Part shown: one piece after another, positions 1 through 52,263 of the stretch
Position numbering within the stretch: position 1 is the stretch's first letter
Layout: every line of letters starts with the position of its first letter
Source: a virus
Lineage: Duplodnaviria > Caudoviricetes
DNA length: 52,263 nucleotides
Strand: one strand, 5' to 3'
IMG/VR virus record: IMGVR_UViG_3300028025_001613
Coordinates: 1-52,263 of that record
The notes under the pieces: model-generated
Seen by the model: only the letters and a program-made list of their open reading frames with translations
Told to the model about the DNA's origin: nothing
Database searches by the model: none
Translations under genes and position numbers: made by a program

Positions 1-123
1 AATCACCGCTTAACAGCTGATGTAGCAGAACTAAAGGATCATTTTGAGAAAGCTCAAGAGTCTCTTATGAATGCATATCAGTTAATAGGTAATATAATGC
101 CAGATAATGATTCAGTATACTAA
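1..123 (+). CDS. 3' end of a hypothetical protein (partial, starts before the window)
   Basis: Frame 1 is open from base 1 (NHRLTADVAELKDHFEK...) to TAA at 121-123 and overlaps the next start. Confidence 0.6.
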   Translation, partial: NHRLTADVAELKDHFEKAQESLMNAYQLIGNIMPDNDSVY

Positions 124-670
124 ACTTCCTATACCTGATGATACAGCATGGGATATTAAAAGAAAGCCAATATGGCTACGTCATATAAACTGGCGTATAA
201 AAGAATTCTTTAGATCTGTTTATAATGTAATTCGTTGGTTACCAACTATCTGGAAAGATAGAGATTGGGATGACTATTATATTACTAAACTTTTACAAAA
301 GAAAATTGAACATCAGCGTGAGTATTTAGTTAAAGCTAATAGACATGTTAATGTAGACAGAGATAATTTCTGGATGACAGTAGTACTTAATCTTTTAGAG
401 CGTAAGCATGAAGAGTATTATAATATGGAAAAGTATAAATATGTAGTTATGGGAGATGAAGTCTTTGCTGACTACAAATCAGATACACTAGATGAATATA
501 TTAAAAAATATCCTAGTGCTGAAAGAGCTGCTAAAAAGAAATACCCTAAGTATTCTCATTTTGATGACAGAGATGCTTTAGCACATTTTATGTGTCATAT
601 ACGTCAGAAAAAAGCTGATGACTTAATATTTGAAATTCTTAAAAGACATTCCGCTGAATGGTGGGATTAA
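107..670 (+). CDS. Hypothetical phage protein
   Basis: 187 aa ORF with a WKDRDWD motif and C-terminal WWD, tightly packed in the operon. Confidence 0.8.
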   Translation: MIQYTKLPIPDDTAWDIKRKPIWLRHINWRIKEFFRSVYNVIRWLPTIWKDRDWDDYYITKLLQKKIEHQREYLVKANRHVNVDRDNFWMTVVLNLLERKHEEYYNMEKYKYVVMGDEVFADYKSDTLDEYIKKYPSAERAAKKKYPKYSHFDDRDALAHFMCHIRQKKADDLIFEILKRHSAEWWD

Positions 671-680
671 ATAATTTATT

Positions 681-1232
681 ATGACAGAAGAAAAATATAT
701 AGACTTAAAAGATACCTATCTTAAAAACATTAAGAAATACATGACAGAAGAGGGAGGATTATTTTCTCATATCAGCATCTTTGCTGAAAAACTAAACTGT
801 GATGAAGATGATGATGAAGCAAATAAAACTGCTATCATTCATATTCCTTTACCTGATAAAATAGCTAATTCAGAAGAAGGTAAAGAATACTTTGTTACTA
901 AAATGCTACCTGAAATAGCTAATACATTAAAAGAAAGTTTTATAACAACAGGTGTAGCCTGGGCTTCTGAAGCTTGGTTAAGAACTTCTCATATTGATGA
1001 TAAAAAGTTTGAGAACTGGAAAGACATGCCTATAAAAAAAGAAGTGTTAATGGTTGCTATAGAATCTAAATTTGGCAATGAAGCTTCAATATACGAGATA
1101 GTTCGTAAAGGCATGCAGGTAACCGAGGACGGGTTAGCTGATACAATTGAATTAATTAAAGATGAAAAGTTAAGTGGTAATGATTTACCTTTACAAGGTA
1201 GATTTACTGGACTATATCAAAAATTTATATAA
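681..1232 (+). CDS. Hypothetical protein
   Basis: 183 aa ORF with AT-rich leader and SEAW motif. Confidence 0.8.
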   Translation: MTEEKYIDLKDTYLKNIKKYMTEEGGLFSHISIFAEKLNCDEDDDEANKTAIIHIPLPDKIANSEEGKEYFVTKMLPEIANTLKESFITTGVAWASEAWLRTSHIDDKKFENWKDMPIKKEVLMVAIESKFGNEASIYEIVRKGMQVTEDGLADTIELIKDEKLSGNDLPLQGRFTGLYQKFI

Positions 1233-1396
1233 TGACAAAATGGATTAAAGACTTATTTAAATCAAGTAAAGTAAAAGAATTAGAACTACACATAGTAGTT
1301 TTAGAAAGAGAGCTTTTAAAAAGACAAGAGGACATCAATAAAACCAATGCTTATTGGAAAAGAAAGATGCATAACCTCAAAAAGAAGGAGGATTAA
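1232..1396 (+). CDS. Small coiled-coil hypothetical protein (54 aa, not in ORF track)
   Basis: TAATG coupling to upstream stop; MTKWIKDLFKSSKVKELEL...KKKED*. Confidence 0.65.
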   Translation: MTKWIKDLFKSSKVKELELHIVVLERELLKRQEDINKTNAYWKRKMHNLKKKED

Positions 1397-1437
1397 TAGT
1401 TTATAGCTCTATTATCCAATGTATTAATAATCAACTG

Positions 1438-1468
1438 TTTGTAAATTAAGCTTTAGTAAGTAGTTTTA
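1438..1468 (+). promoter_or_regulatory. Bacteroidetes-type primary-sigma promoter
   Basis: TTTG-N19-TAGTTTTA, close to the -33/-7 consensus TTTG/TAnnTTTG, 20 nt before ATG 1489. Confidence 0.5.
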
Positions 1469-1488
1469 TATGAAATAATACTACAATT

Positions 1489-1746
1489 ATGCTTTATCAA
1501 TTGCCAAACGGAAAGGTAATAGAGATAAGTACAGAGCAATACATTGAAATGTCAGACGAAGAGTTTGAATACTTAATAGCTTATAACTATGGTGAGGTTG
1601 TTGAAGATCCATGGTTTGGTTCAGTGATAAGTAAGGCAGATAATTCTAAAGAAGATGTTACAGACGCTATTCCTGACTTAACAGATATACCTATATCAGA
1701 AAGACTTGTTAATCCTGATCTTGACATGCAAAGAGAAGAAGATTAA
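1489..1746 (+). CDS. Small acidic hypothetical protein
   Basis: 85 aa ORF between a promoter-like site and a terminator. Confidence 0.8.
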   Translation: MLYQLPNGKVIEISTEQYIEMSDEEFEYLIAYNYGEVVEDPWFGSVISKADNSKEDVTDAIPDLTDIPISERLVNPDLDMQREED

Positions 1747-1770
1747 GACAACTTTTAATTATTACACTAT

Positions 1771-1805
1771 TCCCCTAGGTTTATAATCTAGGGGATTTTT
1801 ATTTT
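1771..1805 (+). terminator. Rho-independent terminator
   Basis: TCCCCTAG...CTAGGGGA stem followed by a T tract. Confidence 0.8.
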
Positions 1806-1828
1806 AAACAAAATACAAAACACGCAAC

Positions 1829-2290
1829 ATGCAGAAAGTTAAAGTGTCAGCAGACAAAAATGGTAACATTGTAGCCATTTCAGAAAGTAATCCAGAGTAT
1901 GGATATATCCGTGTAGAGCAAAATGCTTTAGAAGTAAACGGTAACAGTTGGTTAAAAATTGTAAAGAGATCCACCTTAATTAAAGGTAAGGTTACAGATT
2001 TAGTAGAAGCAGGATTTAAAAGTAATCAAGAGCTTCCAGGTAAGATTATTGTTATAGAATCATTTGAGCCATTCAATCCAGAAAATCCTGATAGGGATTT
2101 AAAGATTGCAGGTAAGACTGGAGTTATATGTAGATATGATGATCAACCTATTTATAGACAATCATTCTATACTACAAATCCAGATGCTGAGGATCAATTT
2201 ATTCCTCATAATAACACTGCTGAAATTAGAGAAGTTCAGTTAGCTCAGAGTGCTATTAATACATTAAATCCAACTGAAATAGACTTATAA
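1829..2290 (+). CDS. Hypothetical protein, possibly OB-fold/ssDNA-binding
   Basis: 153 aa beta-rich ORF flanked by terminators; function is a guess. Confidence 0.7.
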   Translation: MQKVKVSADKNGNIVAISESNPEYGYIRVEQNALEVNGNSWLKIVKRSTLIKGKVTDLVEAGFKSNQELPGKIIVIESFEPFNPENPDRDLKIAGKTGVICRYDDQPIYRQSFYTTNPDAEDQFIPHNNTAEIREVQLAQSAINTLNPTEIDL

Positions 2291-2310
2291 ATTTCAAATT
2301 ATACATAGAT

Positions 2311-2342
2311 AAAGGCTCAGGTAATCTGGGCCTTTTTTCTTA
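2311..2342 (+). terminator. Rho-independent terminator
   Basis: AAGGCTCAG-gtaat-CTGGGCCTT stem followed by a T tract. Confidence 0.75.
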
Positions 2343-2371
2343 TATTTACCAATCACATAATACATCACAAC

Positions 2372-2890
2372 ATGTACAATCATCACAAAACCGTATCTGC
2401 TAACTCTAGGGGAATAATAATTTCTTTTAGAGATATCAACAAACATAAGTTTATGGCTTATGACAATCAGTACGTAAATGAGCTTCAATTAAAAGGTAGA
2501 TCAAAATACCAACAGATTGAACCTCCAGTGTTTAACTTTAAACAACAACAGATTTATTCTGAAGCTGTATATGGTCTTAACATATTTAGCAAAGAAGATT
2601 TACAAAAAATGCCGGCTAGTAAAAAGTCAGCAATCCTTAGCCATTTTAATAAGGTGCAAAGGTTTTTAAATGCATGGAAACAAGAAATAGTTAATACTAA
2701 AGTTGATTCTTTCTTATTAAAGCTATTCCCACGATCATCTGTTATAAAACATATGGTGGAAATTAAAGGGTCTGATGACACTTTAAAAGACAAACATTCA
2801 TTTAAGGAACTTGGTATCAGTAAAAAGATGATAGCTAGCAAACTTATAGAAGCAAGATTATTACCAAAAGAATTTTTTAAACTTAGTTAA
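2372..2890 (+). CDS. Hypothetical protein
   Basis: 172 aa ORF. Confidence 0.75.
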   Translation: MYNHHKTVSANSRGIIISFRDINKHKFMAYDNQYVNELQLKGRSKYQQIEPPVFNFKQQQIYSEAVYGLNIFSKEDLQKMPASKKSAILSHFNKVQRFLNAWKQEIVNTKVDSFLLKLFPRSSVIKHMVEIKGSDDTLKDKHSFKELGISKKMIASKLIEARLLPKEFFKLS

Positions 2891-2894
2891 ACTT

Positions 2895-3104
2895 ATGCAA
2901 AATATATTTGTAACAGACAATGATGTTCAGCTTGTGTTAGTCCCTGATAATGAATTAGATAGACTATTACTTAGTAAACTATTAGACAATGGTCCAGTAG
3001 AAATTATTAAAGTTAGTCAACCTATAGGTGTTATGGGGCAATCTATACAAGATGGAATTATTGTTAAAAGAAAAATATCCTCAGATGATTCAAGCAAAAC
3101 TTAA
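2895..3104 (+). CDS. Hypothetical protein
   Basis: 69 aa ORF, operon spacing. Confidence 0.7.
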   Translation: MQNIFVTDNDVQLVLVPDNELDRLLLSKLLDNGPVEIIKVSQPIGVMGQSIQDGIIVKRKISSDDSSKT

Positions 3105-3561
3105 AATATGTGCCGGCTGTAATCAGCCTAAACATATTTGGAAATCTGATGGTAAAGATAAATACTGTAAGGAGTGCTGGTATCAACATCAGCCTCCAAA
3201 AGGTATGCCTAAGCCAACCAAGAGACCTAATCCTGTTAGTAAAAAGATGAAAGAAACCATAGATGAGTATTCTAAACTTAGAAACTTATATATGATAGCT
3301 AATCCTAATTGTAAAGCAGGATTAATAGGCTGTACTAGTATAGCCACCGATGTTCATCATAAAGCAGGAAGAGGAGAAAACCATTTAAAAGTCTCTACTT
3401 GGCTTCCAGTGTGCAGATCATGTCACCGTTGGATTGAAGAAAATCCAGATGAAGCTAAAGAATTAGGCTTATCAGAATCACGTTTAAATAACCAAAAGCA
3501 ACACATCATTGATATTATGAAAGCTGATGAAGATGATGGATTGTATGATCAAAACAAATAA
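3085..3561 (+). CDS. Zn-finger/HNH-like nuclease protein
   Basis: CxxC...CxxC N-terminus, then C-x6-C...DVHH...CRSCH; ATG 3085 preferred over the track start at 3028. Confidence 0.65.
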   Translation: MIQAKLKICAGCNQPKHIWKSDGKDKYCKECWYQHQPPKGMPKPTKRPNPVSKKMKETIDEYSKLRNLYMIANPNCKAGLIGCTSIATDVHHKAGRGENHLKVSTWLPVCRSCHRWIEENPDEAKELGLSESRLNNQKQHIIDIMKADEDDGLYDQNK

Positions 3562-3564
3562 CTT

Positions 3565-3768
3565 ATGAAAAGATTAATTGTCTTATTAGTATTATTTACA
3601 AGCTGTGGAGTAACAACAGCTTCTGAAGATATGGAAAGTCTTCAAAAGAAATATGATGTAGTATATCGTATATCTAATCATGAATACATAGTTATTGACT
3701 CTTTAGGTACATATGATATAAGAGTAGAAGATGACGGTACACCTTATTCTAAAGTTAAAATCAAATAA
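3565..3768 (+). CDS. Small lipoprotein
   Basis: MKRLIVLLVLFTSC: signal peptide with lipobox. Confidence 0.7.
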   Translation: MKRLIVLLVLFTSCGVTTASEDMESLQKKYDVVYRISNHEYIVIDSLGTYDIRVEDDGTPYSKVKIK

Positions 3769-3770
3769 AT

Positions 3771-4085
3771 ATGACATTTGAAAAATTAAAAGAGACGTAT
3801 GCTCATCTAGTAATTGATTGGGCTACAAGAAACCAGTACACAATCTCAGATCATGTACAGTTTATAATCATTAACATCTTATTACATAGAGATAAGATTA
3901 TTGGTCATGGTGGAAGCTTTATTCAAGCTTTTATGGCTAATAACTTACATGATGTAATTAGATATGCAGACAATGAAGTAATGACTAACTTAAGAACTAT
4001 CTATCAAGCCTATCAAAATATAGATACTTATTATCCAGCTAAGGCATTTAGAGATGAGTTAGAAAAACAACAAACTACATTATAA
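3771..4085 (+). CDS. Hypothetical protein
   Basis: 104 aa ORF with GGSFIQA motif, coupled to the helicase. Confidence 0.75.
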   Translation: MTFEKLKETYAHLVIDWATRNQYTISDHVQFIIINILLHRDKIIGHGGSFIQAFMANNLHDVIRYADNEVMTNLRTIYQAYQNIDTYYPAKAFRDELEKQQTTL

Positions 4086-5191
4086 TGTCTAAAAGAGAAA
4101 CTATCCAACAAGAAGCCTTAGATATGGCTATTAAACACAAACGTTGTGGTCTTGGTATATCTATGGGTGTTGGAAAGACACTCATAGGACTTAAATATGT
4201 AGATCATTTTAGAGATTTAAATTCAAAGCTTAGGGTGCTAGTAGTAGCCCCTAAGCTTTCTATATTTGATAGCTGGAAAGATGATGGAGATAAATTTGGC
4301 ATTAGCCATGATAATATGGAGTTTACAACTTATTTGTCAATAAATAAGTATAACCCTAATAATTATGATCTAATTGTATTAGATGAGTGTCATAGTTTAT
4401 TAGACTCTCATGAAATCTTTTTAGCCAACTTTACAGGTAGAATATTAGGACTCACTGGTACTCCTCCAAGATATACAAAATCAGAGAAGGGTCAGATGGT
4501 AAACACATATTGTCCTATACTATATACATATGTAACAGATAATGCTGTAGACGATAGTATTTTAAATGATTATAAAATTTTAGTACATAGAATGTCTATT
4601 AGTACAAGATTAAATATGTCTGTTAAAGCAAAGGTTGGTAGTTTTTATACTTCTGAAAAGAAGAATTATGATTACTGGACTAAAAGAATAATGGATGCTC
4701 AATCTAAAAAGCAGGAGCAGATAGCTTCTGTAATGAGAATGAGAGCTATTATGGATTTTCGTACTAAAGAAAAGTATACTAAACAGTTACTAGAAAATAT
4801 AGAAGATAAATGTATTGTATTTTGTAATACGCAAGATCAAGCTGATAGAATCTGTACATATTCATATCATTCAACTAATAGAGATTCAGAAGATAATCTA
4901 CAAAGATTTAAAGATGGAAAAATAGATCAACTATCATGTGTTATGCAACTTAATGAAGGTGTTAATATTCCTAATTTAAGAGCAGGAATAATTATGCATG
5001 CATTTGGTAATGAAAGAAAGTCCAATCAAAGAATTGGTAGATTGTTAAGACTTAATCCAGATGATACAGCTTATATCCATATACTATGCTATAAAGATAC
5101 TGTAGATGAGAAATGGGTTACAGAAGCTCTTAAAGACTTAGATCCTAAAAAAATAAAATACTTTGATGTAAATCCTTATGACAATGAGTAA
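4085..5191 (+). CDS. Superfamily 2 (DExH) helicase
   Basis: Motifs GVGKT, LDECH, LTGT, NEGVNIP, QRIGRLLR. Confidence 0.92.
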   Translation: MSKRETIQQEALDMAIKHKRCGLGISMGVGKTLIGLKYVDHFRDLNSKLRVLVVAPKLSIFDSWKDDGDKFGISHDNMEFTTYLSINKYNPNNYDLIVLDECHSLLDSHEIFLANFTGRILGLTGTPPRYTKSEKGQMVNTYCPILYTYVTDNAVDDSILNDYKILVHRMSISTRLNMSVKAKVGSFYTSEKKNYDYWTKRIMDAQSKKQEQIASVMRMRAIMDFRTKEKYTKQLLENIEDKCIVFCNTQDQADRICTYSYHSTNRDSEDNLQRFKDGKIDQLSCVMQLNEGVNIPNLRAGIIMHAFGNERKSNQRIGRLLRLNPDDTAYIHILCYKDTVDEKWVTEALKDLDPKKIKYFDVNPYDNE

Positions 5192-5579
5192 TCACTTAAC
5201 AGGTAAGTTTATAAAAAAAGGTGGACGTTTAGACTTTAGTAGTCTTGCGTCATCAAAGCAGTTTGAATTATTTGTATCAAACGTACCTGAGAACAGCATA
5301 GTAGAATTCTTCTATGAAGTTACTCATGATGATGGTACACTTCCACAGCTTGCTAAGCTACATGTAATGCTAAAACAATTAGCAACACATATTGGTGAGA
5401 CTGTAGAGAATATGAAGATACTAGTAAAAGATAGAGCTGGACTATGCATAGCTAGAGAAGTAGCTGGTAAAGAATATTTCTTAGCAAAAAGCTTTGCAGA
5501 GTGTTCTAAAGATGAGCTGTCCCTTGCTATACAAGCAGCAATTGAAATTAGTCACGAGGTAAATCACCCATTGGTATAG
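5178..5579 (+). CDS. NinB/Orf-like recombination accessory protein (putative)
   Basis: TLPQLAKLHVML...KSFAECSKDEL resembles the NinB pattern. Confidence 0.5.
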   Translation: MTMSNHLTGKFIKKGGRLDFSSLASSKQFELFVSNVPENSIVEFFYEVTHDDGTLPQLAKLHVMLKQLATHIGETVENMKILVKDRAGLCIAREVAGKEYFLAKSFAECSKDELSLAIQAAIEISHEVNHPLV

Positions 5580-5844
5580 TTTCTAACTCTTCTTGTACTG
5601 TTAATCCTTTGCTTTGAGCAACAACTTCTAAATGTCTTACAAAAAAAGATAAGAATGCAAAATGCTCAATCCATTCTTCAGGATACTGATTCTTTAGAAT
5701 ATGCTCTTGAGCTTTAATAATTTCATCTTCAGTTTTACCTTCTAAAATATATAGAAGCAGCTTTTGTAAGTTAATTAAAGTGTTACCTCCAACCTCAATA
5801 GGAAACGTGGTATCTCTTTTAATTGCTGTATAAGTATTAGCCAT
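5548..5844 (-). CDS. Hypothetical protein (lone minus-strand gene)
   Basis: 98 aa ORF filling the gap between two + genes. Confidence 0.75.
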   Translation of the reverse strand: MANTYTAIKRDTTFPIEVGGNTLINLQKLLLYILEGKTEDEIIKAQEHILKNQYPEEWIEHFAFLSFFVRHLEVVAQSKGLTVQEELETIPMGDLPRD

Positions 5845-5880
5845 AAGTGTATATTTATTTATACAAAAATAATCAAATTT

Positions 5881-6597
5881 ATGTTACAAACTGTAGATCT
5901 TGCAGATATAAAATGCAAACTAATAGAAAAATTAAAACCATCAGGCTGGTCAACTAAGCTTAAAAGCTTTGTGCAATCATCTGATTTTGATAAGATTTTA
6001 CAGAATTTATATGATTTAAGAGAATCAGGTAAAAGATTTACCCCGCCTCTTAAACAAGTATTTAGAGCATTTGAAGAATGCCCCGTAGATAAACTACGTG
6101 TAATTATAATAGGACAAGATCCTTATCCTCAGCTAGGTGTAGCAGACGGGTTAGCTTTTTCATGTGGTAACACTGATAAACCTCAACCAAGTCTACGAAA
6201 CATGTTTGAGGCAGTAGAACAAACTGTATATCAAGAGTTTCCAACTCATCAAGATCCAAATCTTACAAGATGGGCTAATCAAGGTGTGCTATTAATAAAT
6301 AAAGCACTCACTTGTGAAGTTGATAAGGTTGGATCTCACTATGAGGTATGGCATGAGTTCTTGATGTATGTGTTAGATATACTAAACTTTACAGACAGCG
6401 GTTTAATCTTTGTATTATTAGGTAAACCTGCACAAGAGCTAGAAAGTTTAATAGGTCCTAATCATTATATTATTAAAGCTAGCCATCCGGCTTCAGCTGC
6501 TTATACAAAAACAGTATGGGACTGCAATGACCTTTTTAACAAGGTGAATGAGATTATTACAAAAAGTAATGGTCCAGAATTTACAATCAATTGGTAA
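5881..6597 (+). CDS. ung: Uracil-DNA glycosylase, family 1
   Basis: GQDPY, GLAFS, WANQGVLLIN and HP motifs. Confidence 0.95.
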   Translation: MLQTVDLADIKCKLIEKLKPSGWSTKLKSFVQSSDFDKILQNLYDLRESGKRFTPPLKQVFRAFEECPVDKLRVIIIGQDPYPQLGVADGLAFSCGNTDKPQPSLRNMFEAVEQTVYQEFPTHQDPNLTRWANQGVLLINKALTCEVDKVGSHYEVWHEFLMYVLDILNFTDSGLIFVLLGKPAQELESLIGPNHYIIKASHPASAAYTKTVWDCNDLFNKVNEIITKSNGPEFTINW

Positions 6598-6615
6598 TCA
6601 ATTAAAAACAATTTT

Positions 6616-7056
6616 ATGGCTATTCAGAAAGAAAACGTGTCAATTGATGTACAAGACATCATTGAATTATTACATAGTGGTTATACTTGGTATAAGAAAG
6701 ATGACTTAGGATATGGTTCCATCCAAGAGAAGTTTAACGCTCTAGATATTCATATCAAAACTATCCAAAAACATCCTGAATTAAAAGATGTGGATACAAT
6801 AGCTAAAGTATTTGTAATTACTAACAGAAACAAACAAACTAATGGAACAGGAACAACCACCAATACCGTTAATAACTCCACAGATGGAATCTCTATGGAA
6901 AGCTTACTTAAACCTGAGCAAAAATCTGATACTAGGATGCCAGGAGAGACAAGCTTACCTACAATCAGTAACAGAACTATTGATGAAAGAACAGACACTG
7001 TTCTTGCAGAAAACACAACAGTTACCTCTGATCTCTCAGCCTTTGCCAGCCTCTAA
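6616..7056 (+). CDS. Hypothetical protein with T/S-rich C-terminal half
   Basis: 146 aa ORF with A-rich leader; 3' 215 nt overlap the next ORF. Confidence 0.7.
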   Translation: MAIQKENVSIDVQDIIELLHSGYTWYKKDDLGYGSIQEKFNALDIHIKTIQKHPELKDVDTIAKVFVITNRNKQTNGTGTTTNTVNNSTDGISMESLLKPEQKSDTRMPGETSLPTISNRTIDERTDTVLAENTTVTSDLSAFASL

Positions 7057-8416
7057 TTTAAGACCAAGTCCTACTATGAGTGCAACACAGTTTCCTATAG
7101 GACGTCAACTAATAGGTAACGATGGTAATACATGGGAAGTAAAACCTACACATTCAGGCGTAAAACGTTGGGTTAGAGCTTATACTAGACCTACTCCATC
7201 AATAAATACTAGCATTATTAATACAAATGCTCAACAATCATTTAAATACAAACAAAATAACATGTCTAAAGTAAAATCTATTACAAAGAAAACTACTCAG
7301 GAAGTAAGAACAATTGACACTTCATTAATCAATAAGGAAGAAGTGTTTAAAATGCTAGCATTAGCAGAAGCTACAGGATTACCATGTCTTCTTGTAGGTC
7401 AACCGGGAGTAGCTAAAACCAAAACAATTATTGATTATGCTAAAGCATGGTTAAATAGAGATGGCAATATGTCTGCAGAAGACTTTGCTAACAAGATTTA
7501 TATCTTGGAGACAGATGAAGGCACTAAAGCTTCAGAAATTAAGGGTATGCCTGATTTAGGTAAGTTATTTACTAATAATGAATATGATCTTAATACACCA
7601 ATTGCTGATGCAGAGATCGTTATTATCAACGAGGTTGACAAAGCAAGCTCTGGTATCAGAAATGCAATGTTAGGTGTAATGAACGAGAAGTTCTTATTTA
7701 ACGGTAAGCACAAGATCCCATGTAAATGGAAATTATTTGTAGCTACTTGTAATGAAATCCCTAAAGATGAGATTGGATCTCCATTCTGGGACCGTTTCAT
7801 GTTAAAGATGACCGTTAACCGTGTATCTGCAGGTGAATTAGCTAAATATTTTAGCAAAGGAGCTCGTAATTATAAAGAGAAATTCTCTATTGGTGTACCT
7901 AATAAGCAAGAAATTGAAAACTTAGAAGTACCACCAAACAAGTTAGAGAAGTACTTAGAAGTGGGTTATCAACATAGCTCAGATCGTACATTAACATTTG
8001 TGCCTAGTTTAACTAAGGCTGTTAGTTACATCTGGGATATTAGTCTTGATAAAGCTCTTGTAAAGACAGCTCAGATTATGATTTCTCAAGCTGCAGGTTC
8101 AGAGTTACAGAATAAGTTGATGAGTCCAGAAATTAAAGCAGTTATGTCTAAGGTGGAGATGTTACATTCTCATAGCTCTAATGAGCAATTAGAACTAGCT
8201 ATTGCAGAGATTGAAGGATTGATTAACACTTATACTTCTCGTGGTATTATGGATGAAGGTCAAGTAGAAGAGATTGAATTATCAATGCAATATATTCTAG
8301 AGAATCATCCTGCTAGAGAAGTTAAAGTAACTGAAGATTTTGAAGCTATGATGTCTGAGGCAGAAGTAGTAAATGATACTATGTTACAAGCAAACACTAC
8401 TAGTAACCCTTTTTAG
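6842..8416 (+). CDS. MoxR/RavA-like AAA+ ATPase (core probably starts at ATG 7262)
   Basis: Walker A GQPGVAKT, Walker B-like IINEVDKA, ATCNE, DRF arginine finger; next to a vWA gene. Confidence 0.85.
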   Translation: MEQEQPPIPLITPQMESLWKAYLNLSKNLILGCQERQAYLQSVTELLMKEQTLFLQKTQQLPLISQPLPASNLRPSPTMSATQFPIGRQLIGNDGNTWEVKPTHSGVKRWVRAYTRPTPSINTSIINTNAQQSFKYKQNNMSKVKSITKKTTQEVRTIDTSLINKEEVFKMLALAEATGLPCLLVGQPGVAKTKTIIDYAKAWLNRDGNMSAEDFANKIYILETDEGTKASEIKGMPDLGKLFTNNEYDLNTPIADAEIVIINEVDKASSGIRNAMLGVMNEKFLFNGKHKIPCKWKLFVATCNEIPKDEIGSPFWDRFMLKMTVNRVSAGELAKYFSKGARNYKEKFSIGVPNKQEIENLEVPPNKLEKYLEVGYQHSSDRTLTFVPSLTKAVSYIWDISLDKALVKTAQIMISQAAGSELQNKLMSPEIKAVMSKVEMLHSHSSNEQLELAIAEIEGLINTYTSRGIMDEGQVEEIELSMQYILENHPAREVKVTEDFEAMMSEAEVVNDTMLQANTTSNPF

Positions 8417-8560
8417 AACAGGGTTATATAAATATAAGAGGTCATGTCTATTTAAAAGACGGAATCGTATATAGTTTAAATGTGCTCACTGGTCAACTGA
8501 AAGAAGTTTTTTCTATGGCTGGTGAGCCCACTTTAAATAATAACCCTAAAAATTAATAAA

Positions 8561-10072
8561 ATGGCACTAAGAAGTCTCAGTACAGGAAAGCAGTATAAAA
8601 ATGTTTATACCATCCTAGAGAAAGTAAAAAAGGGAGAAATCCAATCTCATTATAAAGACAGTGAAGGTTTGTTTGGTAAACTAAACTTCTATAAAAAGAC
8701 TGATCTTATCAAGCCACACATGCATTATATAGATGAGAAAAGACTAAAAACAGTAGTTGACACTCATATAAATGATGCTAACAATACTAGTAAATACTAT
8801 CAAAGATTTCAAAAAAGTGTAGGATTTGGTAATCTACCAGACGATCAAAAGCCTGACTGGCAAGCATTCCAAAAAAAGATGACAGAAACTTATAAGAAGT
8901 TCCCAACTCATGTAAAGAATGACATCTTTAAAATGTTCTATCATAGAATGGATAAACTAGAATTTGAAGAGCGTACAGATAAAAACTATACACAATATAA
9001 GTTCTTAGAGCGTTCTAATAATCCTGTAGGTAAGATTATGACAGAAACAAGTAGTCTTAAATCAGCTATCTTCACTAGAAATCTAATGCATTATTATATT
9101 ATGCAGATGACTATGATGGAATATATAGATCCAAACGGTGCACAAGAATTAATGAACGGTCTTGGTGGTGATTCAGAATTTGGTAATCAGAATATTGATC
9201 AACTTATGGATAAGATGCTTGATAATAGATTATCTAAAAACATGATGGATGATGCTATACAAGATGCTCAAGATACATGTAAAGCAATGGATGAGTCTAT
9301 TCCACAAGATCTTCAAGATGAGATGTTTAATAACGTTAAAGAAGGTGGTGGTGCAGGTAAACTAAGTCCTGATTATATAAATCAAGTAGCTGCAGATATT
9401 AGAAGAATAAATATGTCCATGGGTTCTCTTAAAGACAAGATTAAGAAGTTAATGGATAAGTCCAAGAACTATTTCTCTGCTAAGAAAGAAACGATTCAAG
9501 AAGACTTATTTAACTCTGATAATATAGCAGGATTAGATGAGTTTGTATTCTTACATCCAAAGCTAAGAAAGTTCATGATTGAAGACATTATGATTAAAGA
9601 TACAAAGTCTATAGGTAAAATTAATATCTATATAGACGTATCTGGTTCAATGTCAGATAGTTGTGGCGTAGGAACTGTTGATGGTACAAGAATAGATAAA
9701 CTAGATTTCTGTAAAGCATTTGCTCTTAAAATGCAAGACTTAGGTATGCTAAATAAGATATATGTATTTAATAATGCTGTAAAAGAACTTAAGACAGATT
9801 TATTTTCAATAGCAAATCTAGGAACTAGTGGTGGAACATCAATTAATGTAGTAGTAGATCACATCAAGAGACATCCTGATAATGCATTAGTTATTACAGA
9901 TGCTGAAGATAGCTGTCATAGCTATTCAGAAAAAGCATTTTTCATAGGCGTTAAAGGAGCAAGATTTGATCACTTTAACAAAGAAACTATGAAAAAGTAT
10001 TCTGAAGCTGGTCAAGCAGTAGTATTTGATGGTGCAAGAATATTTAATGTAGATTCAAAAGGTAAATACTAA
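8561..10072 (+). CDS. vWA-domain protein (MoxR partner, ViaA-like)
   Basis: C-terminal MIDAS DVSGSMS...GGT...ITD. Confidence 0.88.
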   Translation: MALRSLSTGKQYKNVYTILEKVKKGEIQSHYKDSEGLFGKLNFYKKTDLIKPHMHYIDEKRLKTVVDTHINDANNTSKYYQRFQKSVGFGNLPDDQKPDWQAFQKKMTETYKKFPTHVKNDIFKMFYHRMDKLEFEERTDKNYTQYKFLERSNNPVGKIMTETSSLKSAIFTRNLMHYYIMQMTMMEYIDPNGAQELMNGLGGDSEFGNQNIDQLMDKMLDNRLSKNMMDDAIQDAQDTCKAMDESIPQDLQDEMFNNVKEGGGAGKLSPDYINQVAADIRRINMSMGSLKDKIKKLMDKSKNYFSAKKETIQEDLFNSDNIAGLDEFVFLHPKLRKFMIEDIMIKDTKSIGKINIYIDVSGSMSDSCGVGTVDGTRIDKLDFCKAFALKMQDLGMLNKIYVFNNAVKELKTDLFSIANLGTSGGTSINVVVDHIKRHPDNALVITDAEDSCHSYSEKAFFIGVKGARFDHFNKETMKKYSEAGQAVVFDGARIFNVDSKGKY

Positions 10073-11352
10073 AGATTGATTTTAGAACCTACTACCATAA
10101 ATAATAGCATAGGAACTTGGGGATTAGTTGAAAGACTAGTCCTCAATCCTATGTTTAATTTAAAACGTTTAGTAAAAGAATAATCACCGGAAACTCCAGT
10201 GATAAAACCCATATCCTCGGATATAACAAAGTCCTTAGTATCAAACATATACATTACAGGACTCCCTGATACATAAAGTTCAGGAGATAGATTTAGCCTT
10301 CTATTAACAGGAATAGGCTTAGTATAAAATAAAAGAAGATTGTGCATTAGATTGTCTTTACTAAAAGACAAAGTGTAGTTAGCCCCCGTAACACCCCATT
10401 TACCCATAGGGTAGATATAAGCATATGTCAAGAAACTAGATAAGTTTCCAAACATATAAGCTGTAGTAAAACCATAGTTAGATATAGACTCTAACTTCCC
10501 TCCATTGAAATTCATTTTAGTATATCTAGAAGACAGTACAAACTGTTTTAGATTACTCCATACCATAGCACTTACGCCCCAAGAAGAAGCTCCAGTCATA
10601 GAAGACTGAGATATTCCCCCGCTAAGTACCAACGCTATACTAGCGTCAACATTTTGACCTGCAGTGAGATCAGAATTAAATAAAATAGGATTCATCCTAG
10701 CCTGAGTCTTGTTAGAGGATTTAGAATCCTTTTTACTATCAGACTTTTTTTCCTCAGATTTCTTTTCAGATTTAGACTCTGATTTAGATTCTGACTTAGA
10801 CTCAGACTTAGATTCTGAGCTACTAGATGATTCAGAACTTGAAGAACTTTCACCACTAGAGCTGCTACTACTAGATTCTGAGCTTGATCCTTGAGAATTG
10901 CTTGAACTACTAGTAGAGCTACTAGAAGGTGGAGCAGCAGTAGGAGGAGGTGCAGCCGCTGAAGAAGCAGCAGCAGAAGCCGCAGCTGATGCAGCACTAG
11001 AAGCTGCAGATGAAGTAGCTGAACTTACAGCAGCACTTACTGCAGCAGAAACAGCATTGGCTGTAACTTGAGTGCTAGTTTGTGCAGTTTGAGCCACAGA
11101 ACAGGGAGATAATCTACGATAATCTTCATATACTTGATTAATCCAAGTCTGAAATGCACCAGAAGATATATCAGCGGCAGTAAAAGTCCTAGACTTATTA
11201 TAGAACACAATAACAGTGCTGCCAGTAATAGGAATGCTAAACGTACTGACAACTTTAGTACAAGGGTCAGTAAACGTCTGTATAAGAGTTTGACTATACG
11301 CATAACATGGTAGTAATACTACTAAAATTAGTGCAAATATAAACTTTTTCAA
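10069..11352 (-). CDS. Exported protein: signal peptide, Ser/Ala-rich linker, C-terminal outer-membrane beta-barrel-like domain
   Basis: TTG start, MKKFIFALIL...AYS/Q; alternating hydrophobic strands in the last ~200 aa. Confidence 0.75.
   Translation of the reverse strand: MKKFIFALILVVLLPCYAYSQTLIQTFTDPCTKVVSTFSIPITGSTVIVFYNKSRTFTAADISSGAFQTWINQVYEDYRRLSPCSVAQTAQTSTQVTANAVSAAVSAAVSSATSSAASSAASAAASAAASSAAAPPPTAAPPSSSSTSSSSNSQGSSSESSSSSSSGESSSSSESSSSSESKSESKSESKSESKSEKKSEEKKSDSKKDSKSSNKTQARMNPILFNSDLTAGQNVDASIALVLSGGISQSSMTGASSWGVSAMVWSNLKQFVLSSRYTKMNFNGGKLESISNYGFTTAYMFGNLSSFLTYAYIYPMGKWGVTGANYTLSFSKDNLMHNLLLFYTKPIPVNRRLNLSPELYVSGSPVMYMFDTKDFVISEDMGFITGVSGDYSFTKRFKLNIGLRTSLSTNPQVPMLLFMVVGSKINL
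10735..11065 (-). repeat. Low-complexity coding repeats (SESK x4 12-mer, poly-Ser, poly-Ala)
   Basis: Degenerate TTAGA(C/T)TC(T/A)GA 12-nt tandem units and GCA/ACT triplet runs. Confidence 0.85.
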
Positions 11353-11460
11353 TCACTTTAACTTATTTAAGATGAGTAGATTAGATTTAATTAAAGCTGA
11401 AGTTTTAACTCCAGATTTAACAGATCTCATAGCTCTCTTCTTTTTCTTAGCGTTTGCCAT
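11353..11460 (-). CDS. Small basic peptide (35 aa, not in ORF track)
   Basis: MANAKKKKRAMRSVKSGVK...LNKLK* fills the gap between neighbouring genes. Confidence 0.6.
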   Translation of the reverse strand: MANAKKKKRAMRSVKSGVKTSALIKSNLLILNKLK

Positions 11461-11465
11461 AACAA

Positions 11466-12179
11466 TTATTTAGTAAATATACCTTTCTTAATCATACGAT
11501 CTAGGATACGAGCACAAGCTATATCTAATGCTTTCTTAGTAGAAATACTAATAGTAGATTGATTAAATTTAACAGGATCTAAAGCCGCATCAGATAAACC
11601 TGAAGTCTCTTTAGTAGTCTTTGCTTCTCCAAGTCCAGAACCACTAAAAACCACACCAGTTTCAGCATCAGTGAATCTAACTTGTAAACCAATCCTCGTA
11701 ACCATAAGTTGTTTTGTACCATCTTTAAGGCTAACACTTTCATCTTCTGATATACTATAATCATAACATTCAATAGTTACAAAGTATTTAGCAAGATTAA
11801 TCTTACCACGTCCATCTAACTTATTCTCAGAGATACCTGCTTGGGAAGCTTGAAACTGCTTCACCATACGATTTTTAATCTCTGTTTTATCCTCTGTAAA
11901 TTTGAATCTATTAAGATTCTCTAAATATTCCATAGAAATGTTAGCAACTCCTAATCCTACACGCTTTTCTTTAAGCTCCGGATACATTTCATACATTTCA
12001 TCCGATATACCACATTTAAGGATCTGTATAGGTATTTGTGGACCTTCATAGTCTAAAAATTGAGATATGTCAATAGCTTTTTCAAAGCTAGCTTTATAAT
12101 TTTCTGTCTGAGTCTTAGCTATTTGAGCTTTAGTATTTATAGTAAATAGTAAACAAGCTAATATTATAAAATATTTCAT
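11466..12179 (-). CDS. CsgG/HfaB-like exported protein
   Basis: Signal peptide; GLGVANI...LENLNRFKFTE and LQVRFTDAETGVVFSGSGLG fit the CsgG/TolB-N fold pattern. Confidence 0.65.
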   Translation of the reverse strand: MKYFIILACLLFTINTKAQIAKTQTENYKASFEKAIDISQFLDYEGPQIPIQILKCGISDEMYEMYPELKEKRVGLGVANISMEYLENLNRFKFTEDKTEIKNRMVKQFQASQAGISENKLDGRGKINLAKYFVTIECYDYSISEDESVSLKDGTKQLMVTRIGLQVRFTDAETGVVFSGSGLGEAKTTKETSGLSDAALDPVKFNQSTISISTKKALDIACARILDRMIKKGIFTK

Positions 12180-12394
12180 GATTTAGTTTTTAAAGATTTG
12201 GACAGCAAGAAGTATGACAGCCAAAATACTCCTGACAGACAATAGAATATAATATCTGTAGCCCAAAAGCTCCCAGTGTAATCTAAGAGCGTCTTGAACA
12301 GCAGATCGTATCCCAGTGGGAGAAAGAACATTGCTGCCATTAAGCTGACATCCCGTGAGGAACGAAGTATTTTTATTCTCTGTCTTTTGGTCAT
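12176..12394 (-). CDS. Small two-TM membrane protein
   Basis: 72 aa, hydrophobic segments, PLGYD motif; ATGA coupling to the CsgG-like gene. Confidence 0.7.
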   Translation of the reverse strand: MTKRQRIKILRSSRDVSLMAAMFFLPLGYDLLFKTLLDYTGSFWATDIIFYCLSGVFWLSYFLLSKSLKTKS

Positions 12395-12404
12395 CAGAAT
12401 CCAT
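12183..12404 (-). CDS. Overlapping alternative-frame membrane protein (candidate)
   Basis: 73 aa, A-rich leader, C-terminal hydrophobic helix; overlaps 12176..12394 almost entirely. Confidence 0.4.
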   Translation of the reverse strand: MDSDDQKTENKNTSFLTGCQLNGSNVLSPTGIRSAVQDALRLHWELLGYRYYILLSVRSILAVILLAVQIFKN

Positions 12405-12418
12405 AGTGTTTAGTTAAG

Positions 12419-13027
12419 TTAACAATGTTCATCCTTGATTCTACCGCAATGGATACACTCTAAGTCTCCATCACCGTCAGTATCACCCCACTCATGTACA
12501 CACTGTTTATGCTCATGATGCAGGAATTCTAACTTTTCCATCTCTTGTTTATGCTCTTGTTGATCAGCTTCTAAAACCTGACGATGTTCTTGCTCATCTT
12601 TAGAAAGCTCAAACTTTTGTTTGTTCTCAGTAACAGCTAAATCAGAAGCACGCTCTGCAGCTTTAACAAATGCATCAGGAATAGTTGGAGCATATGGTTT
12701 ATTAGACTCTTTCATATCATTAGTATGAGAAAGAGTAGTACCATCTTCTTCATCCATTTTTTGTACAAGCATCTTGTCTTTATCTGTATCAGAGAACCAG
12801 TAATCAATAATCTTACCGTAAGAGCCAATAAAGGCACCTAACAATAACATTAATAACTCTTTCCATTCTCCAGCCATAGTGGCGTTATTAGATACAGCTA
12901 TAAAAATAGCTACAATGATCATCATAAATGATCCTAATACTAACGCTGTAATAAACCAGCGTCTTCTCATCATTGAGCCTAAGAGTTCTTTAAACCCTCC
13001 AGCTTCTGGTTGTTTTTTATCTTCCAT
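12419..13027 (-). CDS. Two-TM membrane protein with coiled coil and C-terminal Zn-ribbon
   Basis: Two TM helices, IIDYWFS motif, CxHxW-DxDxDG-CxxC terminus. Confidence 0.8.
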   Translation of the reverse strand: MEDKKQPEAGGFKELLGSMMRRRWFITALVLGSFMMIIVAIFIAVSNNATMAGEWKELLMLLLGAFIGSYGKIIDYWFSDTDKDKMLVQKMDEEDGTTLSHTNDMKESNKPYAPTIPDAFVKAAERASDLAVTENKQKFELSKDEQEHRQVLEADQQEHKQEMEKLEFLHHEHKQCVHEWGDTDGDGDLECIHCGRIKDEHC

Positions 13028-13054
13028 AAAAGTTTTTTAGTTCTTAATAATACA

Positions 13055-13360
13055 TTACCATTTAGGAGCTTCTTCTTTAAACTCGTCTCCTTCTTTCTTT
13101 TTAACAGGAGCAGCAGGTTTAGCTGCAGCTTCTTTCTCTTTAATGATAACTGTTTTACCACCACTAGCAGCTGCTTGCTGATTAGAATTAGTGATATTAA
13201 TAACAGGAGCTGCTGCAGCAGGAGTTTCTTTTTCATCTCCACCACCTGTTAATTTATTAGTAACAAATCCGCCTACACCTAGTGTAACCGTACTTACTAA
13301 AGTGATAAGAATCCCTTTAAAGGATTTACCAGTTGATTCTTGTTCTACTTCTTCTGACAT
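13055..13360 (-). CDS. Single-TM protein with low-complexity tail
   Basis: 101 aa, TM at about residues 17-33, A/P/K-rich tail. Confidence 0.75.
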   Translation of the reverse strand: MSEEVEQESTGKSFKGILITLVSTVTLGVGGFVTNKLTGGGDEKETPAAAAPVINITNSNQQAAASGGKTVIIKEKEAAAKPAAPVKKKEGDEFKEEAPKW

Positions 13361-13378
13361 AATGTATGTTTTTATAGT

Positions 13379-13750
13379 TTATTTAATTAATATAGGAAAC
13401 TTTACTTCTTTACCGCTAATATCTATGAATATAAAATCATAGTGTTTTTTAGGTAAATCAACTAAGCTATAAGATTTAACAGTTAAACTATCTTTAGCTG
13501 TAAACCCCTCTTTCTTAGCAGGCTCTTCTGAACCAAATGGGATTATCTGTACAGAATACTTAGCTCCTGGAGTTGTTGCAAACTCTGCAGTGACTGTAGT
13601 ACCATTTTGTACAATAGATTTAATACTTGTAGATGTAGATTGTTTACCTAAATCAATTGTTTGAAAAGGTACAGGCTCTACTTTTCTACAACTTGCAACT
13701 ACAATAGTTAGCAAAAATCCTAAGTTCAATAATTTTTCTAATTTATTCAT
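13379..13750 (-). CDS. Lipoprotein with Ig-like domain
   Basis: LTIVVASC lipobox; beta-rich C-terminus reminiscent of T9SS sorting domains. Confidence 0.7.
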   Translation of the reverse strand: MNKLEKLLNLGFLLTIVVASCRKVEPVPFQTIDLGKQSTSTSIKSIVQNGTTVTAEFATTPGAKYSVQIIPFGSEEPAKKEGFTAKDSLTVKSYSLVDLPKKHYDFIFIDISGKEVKFPILIK

Positions 13751-13751
13751 T

Positions 13752-15857
13752 CTAAAAGTTGTTATAACCAGTTAATTTAATTTGTGTAGAATTTAGATTA
13801 ATACCTAATTGATTACCTTTAGCATCACTAGCATCCATAAGAGTTGATACTTTTACAGATGTAATAATATTTACACCTTCACCAATTGTGCTAAACTTAA
13901 GTTTGAATGGTGTACTTACACCAGATAAAGCAACTGATTTATTTTGATCTAATGCTCCAAATTTAACTCTGCCATTATTATCATTTGCAAAAATGTACCA
14001 AGTAGCAGGAATTGTAGGTATAAGCTCTTCAAACTTAATCTTTTTAGGATCGTATGTAAACTCAAACTGTAAACCAGATACATTTAAACCTTTAGTGTCT
14101 AAACCTACAGGTATTTCTATAGTGTTACTTGTAACAGTTAAGTTAGTTAAGTTTACATCTACAGAACTTACATCATATGGAGTGTTGATAAATCCTCCTG
14201 TAGAGAATGTAGACATGTTTCTAAATGCAGTGTTAGTTTGTAAACTATTAACGGCATTAGTTTGTACAGTAGAAGATCCTCCAGAAACAGTTACGACCTG
14301 AGAAGAGTGAGATCTGTTTACATCACCCCATAAAAGATATTTAAGATCTAAAACAGCATTTGTACCAAGAGCCCCTGTAGTTAAATAAGTTCTAGGATAT
14401 GTTATATTTTTCCAGTTAGTAGTATTTATAGCTCCCCATGAACTGTTCACAGAAGTATTAAAACTAGGTTCAGCTTGGAACATATAATCATTATTATTCT
14501 TTCTTATATATACAGAGTATAATGAACTACCATCTACAGCTTTTGGTATAGTAGTAGGAATTTTATACTGAGCCCAAGCAGCATCTTCTGTTATATATTC
14601 TATAGGTCCTGTGTATACATCAAATAATTGTATACTTTTTAAAGTACTAGCTACAGTTCCACTAGGAAACTTTCTCATATCAACATACAAAGTACTATTT
14701 GATGTTCCAACATTAACATATACCCATTCAACTTGACCAGCAAGTGTACGTATTTCAGCTGCATTCCAAGTAGGAATACTCATATATCCCGCACTACCTG
14801 CAACATAAGTACTTGGAAGTTTTGTTAGTGTGTCTATATTAGCTACTTGACCTAGTAATCTAGGTAAGTCACCTCCATCTATCTTTTGGTTTCTGTTAAT
14901 ATCAGCAGCATATAAAGATTGTCCGGTCTTTAAGTTTTGACCGTTAGATCCATCTAATCCCATTGAAGTAAATTCATTCTGAGCTGTAGTAAAATCTGAT
15001 ATAGTAATTGCATTACCATAGATATCATATAATTTATCCATGTCATGCATTAAACTAACTTCATAAACTTTATTAGCAGCTAACTGAGATTGATTTACAT
15101 CTACATCTCCTGTAGAAGTTACAGGAAACATCACTCCAGTATTTGTAACAGTATCTCTAAAAGATACTTTGAGATTAGAAAGATTAAATAAGTTAGAATT
15201 TAAATCCACCTTAGCTGTTACATATTTACCAAAGTTTTGGTTCATAGCTACAGCTGTAGTTAACGGAGCTTCCATTACTGTAGCATCATAAGCACCAGCA
15301 GCAGTCCAACCAGCTACAAAGTTTAGTTTAATAGGATTAAAAGTATATGCTGTAGAAGCAGCTTTAAGTCTAAACTTAATTTTTATAAAGTCACTATAGC
15401 CACTATAAGGCATAGATGAATTAGTAGACCAAGTAAGAGTAACTCTTAATATAGCATAAGGATTAGTATTACTATAGTTGTACTGTGCATATTGATAGTT
15501 AGTAGTACCATTAGTTGTATTATTAGCACTAGATCCTGAGCTCACTGTAAGAAAGTTATATCCAGGATAATCATAATAAGAAAGATTAATAGTAGAACCT
15601 TGAGGAAGAATGCCACCATTACCACCTGTACCAGTATGATTTACAGATACAATCTCAAAATTGTTTCTATCATATTGTAAATCAAATAGTAACTGACGAG
15701 TAGTAGCATTATTCATACCATTACCATAAATTACATAGTCAAACTCACCACCTCTATTAAGAGATGGACCACCTACTGATGCAGCAGCTTTAAACTTCTG
15801 TTGAGCAGATGCTTGAATAACAAATAAAAGAGTAAGAAAAAATAACAGTTTCTTCAT
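13752..15857 (-). CDS. Exported cohesin/dockerin-like domain protein
   Basis: Signal peptide; two cohesin-like segments (LFDLQYD; SGLQFEFTYDP); dockerin-like loops ADINRNQKIDGGD and GDVNRS. Confidence 0.7.
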   Translation of the reverse strand: MKKLLFFLTLLFVIQASAQQKFKAAASVGGPSLNRGGEFDYVIYGNGMNNATTRQLLFDLQYDRNNFEIVSVNHTGTGGNGGILPQGSTINLSYYDYPGYNFLTVSSGSSANNTTNGTTNYQYAQYNYSNTNPYAILRVTLTWSTNSSMPYSGYSDFIKIKFRLKAASTAYTFNPIKLNFVAGWTAAGAYDATVMEAPLTTAVAMNQNFGKYVTAKVDLNSNLFNLSNLKVSFRDTVTNTGVMFPVTSTGDVDVNQSQLAANKVYEVSLMHDMDKLYDIYGNAITISDFTTAQNEFTSMGLDGSNGQNLKTGQSLYAADINRNQKIDGGDLPRLLGQVANIDTLTKLPSTYVAGSAGYMSIPTWNAAEIRTLAGQVEWVYVNVGTSNSTLYVDMRKFPSGTVASTLKSIQLFDVYTGPIEYITEDAAWAQYKIPTTIPKAVDGSSLYSVYIRKNNNDYMFQAEPSFNTSVNSSWGAINTTNWKNITYPRTYLTTGALGTNAVLDLKYLLWGDVNRSHSSQVVTVSGGSSTVQTNAVNSLQTNTAFRNMSTFSTGGFINTPYDVSSVDVNLTNLTVTSNTIEIPVGLDTKGLNVSGLQFEFTYDPKKIKFEELIPTIPATWYIFANDNNGRVKFGALDQNKSVALSGVSTPFKLKFSTIGEGVNIITSVKVSTLMDASDAKGNQLGINLNSTQIKLTGYNNF

Positions 15858-16489
15858 TAATTAAGTTTCTTTACAAGTGAACTACATGCTTTTTTAATAG
15901 CAGTAGATAAATTTTGATTGTTAAATTTACCTCCCTCATCTATAAGAAGAGTAGACATTGATATCTCATCTGCAGATTCTTCTACAAGAATCTTTTTAAC
16001 GAGCTTATCACCTTTATATAAGAATCCTTGTAGTCTGATAACTACAGATTCCTTGTTATTATGTATTATAGAAAAGCTAGATTGTGTTTTTAATACATCT
16101 AGATATACTATATCAACCTTTAAAACATTGTCAGAAGCGTGATCTAAATCATAGCCCTCAGCTTGATACACTTCTTCTAAGACATTCTTTATACCAAACT
16201 CTAGTTTTCTATTACCAGCTAAGTTTCCAATCTGGATCTTGTTAGTAATCATTCCTATAGCAATTGTCTTAGGTTCTTCATACCAAATGTTTCCTGGAGA
16301 GTTTTTAAAAGTTCCATCAAACTTCCATGAAAATTCATTAGACATTTGTTGAAGCTTTTCTTGATTACCAGAAAATTCTAGATATAAAGCATAAGACATT
16401 AAGGATAAGGCAAATACTAACCATAATCCAAATAATGTTAAAAAGCTATATACTAAATATAACTTAGCTTTATCAATAATTGCTACCAT
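15857..16489 (-). CDS. Membrane-anchored protein with CsgG/TolB-N-like alpha/beta domain (putative)
   Basis: N-terminal TM; FGIKNVLEE helix and terminal STAIKKAC parallel the 11466..12179 product. Confidence 0.6.
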   Translation of the reverse strand: MVAIIDKAKLYLVYSFLTLFGLWLVFALSLMSYALYLEFSGNQEKLQQMSNEFSWKFDGTFKNSPGNIWYEEPKTIAIGMITNKIQIGNLAGNRKLEFGIKNVLEEVYQAEGYDLDHASDNVLKVDIVYLDVLKTQSSFSIIHNNKESVVIRLQGFLYKGDKLVKKILVEESADEISMSTLLIDEGGKFNNQNLSTAIKKACSSLVKKLN

Positions 16490-16502
16490 ATTCTATAATT
16501 TT

Positions 16503-16534
16503 AAAAAGAAAAAAGGGTAGAAATTATCTACCCT
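16503..16534 (-). terminator. Rho-independent terminator (minus strand)
   Basis: AGGGTAGA/TCTACCCT stem with an A tract on its left. Confidence 0.7.
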
Positions 16535-16646
16535 GTCCTCTATATTTACTAACTTTTTTAGCCTTGGGGCCAGATGTTTTTGCAGCTTTTCCTCCTTTAC
16601 GCTTGCCAAAACTAATTTTACGACTGTCTGATTTTACTTTAGCCAT
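16524..16646 (-). CDS. Small basic protein ending YRGQGR (40 aa, not in ORF track)
   Basis: MAKVKSDSRKISFGKRKGG...SKYRGQGR*, A-rich leader. Confidence 0.75.
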   Translation of the reverse strand: MAKVKSDSRKISFGKRKGGKAAKTSGPKAKKVSKYRGQGR

Positions 16647-16663
16647 TGTGGTTTTTTTAAATA

Positions 16664-17281
16664 TTATACAAGTAGGGTGTGAAACTCTTTAAAATGCTTG
16701 ATACGATCAGCAAGACCAATAGTACCACCATTAACTCTTTTAGTGATCTTAGTAACTACTTCATCAGAAGCTCCTGTATCAGCAATTTCATTAAGCTTGT
16801 TCTTAGACCAGAACCAAGCAGCTGAAGATAGAGCATGTGTTGAAGCTACTGAATCAGGATTAACTGACATATCTACACCAATTGATTTACCAAATGCTGT
16901 ATAGTTATCTTTACCAGTTAACTGGATATATCCACGACCTCTAAATTTATAACCATCACCTGATGCTTCAGGACCGTTACCCATACGTCCACCATATACA
17001 AGATTAGCAATCTTCTCAGGCTTCTTAGCATACGCTGCAGCCTTAGGTTCATCAACTGTACCATCAGGACGCTTAAAATATTTCTTAAATATTCCTGTTA
17101 ATCCTTTAGCAGAGTAATTAAGGTTTTCTTGTGTAACTCTAAAGCCACCAGATTCATGACCAGCTTGAGCTAAAAAATGTGCTAGACGCAATGGAGTTTT
17201 AATACCAAACTTTTCTTGTATAGAAGGAATCTGAGCAATAACTGTGTCAGGAACATGTCCTTTTAAACGAGATAAGTCCAT
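16664..17281 (-). CDS. Endolysin, glycoside hydrolase family 19
   Basis: AHFLAQAGHES, ENLNYS, FRGRGYIQLTG, SAAWFW, VNGGTIGL. Confidence 0.93.
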   Translation of the reverse strand: MDLSRLKGHVPDTVIAQIPSIQEKFGIKTPLRLAHFLAQAGHESGGFRVTQENLNYSAKGLTGIFKKYFKRPDGTVDEPKAAAYAKKPEKIANLVYGGRMGNGPEASGDGYKFRGRGYIQLTGKDNYTAFGKSIGVDMSVNPDSVASTHALSSAAWFWSKNKLNEIADTGASDEVVTKITKRVNGGTIGLADRIKHFKEFHTLLV

Positions 17282-17283
17282 GA

Positions 17284-17457
17284 TTAAGCCTTATTTTTAG
17301 GTTTGTAATATCTTTTCTTCTTTTTAGGAGCTGCTTCTTCAGCAACAACTACTTCTTTTTTAGCTTTAGGAGCTTCTTCTACTACTGGAGCAGGAGCCAC
17401 AACTGGTTCTACAGGTGCAGCAAATAAGCTCTTAAAAAATGCAATTACTTTTTTCAT
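17284..17457 (-). CDS. Small Ala/Pro/Lys-rich protein (57 aa, not in ORF track)
   Basis: MKKVIAFFKSLFAAPVEP...KKKKRYYKPKNKA* fills the gap. Confidence 0.7.
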   Translation of the reverse strand: MKKVIAFFKSLFAAPVEPVVAPAPVVEEAPKAKKEVVVAEEAAPKKKKRYYKPKNKA

Positions 17458-17458
17458 A

Positions 17459-18079
17459 CTATTTTTTTAGTTTTATCTTCCAATAAGATTGAATACCATA
17501 AGTAATAGGACCATTAATTTCAGTACCTATATTCAATCCATATATATGATCTTTTTTATTCTTTAATAATACTCCGGCACTTGCTCCTGTAATTCCAAGA
17601 GTTTGATTACCGTTTATACCACCACCAAAAAACATTTGAGTTTTAGGCTTTTCATAATGCTGTATAGTAACAGTATTAGTTATTGTAGGAATCTTATAAT
17701 TAGATCTGACCGATCTTCCTCTAAGACTATTTTGATTAACTGTATCTATAATAGAAACATAACCAAGAGTATCAAGTCTGATAGTATCTTTAAACTCTAC
17801 AAGAGCCATATACTTACTTAACAAATCATTATATTGAGCTAAAAGCTTAGGGTAATTTGTATCAGCAATATATTCTGGAGGAGTAGCAATTGTATCATGT
17901 AATACTTTACCTTTTAAAGTTAGTGTTTTATAGATGGTAGTATCATGTACAGACCATGTAGTATCATGGACAACTGTAGTATCTGATTTCTTACCTTCAA
18001 AATTAACATAACCGCATCCTCCTTGTTGGAAGAATACCACTACAATTAATATTAAGATAATTATACTAAGATATTTCAT
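17459..18079 (-). CDS. Putative spanin-like lysis accessory protein
   Basis: N-terminal TM/lipobox-like GGC, HDT repeats, C-terminal amphipathic beta strands; beside the endolysin. Confidence 0.55.
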   Translation of the reverse strand: MKYLSIIILILIVVVFFQQGGCGYVNFEGKKSDTTVVHDTTWSVHDTTIYKTLTLKGKVLHDTIATPPEYIADTNYPKLLAQYNDLLSKYMALVEFKDTIRLDTLGYVSIIDTVNQNSLRGRSVRSNYKIPTITNTVTIQHYEKPKTQMFFGGGINGNQTLGITGASAGVLLKNKKDHIYGLNIGTEINGPITYGIQSYWKIKLKK

Positions 18080-18314
18080 CTGACTTCTTTTTTAATGAAA
18101 ACTTATCACCGGTATCACCAAGTAAAGCTGCTATACAGATATACATTACAGACTCTACCAAAGCATCTGAAGGTTTAATATCTCCATGACTAAAACTGTT
18201 AGCAGTTAATGTTACACATAAGAATAATGCACACATAAAACCTACTACAGGTTTGATTGATGTAGAACCACGCTCATCTTTAAAAAGATCTAAAACCCAG
18301 TCTTTAAAATTCAT
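18066..18314 (-). CDS. Putative holin
   Basis: 82 aa, two TM segments, charged ends, in the lysis cassette. Confidence 0.55.
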   Translation of the reverse strand: MNFKDWVLDLFKDERGSTSIKPVVGFMCALFLCVTLTANSFSHGDIKPSDALVESVMYICIAALLGDTGDKFSLKKKSDEIS

Positions 18315-18589
18315 CTTGTGTATTTTATCTTGTTATCAGGTAAAACAGCATATACTATTTCACGTTCCTTTTCAGGTATAGCCGGAATAGAAGCTGACGG
18401 AGCAGCTTTATAAAACTGTCTTTCTATATTATCAATCCTTGTTTTGTCTATATTAGACTGAGCCATAAGAAGCTTAACATCAGCTTTTATCTCATTGACA
18501 TCATTCCATATCAAAAGACTAACAAGTGATACTAAAGATGGGAATATCCACACCTTAAAAGCAGCTATAGAAGGATTCTCTTTAGTCAT
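18311..18589 (-). CDS. Single-TM coiled-coil protein (holin/antiholin candidate)
   Basis: One TM followed by heptad region. Confidence 0.55.
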   Translation of the reverse strand: MTKENPSIAAFKVWIFPSLVSLVSLLIWNDVNEIKADVKLLMAQSNIDKTRIDNIERQFYKAAPSASIPAIPEKEREIVYAVLPDNKIKYTR

Positions 18590-18597
18590 TTAATATT

Positions 18598-18873
18598 CTA
18601 TTTTAAAAGTTTGAACTCATAAACAGAACCTGCTGGTTTCTTTAGACTGATAGTCAATGTGTTAGGTACAATATTTCCTTTTAAGTCTTTACGTACAAAA
18701 TAACGTAAACCTGAAGGTTGAGCTACCACTGATTGACCTGCTCCTGGAGTTACATTTGTTGCAGGAATAACAATAGTGTCAATAGGAGTTTTAGCTGTAC
18801 TAGCAACAGACATCAATGTACCCGGAATTGGGAACCCTAGAGCGTCTTTTTGGGCATAAAATTTCTTAGCCAT
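18598..18873 (-). CDS. Hypothetical protein
   Basis: 91 aa, internal duplication (FYAQKD...IPGTL / YFVRKD...VPNTL). Confidence 0.75.
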   Translation of the reverse strand: MAKKFYAQKDALGFPIPGTLMSVASTAKTPIDTIVIPATNVTPGAGQSVVAQPSGLRYFVRKDLKGNIVPNTLTISLKKPAGSVYEFKLLK

Positions 18874-18985
18874 TGTATAAATAATTTAATATAAACTTAG
18901 AATATGTAGAATTTGTACAATCCCTACAATATAATATACGAAATATTCAGGAAATTATCTACATTTGTGAACATAAAATCTATAT
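18874..18985. promoter_or_regulatory. Divergent control region
   Basis: AT-rich strand-switch gap; perfect -7 element TACATTTG at 18960-18967 on +. Confidence 0.55.
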
Positions 18986-19471
18986 ATGAATAACCAAGAC
19001 TACGCCACATACTTAGAGAAAAAGCTTATTGACAAGTTTAAAGAAGAGTTTTTTATTAAATTTGAATACTACCCTGTAGTTTTAACCAAAATCAACTTAG
19101 TTACAGACCCATCAGACAAGTCTCCTCTGATTAGTTTAGAGCAGTTAGAGGCCTATTTTACCCCCTTTTTACCTTCTAGACACGATAAGGTAATCCATTT
19201 AAAGCATAAAATTAGAATACGAGAAATTACAGAACTACGCTCAATTTTCTGCTTCCTAGCTAGAAACATGAAATACTCTCTTAAAACAATTGGAGAATAT
19301 CTTAATGGAAGGGACCATACAACAGTCATTCATTCAGTTAACACATTTAAAGACTTAATTGAAACCTGCCCTGTATTTAGAGAGAAATATTACAAAGTAT
19401 TAGATAACATTAAAAAAATAAATAATATAACAGATGAGTCACCAATTATGGACTGTTTGCAGAAAGTATAA
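18986..19471 (+). CDS. DnaA C-terminal (domain IV) HTH protein
   Basis: SLKTIGEYLNGRDHTTVIHS signature. Confidence 0.85.
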   Translation: MNNQDYATYLEKKLIDKFKEEFFIKFEYYPVVLTKINLVTDPSDKSPLISLEQLEAYFTPFLPSRHDKVIHLKHKIRIREITELRSIFCFLARNMKYSLKTIGEYLNGRDHTTVIHSVNTFKDLIETCPVFREKYYKVLDNIKKINNITDESPIMDCLQKV

Positions 19472-19991
19472 TATAAGCCCTAATCAGCTTTACTATTTAG
19501 ATAGCTGTAGAGAAAAGATTGTACCTAGTCAGGTTATTAATGCTAATGCTCAAAGAGTTGTATGTGAACAGAGGGGTTGGATAGATCCTGAAGGCAATTT
19601 AACAGAAGGAGCATTATATATCTTAGATGAGTTTGAGACATTTTTAAAGAAGACTAAATCTAGAATTACAAAAGAAGTTTTAGGTGAAGATTTTATGAAA
19701 AATGTAAATGAATATAGGGAAATGTTCCCTGCTAATAGATTGCCTTCCAAAGAGTTAGGTAGACAAAGTGCTGCTGAGTTAACTAAGAAGTTTGTAGAGT
19801 TCTTTAAAAAGTATCCTCAATATGATTGGGAATTAGTTTTGGATGCTACAGATTATTACGTAAATTACTATAAGAAGATGGGCTTTAAATTTATGGCTAC
19901 TAGTAGTTACTTTATAAGTAAAAATGATACCTCTAAATTAGCGGACACTTGTCAGGCTATATTAGACGATCCTAAAATATTAAATATCTAA
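19434..19991 (+). CDS. Hypothetical replication-associated protein
   Basis: 185 aa between the DnaA-IV gene and the helicase. Confidence 0.7.
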   Translation: MSHQLWTVCRKYNISPNQLYYLDSCREKIVPSQVINANAQRVVCEQRGWIDPEGNLTEGALYILDEFETFLKKTKSRITKEVLGEDFMKNVNEYREMFPANRLPSKELGRQSAAELTKKFVEFFKKYPQYDWELVLDATDYYVNYYKKMGFKFMATSSYFISKNDTSKLADTCQAILDDPKILNI

Positions 19992-20008
19992 AAATACTTT
20001 AGATATTT

Positions 20009-20040
20009 TTTGGAAGCTGTAAGTATATATCTTAACTTCA
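20009..20040 (+). promoter_or_regulatory. Bacteroidetes-type promoter
   Basis: TTTG-N20-TAACTTCA upstream of ATG 20070. Confidence 0.45.
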
Positions 20041-20069
20041 CATCCCTCAAAATTACAAAAACACAGTGT

Positions 20070-20273
20070 ATGACCAATTATGAAAAAGAGATAGAATCTA
20101 TGTTCTATCAAATTACTATTCCTCTTAATGAAAAGAAAACAGTTTATGGTATTGGTTTAGATGGCTTTAAATTAGCTGTCAATAACTTAATGAACAAAGC
20201 TGTTCTAGAAGGAAAGATGGAAGCTTTACAAGAAGTTAGAGTTGACCTTAACAAACTTATAACTTCTATATAA
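20070..20273 (+). CDS. Hypothetical protein
   Basis: ATG 20070 preferred over the track TTG 20010, which lies in the promoter-like site. Confidence 0.65.
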   Translation: MTNYEKEIESMFYQITIPLNEKKTVYGIGLDGFKLAVNNLMNKAVLEGKMEALQEVRVDLNKLITSI

Positions 20274-21328
20274 TGTCTGGGCAGAAAGAAAGACCTTATG
20301 GTGCCAGAAAGTATTCAGAGATCTTAAGGGAGACTGCTCAATACGTAGATGACAGACGTAAAGGAAATATCAAATCTTTATTAACACCTTGGCCTGGATT
20401 AAATAATGCCGGAGTCAATGGTATAGAATGGGGCTCTCTTATTACAATTGGTGCTAGACCTGGTGCAGGTAAGACACTTATTGTAAGTCAAATTTTAAGA
20501 GAAGCTCGTACATTAAATATTGGACAAGAATTTAATATTTTAGAGTTCCAGTTTGAAATGGGAGCTAAACAGTCAGGCTCTAGAGCTTTTGCTGCAGAGA
20601 CTGCTCTTGACTATAATCAAATCTTAAGTACTACTCAAGCTCTTGATGATTATAATTATAATTTATTATTAAAGTATGTTAGAGAGACAGAGATATTAGA
20701 AAGTCAAGGTATACATAGATTACAAATAACTAATCCTATTAATAATAAAGAGATCATAGATGCTATAAAGCAATACTATGTGGCTCTTGGTAACAAACCT
20801 TTAATAGTAACTATTGATCATAGCTGGTTAATTAAAAAAGCACCAGATGAGAAAGAAAAGATTGCTACATTGTATAATACTGTAGAAGCATTAATGCAAG
20901 TTAAAAAGGAACTTCCTGTTATCATATTTATGATCACTCAACTTAACCGTACAATTGATGAGCCGTCAAGAAAGGAGCCAGGTAAAATTGGTAACTATCC
21001 TGTATCATCAGATGTATTTGGTGGTGATGCTCTTATGCAAGGATCAGATATGTTACTAGCATTAAACAATCCTTTTAAAGCTAATATTCCTTTATATGGA
21101 CCTAAAGAGTATGATGTTAAAAAAAATCATATCTTTATGCACTTACTTAAAGTGAGAAACGGATCTGATGATAATAACTTATTATTTATGGATGCTAATT
21201 TTAACAGACAGAAATTAGTAGAAGTAGCAGAGTTTGATTCTCAGAATCCAACAGGTACATATCAAAGACGTTCAGCTAGAAATCAACAAGCTGGACAACA
21301 ATTTACAACAAATCAATTTCAACCATAA
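20273..21328 (+). CDS. DnaB-like (SF4) replicative helicase
   Basis: GARPGAGKT, FEMG, IDH, TQLNR, KVRNG. Confidence 0.92.
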   Translation: MSGQKERPYGARKYSEILRETAQYVDDRRKGNIKSLLTPWPGLNNAGVNGIEWGSLITIGARPGAGKTLIVSQILREARTLNIGQEFNILEFQFEMGAKQSGSRAFAAETALDYNQILSTTQALDDYNYNLLLKYVRETEILESQGIHRLQITNPINNKEIIDAIKQYYVALGNKPLIVTIDHSWLIKKAPDEKEKIATLYNTVEALMQVKKELPVIIFMITQLNRTIDEPSRKEPGKIGNYPVSSDVFGGDALMQGSDMLLALNNPFKANIPLYGPKEYDVKKNHIFMHLLKVRNGSDDNNLLFMDANFNRQKLVEVAEFDSQNPTGTYQRRSARNQQAGQQFTTNQFQP

Positions 21329-21339
21329 CAACACACAGT

Positions 21340-21933
21340 ATGTCAGATTTTAATTTTTTACAGACTGCTGAAGAGCAGAAAAAAGAATGGAAGCGTAGCA
21401 AGCTTGAAGCTATACGTACTTACCATAAAACATTAATTGATGATCTTGGTATTAGTATCACAGATTTCAATATGAAGATGCCATTCCACAATAAACAAGG
21501 AGTTCTTGTAGTTGGTATCTTTTCATCAGAGTTTAAGAAAGAAAAAGGTTTCTATTTTGAATTAGTCACTAGAGAGCTAGATCCTGTAGATCCTAAGCGT
21601 ACAGTGTACAGAATTCCATATAATGCAGCTTTTGAAGAAGAGTATGAATTAAATGAGAAAGGATCTTATTTAGTTCCTATTGAACAGTTAAGATCTGTTA
21701 ATCATCAAGCTGTTGCCATTAGTAAATATGAAGCAGTTAGAAGTACAGAAAATGTATTTACAACAAATCCTAATCCTGTTTTAAAGGATATGCCAATGTA
21801 TCCGGCTCCTGCTTCTATGGATATGTCAGATGCTCCTTATAGTGAAATGACTATAAGAGACTATTATGCTATTCATACAGGAAAAGCTGTAAGTGCTAAA
21901 ACTTGGTTAAATGAGCTTATAAAATCTAAATAA
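21340..21933 (+). CDS. Hypothetical protein
   Basis: 197 aa, C-terminal MTIRDYYA motif. Confidence 0.8.
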   Translation: MSDFNFLQTAEEQKKEWKRSKLEAIRTYHKTLIDDLGISITDFNMKMPFHNKQGVLVVGIFSSEFKKEKGFYFELVTRELDPVDPKRTVYRIPYNAAFEEEYELNEKGSYLVPIEQLRSVNHQAVAISKYEAVRSTENVFTTNPNPVLKDMPMYPAPASMDMSDAPYSEMTIRDYYAIHTGKAVSAKTWLNELIKSK

Positions 21934-21950
21934 CACATAATAACAATCAC

Positions 21951-22634
21951 ATGGCACAAGGAGTATTAATTATTGCAGAGTCAGGTGCAGGTAAGTCTAC
22001 AGCTATTGAGACCCTGGACCCAAAAGAAACATTCATCATTAATGTGGCTAACAAACCGTTACCATTTAAAGGATGGAAGTCAAAGTATTCTATTTGGTCT
22101 AAAGACAATCCTGCAGGTAATATGTATGATAAGTCTGGTACCCAGAATATTTATGCAGCATTACAGTATGTAAATGACAAGCGTCCGGAAATCAAAACCA
22201 TAGTGGTAGATGATTTTCAGTACATGAGCTCATTTGAGTTCTTTGAAAGAGTAGATGAGAAAGGTTATGAAAAATTCACTCAGATTGGTGCAGGCTTAGC
22301 TCGTATAGCTAGAATGCCTAAAGACTTGAGAGATGATCTAACTGTATTCTTTTTAACTCATGCTGAAGAGTCTACTGATATGGACGGTAAGAGAAAATTA
22401 AAAGCTAAAACAATCGGTAAAATGGTTGATGAAAAGCTTACCTTAGAAGGTCTATTCTCTATTGTACTATACGGTAAGGTAAAGAAAGGCAAGGATGATG
22501 TAATCAGATATGTTTTTGAAACTCAGACTACAGGTGATAATACTTGTAAGTCACCTAAAGGAATGTTTGATACCTTTGAGATACCAAACGATTTAGGTTT
22601 AGTAAAGAAAGCAATCACAGATTTTGAAAATTAG
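21951..22634 (+). CDS. AAA_24/Sak4-like P-loop ATPase
   Basis: ESGAGKST, VVDDFQY, CKSPKGMF. Confidence 0.85.
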   Translation: MAQGVLIIAESGAGKSTAIETLDPKETFIINVANKPLPFKGWKSKYSIWSKDNPAGNMYDKSGTQNIYAALQYVNDKRPEIKTIVVDDFQYMSSFEFFERVDEKGYEKFTQIGAGLARIARMPKDLRDDLTVFFLTHAEESTDMDGKRKLKAKTIGKMVDEKLTLEGLFSIVLYGKVKKGKDDVIRYVFETQTTGDNTCKSPKGMFDTFEIPNDLGLVKKAITDFEN

Positions 22635-22665
22635 TTAAACGTTTAACATTTATAAAACAACACGT

Positions 22666-23277
22666 ATGTTTAGTACAAAAGGACAGGAAGTAAAACAAGG
22701 TGGTGGAGTACAGAAGTCTCTACAACCAGGAGTAAATTATGCACACATCTTTAGTGCATCAGTAAGAGAATCTAAAAACACAGGAAAGAAAGCTCTAGAA
22801 TTAGTTTTAGAGGGACCTGCGTTAGAAAACTTTGAAGGATGGACTATAGAAAAAGGTAATGAGAATGGCCCTAAATTTACAGGCCAATCTGCTAGAGTAT
22901 CTGCAAGTATGTGGATTGATTCTTACAATGAGACAAGTCCATCTAAGAATGAAATCATGAACAAACTTAGCATTATTGCTGTAGAATTAGGATTGAAAGA
23001 TGAATTAGATGCTATCAGTGCATCTAGTATTGAAGACTGGGTTGCTCAAGTATCTAAGTTATTAAAAGGTAAGAACTTATATTTCTTCCTTAAAGCTCAA
23101 GAAGAAGAGTACAACGGTAAAACTATTGTTAAGTTGTCACTTCCTAAGTTTAAGTTTGCAAATGCAGACGAAACTAAGTTAGAGAAGTTTGATAAAAACA
23201 ATCAGTATCATTATAGAGCTTTACAGAACAAAGCCGTATCTGGTTTTGAGCCTGTAAATGATGATTTTAACATGTAA
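22666..23277 (+). CDS. Putative single-stranded DNA-binding protein
   Basis: Follows the Sak4-like gene; beta-rich with acidic-aromatic tail DDFNM. Confidence 0.55.
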   Translation: MFSTKGQEVKQGGGVQKSLQPGVNYAHIFSASVRESKNTGKKALELVLEGPALENFEGWTIEKGNENGPKFTGQSARVSASMWIDSYNETSPSKNEIMNKLSIIAVELGLKDELDAISASSIEDWVAQVSKLLKGKNLYFFLKAQEEEYNGKTIVKLSLPKFKFANADETKLEKFDKNNQYHYRALQNKAVSGFEPVNDDFNM

Positions 23278-23302
23278 GCTTTTCTTTCATATACATACAA
23301 GC

Positions 23303-23335
23303 GGGGAGGGTTTCTACTCTCCCCAATTTTTTTTT
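23303..23335 (+). terminator. Rho-independent terminator
   Basis: GGGGAG...CTCCCC stem followed by T9. Confidence 0.75.
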
Positions 23336-23347
23336 AAATTCTAAATT

Positions 23348-24325
23348 ATGTTTAAAACTAAAAATCTGGTACACGATATAAAGGATGTACCAATACCTTG
23401 GGTATTTGAACATTTTTGCAAACTGAAAGGAAAGTTAGCTGGTGAAGATGTAAAGATTAAAAGCTTATTTAATAATAAAGAACGTACACCAAGTATGTGT
23501 ATATACTTTGATCCAAAAATTAAAGTGTATAAATACAAAGACTTCTCTACAGGTAGAGGCGGATCAGCCATAGATCTTGTAAAAGATTTAAATAATCTAT
23601 CTTATCATAAAGCCTGCAATCTAATTGTTGAGCAGTATAATGATTATGTCCTCCATAATAATGGTGGATACGACGTAAAAGAATTCAAAGAACAATCCAA
23701 GTATAAAGTACATAGTTATGTCTTTAGACCATGGACTACTCAAGATCAATATTTCTGGACTCAGTTTAATATTGGATCTAAAATATTGGATGAGTATTGC
23801 GTAAGACCCCTGTCTTACTACACTATGATAAAAGATGATAAAGAACTAGTAATTAGTGGAAACTATATATACGGTTACTTTACAAAAGGTGGTGAGCTGT
23901 ATAAAATATACCAACCTAAAACATCTGATAAGAAGTTTTTAAAAATTAGAGACTACTTGCAAGGAGAGCAGCATCTTGAAGACAATGATTATTTAGTTAT
24001 TCTATCCAGTCTTAAGGATATGATGTCTCTGAAGTCTCTTAAACTTTCTAATATAAATGTGATAGCTCCTGATAGTGAGAATTCTATGATAAAGAAGGAC
24101 ATTATGGAAGAGTTTATCAAAGAATATAAGAAAGTAATTATAATGTTTGATAATGATGAGGCAGGTATTAAAGCTATGGAAAAGTATAAAATTACTTATC
24201 CTGCAGTGGAAGTGCTTCTTCTTCCTATGAGTAAGGACCTATCTGACTCAATTAAAGACTATGGAGCTAAAGCTGTTAGAGACAGACTAGTTCCATTAAT
24301 AAATAAAAAATTAAATGGCAGCTAA
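23348..24325 (+). CDS. DNA primase (TOPRIM, crAss-type)
   Basis: ERTPSM/YKDFSTG degenerate Zn-binding domain; SSLKD, FDNDEAG, KDLSD. Confidence 0.88.
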   Translation: MFKTKNLVHDIKDVPIPWVFEHFCKLKGKLAGEDVKIKSLFNNKERTPSMCIYFDPKIKVYKYKDFSTGRGGSAIDLVKDLNNLSYHKACNLIVEQYNDYVLHNNGGYDVKEFKEQSKYKVHSYVFRPWTTQDQYFWTQFNIGSKILDEYCVRPLSYYTMIKDDKELVISGNYIYGYFTKGGELYKIYQPKTSDKKFLKIRDYLQGEQHLEDNDYLVILSSLKDMMSLKSLKLSNINVIAPDSENSMIKKDIMEEFIKEYKKVIIMFDNDEAGIKAMEKYKITYPAVEVLLLPMSKDLSDSIKDYGAKAVRDRLVPLINKKLNGS

Positions 24326-24710
24326 AAAGAAACCAACTAAAAGAGCAAGTAAAGCTATTAAAACTAGAAACTCCGGTACTATGACTGAATCGGCTTTCTG
24401 GTCATTTATAAGAAGTGCTCTTAGACAAAAGTCTAGATGGTGGAAACCTATTACAGAATGTAAAATGAAAGCTCGTAGGCCTTATAAAGGACCTAATAAG
24501 AGACAGAAGTTTGAATATGAATGTAACTGTTGCCATAGATGGTTTCCTGAAAAACAAATAAATGTGGATCATATTGTAGGAGCAGGTAGTTTAAACTGTG
24601 GGCAGGATCTTCCAGGATTTGTAGATAGACTCTTTTGTGAACAGGATAATCTACAGGTACTTTGTACAACATGCCACGATCATAAAACAAAATTAGAAAA
24701 ACTAAAGTAA
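24315..24710 (+). CDS. HNH endonuclease
   Basis: CNCC...VDHI...NLQVLCTTCH. Confidence 0.85.
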   Translation: MAAKKKPTKRASKAIKTRNSGTMTESAFWSFIRSALRQKSRWWKPITECKMKARRPYKGPNKRQKFEYECNCCHRWFPEKQINVDHIVGAGSLNCGQDLPGFVDRLFCEQDNLQVLCTTCHDHKTKLEKLK

Positions 24711-24711
24711 G

Positions 24712-24918
24712 ATGGACGATTTACATAGAGACAGCTTCAGAGCTGAAGACTGTCAAGCAGAGTTAACTAGTATAACTCAAAAGCTTAAAAACTGTAATGA
24801 TCTAATTAGAGAATTGGTTCACTTCCTTGAATATGAGGAAGCTATGACAGTAGATACTAGATCTCAACAACGTATGAGTGAAAAGCTTATAGAGCTAGGA
24901 TTATGGCCTTCAAAATAA
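24712..24918 (+). CDS. Hypothetical protein
   Basis: 68 aa ORF in operon. Confidence 0.65.
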   Translation: MDDLHRDSFRAEDCQAELTSITQKLKNCNDLIRELVHFLEYEEAMTVDTRSQQRMSEKLIELGLWPSK

Positions 24919-24930
24919 TAAACTAATAAT

Positions 24931-25266
24931 ATGGAAGATAATCAAGAATTGGATAGTACTCCTAATTTTAAAACAATATGGAACGATCCAGAATTAGCTG
25001 CAGCAAGAAAAGAGTTTAAAAAGCATTGGGATGAAGCTATGCAGCGTATAGAAGATAATATGACTCCAGAAATGGTACAATCAATTAGAGAATGGAGATG
25101 TGAGGAAGACTATACATGGAGAGCTGTATCAAGAGCTTTTTATGTATCTTATCCTGAGTTCTGTATAGAACATAAATTAGATGACGGTAATCAGATATCA
25201 GGTATGATGATCTGTGAGGTAGCACAAAAATTATTAAAACAAGAAAACTCAGAAGGATGGAATTAG
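24931..25266 (+). CDS. Hypothetical protein
   Basis: 111 aa, TWRAVS...GNQISG motif. Confidence 0.7.
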   Translation: MEDNQELDSTPNFKTIWNDPELAAARKEFKKHWDEAMQRIEDNMTPEMVQSIREWRCEEDYTWRAVSRAFYVSYPEFCIEHKLDDGNQISGMMICEVAQKLLKQENSEGWN

Positions 25267-26285
25267 AAGCGTTAATGGAAGAGACAGTCATTAAATTACA
25301 AGATGACTTTTATAGTAAGAAGTTTAACTTCTCTTATAGTAGCTTAAATAAGCTTATATGGAATCCTGCAGTGTTCTATCAGATGTATGTTCTTGGTAAT
25401 AAAGAAGAACGTACAGATGCTCACTTAATACAAGGTAAGATTATCCATGCACTTCTTTTAGAAGAGGAGAAGTTTAATGACCAGTTTGTTATTAGCCCAG
25501 GTAAACTTCCAGGTGATAATATCAAAATAATAGTAGATAGAGTTTATAACCATCATGTAGAAATAGCTGAAGATGGTGACACTCGTACTAACTTAGAAGA
25601 ATTTGGAGGAGCCATCTTAGATGTAATGAAAGATATAAACTACTTTCAGAACTTAAAGACTGACCAACAACGTATAGAAAAGGTTGTCACTATAGAAGCT
25701 ACAAACTATTGGGCATTTCTTAAAATCAAAGGATCTAAGATGTTAATTGATCAGGAAACCTATGACTACTGTAAAAGTGCTGTAGACTTAATCAAGACTA
25801 ACAAGTCAATTTGTGAGCTTATTGGCTGTGATCTAAATGATTTTAGTAATGTAGAAGTACAGAACGAGCTTCCACTAGATATAGAATTAGCTAATCAACC
25901 ATTTGGACTTAAAGGAATTATAGATAATCTTGTTATTGATCACGACAAAAAGACTATATTTGTTAATGATATCAAGACTACTAGTAAAGACTTAAAAGAC
26001 TTTCCTGAGACTATTGAATTCTATTCCTACTGGATGCAAGCTGCTATATATGTTACAATGGCTGCTACAGTGTACAAAGAATTAATAGAAAAAGGATATA
26101 CAGTTAAGTTTCATTTTGTAGTTATAGATAGAGCATTTCAAACATATGCTTTCCCGGTATCTAGTTCAACACTAAGCAACTGGGCCAACAGATTATTTGA
26201 AGTGATAGATAAAGCCAATTGGCATTATAGTAATAAAAGCTACGAGCTACCTTATGACTTTGCAACAGGTTCCGTAGTTTTATAA
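25257..26285 (+). CDS. PD-(D/E)XK exonuclease (RecE/RecB-like)
   Basis: SYSSL, GKIIH, KGIIDNL, DIKTT, QAAIY. Confidence 0.88.
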   Translation: MELEALMEETVIKLQDDFYSKKFNFSYSSLNKLIWNPAVFYQMYVLGNKEERTDAHLIQGKIIHALLLEEEKFNDQFVISPGKLPGDNIKIIVDRVYNHHVEIAEDGDTRTNLEEFGGAILDVMKDINYFQNLKTDQQRIEKVVTIEATNYWAFLKIKGSKMLIDQETYDYCKSAVDLIKTNKSICELIGCDLNDFSNVEVQNELPLDIELANQPFGLKGIIDNLVIDHDKKTIFVNDIKTTSKDLKDFPETIEFYSYWMQAAIYVTMAATVYKELIEKGYTVKFHFVVIDRAFQTYAFPVSSSTLSNWANRLFEVIDKANWHYSNKSYELPYDFATGSVVL

Positions 26286-26295
26286 AGAAAACAAT

Positions 26296-26856
26296 ATGAT
26301 AGAAAATCTTTATGGGAAGTATTTTCAGAAATCACGATCATTTTTATATCCAGCTCTTGGTATTAGACGCACTAGTAACATTAGTCCAACAGGGACCTAT
26401 CTTTCTCTTGAGGGGAAGATAGATCCTGAGGATATGAAACTAGTTGTGGCATTTAAAGTTACTAACGATGAAGGATTTAAGACATTTGAAAAACAAATGT
26501 TGCTTACTAATCCTTTATTTGATAGTAAAATAGATGTAAAAGAATACACTCTTTATATATTTAGTTTTGAAATGTATAAAGATGACTGGTTCAACTTCTT
26601 ATTGGGAAAATATTCTAAGCTTTCTGTAGTTCTTAAAAGAGCTATTAAGGCTTACTATGGAGAAAACTCTTCTGAATATAAATATATGGATACTTATCTA
26701 TACCCCGAAAAGTATCACGGAGTCTATTCTAAATTACTAGATGTAGATGTAGATACCTTAAAGTCTATAAAGGAATTATGTGACCCATGTGATCTAGAAA
26801 AAGAAACTTTAAAAATTCCTGTAGAAGATACACAAATATTAGAAAAGACTACTTAA
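26296..26856 (+). CDS. Hypothetical phage protein
   Basis: 186 aa, KSRSFLYP and GKYSK motifs. Confidence 0.8.
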   Translation: MIENLYGKYFQKSRSFLYPALGIRRTSNISPTGTYLSLEGKIDPEDMKLVVAFKVTNDEGFKTFEKQMLLTNPLFDSKIDVKEYTLYIFSFEMYKDDWFNFLLGKYSKLSVVLKRAIKAYYGENSSEYKYMDTYLYPEKYHGVYSKLLDVDVDTLKSIKELCDPCDLEKETLKIPVEDTQILEKTT

Positions 26857-26875
26857 CTTTGTAAAAACAAACAAT

Positions 26876-27277
26876 ATGAATAAATCAATGATGTTAATTA
26901 CATCCGTATGGGGAAGTAAAAAGACATTTAAATTAATCCCTGTAACATCAGAATCTCCTTATAATGAGGCTATCTTTGACGTAGATAATAAAGTGTTAGC
27001 TGTTATCTCTAAAGAGAAAAAAGAATCTTTACATATGCTTGCCAAGCTTAATGAGTTTGGAGATCCTCAGACAATGAAGATCGGCAGAAGAGCTAATGGT
27101 AAAGACTATGCAGAAGAGCGTAAAACTCTAGAAACTTTCTATGAATACTATGTAGAAAACGTTCCTGAAGTGGAAAACTTTATTAATATGTTTGCTATTA
27201 ATGCAGACAGCTTTGATTATAAGCAATACTTTGTAGAAGAAAAACCTGCTACACCTAGTAGCATTGTGACCGTATAA
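26876..27277 (+). CDS. Hypothetical protein
   Basis: 133 aa, preceded by -7-like TAACTTTG at 26854-26861 and followed by a terminator. Confidence 0.8.
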   Translation: MNKSMMLITSVWGSKKTFKLIPVTSESPYNEAIFDVDNKVLAVISKEKKESLHMLAKLNEFGDPQTMKIGRRANGKDYAEERKTLETFYEYYVENVPEVENFINMFAINADSFDYKQYFVEEKPATPSSIVTV

Positions 27278-27302
27278 TCTAACCCAAAACAAAGACTGGA
27301 AT

Positions 27303-27327
27303 AGGGAAGAGAAATCTTCCCTTTTTT
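27303..27327 (+). terminator. Rho-independent terminator
   Basis: AGGGAAGA-GAAA-TCTTCCCT followed by Ts. Confidence 0.85.
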
Positions 27328-27371
27328 CAGCTTTAGTAATCAGGGGGAACAGCTTAACTGAACCAATATAT

Positions 27372-29312
27372 ATGAAACAAGACTTGCCTACCCATTGGGT
27401 TATGGATTATGAAACCCTTGTCAACTGTTTTGTAGGTGTATTTCAACACTATAAAGATGACAGTATTAGTGAAATATTTATCATCACTAAAGATCAAAAT
27501 GATTTACCTAAATTTATTGATTTTCTAAAGAAGTGTGTACAGCTTAATCAGTGGCATATATCTTATAATGGTCTAGCATTTGATGCTCAGATCTCTCAAC
27601 ACATGCTTAAAAATGAAACTAAGCTATTAAAACTTAGTGGATTAGAAGCAGCTCAGTATATTCATAAACTAGCACAAGATATTATTAACAGATCTGATAG
27701 AGGAGAGTTCCAAGAGTTTGCACCTAGACAGCTTAAAATTAGACAGATTGATTTATTTAAGATGAATCACTGGGATAATAAAGCTAAGATGTCTTCTCTA
27801 AAATGGATACAGTATTCTATGGACTGGGAGAATGTAGAAGAGATGCCTCATCATCACAGTAAGCCTGTTGAGAATAATCAACAACTACAGGATATAGTTA
27901 CTTATTGTATCAATGATGTACAATCTACTAAGAAGATACTAGAACATTCTAAAGAACAGATAGAGTTAAGAAAAACTCTTACTAATGAATATGGAATAGA
28001 TCTATATTCTGCTTCAGAGCCCCGCATATCTAAAGAGCTATTCTTATTTTTCCTTGAAAAGAAACTAGGATGGGATAAAGCAGAAATCAAAAGACTCAGA
28101 ACTAAACGTGATGAGATTTACCTTGGTCAATGTATTTTACCCTATATTAAGTTCCAGACGCCAGAGTTTCAAAAGATTCATGACTATTTTAGAACAAAGG
28201 TAGTTACATCTACTAAAGACAAGTTAAGATTTACTCTTGATTATAAAGGCGTAAAGACAGACTATGGTCTTGGCGGTATCCACGGTGCAAAAGATGCAGG
28301 AGTATATGAAGCTCATCCGGGATGGACCATCATGACTTCAGATGTAACATCATTCTATCCTAATCTAGCTATTAAGAACAAGTTTCATCCAGAACACTTA
28401 CCTCAGAAAGAGTTTGGGGACCTGTATGAGTGGTTCTTTGAAGAGAGAAAGAAGATACCTAAGACAGATCCAAAGAACTATGTATACAAGATTATTCTAA
28501 ATAGTACATACGGTCTCACTGGTGATGAGAACAGTTTCCTATATGATCCTAAGATGACTATGCAGATTACTATTAATGGTCAGCTACAGTTATCTATGTT
28601 GTATGAGATGTTATGTCTAGAGATTCCTGAAGGTATTCCTCTTATGCAAAATACCGATGGTCTAGAAATGATGATTCCTACATCAGCAATCTCTACATAT
28701 ATGGATGTCTGTGCTAAATGGGAAAAAATCACTCAGCTTAACCTAGAACATGATGAGTATTCTAAAATGATTATTGCAGACGTAAATAATTATATGGCTG
28801 TATATAAGAATGGAAAGGTAAAGTCAAAAGGTAAATATGAGTGGGAAGATCTAGAAAAAAAGAAGGTGGCAGTATTTCATAAGAATAAATCTTTTCTAAT
28901 TATTCCTAAAGCCGTCTATGCATACTTTGTTTATGGAACATTACCAGAAGAGTTTCTTGCACAGAATAGATCTGTATATGATTACTGTGGAGGGATTAAA
29001 GCAAAAGGTGGATGGTACTATGAAGAAAGAAGTTTAGTTAATGGTGAATTAGTTACAAATAAACTACAAAAGATTGTTAGATATTACGTAACTAAATCAG
29101 GAACTAAAATTATGAAGTGTCACCCAGATGGTAGAGAGATGCAGGTAGAAGCCGGGGAATGGATGCAAAAGATAGCTAATGAGATAGACCCTAATATGTC
29201 TTATGAAGCATATGATATAGATACAGAATATTATTTAGAAAACATATACAAGCAAATAGAGCAGATTAACAAAGTTAAACTTAGCTCTTTCACACAATTG
29301 TCATTATTTTAA
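27372..29312 (+). CDS. Family B DNA polymerase
   Basis: Exonuclease DYET, YNGLAFD, YCINDV; polymerase SDVTSFYP, KIILNSTYG, NTDG. Confidence 0.93.
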   Translation: MKQDLPTHWVMDYETLVNCFVGVFQHYKDDSISEIFIITKDQNDLPKFIDFLKKCVQLNQWHISYNGLAFDAQISQHMLKNETKLLKLSGLEAAQYIHKLAQDIINRSDRGEFQEFAPRQLKIRQIDLFKMNHWDNKAKMSSLKWIQYSMDWENVEEMPHHHSKPVENNQQLQDIVTYCINDVQSTKKILEHSKEQIELRKTLTNEYGIDLYSASEPRISKELFLFFLEKKLGWDKAEIKRLRTKRDEIYLGQCILPYIKFQTPEFQKIHDYFRTKVVTSTKDKLRFTLDYKGVKTDYGLGGIHGAKDAGVYEAHPGWTIMTSDVTSFYPNLAIKNKFHPEHLPQKEFGDLYEWFFEERKKIPKTDPKNYVYKIILNSTYGLTGDENSFLYDPKMTMQITINGQLQLSMLYEMLCLEIPEGIPLMQNTDGLEMMIPTSAISTYMDVCAKWEKITQLNLEHDEYSKMIIADVNNYMAVYKNGKVKSKGKYEWEDLEKKKVAVFHKNKSFLIIPKAVYAYFVYGTLPEEFLAQNRSVYDYCGGIKAKGGWYYEERSLVNGELVTNKLQKIVRYYVTKSGTKIMKCHPDGREMQVEAGEWMQKIANEIDPNMSYEAYDIDTEYYLENIYKQIEQINKVKLSSFTQLSLF

Positions 29313-29323
29313 AACACAAAGAC

Positions 29324-30130
29324 ATGCCAGCAAAAACAGAATTTACAACAGAGCAGCGTATTAGAGCTGCTGTTTTACCTAATCATGGTAAGACGTATAC
29401 AGTTATCCCTCACGGATATGTTATAGACGAAACTAGAAAAGAGCTGCAATCTGCAGGCTTTCATATAGATAAAGAAATTTACAAGACTAACTTAGATGGT
29501 CAAGTTGCACAAGGAATATATCATTTAAATCACGGCAGTGACTCAGATATGGGTCTAATGTTTGCATGGTCAAACAGCTATAATAAAATGATGAGATTTA
29601 AATGTGCTGTAGGTGCTCAGGTATTTATATGTATGAATGGAGTAGTATCTGGAAACTTATCCAACTACTCAAGAAAACATACAGGTAATGCTTTACAGGA
29701 AGCTACAGATACAATCAGACATCAAATTGCTAATGCTAGAACATTCTATGATCAATTAGTTAAAGATAAAGAACTACTAAAAGGAATCACGTTAACTAAG
29801 AGTCAACAAGCAGCTATTGTAGGTCAATTACTAATTGAACAAGATATATTAACTCTTTCTCAAGTGGGAATAGTTAAGCGTGAATTAGAAACACCTAGTC
29901 ATACTTATAATTCTACCGCTGATTCAGCTTGGACATTATATAATCATGTAACATTAGCTCTAAAAGATTCACATCCAATGAGTTATTTAAATGATCATCA
30001 GAAGTTACACAACTTCTTTATAGATCAATATACAATTACTAAGAAGTTTGTACAACCAGAACTAAACTTTGAAAAAGAAGTTGAAGAAGAGTTGGTAGAA
30101 ACTAATGATAGTGGTGTAATCTTTTTATAA
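29324..30130 (+). CDS. DUF932-like protein
   Basis: NSYN...FICMNG...HTG...WTLYNHVT pattern. Confidence 0.7.
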   Translation: MPAKTEFTTEQRIRAAVLPNHGKTYTVIPHGYVIDETRKELQSAGFHIDKEIYKTNLDGQVAQGIYHLNHGSDSDMGLMFAWSNSYNKMMRFKCAVGAQVFICMNGVVSGNLSNYSRKHTGNALQEATDTIRHQIANARTFYDQLVKDKELLKGITLTKSQQAAIVGQLLIEQDILTLSQVGIVKRELETPSHTYNSTADSAWTLYNHVTLALKDSHPMSYLNDHQKLHNFFIDQYTITKKFVQPELNFEKEVEEELVETNDSGVIFL

Positions 30131-30137
30131 AAATTAT

Positions 30138-30476
30138 ATGGAAGACAGCGTTGGTTCAGTATTTAAAGCAGTACTGCAACATCTAAAGTGTATTGAAGTG
30201 AGACTAGACTTTGCAAAAGCTTTGACTAGTCAAAAACAGAAATACGCTTTAGGTAATGCTGTACAGAAAGTAAAGATAGCTATTAATCATTTATGTGATT
30301 TACTACCAAGCTCATCTGGTGCAATGGAAGTAAAGAAAGAATTAGACAGTGAGCATCTAGTTTATATAATGTTACTAACAGAGCAACTATATGATCTTGG
30401 TAGTGAAGACATAGAAGAAGTAATAGAGTTAATAGAAAATCATATAAATAAAAAATATGGTAAGGGAGAAGTGTAA
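30138..30476 (+). CDS. Hypothetical protein
   Basis: 112 aa helical ORF. Confidence 0.7.
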   Translation: MEDSVGSVFKAVLQHLKCIEVRLDFAKALTSQKQKYALGNAVQKVKIAINHLCDLLPSSSGAMEVKKELDSEHLVYIMLLTEQLYDLGSEDIEEVIELIENHINKKYGKGEV

Positions 30477-30813
30477 AGTTACTGGTAAATCTAGGTTTCC
30501 AACACCTGGAGATGCTAAAGAAGCTATGAACAGTCTCAAGACAGCCATAAGATATTATGATACAACAGGTAAAAGAATAAACAGAAGAGCAGGTAAAGTA
30601 AAACAGTGTAGATATTACTACTGCTGTCACTGTAATGGTTATCATATGACTAGTAATGATGCTCCTTTAGGTCAAAAGAAAAGAGAAAAGATATTTAAAG
30701 AAAGAGTAGAGTCAACTAAGACTCTGGTAAAGAATAAGCAAGAGGCAGAAGAGTGGAGAAAAGACTCTTTGCCATTTCCTGAAACTAAAACTAATAACGA
30801 TGAGATGGTATAA
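30457..30813 (+). CDS. Zn-finger hypothetical protein
   Basis: C..TGK.RF...YYCCHCNGYHMTS. Confidence 0.75.
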   Translation: MVREKCKVTGKSRFPTPGDAKEAMNSLKTAIRYYDTTGKRINRRAGKVKQCRYYYCCHCNGYHMTSNDAPLGQKKREKIFKERVESTKTLVKNKQEAEEWRKDSLPFPETKTNNDEMV

Positions 30814-31120
30814 GTTAAATGAAGACCATACTACAGAAATGCTACCCGAAGGAGAATATCCTTTGAATGGAGATTTACGTAGTCCTATTAAACACATAGG
30901 AGATAATGTTGTAAATGATCAAAGAATATCTACAGTGTTTTTACATTTAGATCACAACTGGGACCCAGATGGTGAACCAGTATTATTTGAAACCATGATC
31001 TTTGGTGGAGAGTATGATGAAGAAATGTGGAGATACTGTACATGGGAAGAAGCTAAAGCTGGACACGATAGAATTGTTAACTGCCTTGAACAAGGTATAA
31101 ACCCAAATGAAGAAATATGA
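30800..31120 (+). CDS. Hypothetical phage protein
   Basis: STVFLHLDH...LFETMIFGG motif. Confidence 0.8.
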   Translation: MRWYKLNEDHTTEMLPEGEYPLNGDLRSPIKHIGDNVVNDQRISTVFLHLDHNWDPDGEPVLFETMIFGGEYDEEMWRYCTWEEAKAGHDRIVNCLEQGINPNEEI

Positions 31121-31755
31121 TTATAGGAATTAACGGATATGCCGGCAGTGGAAAAGACACTGTCGGTACTATTATACAATATCTACAAACTATCCCTAGT
31201 AATGTATCTTTAGTAGATGTATTAGATTTTCCTCTAACACATCAATGGTGGTTAGAAGAAGCATCTGGATGGGAAATAAAAAAGTGGGCAGGTAAACTTA
31301 AGACTATGGCTAATTTATTTACAGGAATCCCTGTAGAGAAGTTTGAAGACCAAGACTTTAAGAAAACTATGCTTGGATCTGAATGGAATATGTCAGTGAG
31401 AGACTTTTTACAAAGACTAGGTACTGATGCTATTAGAGATGGCTTACATACTAATGCATGGGTTAATGCTCTTATGGCAGATTATAAGAAGATAGATTAT
31501 AATGATGATGAACAACCTGAATTTCCTAATTGGATTATTACAGATACTAGATTTCCTAATGAAGCCCAAGCTATTAAAGATGCTGGAGGTCTAGTAATCC
31601 GTATAGATAGACCAGGTGTTAAACCTATTAATAATCATCCTTCAGAAGTTGGATTAGATGATTGGAAGTTTGACTATAAGATAGCTAATGTGTCTGATCT
31701 TAGAGCTCTTACTGGTACAGTAGAGACAATATTATTAAAAGAAAATATACTGTAA
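31117..31755 (+). CDS. Deoxynucleoside monophosphate kinase
   Basis: GYAGSGKDT, LQRLGTD, TDTRFPNE, HPSE. Confidence 0.9.
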   Translation: MIIGINGYAGSGKDTVGTIIQYLQTIPSNVSLVDVLDFPLTHQWWLEEASGWEIKKWAGKLKTMANLFTGIPVEKFEDQDFKKTMLGSEWNMSVRDFLQRLGTDAIRDGLHTNAWVNALMADYKKIDYNDDEQPEFPNWIITDTRFPNEAQAIKDAGGLVIRIDRPGVKPINNHPSEVGLDDWKFDYKIANVSDLRALTGTVETILLKENIL

Positions 31756-32150
31756 TGTGTGACCAATGTGTAAACTATGAACTAGATGATAATGAGTTTC
31801 TTGAAGTTACTCAGGAAGACATTGATTATTGGAAAGAAAAAGGTAAGTATTATGGCTACCCTCAATGCTGTATAGATGCTTTTTGTAATAGAATAGATCT
31901 TAATCTAACACCAGCACAAGAGCAAGTACTTGATAATCATGGTTTTATACCATGTAATGATCATGCTCTTATGATAATAGATAGTAAAGTCACTTTAAAA
32001 AGTCTTATTGAAAATAGACAATGTATATATGATTATCCTATGGATGACCATGATGCTGAAATAGTAAAACTTATAATAGACAATGATGAAGAACTTAGAC
32101 AAGAATTTCTTGACGCAGGATACGTCTCTGAAGAAAAGGAAGAGATTTAA
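31755..32150 (+). CDS. Cys-rich hypothetical protein
   Basis: GYPQCCI...GFIPC..H motif. Confidence 0.7.
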   Translation: MCDQCVNYELDDNEFLEVTQEDIDYWKEKGKYYGYPQCCIDAFCNRIDLNLTPAQEQVLDNHGFIPCNDHALMIIDSKVTLKSLIENRQCIYDYPMDDHDAEIVKLIIDNDEELRQEFLDAGYVSEEKEEI

Positions 32151-32194
32151 AATACCTTATGTAAAGGTTAGTATTAAAGATAATAAAGTGGTCT

Positions 32195-33049
32195 ATGCAA
32201 ATAATAGAACAGTCTACGAAGACTCTAAAAACAAGAGATAATGGAAGAAGCTCGGACGCTATTAGTCCGAACTTCATCTATGGATGCCTAGGTGGCTGTA
32301 TGAAGTCCTACTGCTATGTAGGCAGATATAACCACGATAAAGTATATGTTAATAAGAATACTGATGATATTCTACACTCTGTTTATGATTGGCTAGTAGA
32401 TAAACCATGGCCTAAAGTTCCTAATCAGTGTGATGAAAAGTATTATACTATAGATATAGGCTGCAGTACTGATGTAGCTTTGATGACTAAATATTATAAT
32501 TGGCAAAAGGTATTTGACTGGTTTGACTGTCATGTAATGGCTAAGTCTACTTTTGCCACTAAATATCCTAGTATGTTTCGTCCTAATGAAAAGTTTGTAT
32601 TCCATCCTGATAAACACCGTATCCGGGTAAGCTTAATGCCTCAGATATACTCTGATGTATTAGAACCAGGTACAGATAGTATAGCTCGTCGTATAGCTGA
32701 AATTCCTAGGCTACAACAGTATATGGAAGTACATATTAACTTTAGTCCTATCATCTATACAGATGGCTGGCTAGGTGAATACCGTAAATTATTCCAACAG
32801 CTTAAAGATGCAAGTATAGATGTTAAGTGTGAATGCATATTCCTTACACATAATATACAGCAGCATCAGCGTAACTCTGAGATTGTACAAGATCTAATAT
32901 GGAGACCAGATATTCAAGAGTCTAAAGACTCCCAGTATGCTCCTGATAATATTAGATATAAACACACTCTAAAAAGAGAAATGGTAAAAGATTTTGTATC
33001 TTTATACTCAGAATTTTTTAATCCAGTTAACATTAGATATATATTTTAA
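32195..33049 (+). CDS. Spore photoproduct lyase (SplB)-like radical SAM protein
   Basis: Three-Cys motif GCLGGCMKSYCY, FATKY, RIRVSLMP, HINFSPII, IFLTHN. Confidence 0.85.
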   Translation: MQIIEQSTKTLKTRDNGRSSDAISPNFIYGCLGGCMKSYCYVGRYNHDKVYVNKNTDDILHSVYDWLVDKPWPKVPNQCDEKYYTIDIGCSTDVALMTKYYNWQKVFDWFDCHVMAKSTFATKYPSMFRPNEKFVFHPDKHRIRVSLMPQIYSDVLEPGTDSIARRIAEIPRLQQYMEVHINFSPIIYTDGWLGEYRKLFQQLKDASIDVKCECIFLTHNIQQHQRNSEIVQDLIWRPDIQESKDSQYAPDNIRYKHTLKREMVKDFVSLYSEFFNPVNIRYIF

Positions 33050-33052
33050 TAT

Positions 33053-33328
33053 ATGAAAGTAAAAGATAAAATACCTTATTGGAAATTACTAATTGTATTT
33101 ATATCAGCAATAGCATTAGAAGCTAATTCAATAGCAAGTTTTAGATATTTAATGGACAAACAATGGATAGGTATGGTATCAATGGTATTTATTAATCCAT
33201 TCTTAACTTTACCTATGAACCATTTTACTATTGAGGTAAAAACATTTAGAGGAAGATCCTTAATTGCACTAGCTTTTGCACTTGGTTTTAGTGTAGGTGT
33301 GCTACTTATAAGACCAGCATTTATATAA
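33053..33328 (+). CDS. Small multi-TM membrane protein
   Basis: 91 aa, three hydrophobic segments. Confidence 0.7.
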   Translation: MKVKDKIPYWKLLIVFISAIALEANSIASFRYLMDKQWIGMVSMVFINPFLTLPMNHFTIEVKTFRGRSLIALAFALGFSVGVLLIRPAFI

Positions 33329-33340
33329 AACAAACAATTT

Positions 33341-34033
33341 ATGAAAATTTTACACATTTCAGATACCCATGGATTCCATAATGCCTTTCCAGATTCTACC
33401 TGGAAGGGTATTGATGTAGTAGTCCATAGTGGAGACTGTTCTAACTACTATGATGTATTTAGAAATGAGCAGGAAGTAGTTAACTTCCTTAACTGGTATG
33501 AGCTTGTACCCGTAAAGTATAAAATATACGTAGCGGGTAATCATGATACCTGTATAGAAAGAAAAAGAATAACTAAGGAAGACTTTGAAAAACGTGGTCT
33601 TATCTATTTAGAAGATGGATTTACAAATATAGATGGGATTAAGTTCTATGGTTCTCCTTATACACCAACATTTGGTCAGTGGGCATTTATGAAAGCTCGT
33701 GATAAAATGCATAATGTGTGGCAAGCTGTACCAGAAGATACTGATGTACTAATAGTCCACGGCCCTCCTAAAACTATTAGAGATTTATCATTTGATAGAC
33801 ATGGTCAATTAGAGTTCTGTGGAGACATGGCTCTTTATAAAAGATGCATGCAATTAAAAGATACTCTTAAGTTAGTATGTTTTGGACATATCCATAATAT
33901 GGATGGTGTGCCAACTAACCAAGGTATATCTCGTTTTGCACATACCTCTACAGCATTTTCTAATGCAGCTTGTGTATATGATGGACGTTTTGATCTAGGC
34001 TTAGTATCATTTGGTAACAAATTTAAAATCTAA
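33341..34033 (+). CDS. Calcineurin-like metallophosphoesterase
   Basis: SDTH, HSGD, GNHD, HGPP, GHIH. Confidence 0.92.
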   Translation: MKILHISDTHGFHNAFPDSTWKGIDVVVHSGDCSNYYDVFRNEQEVVNFLNWYELVPVKYKIYVAGNHDTCIERKRITKEDFEKRGLIYLEDGFTNIDGIKFYGSPYTPTFGQWAFMKARDKMHNVWQAVPEDTDVLIVHGPPKTIRDLSFDRHGQLEFCGDMALYKRCMQLKDTLKLVCFGHIHNMDGVPTNQGISRFAHTSTAFSNAACVYDGRFDLGLVSFGNKFKI

Positions 34034-34036
34034 CAT

Positions 34037-34267
34037 ATGAAAGACAAATGTATTTTATGTGATGCTGATACAGCATATGATAATACGACCCATGTAGACA
34101 TGAGAGTTGGTTATATAGAAGGTGCAGGACAGTTATGTCATGCATGCTGGATGAAAGGTACTGATAGAAGACATTTCTTAGTACCACATAGCTTAGTTTA
34201 CAATAATTCTAATGATGCAGAATTAGGAGCTAAAGTGAGAGAATTGTATTATAATATAACAGATTAA
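34037..34267 (+). CDS. Small Zn-finger protein
   Basis: CILC...YIEGAGQLCHAC. Confidence 0.75.
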   Translation: MKDKCILCDADTAYDNTTHVDMRVGYIEGAGQLCHACWMKGTDRRHFLVPHSLVYNNSNDAELGAKVRELYYNITD

Positions 34268-34276
34268 TTAGTAAAT

Positions 34277-34561
34277 TTGCGTATGTACAAAGCAGAAGTT
34301 TTATATGAGGATACATGCATTAGAGTGTATGATCCAGAAAAGAAAGAGTTAATAGCAGTATTTAAAACCTTTTCTAAAGCATCTAATAAGCTTGGAGTAG
34401 GACATTCAACAGTTCAACATAAGTGTGAATCTAAACGTAGAATGTTTTCACCCATCTTAAATAGAGAGGTAGCTTGTAGAATAGGTGTTATGAAACCCGG
34501 TGATAAAGAATTAATAGAACAAACTGAAAAGTACTTAACAACGAAACAGTTAAAAAAATGA
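34277..34561 (+). CDS. Stand-alone NUMOD1-like HTH protein (putative)
   Basis: VYD...IAVFKTFSKASNKLGV pattern. Confidence 0.55.
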   Translation: MRMYKAEVLYEDTCIRVYDPEKKELIAVFKTFSKASNKLGVGHSTVQHKCESKRRMFSPILNREVACRIGVMKPGDKELIEQTEKYLTTKQLKK

Positions 34562-34827
34562 AAAAGTACATAACAGCAATATTAAGTATAGGAACAGTAG
34601 CAATGCTGTTCTATACGCTGTTTGATTTAAAGAATCAAGTAAAACAAATATCAGTGTTGCAACATCAATTAGATAGTGTAACTATTCAGTTGGATAGTAT
34701 ATCTATAATTAACTTTGCAACAGAGGTAGAGAATGGTAGATATGAAATAACTTTGGAGCATCTTAAAGAGACTAATCCTAAAGCTGCTAAAGAGTTTGAA
34801 GAATTTATGAATACTCAAACTGAATAG
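34558..34827 (+). CDS. Membrane-anchored coiled-coil protein
   Basis: N-terminal TM followed by heptads. Confidence 0.7.
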   Translation: MKKYITAILSIGTVAMLFYTLFDLKNQVKQISVLQHQLDSVTIQLDSISIINFATEVENGRYEITLEHLKETNPKAAKEFEEFMNTQTE

Positions 34828-34828
34828 T

Positions 34829-34951
34829 ATGAAGCAATGGTTTAATAGAATTAAAAAGTATAATTGGACATTTATAATAGTATGGGTGTCCATATTTACA
34901 CTATCATTTACATTGTGGTGGCAAATCTTTAAAATATTAAAAAACTTATGA
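34829..34951 (+). CDS. Single-TM peptide (40 aa, not in ORF track)
   Basis: MKQWFNRIKKYNWTFIIVWV...; ATGA overlap with thioredoxin. Confidence 0.55.
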   Translation: MKQWFNRIKKYNWTFIIVWVSIFTLSFTLWWQIFKILKNL

Positions 34952-35208
34952 GTAATTTAGAAGTAAAGACATTTGTAGAAGACTGGTGTGCTACCTGTCA
35001 AAAAGTAGCACCAGCCCTTATAAGCTTAGAAAATAAGTATAATAGACAATTGTCTTGGCAGAATTTAAGTATTGATCAGCATGGTGATGCTAATGCTGTT
35101 AGTGCGGTACCTACAATAATCTTTGTAAAAGATGGAATAGAAGTAGAAAGAATGGTTGGAGAAAGACCTCCATTCCTCTATGAAGAAACTATTCTTAAAT
35201 ACTTGTAA
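34948..35208 (+). CDS. Thioredoxin-like protein
   Basis: WCATC active site, VPT cis-Pro motif. Confidence 0.85.
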   Translation: MSNLEVKTFVEDWCATCQKVAPALISLENKYNRQLSWQNLSIDQHGDANAVSAVPTIIFVKDGIEVERMVGERPPFLYEETILKYL

Positions 35209-35211
35209 GAT

Positions 35212-35475
35212 ATGTCAGTATCTAGTAAATATAGATTAACAAGGTTAAATGATGGTCTTGTTAAAGAAGGTACACAGCTAGCTTGGATTAATTACAAGCT
35301 AACTGGTAACTCAATATATAAAAGAATAGCAAAAGGCAGGGGTCTAGTTATTTATAGAAGTATGGGTGACTACTGGCAAACTACACTAGTCCAGTCTTAT
35401 AAAAAGTTAGAGGACGGTACAATAATGTTTACTACAGAAAATAGTAATTATAAATTAGAGAAAATAAATAATTAA
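35212..35475 (+). CDS. Hypothetical protein
   Basis: 87 aa, WQTT...FTTENSNY motif. Confidence 0.75.
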   Translation: MSVSSKYRLTRLNDGLVKEGTQLAWINYKLTGNSIYKRIAKGRGLVIYRSMGDYWQTTLVQSYKKLEDGTIMFTTENSNYKLEKINN

Positions 35476-35476
35476 T

Positions 35477-35677
35477 ATGACACCAATAGATAATAATACA
35501 CATTATTATTTAGAAAATGATAGAGTCATATTCACAGCAGCTTTCCATATAAAAAGGGGAAGCTGCTGTGGTAATGGCTGTAGACATTGTCCTTATGAGC
35601 CTAAACACACAAAGAACAATATAATAAAACAACAACAGTATGATACTATCAGACAAGACAATCCTAAAAGAGATTGA
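35477..35677 (+). CDS. DUF5522-like Cys-rich protein
   Basis: RGSCCGNGCRHCPY. Confidence 0.75.
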   Translation: MTPIDNNTHYYLENDRVIFTAAFHIKRGSCCGNGCRHCPYEPKHTKNNIIKQQQYDTIRQDNPKRD

Positions 35678-36173
35678 GAATGGTAACATTGTTATTTCTC
35701 CATTGGTAGAAAAGCATGTTAATCCTAATAGTGTAGACCTTACACTAGCTCCACAATTTAAAGTGTACCAGCAAGGTATACTTGATCCACGCAAACCTAA
35801 TCCTACAATTGATTTAGTAATACCCGAGCATGGTTTCTTATTAGAACCAGGAGAAGTTTACTTATATGCTTGTAACGAGCGTATAGGTGTTAAGAATAAT
35901 ATCCGTGCTAAGGTTGAAGGTAAGTCTAGTCTTGGACGTCTAGGTTTATTTATACATGTAACCGCAGGTTTTATAGACACAGGTTTTGAGGGTAGCTTAG
36001 TATTAGAACTAGTAGCTACTAGACCTATCATGATATATCCTGATATGAAAATCTGTCAAGTAGAATTTGCTAGAGTGGAAGGAGAGATTGGTGAGACTTA
36101 TGATCAGAAAGCTGGTTCTAAGTATCATAATCAAACTGGTGTACAAGAAAGTCTAATGCATAAAAACTTTTAG
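35640..36173 (+). CDS. dcd: dCTP deaminase
   Basis: NPNSVDL, GKSSLGRLGL, TAGFIDTGFEG, LEL, KYHNQ. Confidence 0.92.
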   Translation: MILSDKTILKEIENGNIVISPLVEKHVNPNSVDLTLAPQFKVYQQGILDPRKPNPTIDLVIPEHGFLLEPGEVYLYACNERIGVKNNIRAKVEGKSSLGRLGLFIHVTAGFIDTGFEGSLVLELVATRPIMIYPDMKICQVEFARVEGEIGETYDQKAGSKYHNQTGVQESLMHKNF

Positions 36174-36174
36174 T

Positions 36175-36633
36175 ATGATAACTGATATATTAAAAGAAAG
36201 AGAGGTAGATCAAAAACCTAGGTTCTTTCTGCACGATGAAATGATAACTTGGTTATCTGATACTTGTTATTTTACTACCAGTATATGTCCAGAAGGTAGA
36301 CAAGGAATAACTTTACCTTATATAGATTCTTATGGACAAGTGCACTCAACTGAGTATATAGAAATACCAACTTATTTTATTGTAGACAACAAGTGCTTAA
36401 TAGAAGGAAAACAGATAGGTCCATCTACTTCTTCTTATATAGATTTAACAAACCATACTAAAATTATTAAGAGCTTAATTACTAGAGTTAATTGGTTAGA
36501 AGAAGCTATAAAAATTAATAACCAAAAAATAGGTTCAGAAATAGCTCAACTAGTTAGCAATCAAGTAGTTATGCAGAATGAACTTGTAGAACTTAAAAGT
36601 AAATTAAATGAAAAAAGAACAGATAATCAATAG
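36175..36633 (+). CDS. Hypothetical protein with C-terminal coiled coil
   Basis: 152 aa ORF. Confidence 0.65.
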   Translation: MITDILKEREVDQKPRFFLHDEMITWLSDTCYFTTSICPEGRQGITLPYIDSYGQVHSTEYIEIPTYFIVDNKCLIEGKQIGPSTSSYIDLTNHTKIIKSLITRVNWLEEAIKINNQKIGSEIAQLVSNQVVMQNELVELKSKLNEKRTDNQ

Positions 36634-36769
36634 ACTTTCATCTACGCATATAGAAGATCTTTACATAAAAAGAATTCTTAAAAGAGCTGTTAGAAGACTT
36701 AAATGTAAAGGTATTAGATTAGTTATAAGACAGTCTAAAGAATCATTACTTAATATAGATTGGTTATGA
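36608..36769 (+). CDS. Small basic protein (53 aa, not in ORF track)
   Basis: MKKEQIINRL...LLNIDWL* fills the gap. Confidence 0.55.
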   Translation: MKKEQIINRLSSTHIEDLYIKRILKRAVRRLKCKGIRLVIRQSKESLLNIDWL

Positions 36770-36816
36770 AAAAAGCATTATATTTAGATGATCTTGATTT
36801 GTTTTATATAAAATAA
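36766..36816 (+). pseudogene. Orphaned 5' stub of the receiver-domain gene
   Basis: MKKALYLDD matches KTCLYIDD at the start of 37486..37929. Confidence 0.65.
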
Positions 36817-36829
36817 TTTTGTATCTTTA
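36798..36829 (+). promoter_or_regulatory. Promoter of the homing endonuclease cassette
   Basis: TTTG-N20-TATCTTTA, 18 nt before ATG 36848. Confidence 0.6.
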
Positions 36830-36847
36830 TTATATAAAGAACTAATT

Positions 36848-37498
36848 ATGCCTTATAAACCTATTTGTGGTGTATATAAAATTACTAATCTAATAAATAA
36901 TAAGTACTATATTGGTAGTGCTATAAGTATTAAATATAGATTAAATACTCACAAAAGACTTCTTAGAGATAATAAACATTTTAATGCTCATTTACAATCA
37001 TCATATAATAAGTATGGTCTATCTAATTTTATATTTGAACAATTAGAAGTTACTACAAAAGAAACTATGATTGAAAAAGAACAATATTGGATAGACCATC
37101 TTAATGCTACAAATCATAAAAAAGGCTATAATAAAAGAAGTATTGCTTCAAGTAATCTTGGTGTAAAAGCTTCTGAAGAAACTAAAAGAAAATTAAGTTT
37201 AGCTCATATTGGTCATAAGAGATCAATAGAAGCTCAAAATAAAATATCAGATTCTCAATATAAAGCTGTTGTTCAAATGGACTTAAGTGGAAATATACTT
37301 AACGAATTTAGATCTATTAAAGAAGCAGCTTTATTAGTTAACTGTCAAAGGAGTGGTATATCAATGTGTTGTAAAGGTATTATTAAATCTCATAATGGAT
37401 ATTTATGGTGTAAAAAAGAAAATATAACAAACTTTAAAATACCTATTTTAAATCATAAATTCATATCTACTAAAGTAAAACAAAAATGGAAAAGTTAA
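36848..37498 (+). mobile_element. Free-standing GIY-YIG homing endonuclease with NUMOD3 and NUMOD1-like domains
   Basis: GVYKITN...YIGSA, GYN, SEETKRKLS, EFRSIKEAA. Confidence 0.9.
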
Positions 37499-37929
37499 AA
37501 ACTTGCCTCTATATAGATGACCAGCGTACACCAACTGAAACTCTTCCTAACTATGACCCTTGGCATGTAGTTAGAAACTATGATGAGTTTGTAGAATGGA
37601 TAACTAAGAATGGAATACCAGACTTTATAAGCTTTGACCATGACTTAGCTGATGAGCATACTAATGATTATTTTAGTCAGCTAGCTCAGCATGGATATCA
37701 ACATCCTAAGTATACAGAGTATAAAGAGAAAACAGGTATAGACTGTGCCAATTGGTTAGTAGAATACTGTCAAAAGAATAACGTTAAGTTAGGACGCTGT
37801 GCAGTACATTCTCATAATCCAGTGGGAGCAGCAAATTTACATAGCCTATTAAATGGTTTTAAACGCCATATGGGCTGGGATGAGGATTGTTATATAGGCA
37901 GAGTGCCATTCACTACAGAAAATAAATAA
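37486..37929 (+). CDS. Cyclic-phosphate-processing receiver-domain protein
   Basis: LYIDDQRTP, ISFDHDL, TGIDCANWL, VHSHNPVG. Confidence 0.8.
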   Translation: MEKLKTCLYIDDQRTPTETLPNYDPWHVVRNYDEFVEWITKNGIPDFISFDHDLADEHTNDYFSQLAQHGYQHPKYTEYKEKTGIDCANWLVEYCQKNNVKLGRCAVHSHNPVGAANLHSLLNGFKRHMGWDEDCYIGRVPFTTENK

Positions 37930-37931
37930 AC

Positions 37932-38102
37932 ATGCAAATAAGCTTAGCATTATTAAGTAAGAATGAAACACTGTTTGGTCTAATGGTAGACCAAGGTGAG
38001 TATGAAAGAACAAAAGAGGTATGGGTACCATTTAGCCGTCTAAGAGTAGGATTTATATTCCTAACCTTAGACGTCATGTGGTATCATAATATCAAAAAGT
38101 AA
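37932..38102 (+). CDS. Small hypothetical protein (56 aa, not in ORF track)
   Basis: MQISLALLSK...YHNIKK* fills the gap up to the convergent gene. Confidence 0.6.
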   Translation: MQISLALLSKNETLFGLMVDQGEYERTKEVWVPFSRLRVGFIFLTLDVMWYHNIKK

Positions 38103-38105
38103 TTG

Positions 38106-41100
38106 TTACTTTCTTCTTTGGAACTCTTGACCTTTAAGAGCTTTTACCGGGTCTATTTGAGATCCGGTAATACCAAAGATCTTAGCTGCATCATTAATAA
38201 ATTTAGGACTATCTTGTTTTTGGAAGCTATAAGGACCTGCATCTTTTTTATAGAATGCTCCTTTATCATCAGTCATATATCCTACAAGATGGTCTAAGAA
38301 ATCCATAGGTTGTTTTAATGTAACACCGTATATAGCATCAGGCATAATAATATTTCTACCTGTAGCTTTTACTTGAGACCATGAAGAAAACTGTTGAGTC
38401 TCGTTAAGTGTACCTAACATAACCACAATACCGTGGTTAAATAACCAACCGCTCAAGTTAAAGTCTTTTTCATTAAGAGCTCCACTACGCTTTCTCATCT
38501 TTTCAAAACGGTCTTCATCATCACCATCATATCCAAATACTAAACCTAGCATTGAGAATAATACTACTTGATGGGCAATGTCTGCAACAAACTTAAGGAA
38601 GTTTTTCTTCTCTTCTAGACTCATCATGTTATAGTTACCTACACCATATTTAAAGAAGTCTCTAGCAGTTTGTAATACAGAAGTATAATATCCTGTAGTA
38701 ACTGTTCCTAAAGCTGCACTAGGTCTTGTAGCACCCACTCTATTCATAAGCATAGAGGTAAAGAATTTCTTTAAGAATGCTACTAGTCTAAAGGCAGCAT
38801 AACGCTGAGCTTCAGGCTGATCCATTCTAGAATAAGTACCTTGCAATCTGTTAGATACTTCATGCATAGTGTTCTTAATTCTATTAAACTCTTCTCCTCC
38901 AAGATCGTATTTCTTATCTATACCTTCTTTTAACGTGATCTGACCATTAACTACTTCCCAAGCATCAATGTATCTAATATTCTTAGTTTGACCATTTAAA
39001 GTTTGTTCTACCTTAATATGATGCATCATTCCAGAAAACATTTCCATAGTAGCTTCTACCTCTAAGAACTTACGTGGAGACATGAAAAAGCTTAAGCTAG
39101 CAGTATCAGATGCAAAAGATCTACCAAACTGCTCACCTAAAGTTTTATCAAACATACCCTGTCCTGGATCAAATACTTGTATAAGCTGAGCATCTAATGA
39201 TCTATTACCAGTCTTGTATAATTGAGCACTATGTGCTAATATCATCTTAACAGCTCTAGGTTTTCCTAGTAAGTAACTTTGATAGTTTATATACTTAGAT
39301 CCGGCTGCTTCAATACTTAATTGAACAACTGCTCCCATTCTGTTTTTTAATGCAGATGGTAATACATTAAATGAGAAGAAACCAAAGCTAGCTAAACTCA
39401 TCACTTGACTTTGGAACTTAAGTAGTGCAGGACTGTTAGCAAACCAACCGGCTTGGTTAACACCTTCAAACTCACGCTCATATAATCTCTGTATAGCACT
39501 TGCTCTTACAGACTCACCTTTCTTAGTTAAATAAGATACACGTCCAGTCTTCTGGAACATCCACTTATTAATCTTACTCATGTCTTTTACAGCATTGTCA
39601 GGATCAGCTATAGAAGTTTTAAGTGCTTGAGCAAATGGATTAAGCTCAACCAGCTTCTTCTGTCTTAAACCTGAGTGCATATACTTAAGCATAGAGTCAC
39701 CAATATTCATACTAACTTGATCCAACTCTAGATTGTAAAGACCTGTAATAGGTACTTTCTTAATCTCTTCATCAAACATATTAGTATAAACCAACTGCTC
39801 AGGATTAAAGTTTAAACCATCTTCATAGTCATCATTAGCTTTAAAGAACATTTGTTTAACACCTCTCATCCACTCTTTAGCTTTACTAGCTTCTTTATCT
39901 GTACTAGTTCCTTGCAAGTATTCTAGTCTAGGTTTACGGTATCTAGGAATCTGTAGATATAATCTACTCTCTCTAGGTAAACCTTCTTGGAACTTAAGAT
40001 GGAACTGTTTCATTTTTTCTAGTACAGCAAAAGCAGCAGGTCTTTCCCTTCTTAATTTCTCATAAGCAGGATTGATATATTTATCATCAACCGCTCCTTC
40101 TGCTACAGTTTTAGGTAACCAGTTACCTTTATTGTCTACAGTTACACCCACTTCTTTTTGAGTTCTATAATCTTTCTTAACTGATCTATAGAAGTAAGAT
40201 AGGTTAGGCTTACCTAATATCTTTTCTCCATCAGCTAATGTAATAGTCTCAAATGAATCAGGGTCATTAGGACGAGTTCTATTCCATATAAATATACGCT
40301 CATATACTGTCTTAGTAGTTCCTAACTCAGCATCAAATACTTCCTTAGATACGTGGTTAGCTTTAAACCAAGCTTCATATTCAGCACTCTCATTAAATAA
40401 TGTAACATAAGAGTTAGGTTGTAAAAGACCTTGAACAGTTTCATTATCTAGCAAAGGAAGATCTAACTTTTCCATCCAGTTATTAGCTATATCTACATAA
40501 TAATCAGTAGCTTCTTTAGATTGTAGTTCACCAAGCTTTTGGTAAATACGGTTTAACTCAGCTTTCTGCATTAAGTTTAACTTAATCGTAATACCTTTAT
40601 TTACTAGCTCGTTCATCCTAGCAGAATCCTCAGGAGATAATCTAGTGTTTATACTTTGATCTTTTTTGTTAAACAAATCTGATAACTCTTCAGTTTCAGC
40701 TTTACTTAAACCACTATATAACGATTTCTTTTTCTCATTAATCTTTTCCTGTAAAGTCTTAGCTTTATCTTTACTCTTCTGAGTAATATCTGTTCCAATG
40801 ATCTGACCATCTTGATCTCTGAATCCAGTAGCCATATCTAGCATCTCCTCCATTTCTGTAGAAGAGTCAATCATGTCTCTAGTCTGTTGAGGAAGAGATT
40901 CCATAAATGCTCTAAGTTGATTTAACACTTTGTTTCTCTCATCAAAGAACTGTTGAGTGTAAGCTACAACTGTATTATTCTTAATCCATTTATCACGTGC
41001 CTCTATAAATTCAGGAGATCCTGCAGCAATACCATCATCTACAAGAGTTTGTTCCATTCTTCTTAAGCTAGACTCAAACAATCCTGGAGTAGGAACCCAT

Positions 41101-43454
41101 TCAAAAAACTCTCTAGACTCTTTTCTATACTGACGTTCTATTTTAGCAATTTCTAACTCCTCTCCTGTTTTAGGATTACCTTCAGCATCTGTTAAAGAAG
41201 CTAATTGAGAGTATTGTCTCCATAAAAGTTTCTTCTGTTCAGAGACTTCATCATAGAAGTTCTCATCATAGTTTTGACCATCTAGTTCCTTAACTGTATT
41301 TATGATAATCTGCTTTCTTCTATAAGCTTCCTTTCCTAATTCTGACTCATAGATCTTTTCCCTTTCATAATATTCATTAACATACTCTTGATGAAAGTAA
41401 TCTCTTCTATGCTTTCTCAAATCTTTAAGGATCTGATCAGCTAAAACCTCATCACCTTTCTGTAAAGCAGCATCATACTCATACTTTAAACGAGATGTTT
41501 CTAATGAAGCGTCTTTAAATCTATCTGTAAATGACCAAACATCTTTAGTCTCAAACTCTCCTTTTTCATTCAAGAATGGAACCTTTTCTACAGTGACTAA
41601 TGTTTTCATTAGTTCTGTATAGTTACTACGATTATATCCAGCAGCTTTTAATAATGGCTCCATTTCACGAAGGAAGTCATTCATATTAATCTGAGTCTGA
41701 GAATCAACATCATTGTAAGCGTTCTTTAAGAACATTGCAAATCCACCAATAACAGGATCAGGAGAATTAGTATAAGCTTCTAAGAAAGCTGAATAAGCAT
41801 TAGTATCTCCGGCTCTACCAGTAATAAGATCATTGATCTTTTTCTTAGTAAGTCTCATAGAGTCCCACTTCTGCTGCATATCTTTAACCTTTTGATCAGA
41901 TCCAGATATAGCTTTTAATCTTTCAATCTCATCAGAGAAGTGTTTGTCAATACCTTCAGCTAAAGGGGTTAAGCTTTCAAATAATACACTATCTACATTA
42001 TTTGCATATATCTTATGCACCTTCTTTGTAGTAGTATCTATAGTATATTTCAAGCCGGCAACAATTCTTCCAAACTCAGAATTTGTAGGTAAACCATTGG
42101 CAGCCAATCTATTATTAGTCTCATCTATAAAATTACTCCAGTTACGTAATAGCAAATCATAATAAAATAAATTACTAATCACTTCTTTACTTTCACCTTG
42201 AGTAGCTAACTGATCAATATGATTACTTATACTAACAGTTAATTTATCTAAACGAAGTATAGAGTGTACAAAGTTTTGGGTAGTCTTTTGTCTTATTGTA
42301 AACTGATCAAATATCTTCTGAAGCTCTTCATTAATTTCTGTATTATCTAATGTAGACTTTAACTCTTGTAACTGACCTCTTCCTGTTTCATCAACTAAGA
42401 ACTTTCTAGCTTCAGAGTAGTTCTTATTTTCTTTAATACGTCTTATATGGTTAGTAACTACATCATAGAAACGTTGTACAGTTTCAGATATAGCTAAGTA
42501 TTCTACGTTCTCTAGCTCATTAGTAAAATTAGTAATATCACGCACATAGTCTACATAGTCTTGCTGACTAATCACCTCGGTATTTATATCAAACTTATCT
42601 GATCTAAGCATATCTGCTAACTGAGATAGACTAGTATTAGCTGATAACTTTTCTACTTTAACTGCTGTACCAAAAGCTTTACGTAACATTTGCTTAAAAG
42701 CAAATAATAACTTATTAATAAAGTCTTTAAAACCTTTACTTGTTTGTTCAGCAGCATTATTAGTAGCTAAGGCCCTTACTAACACCTCTTGTCTAAATTG
42801 AGCAGATGTATCTTCTAAATCAGGATAGAGATTTCTTACATCAGATATAATGCTTTCTCCCTCAACTGTAGCAGATAAGTCACTATATATCTTATTAAAC
42901 AATGTAGGGTTTTCTATAAAGATAGATGCAGCTAAAGGGTGAGCATACTCATGCAAAACATTATCTGCAGTAAATCTTCCATCTAATAAATACACCTTAC
43001 CGTTAAAAAAGAAAGCAGCCTCTCCAGTCCAAGGATTAGTTGTATCTCTTGTTAACTTTCTAGCATCCTGAGCATTGATGACACTATAAGGTATACCAAA
43101 GGTAGTAGCTAATTGGTTAGCTAATGCAACTGCTGCAGTGTTACCAATGTCTATCTTTTGATCAGCTTCTGAAAATATAGGATTAGTCTCATCTACCTTA
43201 GTATCTAGACCTACAATATATTTAATAGATGGTTCTCCATTGGAGTCCTTTTCTAAATCAGAATCCATTACTTCCCAATAACCATACTTATCTTTAAAAG
43301 TTTGAGTATATGGCTGAGCCCAATATCTTAAAGCCTTTTCAGTATTAGGCTGAATAGCTAAAATATCTTTATAGAGGATTGACTCCTTACCATTAGGAGC
43401 CAACACCTTTTCAATGTCATTAGTTTCTTTATTACGAATTATGCTACAAGCCAT
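38106..43454 (-). CDS. Giant virion ejection-type protein with zincin metallopeptidase motif
   Basis: 1782 aa, HEYAH at 42939-42953, helical body, C-terminal hydrophobic helices; follows the RNAP gene. Confidence 0.75.
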   Translation of the reverse strand: MACSIIRNKETNDIEKVLAPNGKESILYKDILAIQPNTEKALRYWAQPYTQTFKDKYGYWEVMDSDLEKDSNGEPSIKYIVGLDTKVDETNPIFSEADQKIDIGNTAAVALANQLATTFGIPYSVINAQDARKLTRDTTNPWTGEAAFFFNGKVYLLDGRFTADNVLHEYAHPLAASIFIENPTLFNKIYSDLSATVEGESIISDVRNLYPDLEDTSAQFRQEVLVRALATNNAAEQTSKGFKDFINKLLFAFKQMLRKAFGTAVKVEKLSANTSLSQLADMLRSDKFDINTEVISQQDYVDYVRDITNFTNELENVEYLAISETVQRFYDVVTNHIRRIKENKNYSEARKFLVDETGRGQLQELKSTLDNTEINEELQKIFDQFTIRQKTTQNFVHSILRLDKLTVSISNHIDQLATQGESKEVISNLFYYDLLLRNWSNFIDETNNRLAANGLPTNSEFGRIVAGLKYTIDTTTKKVHKIYANNVDSVLFESLTPLAEGIDKHFSDEIERLKAISGSDQKVKDMQQKWDSMRLTKKKINDLITGRAGDTNAYSAFLEAYTNSPDPVIGGFAMFLKNAYNDVDSQTQINMNDFLREMEPLLKAAGYNRSNYTELMKTLVTVEKVPFLNEKGEFETKDVWSFTDRFKDASLETSRLKYEYDAALQKGDEVLADQILKDLRKHRRDYFHQEYVNEYYEREKIYESELGKEAYRRKQIIINTVKELDGQNYDENFYDEVSEQKKLLWRQYSQLASLTDAEGNPKTGEELEIAKIERQYRKESREFFEWVPTPGLFESSLRRMEQTLVDDGIAAGSPEFIEARDKWIKNNTVVAYTQQFFDERNKVLNQLRAFMESLPQQTRDMIDSSTEMEEMLDMATGFRDQDGQIIGTDITQKSKDKAKTLQEKINEKKKSLYSGLSKAETEELSDLFNKKDQSINTRLSPEDSARMNELVNKGITIKLNLMQKAELNRIYQKLGELQSKEATDYYVDIANNWMEKLDLPLLDNETVQGLLQPNSYVTLFNESAEYEAWFKANHVSKEVFDAELGTTKTVYERIFIWNRTRPNDPDSFETITLADGEKILGKPNLSYFYRSVKKDYRTQKEVGVTVDNKGNWLPKTVAEGAVDDKYINPAYEKLRRERPAAFAVLEKMKQFHLKFQEGLPRESRLYLQIPRYRKPRLEYLQGTSTDKEASKAKEWMRGVKQMFFKANDDYEDGLNFNPEQLVYTNMFDEEIKKVPITGLYNLELDQVSMNIGDSMLKYMHSGLRQKKLVELNPFAQALKTSIADPDNAVKDMSKINKWMFQKTGRVSYLTKKGESVRASAIQRLYEREFEGVNQAGWFANSPALLKFQSQVMSLASFGFFSFNVLPSALKNRMGAVVQLSIEAAGSKYINYQSYLLGKPRAVKMILAHSAQLYKTGNRSLDAQLIQVFDPGQGMFDKTLGEQFGRSFASDTASLSFFMSPRKFLEVEATMEMFSGMMHHIKVEQTLNGQTKNIRYIDAWEVVNGQITLKEGIDKKYDLGGEEFNRIKNTMHEVSNRLQGTYSRMDQPEAQRYAAFRLVAFLKKFFTSMLMNRVGATRPSAALGTVTTGYYTSVLQTARDFFKYGVGNYNMMSLEEKKNFLKFVADIAHQVVLFSMLGLVFGYDGDDEDRFEKMRKRSGALNEKDFNLSGWLFNHGIVVMLGTLNETQQFSSWSQVKATGRNIIMPDAIYGVTLKQPMDFLDHLVGYMTDDKGAFYKKDAGPYSFQKQDSPKFINDAAKIFGITGSQIDPVKALKGQEFQRRK

Positions 43455-43457
43455 ATG

Positions 43458-46400
43458 TTATGAATTACAGTTTTTAGATTCTTCTACTTTTTGTTCTATG
43501 ATACTTTCTATCTCTTCATCAGTTATAGGCTGACTAGATTGGAACTCTTTTCTAAAGCCTAAATTTGACTCTGCTCCTGGGTTTACATATCCATACTTTT
43601 TATAAAGCTCAGATACTAAATATGTATAAGTTCTAGGAGCCTTATCTTTTAATACATCAATTTGAGCATCATCTTTACCCAGTATTGTAGTCAATCCTGA
43701 AGAAGGAAATACAACTTTTGCACCATTACCTAAATGATTATCAATAACTTCTAAAGCTTGATTTATAAGAGCTATATTATTATCATAAGTCTCATCTGAC
43801 CAAGATTGTGAACCACCTTTCTGTTTGATAGGTATACCAACGCTATTTCCAGCAGTCTTATAAGGAGCAGTTAACACCTCAGCAATACCATCTTGGTTAG
43901 TAGGATATACAAATATACTTTCTTTATTACTATTAATAACAGTTTCAAAAGCTTTTATCTCAGAATTAGTTCTTGGGTTATCATACACAGTAGCTTTACC
44001 AGCTTCTCTAAAATCAGATTGACCCTCTTCCATATTTCTAACAACTGTTTCTTCTGTAGTCTCTGTATACTGAATATAGTTCCTATATCTTAAACGACTG
44101 CTACTAGAATTAGAACTCCAGTTAGAATCAAACATATCAGAATACTTATCTAAAAACTCTTGAGAGATACCTTTTTCTGATACATTCTTCATTGGCTCCT
44201 CTAGTAATTTCATTAGAGTTTCTGTAGGTAGTATAGAAGATAGTGTACTTCCTGACTTATTTATACCAGCTCTTAAGTACTCAGCTATTATTAATCTACT
44301 AAAAAATTTAGATATCTCTAGATTCCTGGTCTTGTCTGCAACTTTCAATGTTCCAACATCAGATAATCTTACTAGGTTTTCGTGCAAGACATTAATAATT
44401 TCTGAATCAAGTCTATCAGACTTTAACTTTAATGTTCTAAGTTTTCTACCCTTATTCTTACCTCCCTCACCAATAAAACTAATTTGATCCATAAGCATGT
44501 ATTCCTCTTCTAACTCAGAATAAACTCTTTTTATATTCAAGAAATCATCAGCAATACTGTTCTTAGACTTAAGAATAGTATAGAAGTTAAAAGTTCTTTC
44601 TAAAGCACGGTCAGCTAGTATTTGTTCATACTCCTCTCTACTTTGCTTTTCTTTCATTGGAATTACAGATCTTAAGTATTCTCTCTCTAATACAAAGTGA
44701 GTATACTCTTGTAAGTTCTGACTTCTCTTAGGTCCCATTTGAAAGGCTCCTATATCAGTTTTAGCTAATTGTAAAGACTCATACCCTTTTCCTGCATACT
44801 CTTTTTGATCAAAGTCTAATGCAATCTGTTGAGGATCAACATACATTACACCATCTTTTACAAACGCTCCATATTTAATTTGAACCTTTTCAATAGGAAT
44901 ACTCTTATTTATAAGTAATCCTTTATACTCTTTTATGTTCTTTAGATCTATACCTTTAATATAATTCTGCATTAAATACATAGGTATATCATTTTTAAAT
45001 GCTGCTACATATTTCTCAGCATCCTCAAATGTCTTCTTATACTTATTTGTATTAATCTTATTAATTAAATAATTGTTTACAGTTTCATCTCCTCTAAGTT
45101 TCATTAATGGCTTCCATAATTTTAACTGAAAGGCTTGTACAAGGAACGACTTGATAGGAGAATCATATAATATGTTTGTAACTAAGTCAGAAGGCACTGC
45201 ATCTACAATATTTAACTTAGATATTTTACTAAGTCTTTCTTGAGCAGAAAACAATGATTTAGAAGGAGCTGTGTCTAAGTTAACTGTTAATTTAATATTA
45301 GTTAGTTTAGCCATTAAATCTTCTAATTCAATAAAGTGTAACAAAGTAGCCTTAGATATATCAGATTCTGTATTCTTGTCTTTAATGTTATTTAGTAATT
45401 CTTCAGTAGTATATTCTTTTTTATCGTTATACTTATTAATAATTCTGTAAATATCAACATTACTTACAATAATCTCTCCAGTTTCAGTTTCTCTTGCACG
45501 ACCTGTCTTTTTATCTATAGTTAAGTCATCATAGAAATTACGAATAATAAATTCTTTTCTTACATTAAATTTATCATACCCCTTTCCTTTACTGGCTTCA
45601 TTACCAGCAGCTTCATAGAAAGGACTATTACGTTTGGCTCTATCTTTAATATATTTAATAACTAAAGGTTGTGATACAAAGTAAGCAGCTGTTTTAAAGT
45701 CTACACCAGTTTCTAGTAAAAATAGCAAAACTGGTCCGGCAACATTGTTACCATTAATGTTAAAGATCCAAGCATCTTTTTCAATGTCTACCCATCCGTT
45801 CATCAATTGAGAAATTAAGTCAGAGATCTTATCTCCTGTTACAGTTTCAACATCTGATAAAGATATGTAGCTCTTACCATCCTTAGTAACAGTGTTATGT
45901 TTCATACGGATATTAATAGGACGCATTTCAGTAACAACCTTTCCGTTCTTTACTTTATATTCTTTAGTAATAGGATCTATAGGATAGTGGGTATACTGCT
46001 TTTCAAGTCTAGCTCCTACTCTTTTAAAAATAGAAGAGTATTTATTATCTACAGCACCAATACCTAACGTTCTCTTACCGATGTTATTAGACTCATGTTT
46101 ATATAAGTTGTATCTAGGTTCTAAAGTACGAGTAGGACTAATCTTAGAACCTTGTTCTTTAGTCTTATTAGCTAAAGGATTATACCCTTGAATGTTTTCA
46201 ATAGATAACTCATCAGCTACACCTTTAACAATATCTGTATCGTTAGGACGGATAAGAGCATCAAAGTTATCAGGGTGTTCTAAGATCTGACGAATAGTTT
46301 CAATTATTTGATTTTCAACAGCTTTAACACCCTTACCAGTTGCATAAGTAGCTTCTTCATTATCATATTTATAATTAGGTTGGAAAATAGTTAACTTATC

Positions 46401-49400
46401 AATATCAAAGTCAGATCCTGACTTAGCTACAATTTCAGTTGGAGGTACAATAATAGACCCTGCTTCTTCAGGAAGAAACTCATAGACTTCCATGAACTCC
46501 ATAGAGTTAAATCCTTGCACAGGAATACGTACACCTACCATAGTAATAAGCTTACGGTTATCATTTTTATCTAACCACTCATCTTTCTTAAGCACTTCAT
46601 TCAAACGCTCTATTGTACCAATCTTTTTGCCATCAGTATGCTTAAGTTCAAGAAGTTTGTAGTAATCACCCTTCATTGCTATTTTTACTTTCATAGCAGA
46701 GGTAGATCCATTTTTACCTTTACCTGGACGGTAAGTAGGTAAGTCATTAGTACCATATCTAGCTAATTGATCTTCTGTAGGATTTTTAAATCCTGATTCA
46801 AAACCAGCACCTGATACTTGAACCAATTGCTCACCGTTCATCTTCTGACGAACCAATCGTTTTACTACAATAGAGTTTAATAACTTTTCTATCTTCTCAG
46901 CATTAAGACTGAAGCTTAAGTCACTTTGTAAACCAAAGTTTTTAATAAAGTCTATATCATGTTCAGGTAAACCTTGACGATCTAACTCTTTCTGTACAAA
47001 GTTCATAAGACTCTCTGTACTTCCAGATAGGTTTCCTTTAGCATCCTCTTTCCAACCTGCCTGTTCTAATAATTCTTTTTTCTTGCCTTCTTGTAAAGTA
47101 TCAAGTAATTTTTCAAATCTAGATACAAGCAATTCAAAGTCTTTAGATATAGGTATCCCTTGCTTAAATAAGTCATTGATAATCAACGTTCTAAGCTGGG
47201 TAGAGAATATAGTTTTATTCTTCCAAGTAGATTGGATATCAACTTGATCTTTTAAATATTGTATAAATACTCCGTTCTTAGTGTACTCAGCCTCTCCTTC
47301 ATTCCAAGACTTAACAGATCTAGTAGCATAGTCATCATTCTCATATAAAGAATCAGGCTTTCCGTTAGATGTAATAGTAGCCATCTTACTTCCAGACTCA
47401 AACAATGCGTAGTCTACACCTTGTTTAACTAGATTATCATGAAGAGTTTCCATGTTAGTTCCTTTAACCATAGATGGAATAAGAGGTACTAATGAAAACT
47501 TATGAAACGCCTGCATATGTAACTTCTCAGTTTTTAGAGGACCAGCATATTGAAACTTCTTTGTAGGAAAGAATTCAGTAATCTCAGCAGGATCTACAAC
47601 TTCATCATTAACAATCTTATTATATAGCTCGTTCTGCTTATCAGACCAAGCTCCCTCTAAAAGAGATAATATTCTATATGAGTCAAATGTAATCCATCCT
47701 TGAGCATCTCCTTCTGTCATTTCTTTATAAGGAGATAAAATCTTTTCAGCCTGCTCTTTTGTATATTTACCAGAACTTACTAAAGCATTTACATACTCTT
47801 CAAAGTAAGCTGACTCTACTTTGTTATCTTTAAATACTACAGAATTTAATATACCATCAAATGATCGTTTAGCTGCTCCAATCTTATTAGCGTATGCTCT
47901 ACCTATATTATTAATAAACATAGATGTAGATTCACTAGAAGAGAAAGATCTACCTGTAGATCCAATAGCAGCATTACGTTTATGAAATTCTTCTTTAACA
48001 TGATTGTACATAGCTAAGTCTCCATATAGTACAGAGACAGCTTCCATATTATGGATTAAAGCATTTACTGTAAATGATCTTAAAGCAATCATAGTAAGCT
48101 CTTGTTCCTTACCTTTACCTATATTTAAACCTGTATCTTTTCTAACTAAGTTGCTCAATGATGGTATACCCTTACCTCCAAATAATATCTCTTCAGACAT
48201 ATAAGGAAGAGTAACAAAACTTTCAAAGTTCTCGTCTACTAAATTATTAATATAGTTATTAATATCATTAGAAATTCTTTCAGCAAACTTAGGATCATCC
48301 AAAATACTTAAAGAATCTTCTTCATTAGCTACAGCTATTAAATCATTCTTAAGACTATCTGATAGTATATCATCAAACATTGTAAACGTCAAACCTCTCT
48401 CATTGAATCCTGGAACATTAGCCGCTTTACCTGACTTTACTATAGCAATACGTTCCATCTCAGCAGCAATCTTTGGCTTAAGAAGAGATACTGTAGCATT
48501 ATGACTTTTAACTTTATCTGCAAAGTAACCACTACTAATATATAAATGATTAGCATTCTGATTAAACTCGGTATCTACTTTAGATACACTAATACCATAA
48601 GCAGTAGATTTAGACGCATGTCTTGGAAGCTCCATAACACCACGAATTAGCATGGTATGAATATCCATTAAAAACTTACTAATAGGATCTAGCTGAGAAG
48701 TCTTAATACCTGTTGAGGCACTTTGAGCACCAACTATATTCTCTACTACATTCTTAATACCGTTTAAGTTATCAATGTTTATAGTAACATTAGTAGCTCC
48801 ATAAGAAGCTTTACTAGTCTTTCTTTTATTCTTATTACTTAAGTCAAATACTTTACCTACAGGAATATGAAACAAACTATTTAACCAGATAGAATACTTA
48901 GCAAAAGGATTCTTTCTATAGTCTAAATGAGACATATGAGGTTGACTAACCATTTCATTATAGTCCTTGTCTTTATCATTAAGTTCTGATAGCACCTTTG
49001 TACTAGTATTGTTTAATGATAGGTCATACTCTCTATCTCCTGCAACATTCTGCACAGAGTTATTACTATACTTGCCAGAGTCAGTAGCTTCTATTTCTAA
49101 AATCTTAGAAACACTACTAGACTCTCCTTTGTATACAGACTCTCCATCCATCTTTACTTCACTACGTAAAGCTGAAATAGGATTAGTAGTCTTTATATTA
49201 TACTTTTTAAGATCTTGAATTCCTTTATATAGATAATATACAGCAGTATAGTTATCGTACACTTTCTGTTTAACAGCTCTATTATCTGTTAAATAAAATC
49301 CTATTGCTCTTAAGAATTGGAATGCCTTATCTTCATCAATAATATTCTTAGTACCTCTTCCAAAAAGATCATTGTAAGGAAAAGCTTTAAGAATTGCATC

Positions 49401-52262
49401 TATGTTTAATTCATTACCCTGAGTTCCAGCTATAACAAAATTGCTATTCTTAATTCCTTGGAATTGTGAAAGAAACGTATCTTCTACTTGTCTAGTTGTA
49501 GGACTAGCCTCAGTAAATTCTATACGGAAACCACCAGTTTCAGCTGAATTAATAATACGAACTTCTTTAATTGGTACACGATATACACTAAAGTCACGTA
49601 CAAAACTGATCCACATCTTTTGATAAGGCCAATCTTTAGCTTGTACATGATCCATAGGATTACCTAAACGATCAACTAAATACTTTATCTCAGGATATTT
49701 AGCTGATGCTTCTATAAGCTTGTTATACATCTGAACATCAGAAGTAGCTCCTTGAACAGCATTAATAATAATCCCCCATGTTCTATTAAAGTCAGCTAAC
49801 TTAGCTACACCTAAACTATTTAATTTAGGCTTACCTGTTTTAGAATCAATTGCTGGAAGACTTTTTACTAAGTAAACACTTTCACTACTAGCTAATTCTC
49901 TAACAGATAGTTCATTACCTTTTCTTTCAAAAACATTTTTACCAAAGTTTTCTTCAAGTTGTTTTTCAGTTAGAGTTAAACCATCTTCTTCTTCAGCTTT
50001 ATTAACTTCTGCATCATCTTCAGCTTCTTCTATCTCTATAGGACTCATTTCAGAGTATCTATCTTCAAAAGTAAGATAGGAAGAACGTTTCTTATGGAAA
50101 GCCAATGTACCATCAGCTTGTTCATTTCTAGAAACCTTTTCAAATTCTCCCCAGTTATCTAATGCAAATTGAGCAATACGTTTAGCATTCTCTGATAACT
50201 CTGTATTATTTAAAATAGTTTTAAAATCATTTCTGATCTTTTCATATAATGGTCCTAGTAATTCAGGATTAGTAAATATAATCCCTACACTTTTATCATA
50301 TGAACTTAATGTAGATGCTATTAGAGAATCCATAGTTTCTACAAGAGTCATTGAATCTTGATAGTTTAATCCTTCAGCTTTTGTATCTAGACTCTGTATT
50401 CCTTTATTAAGTAATGAAAACTGTACATTCTTAATAGAAGGAGTATAGTCATTTATATTACCTACATACAACTTGTCATAAAGTTCTTGTATACTTTCTG
50501 TAGCCAAAGCATCTTCAGCAATTGATTTTAAACTAGCTCCTTTAAACACTTGCTTTAAGAAATTCCATATACGTCTAAAAATAGTATTACGAGCAGGCTT
50601 ACCGTTTACTACATAGTTACCATTAGCCATAGCGTATTTACGGAAGTCTTCAGCCATAAACTCTTCTAACTGTAAATCAGTAGCAGCATTAAACTTAACT
50701 GTTCTACCATCAGCAGTAGTAAAACTACCAGCTAACTTTCTAGCTTCAGAATACAATTCAACCTTTTGTTGTTTAGTTAAAAACATCTGAGTAAACGCAT
50801 GGAAAGCTTCATGATAAACATCAGTAAAGTTAGATCCAGCATATAAAACAATACCTGAGGTTGTCCATTCACCAACAGCATTACTATTAACTATGTTAAA
50901 TAAAGTCTGAAGTTCTACAAACTTTGAAAGAGGACTGTTTTTAAACCACTGCTCAGCTAAATCAATTTGTTCTTTAGTAGCTTCACTAGATAATAATAAG
51001 GATTTCTTTAAAGAAAAGTCTTTACTATCTAATAAACTTTTAAACTCATCTATAGAATTATCTGTAGGAGTAGATTGTTCTATTGTAGAAATCTTTTCCG
51101 CTTTACTTACTTTTAAGCCAAACAATTTAGTTTGAACTTCTGTAGTTGGAAAAAGAGTGTTATAAGCATTTAAGCTTACTAATTTACCTTCAGCATTCTT
51201 AGATAGATAAGTGTTAAAGTTTGCACTTAAGAAGTTATTATAACGTTCTTTCTGCAACTGCACCTTACCATCTAAATTAACAGGCATCTGCATAAAAGAT
51301 CCGATAAGATCTTTATTTACATTAACCGTTTGCTCTTTAAGGTTATTTACAAATGTCTCACGACCTGCAATATCTGTAGTGTCTAACTCCTGCTCTCCTT
51401 GTTTTACAAACACTTTACCATCACGCTCAAATACTTTAGTATCATTGCTAAAAACAAACTGCTTTAAAACATTAATCTTATCAATATTAGATTGTGTAGT
51501 ATCATTAAATAATAACTCACCTAAGTTTTCAGCTAGGTTAGTTATATCACCAAACTTTGGTCTTTGAATAAGAACTGGATAGTCATAACCTGGTACATTA
51601 AAATATACACCACCAGAAACAACTACACCAGAAGTTTGCTTAGATACCCATGGGTTAAATCCTTTTTCTAATTGTATAGAAGAGATGGGACTAGCTTTAC
51701 TAAAGTCTTCTTTAATATAACCACTTCTACCAGGAGTAATTGAAAACACAAGAGACTCACCAGGATTATTAATTACAAAACTACGAGCAGCATCTAATAC
51801 ATCTATCTCATTAGCTCTCTGCTCTTGTATAGTTTTAATATCTTCTTCCGTCTTATCAGACTTACTTATTAATTCTTCAACTGTTTGTACTCTTGGTATA
51901 TAACGTTGACCACTTCTATCTGTATAAACATTTCTTAACTTACCATAAGCTAATCTACCACCTTCTTCTTTAGTAGTAATATTACCTTCTTGATCAAAGT
52001 ATAATATATTTCCAGCCTTATCAGTGTATACTAATGCTAATCCTGTAGCATTATGTTTAGCTTTATTCTCTTCATTCTGATTAATATATGCTCTATCAGA
52101 TACATATAACTCATCTTCAGCTATTGTATTAGCTTTTACAAGCTTCATATAAATACCTTTAACGTTATTTAATTTAACGTTATCAGCAGTTTGAAAGTTG
52201 TATTTATCCATTAACTCATTAAGCTTTCTCACTACAGCATAGTAAGTCTTCTTAGCTGGATC
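43458..52262 (-). CDS. crAss-like virion RNA polymerase polyprotein (5' partial)
   Basis: RIP...GSDFDIDK catalytic motif (DFDID at 46398-46412), DAQG motif, zincin HEAFH at 50799-50813; frame open to the window edge. Confidence 0.9.
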   Translation of the reverse strand, partial: DPAKKTYYAVVRKLNELMDKYNFQTADNVKLNNVKGIYMKLVKANTIAEDELYVSDRAYINQNEENKAKHNATGLALVYTDKAGNILYFDQEGNITTKEEGGRLAYGKLRNVYTDRSGQRYIPRVQTVEELISKSDKTEEDIKTIQEQRANEIDVLDAARSFVINNPGESLVFSITPGRSGYIKEDFSKASPISSIQLEKGFNPWVSKQTSGVVVSGGVYFNVPGYDYPVLIQRPKFGDITNLAENLGELLFNDTTQSNIDKINVLKQFVFSNDTKVFERDGKVFVKQGEQELDTTDIAGRETFVNNLKEQTVNVNKDLIGSFMQMPVNLDGKVQLQKERYNNFLSANFNTYLSKNAEGKLVSLNAYNTLFPTTEVQTKLFGLKVSKAEKISTIEQSTPTDNSIDEFKSLLDSKDFSLKKSLLLSSEATKEQIDLAEQWFKNSPLSKFVELQTLFNIVNSNAVGEWTTSGIVLYAGSNFTDVYHEAFHAFTQMFLTKQQKVELYSEARKLAGSFTTADGRTVKFNAATDLQLEEFMAEDFRKYAMANGNYVVNGKPARNTIFRRIWNFLKQVFKGASLKSIAEDALATESIQELYDKLYVGNINDYTPSIKNVQFSLLNKGIQSLDTKAEGLNYQDSMTLVETMDSLIASTLSSYDKSVGIIFTNPELLGPLYEKIRNDFKTILNNTELSENAKRIAQFALDNWGEFEKVSRNEQADGTLAFHKKRSSYLTFEDRYSEMSPIEIEEAEDDAEVNKAEEEDGLTLTEKQLEENFGKNVFERKGNELSVRELASSESVYLVKSLPAIDSKTGKPKLNSLGVAKLADFNRTWGIIINAVQGATSDVQMYNKLIEASAKYPEIKYLVDRLGNPMDHVQAKDWPYQKMWISFVRDFSVYRVPIKEVRIINSAETGGFRIEFTEASPTTRQVEDTFLSQFQGIKNSNFVIAGTQGNELNIDAILKAFPYNDLFGRGTKNIIDEDKAFQFLRAIGFYLTDNRAVKQKVYDNYTAVYYLYKGIQDLKKYNIKTTNPISALRSEVKMDGESVYKGESSSVSKILEIEATDSGKYSNNSVQNVAGDREYDLSLNNTSTKVLSELNDKDKDYNEMVSQPHMSHLDYRKNPFAKYSIWLNSLFHIPVGKVFDLSNKNKRKTSKASYGATNVTINIDNLNGIKNVVENIVGAQSASTGIKTSQLDPISKFLMDIHTMLIRGVMELPRHASKSTAYGISVSKVDTEFNQNANHLYISSGYFADKVKSHNATVSLLKPKIAAEMERIAIVKSGKAANVPGFNERGLTFTMFDDILSDSLKNDLIAVANEEDSLSILDDPKFAERISNDINNYINNLVDENFESFVTLPYMSEEILFGGKGIPSLSNLVRKDTGLNIGKGKEQELTMIALRSFTVNALIHNMEAVSVLYGDLAMYNHVKEEFHKRNAAIGSTGRSFSSSESTSMFINNIGRAYANKIGAAKRSFDGILNSVVFKDNKVESAYFEEYVNALVSSGKYTKEQAEKILSPYKEMTEGDAQGWITFDSYRILSLLEGAWSDKQNELYNKIVNDEVVDPAEITEFFPTKKFQYAGPLKTEKLHMQAFHKFSLVPLIPSMVKGTNMETLHDNLVKQGVDYALFESGSKMATITSNGKPDSLYENDDYATRSVKSWNEGEAEYTKNGVFIQYLKDQVDIQSTWKNKTIFSTQLRTLIINDLFKQGIPISKDFELLVSRFEKLLDTLQEGKKKELLEQAGWKEDAKGNLSGSTESLMNFVQKELDRQGLPEHDIDFIKNFGLQSDLSFSLNAEKIEKLLNSIVVKRLVRQKMNGEQLVQVSGAGFESGFKNPTEDQLARYGTNDLPTYRPGKGKNGSTSAMKVKIAMKGDYYKLLELKHTDGKKIGTIERLNEVLKKDEWLDKNDNRKLITMVGVRIPVQGFNSMEFMEVYEFLPEEAGSIIVPPTEIVAKSGSDFDIDKLTIFQPNYKYDNEEATYATGKGVKAVENQIIETIRQILEHPDNFDALIRPNDTDIVKGVADELSIENIQGYNPLANKTKEQGSKISPTRTLEPRYNLYKHESNNIGKRTLGIGAVDNKYSSIFKRVGARLEKQYTHYPIDPITKEYKVKNGKVVTEMRPINIRMKHNTVTKDGKSYISLSDVETVTGDKISDLISQLMNGWVDIEKDAWIFNINGNNVAGPVLLFLLETGVDFKTAAYFVSQPLVIKYIKDRAKRNSPFYEAAGNEASKGKGYDKFNVRKEFIIRNFYDDLTIDKKTGRARETETGEIIVSNVDIYRIINKYNDKKEYTTEELLNNIKDKNTESDISKATLLHFIELEDLMAKLTNIKLTVNLDTAPSKSLFSAQERLSKISKLNIVDAVPSDLVTNILYDSPIKSFLVQAFQLKLWKPLMKLRGDETVNNYLINKINTNKYKKTFEDAEKYVAAFKNDIPMYLMQNYIKGIDLKNIKEYKGLLINKSIPIEKVQIKYGAFVKDGVMYVDPQQIALDFDQKEYAGKGYESLQLAKTDIGAFQMGPKRSQNLQEYTHFVLEREYLRSVIPMKEKQSREEYEQILADRALERTFNFYTILKSKNSIADDFLNIKRVYSELEEEYMLMDQISFIGEGGKNKGRKLRTLKLKSDRLDSEIINVLHENLVRLSDVGTLKVADKTRNLEISKFFSRLIIAEYLRAGINKSGSTLSSILPTETLMKLLEEPMKNVSEKGISQEFLDKYSDMFDSNWSSNSSSSRLRYRNYIQYTETTEETVVRNMEEGQSDFREAGKATVYDNPRTNSEIKAFETVINSNKESIFVYPTNQDGIAEVLTAPYKTAGNSVGIPIKQKGGSQSWSDETYDNNIALINQALEVIDNHLGNGAKVVFPSSGLTTILGKDDAQIDVLKDKAPRTYTYLVSELYKKYGYVNPGAESNLGFRKEFQSSQPITDEEIESIIEQKVEESKNCNS

Positions 52263-52263
52263 T

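Follow-up and report, generated by a model that had tools for sequence, protein, structure and literature searches.

Introduction

CsgG-fold envelope proteins have been described from tailed phages before. Pelagimyophages of the HTVC008M type and methylophage Melnitz encode CsgG and CsgF without curli fibre genes; the available part of that report gives their function as unknown and puts forward lysis timing, uptake and capture of neighbouring cells as possible roles (PMC9004378). Secreted phage cargo is likewise in print: the Bacteroidota phage 'Cryophage' encodes secreted proteins that vary strongly and bear type A T9SS sorting domains, and according to the text available this cargo differs between phage variants, with suggested roles in competition or superinfection (PMC7468147).

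Similarities were also found to bacterial envelope systems. In the Pel system a small protein of CsgG-like fold, PelC, is encoded together with a distinct barrel protein, PelB, and the lipoprotein forms a ring under the barrel. PelB has a larger barrel and a TPR domain. Autotransporter translocators (NalP, AIDA-I, BrkA) and FapF of the Pseudomonas amyloid system share a layout in which a linker joins an N-terminal part to a 12-stranded barrel at the C-terminus.

Here we describe eight clustered genes, encoding exported and membrane proteins, that are conserved as a block in widespread freshwater phages of Flavobacterium-like bacteria. An earlier note on this DNA had called the block an undescribed secretion or surface-remodelling system; the word "undescribed" has to be softened, as phage CsgG and phage T9SS cargo were both already known, judging from the parts of the two papers available (PMC9004378; PMC7468147).

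Organization of the gene block

The window, meaning the whole stretch of 52,263 nucleotides analysed, contains eight contiguous and co-oriented ORFs on the minus strand that fill positions 10069-16489 in the ORF listing and together comprise about 2070 codons. They are named here by their length in amino acids (w427, w237, w72, w202, w101, w123, w701 and w210). The earlier note had counted about nine genes; contiguity and common orientation held, the number did not. Signal peptides, lipoboxes and TM segments were assigned with a simple hydropathy script, so that all topologies given below are heuristic. Signal-peptide-like N-termini were predicted for w427, w237 and w701, and TM segments for w210, w202 and w101.

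A hydrophobic N-terminal segment was detected in seven of the eight module ORFs, compared with 7 of the 59 ORFs in the remainder of the window (Fisher one-sided p = 2.8e-5), in agreement with the claim that nearly all genes are of exported or membrane type. The alternative-frame ORF 12183-12404 was scored in this count in place of w72, which it overlaps and compared with which it is less conserved, and it was the sole miss within the module. Three of the seven positive ORFs outside the module belong to the same strand block, upstream of the module.

The export signals bear on the idea that these proteins are structural or decoration components of the virion. Lectin, cohesin and Ig-like domains are frequent on phage tails and capsids, and the window, taken from a record that is about 40% complete, offers no identifiable structural genes for comparison. 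Against this idea, signal peptides, a lipobox, TM anchors, an outer-membrane barrel and, in related loci, T9SS sorting domains speak for export to the envelope of the host cell, and no PHROG structural family was matched. We consider a virion role very improbable; the signal peptides are evidence against ordinary particle proteins.

The CsgG-like proteins

Among the module genes, that of the predicted secreted protein w237 (11466-12179, minus strand) is the most conserved. Its AF2 model (pLDDT 85.8) matched CsgG (4uv2) in Foldseek with E 2.3e-7, and VIA placed CsgG first with Z 13.2 (rmsd 3.2 Å, 183 residues aligned), followed by Cj1090c (Z 9.9) and PelC (Z 9.8). The top structural match among viral models was a phage protein named CsgG (E 2.7e-7), a PDB profile search returned CsgG at E 6.5e-4, and 18 of 36 members of the w237 family matched Pfam CsgG. 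These results support the CsgG-like fold that had been proposed.

The analogy to the outer-membrane ring of CsgG is limited to the fold and does not extend to the pore, since w237 has neither a lipid anchor nor membrane hairpins. No lipobox was found by the hydropathy script in w237 of this phage, and the profile alignment to CsgG ends ahead of the second CsgG hairpin. The long hairpin of w237 carries charged residues (E145, D146, E147, K152, D153 and K156), and pore formation as in CsgG can therefore not be assumed. The pelagimyophage and Melnitz proteins, by contrast, were modelled as genuine CsgG, beta-barrel included, and pair with CsgF according to the available part of the report (PMC9004378), whereas w237 lacks membrane-like hairpins. 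The partners also differ: the module joins to w237 a distinct 12-stranded barrel, another CsgG-like protein, inner-membrane proteins and cargo of adhesin-like type. Its phages infect Bacteroidota, and those with CsgG/CsgF infect SAR11 or OM43.

The second CsgG-like protein is a less certain case. w210 (15857-16489, minus strand) has an N-terminal TM segment (residues 12-30) and a C-terminal Lipoprotein_16/YajG-like domain; Pfam Lipoprotein_16 was matched at E 5.8e-4 with 20.1 bits, under the 25-bit cut-off, and at E <= 0.01 in 12 of 25 family members. When the w210 family was aligned to a subset of the CsgG-like family, hhalign gave 81% (E 1.2e-5, 115 columns). The result depended on the alignment used, with values of 8% for the direct comparison to the full CsgG-like family (A2), 57% and 81%. 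Of the two CsgG-like proteins in the earlier note, w237 thus stands, and w210 is probably a divergent second member, linked by sequence comparison through an intermediate only. Its 2596 homologues all lack a name.

The outer-membrane barrel

w427 (10069-11352, minus strand) consists of a signal peptide, a small N-domain, a Ser-rich linker and a C-terminal barrel. In the AF2 model the barrel comprises residues 226-427 with 12 strands and a pLDDT of about 72-89, while residues 85-225 are below 50. The N-domain is only about 65 residues long and contains C31 and C84, both invariant across 73 sequences; the disordered linker spans about 130 residues. Foldseek returned PcoB, NanC and FapF at E about 1e-5. 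Together with the VIA comparisons, these data confirmed the beta-barrel that had been proposed.

The best VIA match was the simple porin KdgM (Z 19.5, rmsd 1.9 Å, 166 aligned), but it scored level with NalP (19.4), a COG4313 channel (18.7), FapF (18.4) and AIDA-I (18.2). The oligosaccharide porins NanC and VhGalP followed with Z 17.6 and 16.9. The presence of such porins and of the copper channel PcoB among the best matches favours a reading in which the phage would supply, as an auxiliary function, an outer-membrane channel through which solutes or oligosaccharides are taken up or released to feed the infected cell, with w237 as a periplasmic adaptor, and the available text on phage CsgG pores lists macromolecule uptake among the published ideas (PMC9004378). 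The tie with autotransporter and FapF barrels means, however, that the fold does not single out porins, and a porin would need neither an N-domain on a linker nor inner-membrane partners and adhesin cargo. We give such a channel a small likelihood.

The N-part, linker and 12-stranded barrel of w427 follow the layout of the autotransporter translocators and FapF. Unlike autotransporters, w427 gave no match to a Pfam autotransporter family, its N-domain is short, and the helix that aligns to the pore helix has a pLDDT below 50. The neighbourhood of w237 and w427 also recalls PelC and PelB. PelC aligned to w237 with Z 9.8 and 8.7, that is 3 Z units under CsgG, and the PelB barrel aligned to w427 with Z 10.7; w427 has 12 strands and its small N-domain, compared with the larger, TPR-bearing PelB. 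Unlike Pel, the module contains no polysaccharide synthesis genes, and the likeness is one of genes and folds alone.

Small membrane proteins and lipoprotein

w72 (12176-12394, minus strand) is a small protein with basic ends and two weaker hydrophobic stretches, judged by eye from the sequence, and is holin-like in form only. It was present in 36 of the best 80 of 514 viral loci and had moved to a position downstream of w427 in three of them (L046, L073 and L076). w202 (12419-13027, minus strand) is a predicted membrane protein with a strong TM segment at residues 25-43 and one weaker segment. Its C-terminal domain is acidic and has a four-Cys motif at its end. It matched phrog_9990 weakly (E 0.0048) and, in the Atlas, virus-derived unnamed clusters only.

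The single-pass protein w101 (13055-13360, minus strand; TM segment at residues 16-34) has an Ala/Pro/Lys-rich tail and a conserved 12-residue C-terminus, EGDEFKEEAPKW, which is almost unchanged among divergent loci and suggests a fixed binding partner. Its counterpart im16 in Flavobacterium phage immuto lies at the same position; this homology was judged by eye, with no BLASTP match listed. w123 (13379-13750, minus strand) is a small predicted lipoprotein with the lipobox VASC at Cys21, about 100 residues long and beta-rich by composition. Searches of Pfam, PHROG and NCBIfam gave no family match for it, and it was found in 52 of the best 80 of 514 loci.

The variable cargo slot

w701 (13752-15857, minus strand) is a protein of several domains, predicted to be secreted, with a cohesin domain towards its C-terminus. 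The Pfam Cohesin match at residues 578-661 (E 2.6e-5) lies barely over the cut-off, with 24.9 against 24.1 bits, and upholds the cohesin assignment. The dockerin that had been assigned to the same protein was not supported: Pfam gave no Dockerin match at E <= 0.1, and what is left is a single dockerin-like Ca-loop motif at residues 319-330, which is conserved in 29 relatives.

The position of w701 is a variable slot, in which cohesin, C-type lectin and LCCL proteins alternate between loci and some proteins carry T9SS sorting domains. Pfam domains found there in other loci were Cohesin, Lectin_C, LCCL and Por_Secre_tail. Cohesin was combined with Por_Secre_tail in im15 of immuto (2.4e-8) and in locus L086 (1.9e-11), and Lectin_C and LCCL occurred in the cargo of L063 and L079. 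w701 itself differs from the 'Cryophage' cargo in that no sorting domain was detected in it by Pfam or NCBIfam. According to the available text, the 'Cryophage' cargo consists of single enzymes or a PA14 protein in variable islands (PMC7468147), whereas the slot described here lies inside a conserved multi-gene envelope module.

Conservation and bacterial counterparts

Relatives of w237 are encoded on 514 viral stretches, and conservation was scored in the best 80 of these, picked by w237 similarity. Within this set w237 was present in 80 loci, w427 in 79, w101 in 77, w210 in 72, w701 in 69 and w202 in 68, with order and strand kept for these six genes. All five core genes were found in 40 of 46 viral loci with full flanks, and in 23 of the 28 fully flanked loci that lack the flanking genes of the window and therefore represent other backbones. 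The same run of genes occurs in immuto, an unrelated 160-kb myovirus. These counts bear out the proposed co-conservation, and the CsgG-like, barrel and cohesin assignments named with it were recovered in w237, w427 and w701. The cargo and barrel genes were the most divergent: median identity was 38.5% for w427 and 85.1% for w237, the latter figure being inflated because the loci were picked by w237 similarity.

Counterparts of the core were found in bacteria. In three of six bacterial loci (KSB1, Rhodothermales and Cloacimonadota) a gene for a CsgG-like lipoprotein is followed by one for a protein of about 410 residues with w427-like architecture. The barrel region of w427 was homologous to this neighbour family (hhalign 95.5%, E 1.6e-8), and a CsgG-like paralogue lay close by in three of the six loci (hhalign 99.1%). 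As the CsgG-like and barrel genes are adjacent in FCB-group bacteria, the module core is a captured bacterial cassette.

These data also bear on the view that the block is a loose island of independent exported morons, each a surface or periplasmic protein of use by itself, clustered through shared regulation and not forming one complex. The content does vary, as w123, w72 and the type of cargo are not constant, some viral loci carry extra barrels and lipoproteins, and w210 is split into two separate genes in some loci and fused in others. On the other hand, five genes hold their order and strand across backbones and in immuto, CsgG-like and barrel genes are neighbours in bacteria too, and the invariant C-terminus of w101 suggests a fixed partner. 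We regard a loose island as rather unlikely.

Proposed function

The earlier note had seen in these genes the parts of one trans-envelope secretion machine, which the analysis did not support. Our best reading, offered tentatively and at somewhat less than an even chance, is a mobile phage-borne complex, centred on the outer membrane, that would remodel the surface of the infected cell. The core cassette would comprise w237 as a periplasmic CsgG-fold protein, w427 as a barrel with a tethered N-domain and w210 as a divergent CsgG-like protein, to which the phage would have added w101, w202 and w72 in the inner membrane, the lipoprotein w123 and a slot in which the secreted, adhesin-like cargo varies. 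The proteins would be exported by Sec during infection of a Bacteroidota host and the w427 barrel would insert into the outer membrane, with the CsgG-like proteins as a scaffold below it, like their ring-forming relatives CsgG and PelC. w101 may contact this scaffold through its conserved C-terminal peptide. Such a complex could anchor or export variable binding proteins; NalP, AIDA-I and FapF, among the barrels matching w427, are polypeptide exporters. Binding by the infected-cell surface would thereby be altered, so that other phages may be excluded, receptors masked, or the cell attached to particles or neighbouring cells. Against this reading, w701 lacks a detectable sorting domain, and its outer-membrane route is unaccounted for.

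Relation to lysis genes

The position of the module beside an endolysin and holin-like TM proteins also counts against surface remodelling, as a lysis function fits it equally well. A GH19-type endolysin gene (16664-17281, minus strand; Pfam Glyco_hydro_19 E 3.4e-11, phrog_181 endolysin E 5.6e-72) lies directly upstream on the same strand, with small TM proteins further up, and an endolysin was inside the fetched flanks in 50 of the best 80 of 514 loci. The main rival reading is a lysis or egress apparatus. Bacteroidota phages have no recognised spanins, and the module would serve them as the part of the lysis cassette that disrupts the outer membrane; w101, w202, w72 and w210, tied to w123, w237 and w427, would breach or fuse the envelope after endolysin action, or time lysis. 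A timing role has been proposed for phage CsgGF in the available part of the report (PMC9004378). The side-by-side w101, with its TM anchor and periplasmic tail, and lipoprotein w123 have the topology of an i-spanin/o-spanin pair, and w72 and w202 have a holin-like two-segment topology.

Several observations argue against lysis. The lipoprotein gene comes first, the reverse of the typical spanin order; the periplasmic part of w101 is of low complexity and not a coiled coil, and w123 differs from spanins in its length and beta-rich composition, with no family match. In immuto the module lies among tRNA, nucleotide-metabolism and hypothetical genes, about 8 kb from the sole lysin annotated within the stretch examined, and one backbone class has its endolysin on the other strand. 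The core pair occurs in bacteria without phage lysis genes, it is not obvious what the variable cohesin, lectin and LCCL cargo, with its T9SS tags, would do in lysis, and eight genes are a large set for such a task. We consider a lysis apparatus unlikely, though to be taken seriously.

Between the endolysin and w210 lies a terminator-like hairpin (16514-16534, minus strand) with 8 pairs, including 4 G-C pairs, and a T-run behind it; it was found by a consensus scan only. As it parts the module from the endolysin, joint transcription cannot be assumed. Terminator-like sites numbered 8 in the region, against 3.5 +/- 1.9 in shuffles. Further upstream, w82 and w92 (18066-18589, minus strand) are small TM proteins by the hydropathy script and candidate holin-type genes, with no NCBIfam match for w82 and no Pfam match for w92. 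They travel with the module in 39 and 34, respectively, of the best 80 of 514 loci. w206 (17459-18079, minus strand), whose N-terminus is strongly hydrophobic (residues 4-22, a TM or signal segment) and whose C-terminus is beta-rich, does so in 50 of these loci, and one backbone class has it downstream of w427 and not upstream.

Gene layout and export signals

The window is a complete, linear IMG/VR virus record of 52,263 bases with a GC content of 29–35% and an estimated completeness of about 40%; its plus-strand blocks encode replication proteins (helicases, primase, DNA polymerase, exonuclease and ATPase). Eight contiguous minus-strand ORFs, named here by their length in amino acids, fill positions 10069-16489 in the transcription order w210 (15857-16489), w701 (13752-15857), w123 (13379-13750), w101 (13055-13360), w202 (12419-13027), w72 (12176-12394), w237 (11466-12179) and w427 (10069-11352). 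Upstream of this module lie six further genes on the same strand, namely w91, w92, w82, w206 (17459-18079), w57 and, upstream of w210, a GH19 endolysin gene (16664-17281, minus strand; Pfam E 3.4e-11, phrog_181 E 5.6e-72).

Signal-peptide-like N-termini were assigned to w427, w237 and w701, a lipobox to w123 and transmembrane segments to w210, w202 and w101, all by a simple hydropathy script and thus heuristically. The threshold for N-terminal hydrophobicity was passed by seven of the eight module ORFs, compared with 7/59 elsewhere in the window (p = 2.8e-5); the single module ORF below it was an alternative-frame ORF chosen by the picker in place of w72. The run of exported genes after the lysis genes, which an earlier note had described, was therefore recovered together with its export signals, with eight genes instead of about nine. 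We regard it as extremely improbable that the module proteins are virion parts.

The 174 bases that separate the endolysin gene from w210 contain a terminator-like hairpin followed by a T-run (16514-16534, minus strand), and the module may form a separate transcription unit. In the promoter scan sigma-70-like sites were fewer than in shuffled sequence (34 vs 41), and the Bacteroidota -7 motif occurred at chance level (72 vs 72.9). Two poly-A RNA libraries of one study each contained one contig over 16907-17654, and one marine RNA library contained many pieces, mostly 90-95% alike; since all of these were contigs and the libraries may contain DNA, expression and transcript boundaries could not be read from them.

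Co-conservation of the module in other viruses

Scanning IMG/VR with w237 gave 514 viral stretches encoding a relative, of which the 80 best were kept as loci and compared with the window proteins by tblastn. Among these best 80 of 514, w237 was present in 80, w427 in 79, w101 in 77, w210 in 72, w701 in 69, w202 in 68, w123 in 52, the endolysin and w206 in 50 each, w82 in 39 and w72 in 36; the plus-strand genes flanking the module in the window were found in 21-29. The genes kept their order and strand; a number of the loci were truncated where the contig ended. A full-flank set of 46 loci, each extending no less than 9 kb upstream and 3.5 kb downstream, included 40 with all five core genes (w210, w101, w202, w237 and w427). 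The flanking genes of the window were absent from 28 of the 46, and the complete core was still present in 23 of these 28, so that synteny in IMG/VR agreed with a module that is kept together in different backbones. We think it unlikely that the module is a loose island of morons. Compared with other genes w237 was more conserved than a DnaB-like helicase in 25/29 loci and than the endolysin in 47/50, a comparison biased by the selection of the loci for similarity to w237.

Lake-water and subsurface metagenomes from several studies contained DNA nearly identical to the window. Among deposited phages the only similar DNA was a stretch of 297 bases inside w237, 67% identical, from Flavobacterium phage vB_FspM_immuto. 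This cultured 160-kb myovirus carries the gene run im14-im15-im16-im17-im18-im19, in which im17 is 53% identical to w237, im18 31% to the N-terminus of w427, im19 27% to w210, and the cohesin of im15 35% to that of w701; im16 resembles w101, as judged by eye. Phage immuto and its host Flavobacterium sp. LMO8 offer a direct experimental handle on the module.

A CsgG-like fold in w237

By itself w237 matched no Pfam family at E <= 0.1. With HMMER, 205 relatives at E <= 0.001 were found among 1.84 billion cluster representatives, and when 36 aligned full-length relatives were searched, Pfam CsgG was matched by 18 (best E 1.9e-17) and LpoB by eight. In a PDB search with the family profile, CsgG was matched at E 6.5e-4. 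An AlphaFold2 model of w237 built on the family alignment (pLDDT 85.8) had CsgG (4uv2) as its top Foldseek match (E 2.3e-7, TM 0.56), followed by PelC, HP0492, FlgT, GNA1162 and LptE. The VIA-align comparison with CsgG gave a Z of 13.2 (rmsd 3.2 Å, 183 residues aligned), and the next matches were about three Z units lower (Cj1090c 9.9, PelC 9.8, LptE about 8). Among viral models it scored best against a phage protein that bears the name CsgG (E 2.7e-7). Tested against the CsgG family PF03783, w237 itself fell short of the sequence cut-off, and its predicted model had the fold of the periplasmic domain.

Features by which CsgG inserts into the membrane were sought in w237 by sequence and monomer model, and the two amphipathic transmembrane beta-hairpins of CsgG were not found. 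The model contained a single long hairpin (strands 132-150 and 154-171) with a charged outer half (E145, D146, E147, K152, D153, K156); w237 is shorter than CsgG, and the profile alignment of the two stops short of the second membrane hairpin. A lipobox cysteine was also absent, the sole N-terminal Cys being residue 9 within the hydrophobic core, unlike most distant relatives, whose aligned sequences have a Cys where the signal peptide ends. No curli-family Pfam match at E <= 0.1 was detected among the neighbours of w237, a search that short CsgF-like proteins might escape. The earlier claim of a CsgG-like protein stood for the fold and not for the pore, and we read the w237 model as that of a CsgG-fold scaffold, not a channel.

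Bacterial proteins were observed in which the CsgG-like domain is fused to caspase-like domains (P0221, P0225, P0229) or to a Ser/Thr kinase (P0260). Its companions in bacterial loci (L088, 9385-11862; L091, 8821-10893) included caspase-like peptidases of the Peptidase_C14 family and a protein with sub-threshold Pfam matches to transglutaminase-like families. Because of these fusions the domain appears to act as a general periplasmic module, and fusions and companions together suggest that the w237 family sits in a wider context of periplasmic signalling or proteolysis.

A probable second CsgG-like protein, w210

The earlier note had counted two CsgG-like proteins. The second candidate, w210, consists of a transmembrane segment and a C-terminal domain and has 2596 database homologues. 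Its score against Pfam Lipoprotein_16/YajG (PF03923) was 20.1 bits, below the cut-off of 25 bits; 12 of 25 relatives matched this family at E <= 0.01 (best 1.7e-6) and two matched TraT, and in the Atlas clusters of w210 14-30% of the members carry Lipoprotein_16. In the Atlas only virus-derived clusters without names were found for w210 and w202, and the best PDB profile match of w210 was an unrelated eukaryotic protein (E 0.069). Direct hhalign comparison of the w210 family with the whole w237 family gave 8%, compared with 57% for a bacterial CsgG-like paralogue and 81% (E 1.2e-5, 115 columns) for a subset of the CsgG-like family. As this paralogue belongs firmly to the w237 family (99.1%), a second CsgG-like protein in the module is probable, though not certain, from these profile matches.

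In other backbones (L026, L029, L045, L048, L057 and others) w210 was observed to be split into two genes, one encoding a transmembrane protein of 68-82 aa immediately before w237 and the other, which heads the module, a 161-187 aa protein that has a signal peptide and carries the domain.

The outer-membrane barrel of w427

The 807 homologues of w427 are all without names, and PHROGs gave only a weak match to phrog_2853, of unknown function; among the eight module proteins the only other such match was that of w202. The predicted model comprises a small N-domain (residues 20-85), a stretch of pLDDT < 50 with an Ala/Ser helix and a Ser/Glu/Lys-rich linker (85-225), and an all-beta C-terminal domain (226-427); C31 and C84 were invariant across 73 sequences. 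In VIA-align the C-terminal domain matched 12-stranded outer-membrane barrels, with Z values of 19.5 for KdgM (rmsd 1.9 Å, 166 residues aligned), 19.4 for NalP, 18.7 for a COG4313 channel, 18.4 for FapF, 18.2 for AIDA-I and 18.1 for BrkA, and Foldseek (E about 1e-5 to 1e-4) was consistent with a barrel. The beta-barrel predicted from the sequence was thereby confirmed at the level of the model.

Autotransporters and FapF have the same arrangement of domain, linker and barrel as w427, and the helix 97-132, which lies within the stretch of pLDDT < 50, aligned to the translocator helices. The C-terminal domain of the model has the 12-stranded outer-membrane barrel that type Va autotransporters and FapF share, tied with the porin KdgM, and because of these tied Z values the fold cannot separate a porin from a polypeptide exporter. 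No Pfam autotransporter match was obtained for w427 at E <= 0.1. That w427 is a porin for uptake we consider highly unlikely. A precomputed PF27936 assignment on one homologue was not reproduced when that homologue was searched locally against Pfam. Complex prediction for mature w427 with mature w237 scored 0.00 against a mark of 0.32, a result that counts neither for nor against binding.

Variable cargo and small membrane proteins

Residues 578-661 of w701 matched Pfam Cohesin (PF00963) at E 2.6e-5, with 24.9 bits just over the gathering score of 24.1, and the domain was stronger in the relatives im15 (5.9e-9) and L086 (5.3e-9), so that the cohesin named by the earlier note is retained. The dockerin paired with it in that note is not supported by Pfam, as w701 gave no match to Dockerin (PF00404) at E <= 0.1; it contains instead one EF-hand-like loop (319-330), which together with the next helix is at least 90% conserved in 29 relatives, and a degenerate first dockerin repeat seen by eye only.

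Other loci carry other cargo at the w701 position: a cohesin with a T9SS sorting domain in im15 (2.4e-8) and L086 (1.9e-11), the same combination in L068 with the sorting domain at 25.5 bits, under the 27-bit cut-off, a C-type lectin in L063, and a C-type lectin with LCCL in L079. The Por_Secre_tail (PF18962) sorting domain was not found by Pfam or NCBIfam in any of the eight module proteins of the window, w701 included, and NCBIfam otherwise returned only low-complexity noise for them. To our knowledge the T9SS is confined to Bacteroidota and relatives. The T9SS cargo, the labels of metagenome-assembled genomes (MAGs) and phage immuto together point to Flavobacterium-like Bacteroidota as hosts. 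Some versions of the module hold added small barrels and lipoproteins. L045 5842-6735, L028 905-1798 and L086 11513-12334 each encode a further protein of 270-300 aa, which has a signal peptide and whose OMP-like C-terminus ends in F; one of these matched the barrel end of w427 at 28% identity.

Three small proteins, w101, w202 and w72, had no significant family match in Pfam, PHROGs or NCBIfam; for w202 and w72 Pfam gave sub-threshold matches only (E about 0.01 to 0.06), and w202 matched phrog_9990, of unknown function, weakly (E 0.0048). The single-pass protein w101 is almost invariant in its last 12 residues across divergent loci, and its C-terminal peptide EGDEFKEEAPKW was nearly unchanged where the rest of the protein was only 43-60% identical; by this conservation it resembles a docking motif. 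In w202 a strong hydrophobic segment is joined by a weaker one, and the acidic tail of this protein ends in four cysteines; the small w72 has two hydrophobic stretches. The w72 frame (12176-12394) overlaps a 73-aa minus-strand ORF (12183-12404) in another frame; both are open in close relatives, and protein-level conservation was confined to the w72 frame. In L046, L073 and L076 w72 was relocated downstream of w427.

Bacterial relatives and origin

With a narrower w237-family alignment we scanned one genome per species for 185,579 prokaryote species and obtained 11 loci. Five were phage-like contigs in Bacteroidota or other MAGs, which also bear other module genes; the remaining six were bacterial (Ignavibacteriales, KSB1, Rhodothermales, Bacteroidota, Chitinivibrionales and Cloacimonadota). 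Three of these six have a gene for a CsgG-like lipoprotein directly followed by one whose product, about 410 aa long, combines a signal peptide, a two-cysteine N-domain, an acidic linker and a barrel with RF as its last residues, and in three of the six a CsgG-like paralogue lies no more than a few kb away. When the three bacterial neighbours alone were aligned with the w427 family, hhalign gave 19.8%; after addition of five more relatives the resulting family of eight sequences gave 95.5% (E 1.6e-8, 153 barrel columns). On account of the neighbouring CsgG-like and barrel genes, this barrel homology and the nearby paralogue, we concluded from sequence comparison that the phage core is a cassette captured from the FCB group.

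Possible function

Phages encoding CsgG have been described before: according to one report (PMC9004378), pelagimyophages and Melnitz encode CsgG/CsgF without fibre genes, and lysis timing, uptake and sibling capture were proposed as roles; another report (PMC7468147) describes variable T9SS cargo encoded by the phage "Cryophage". The present module differs from these cases in its CsgG-like w237 without pore features, in the dedicated 12-stranded barrel partner w427, and in its inner-membrane proteins and swappable adhesin slot. In the literature searched, supplementary files aside, neither this module nor the bacterial cassette of CsgG-like protein and barrel was described.

Starting from the genes present, their folds and co-conservation, the bacterial origin of the core and the variable cargo, we infer how the parts may be placed, what they contact and what they do. 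The reading that we tentatively favour, without calling it probable, is a core-scaffolded complex that anchors or exports variable binding proteins and thereby remodels the surface of the infected cell. The w427 barrel would be placed in the outer membrane, and the two CsgG-like proteins may form a scaffold beneath it, by analogy with their ring-forming relatives CsgG and PelC. From the inner membrane w101 would span towards them, with its conserved C-terminal peptide as the bridge, and the complex would hold or export the binding proteins that alter the cell surface.

The main rival, a lysis or egress device, seems to us somewhat unlikely. In its favour, the module adjoins the endolysin and holin-like genes, and w101 and w123 make a spanin-like pairing, a transmembrane anchor beside a lipobox protein near an endolysin. 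Two-component spanins pair a type II inner-membrane protein that has a periplasmic coiled coil with a small outer-membrane lipoprotein, encoded side by side or overlapping next to lysis genes; the tail of w101 is Ala/Pro/Lys-rich, and the gene order of w101 and w123 is reversed. Against this rival, about 8 kb separate the module in immuto from the single lysin annotated in the fetched stretch, the adhesin-like cargo serves no evident purpose in lysis, and the same CsgG-like/barrel pair is present in bacteria. No spanins are known to us from the Bacteroidota phylum, a gap that the module would fill if it is a lysis device.

A more far-reaching reading, possible but doubtful in our view, is an outer-membrane machine of the FCB superphylum that has so far not been described and was captured by phages. 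Its parts would be a CsgG-fold scaffold that has lost its pore, a dedicated barrel of 12 strands to which an N-domain with a disulfide bond is tethered, and another CsgG-like subunit; phages would have tied these parts to the inner membrane via w101, w202 and w210. The outcome would be a trans-envelope device that exports or anchors swappable phage adhesins, or else serves as the missing spanin-equivalent of Bacteroidota phages.

The module is common, judging from the 514 viral stretches with a w237 relative and the database homologues of w210 and w427. Flavobacterium-like Bacteroidota are major polymer degraders in fresh water, and if the module changes what the infected cell displays on its surface, this would have consequences for phage competition, particle attachment and carbon flow.

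Other ORFs of the window

The 57-aa Ala/Pro/Lys-rich ORF w57 (17284-17457), between w206 and the endolysin gene, was found by tblastn in 3/80 loci and may be fast-evolving or no gene. Converging on the module, a plus-strand gene with PHROG ATPase-family matches (6842-8416) is followed by one for a 503-aa protein (8561-10072, plus strand), which shows a DxSxS-type motif by eye and possibly contains a von Willebrand A domain; the two are confined to window-like backbones (21/80 and 26/80 loci). The right end of the window is taken up by two giant minus-strand ORFs, 38106-43454 (1782 aa), which had no PHROG match, and 43458-52232 (at least 2924 aa, running past the window end), in which residues 2764-2874 gave the sole Pfam match of the two, DUF7831.
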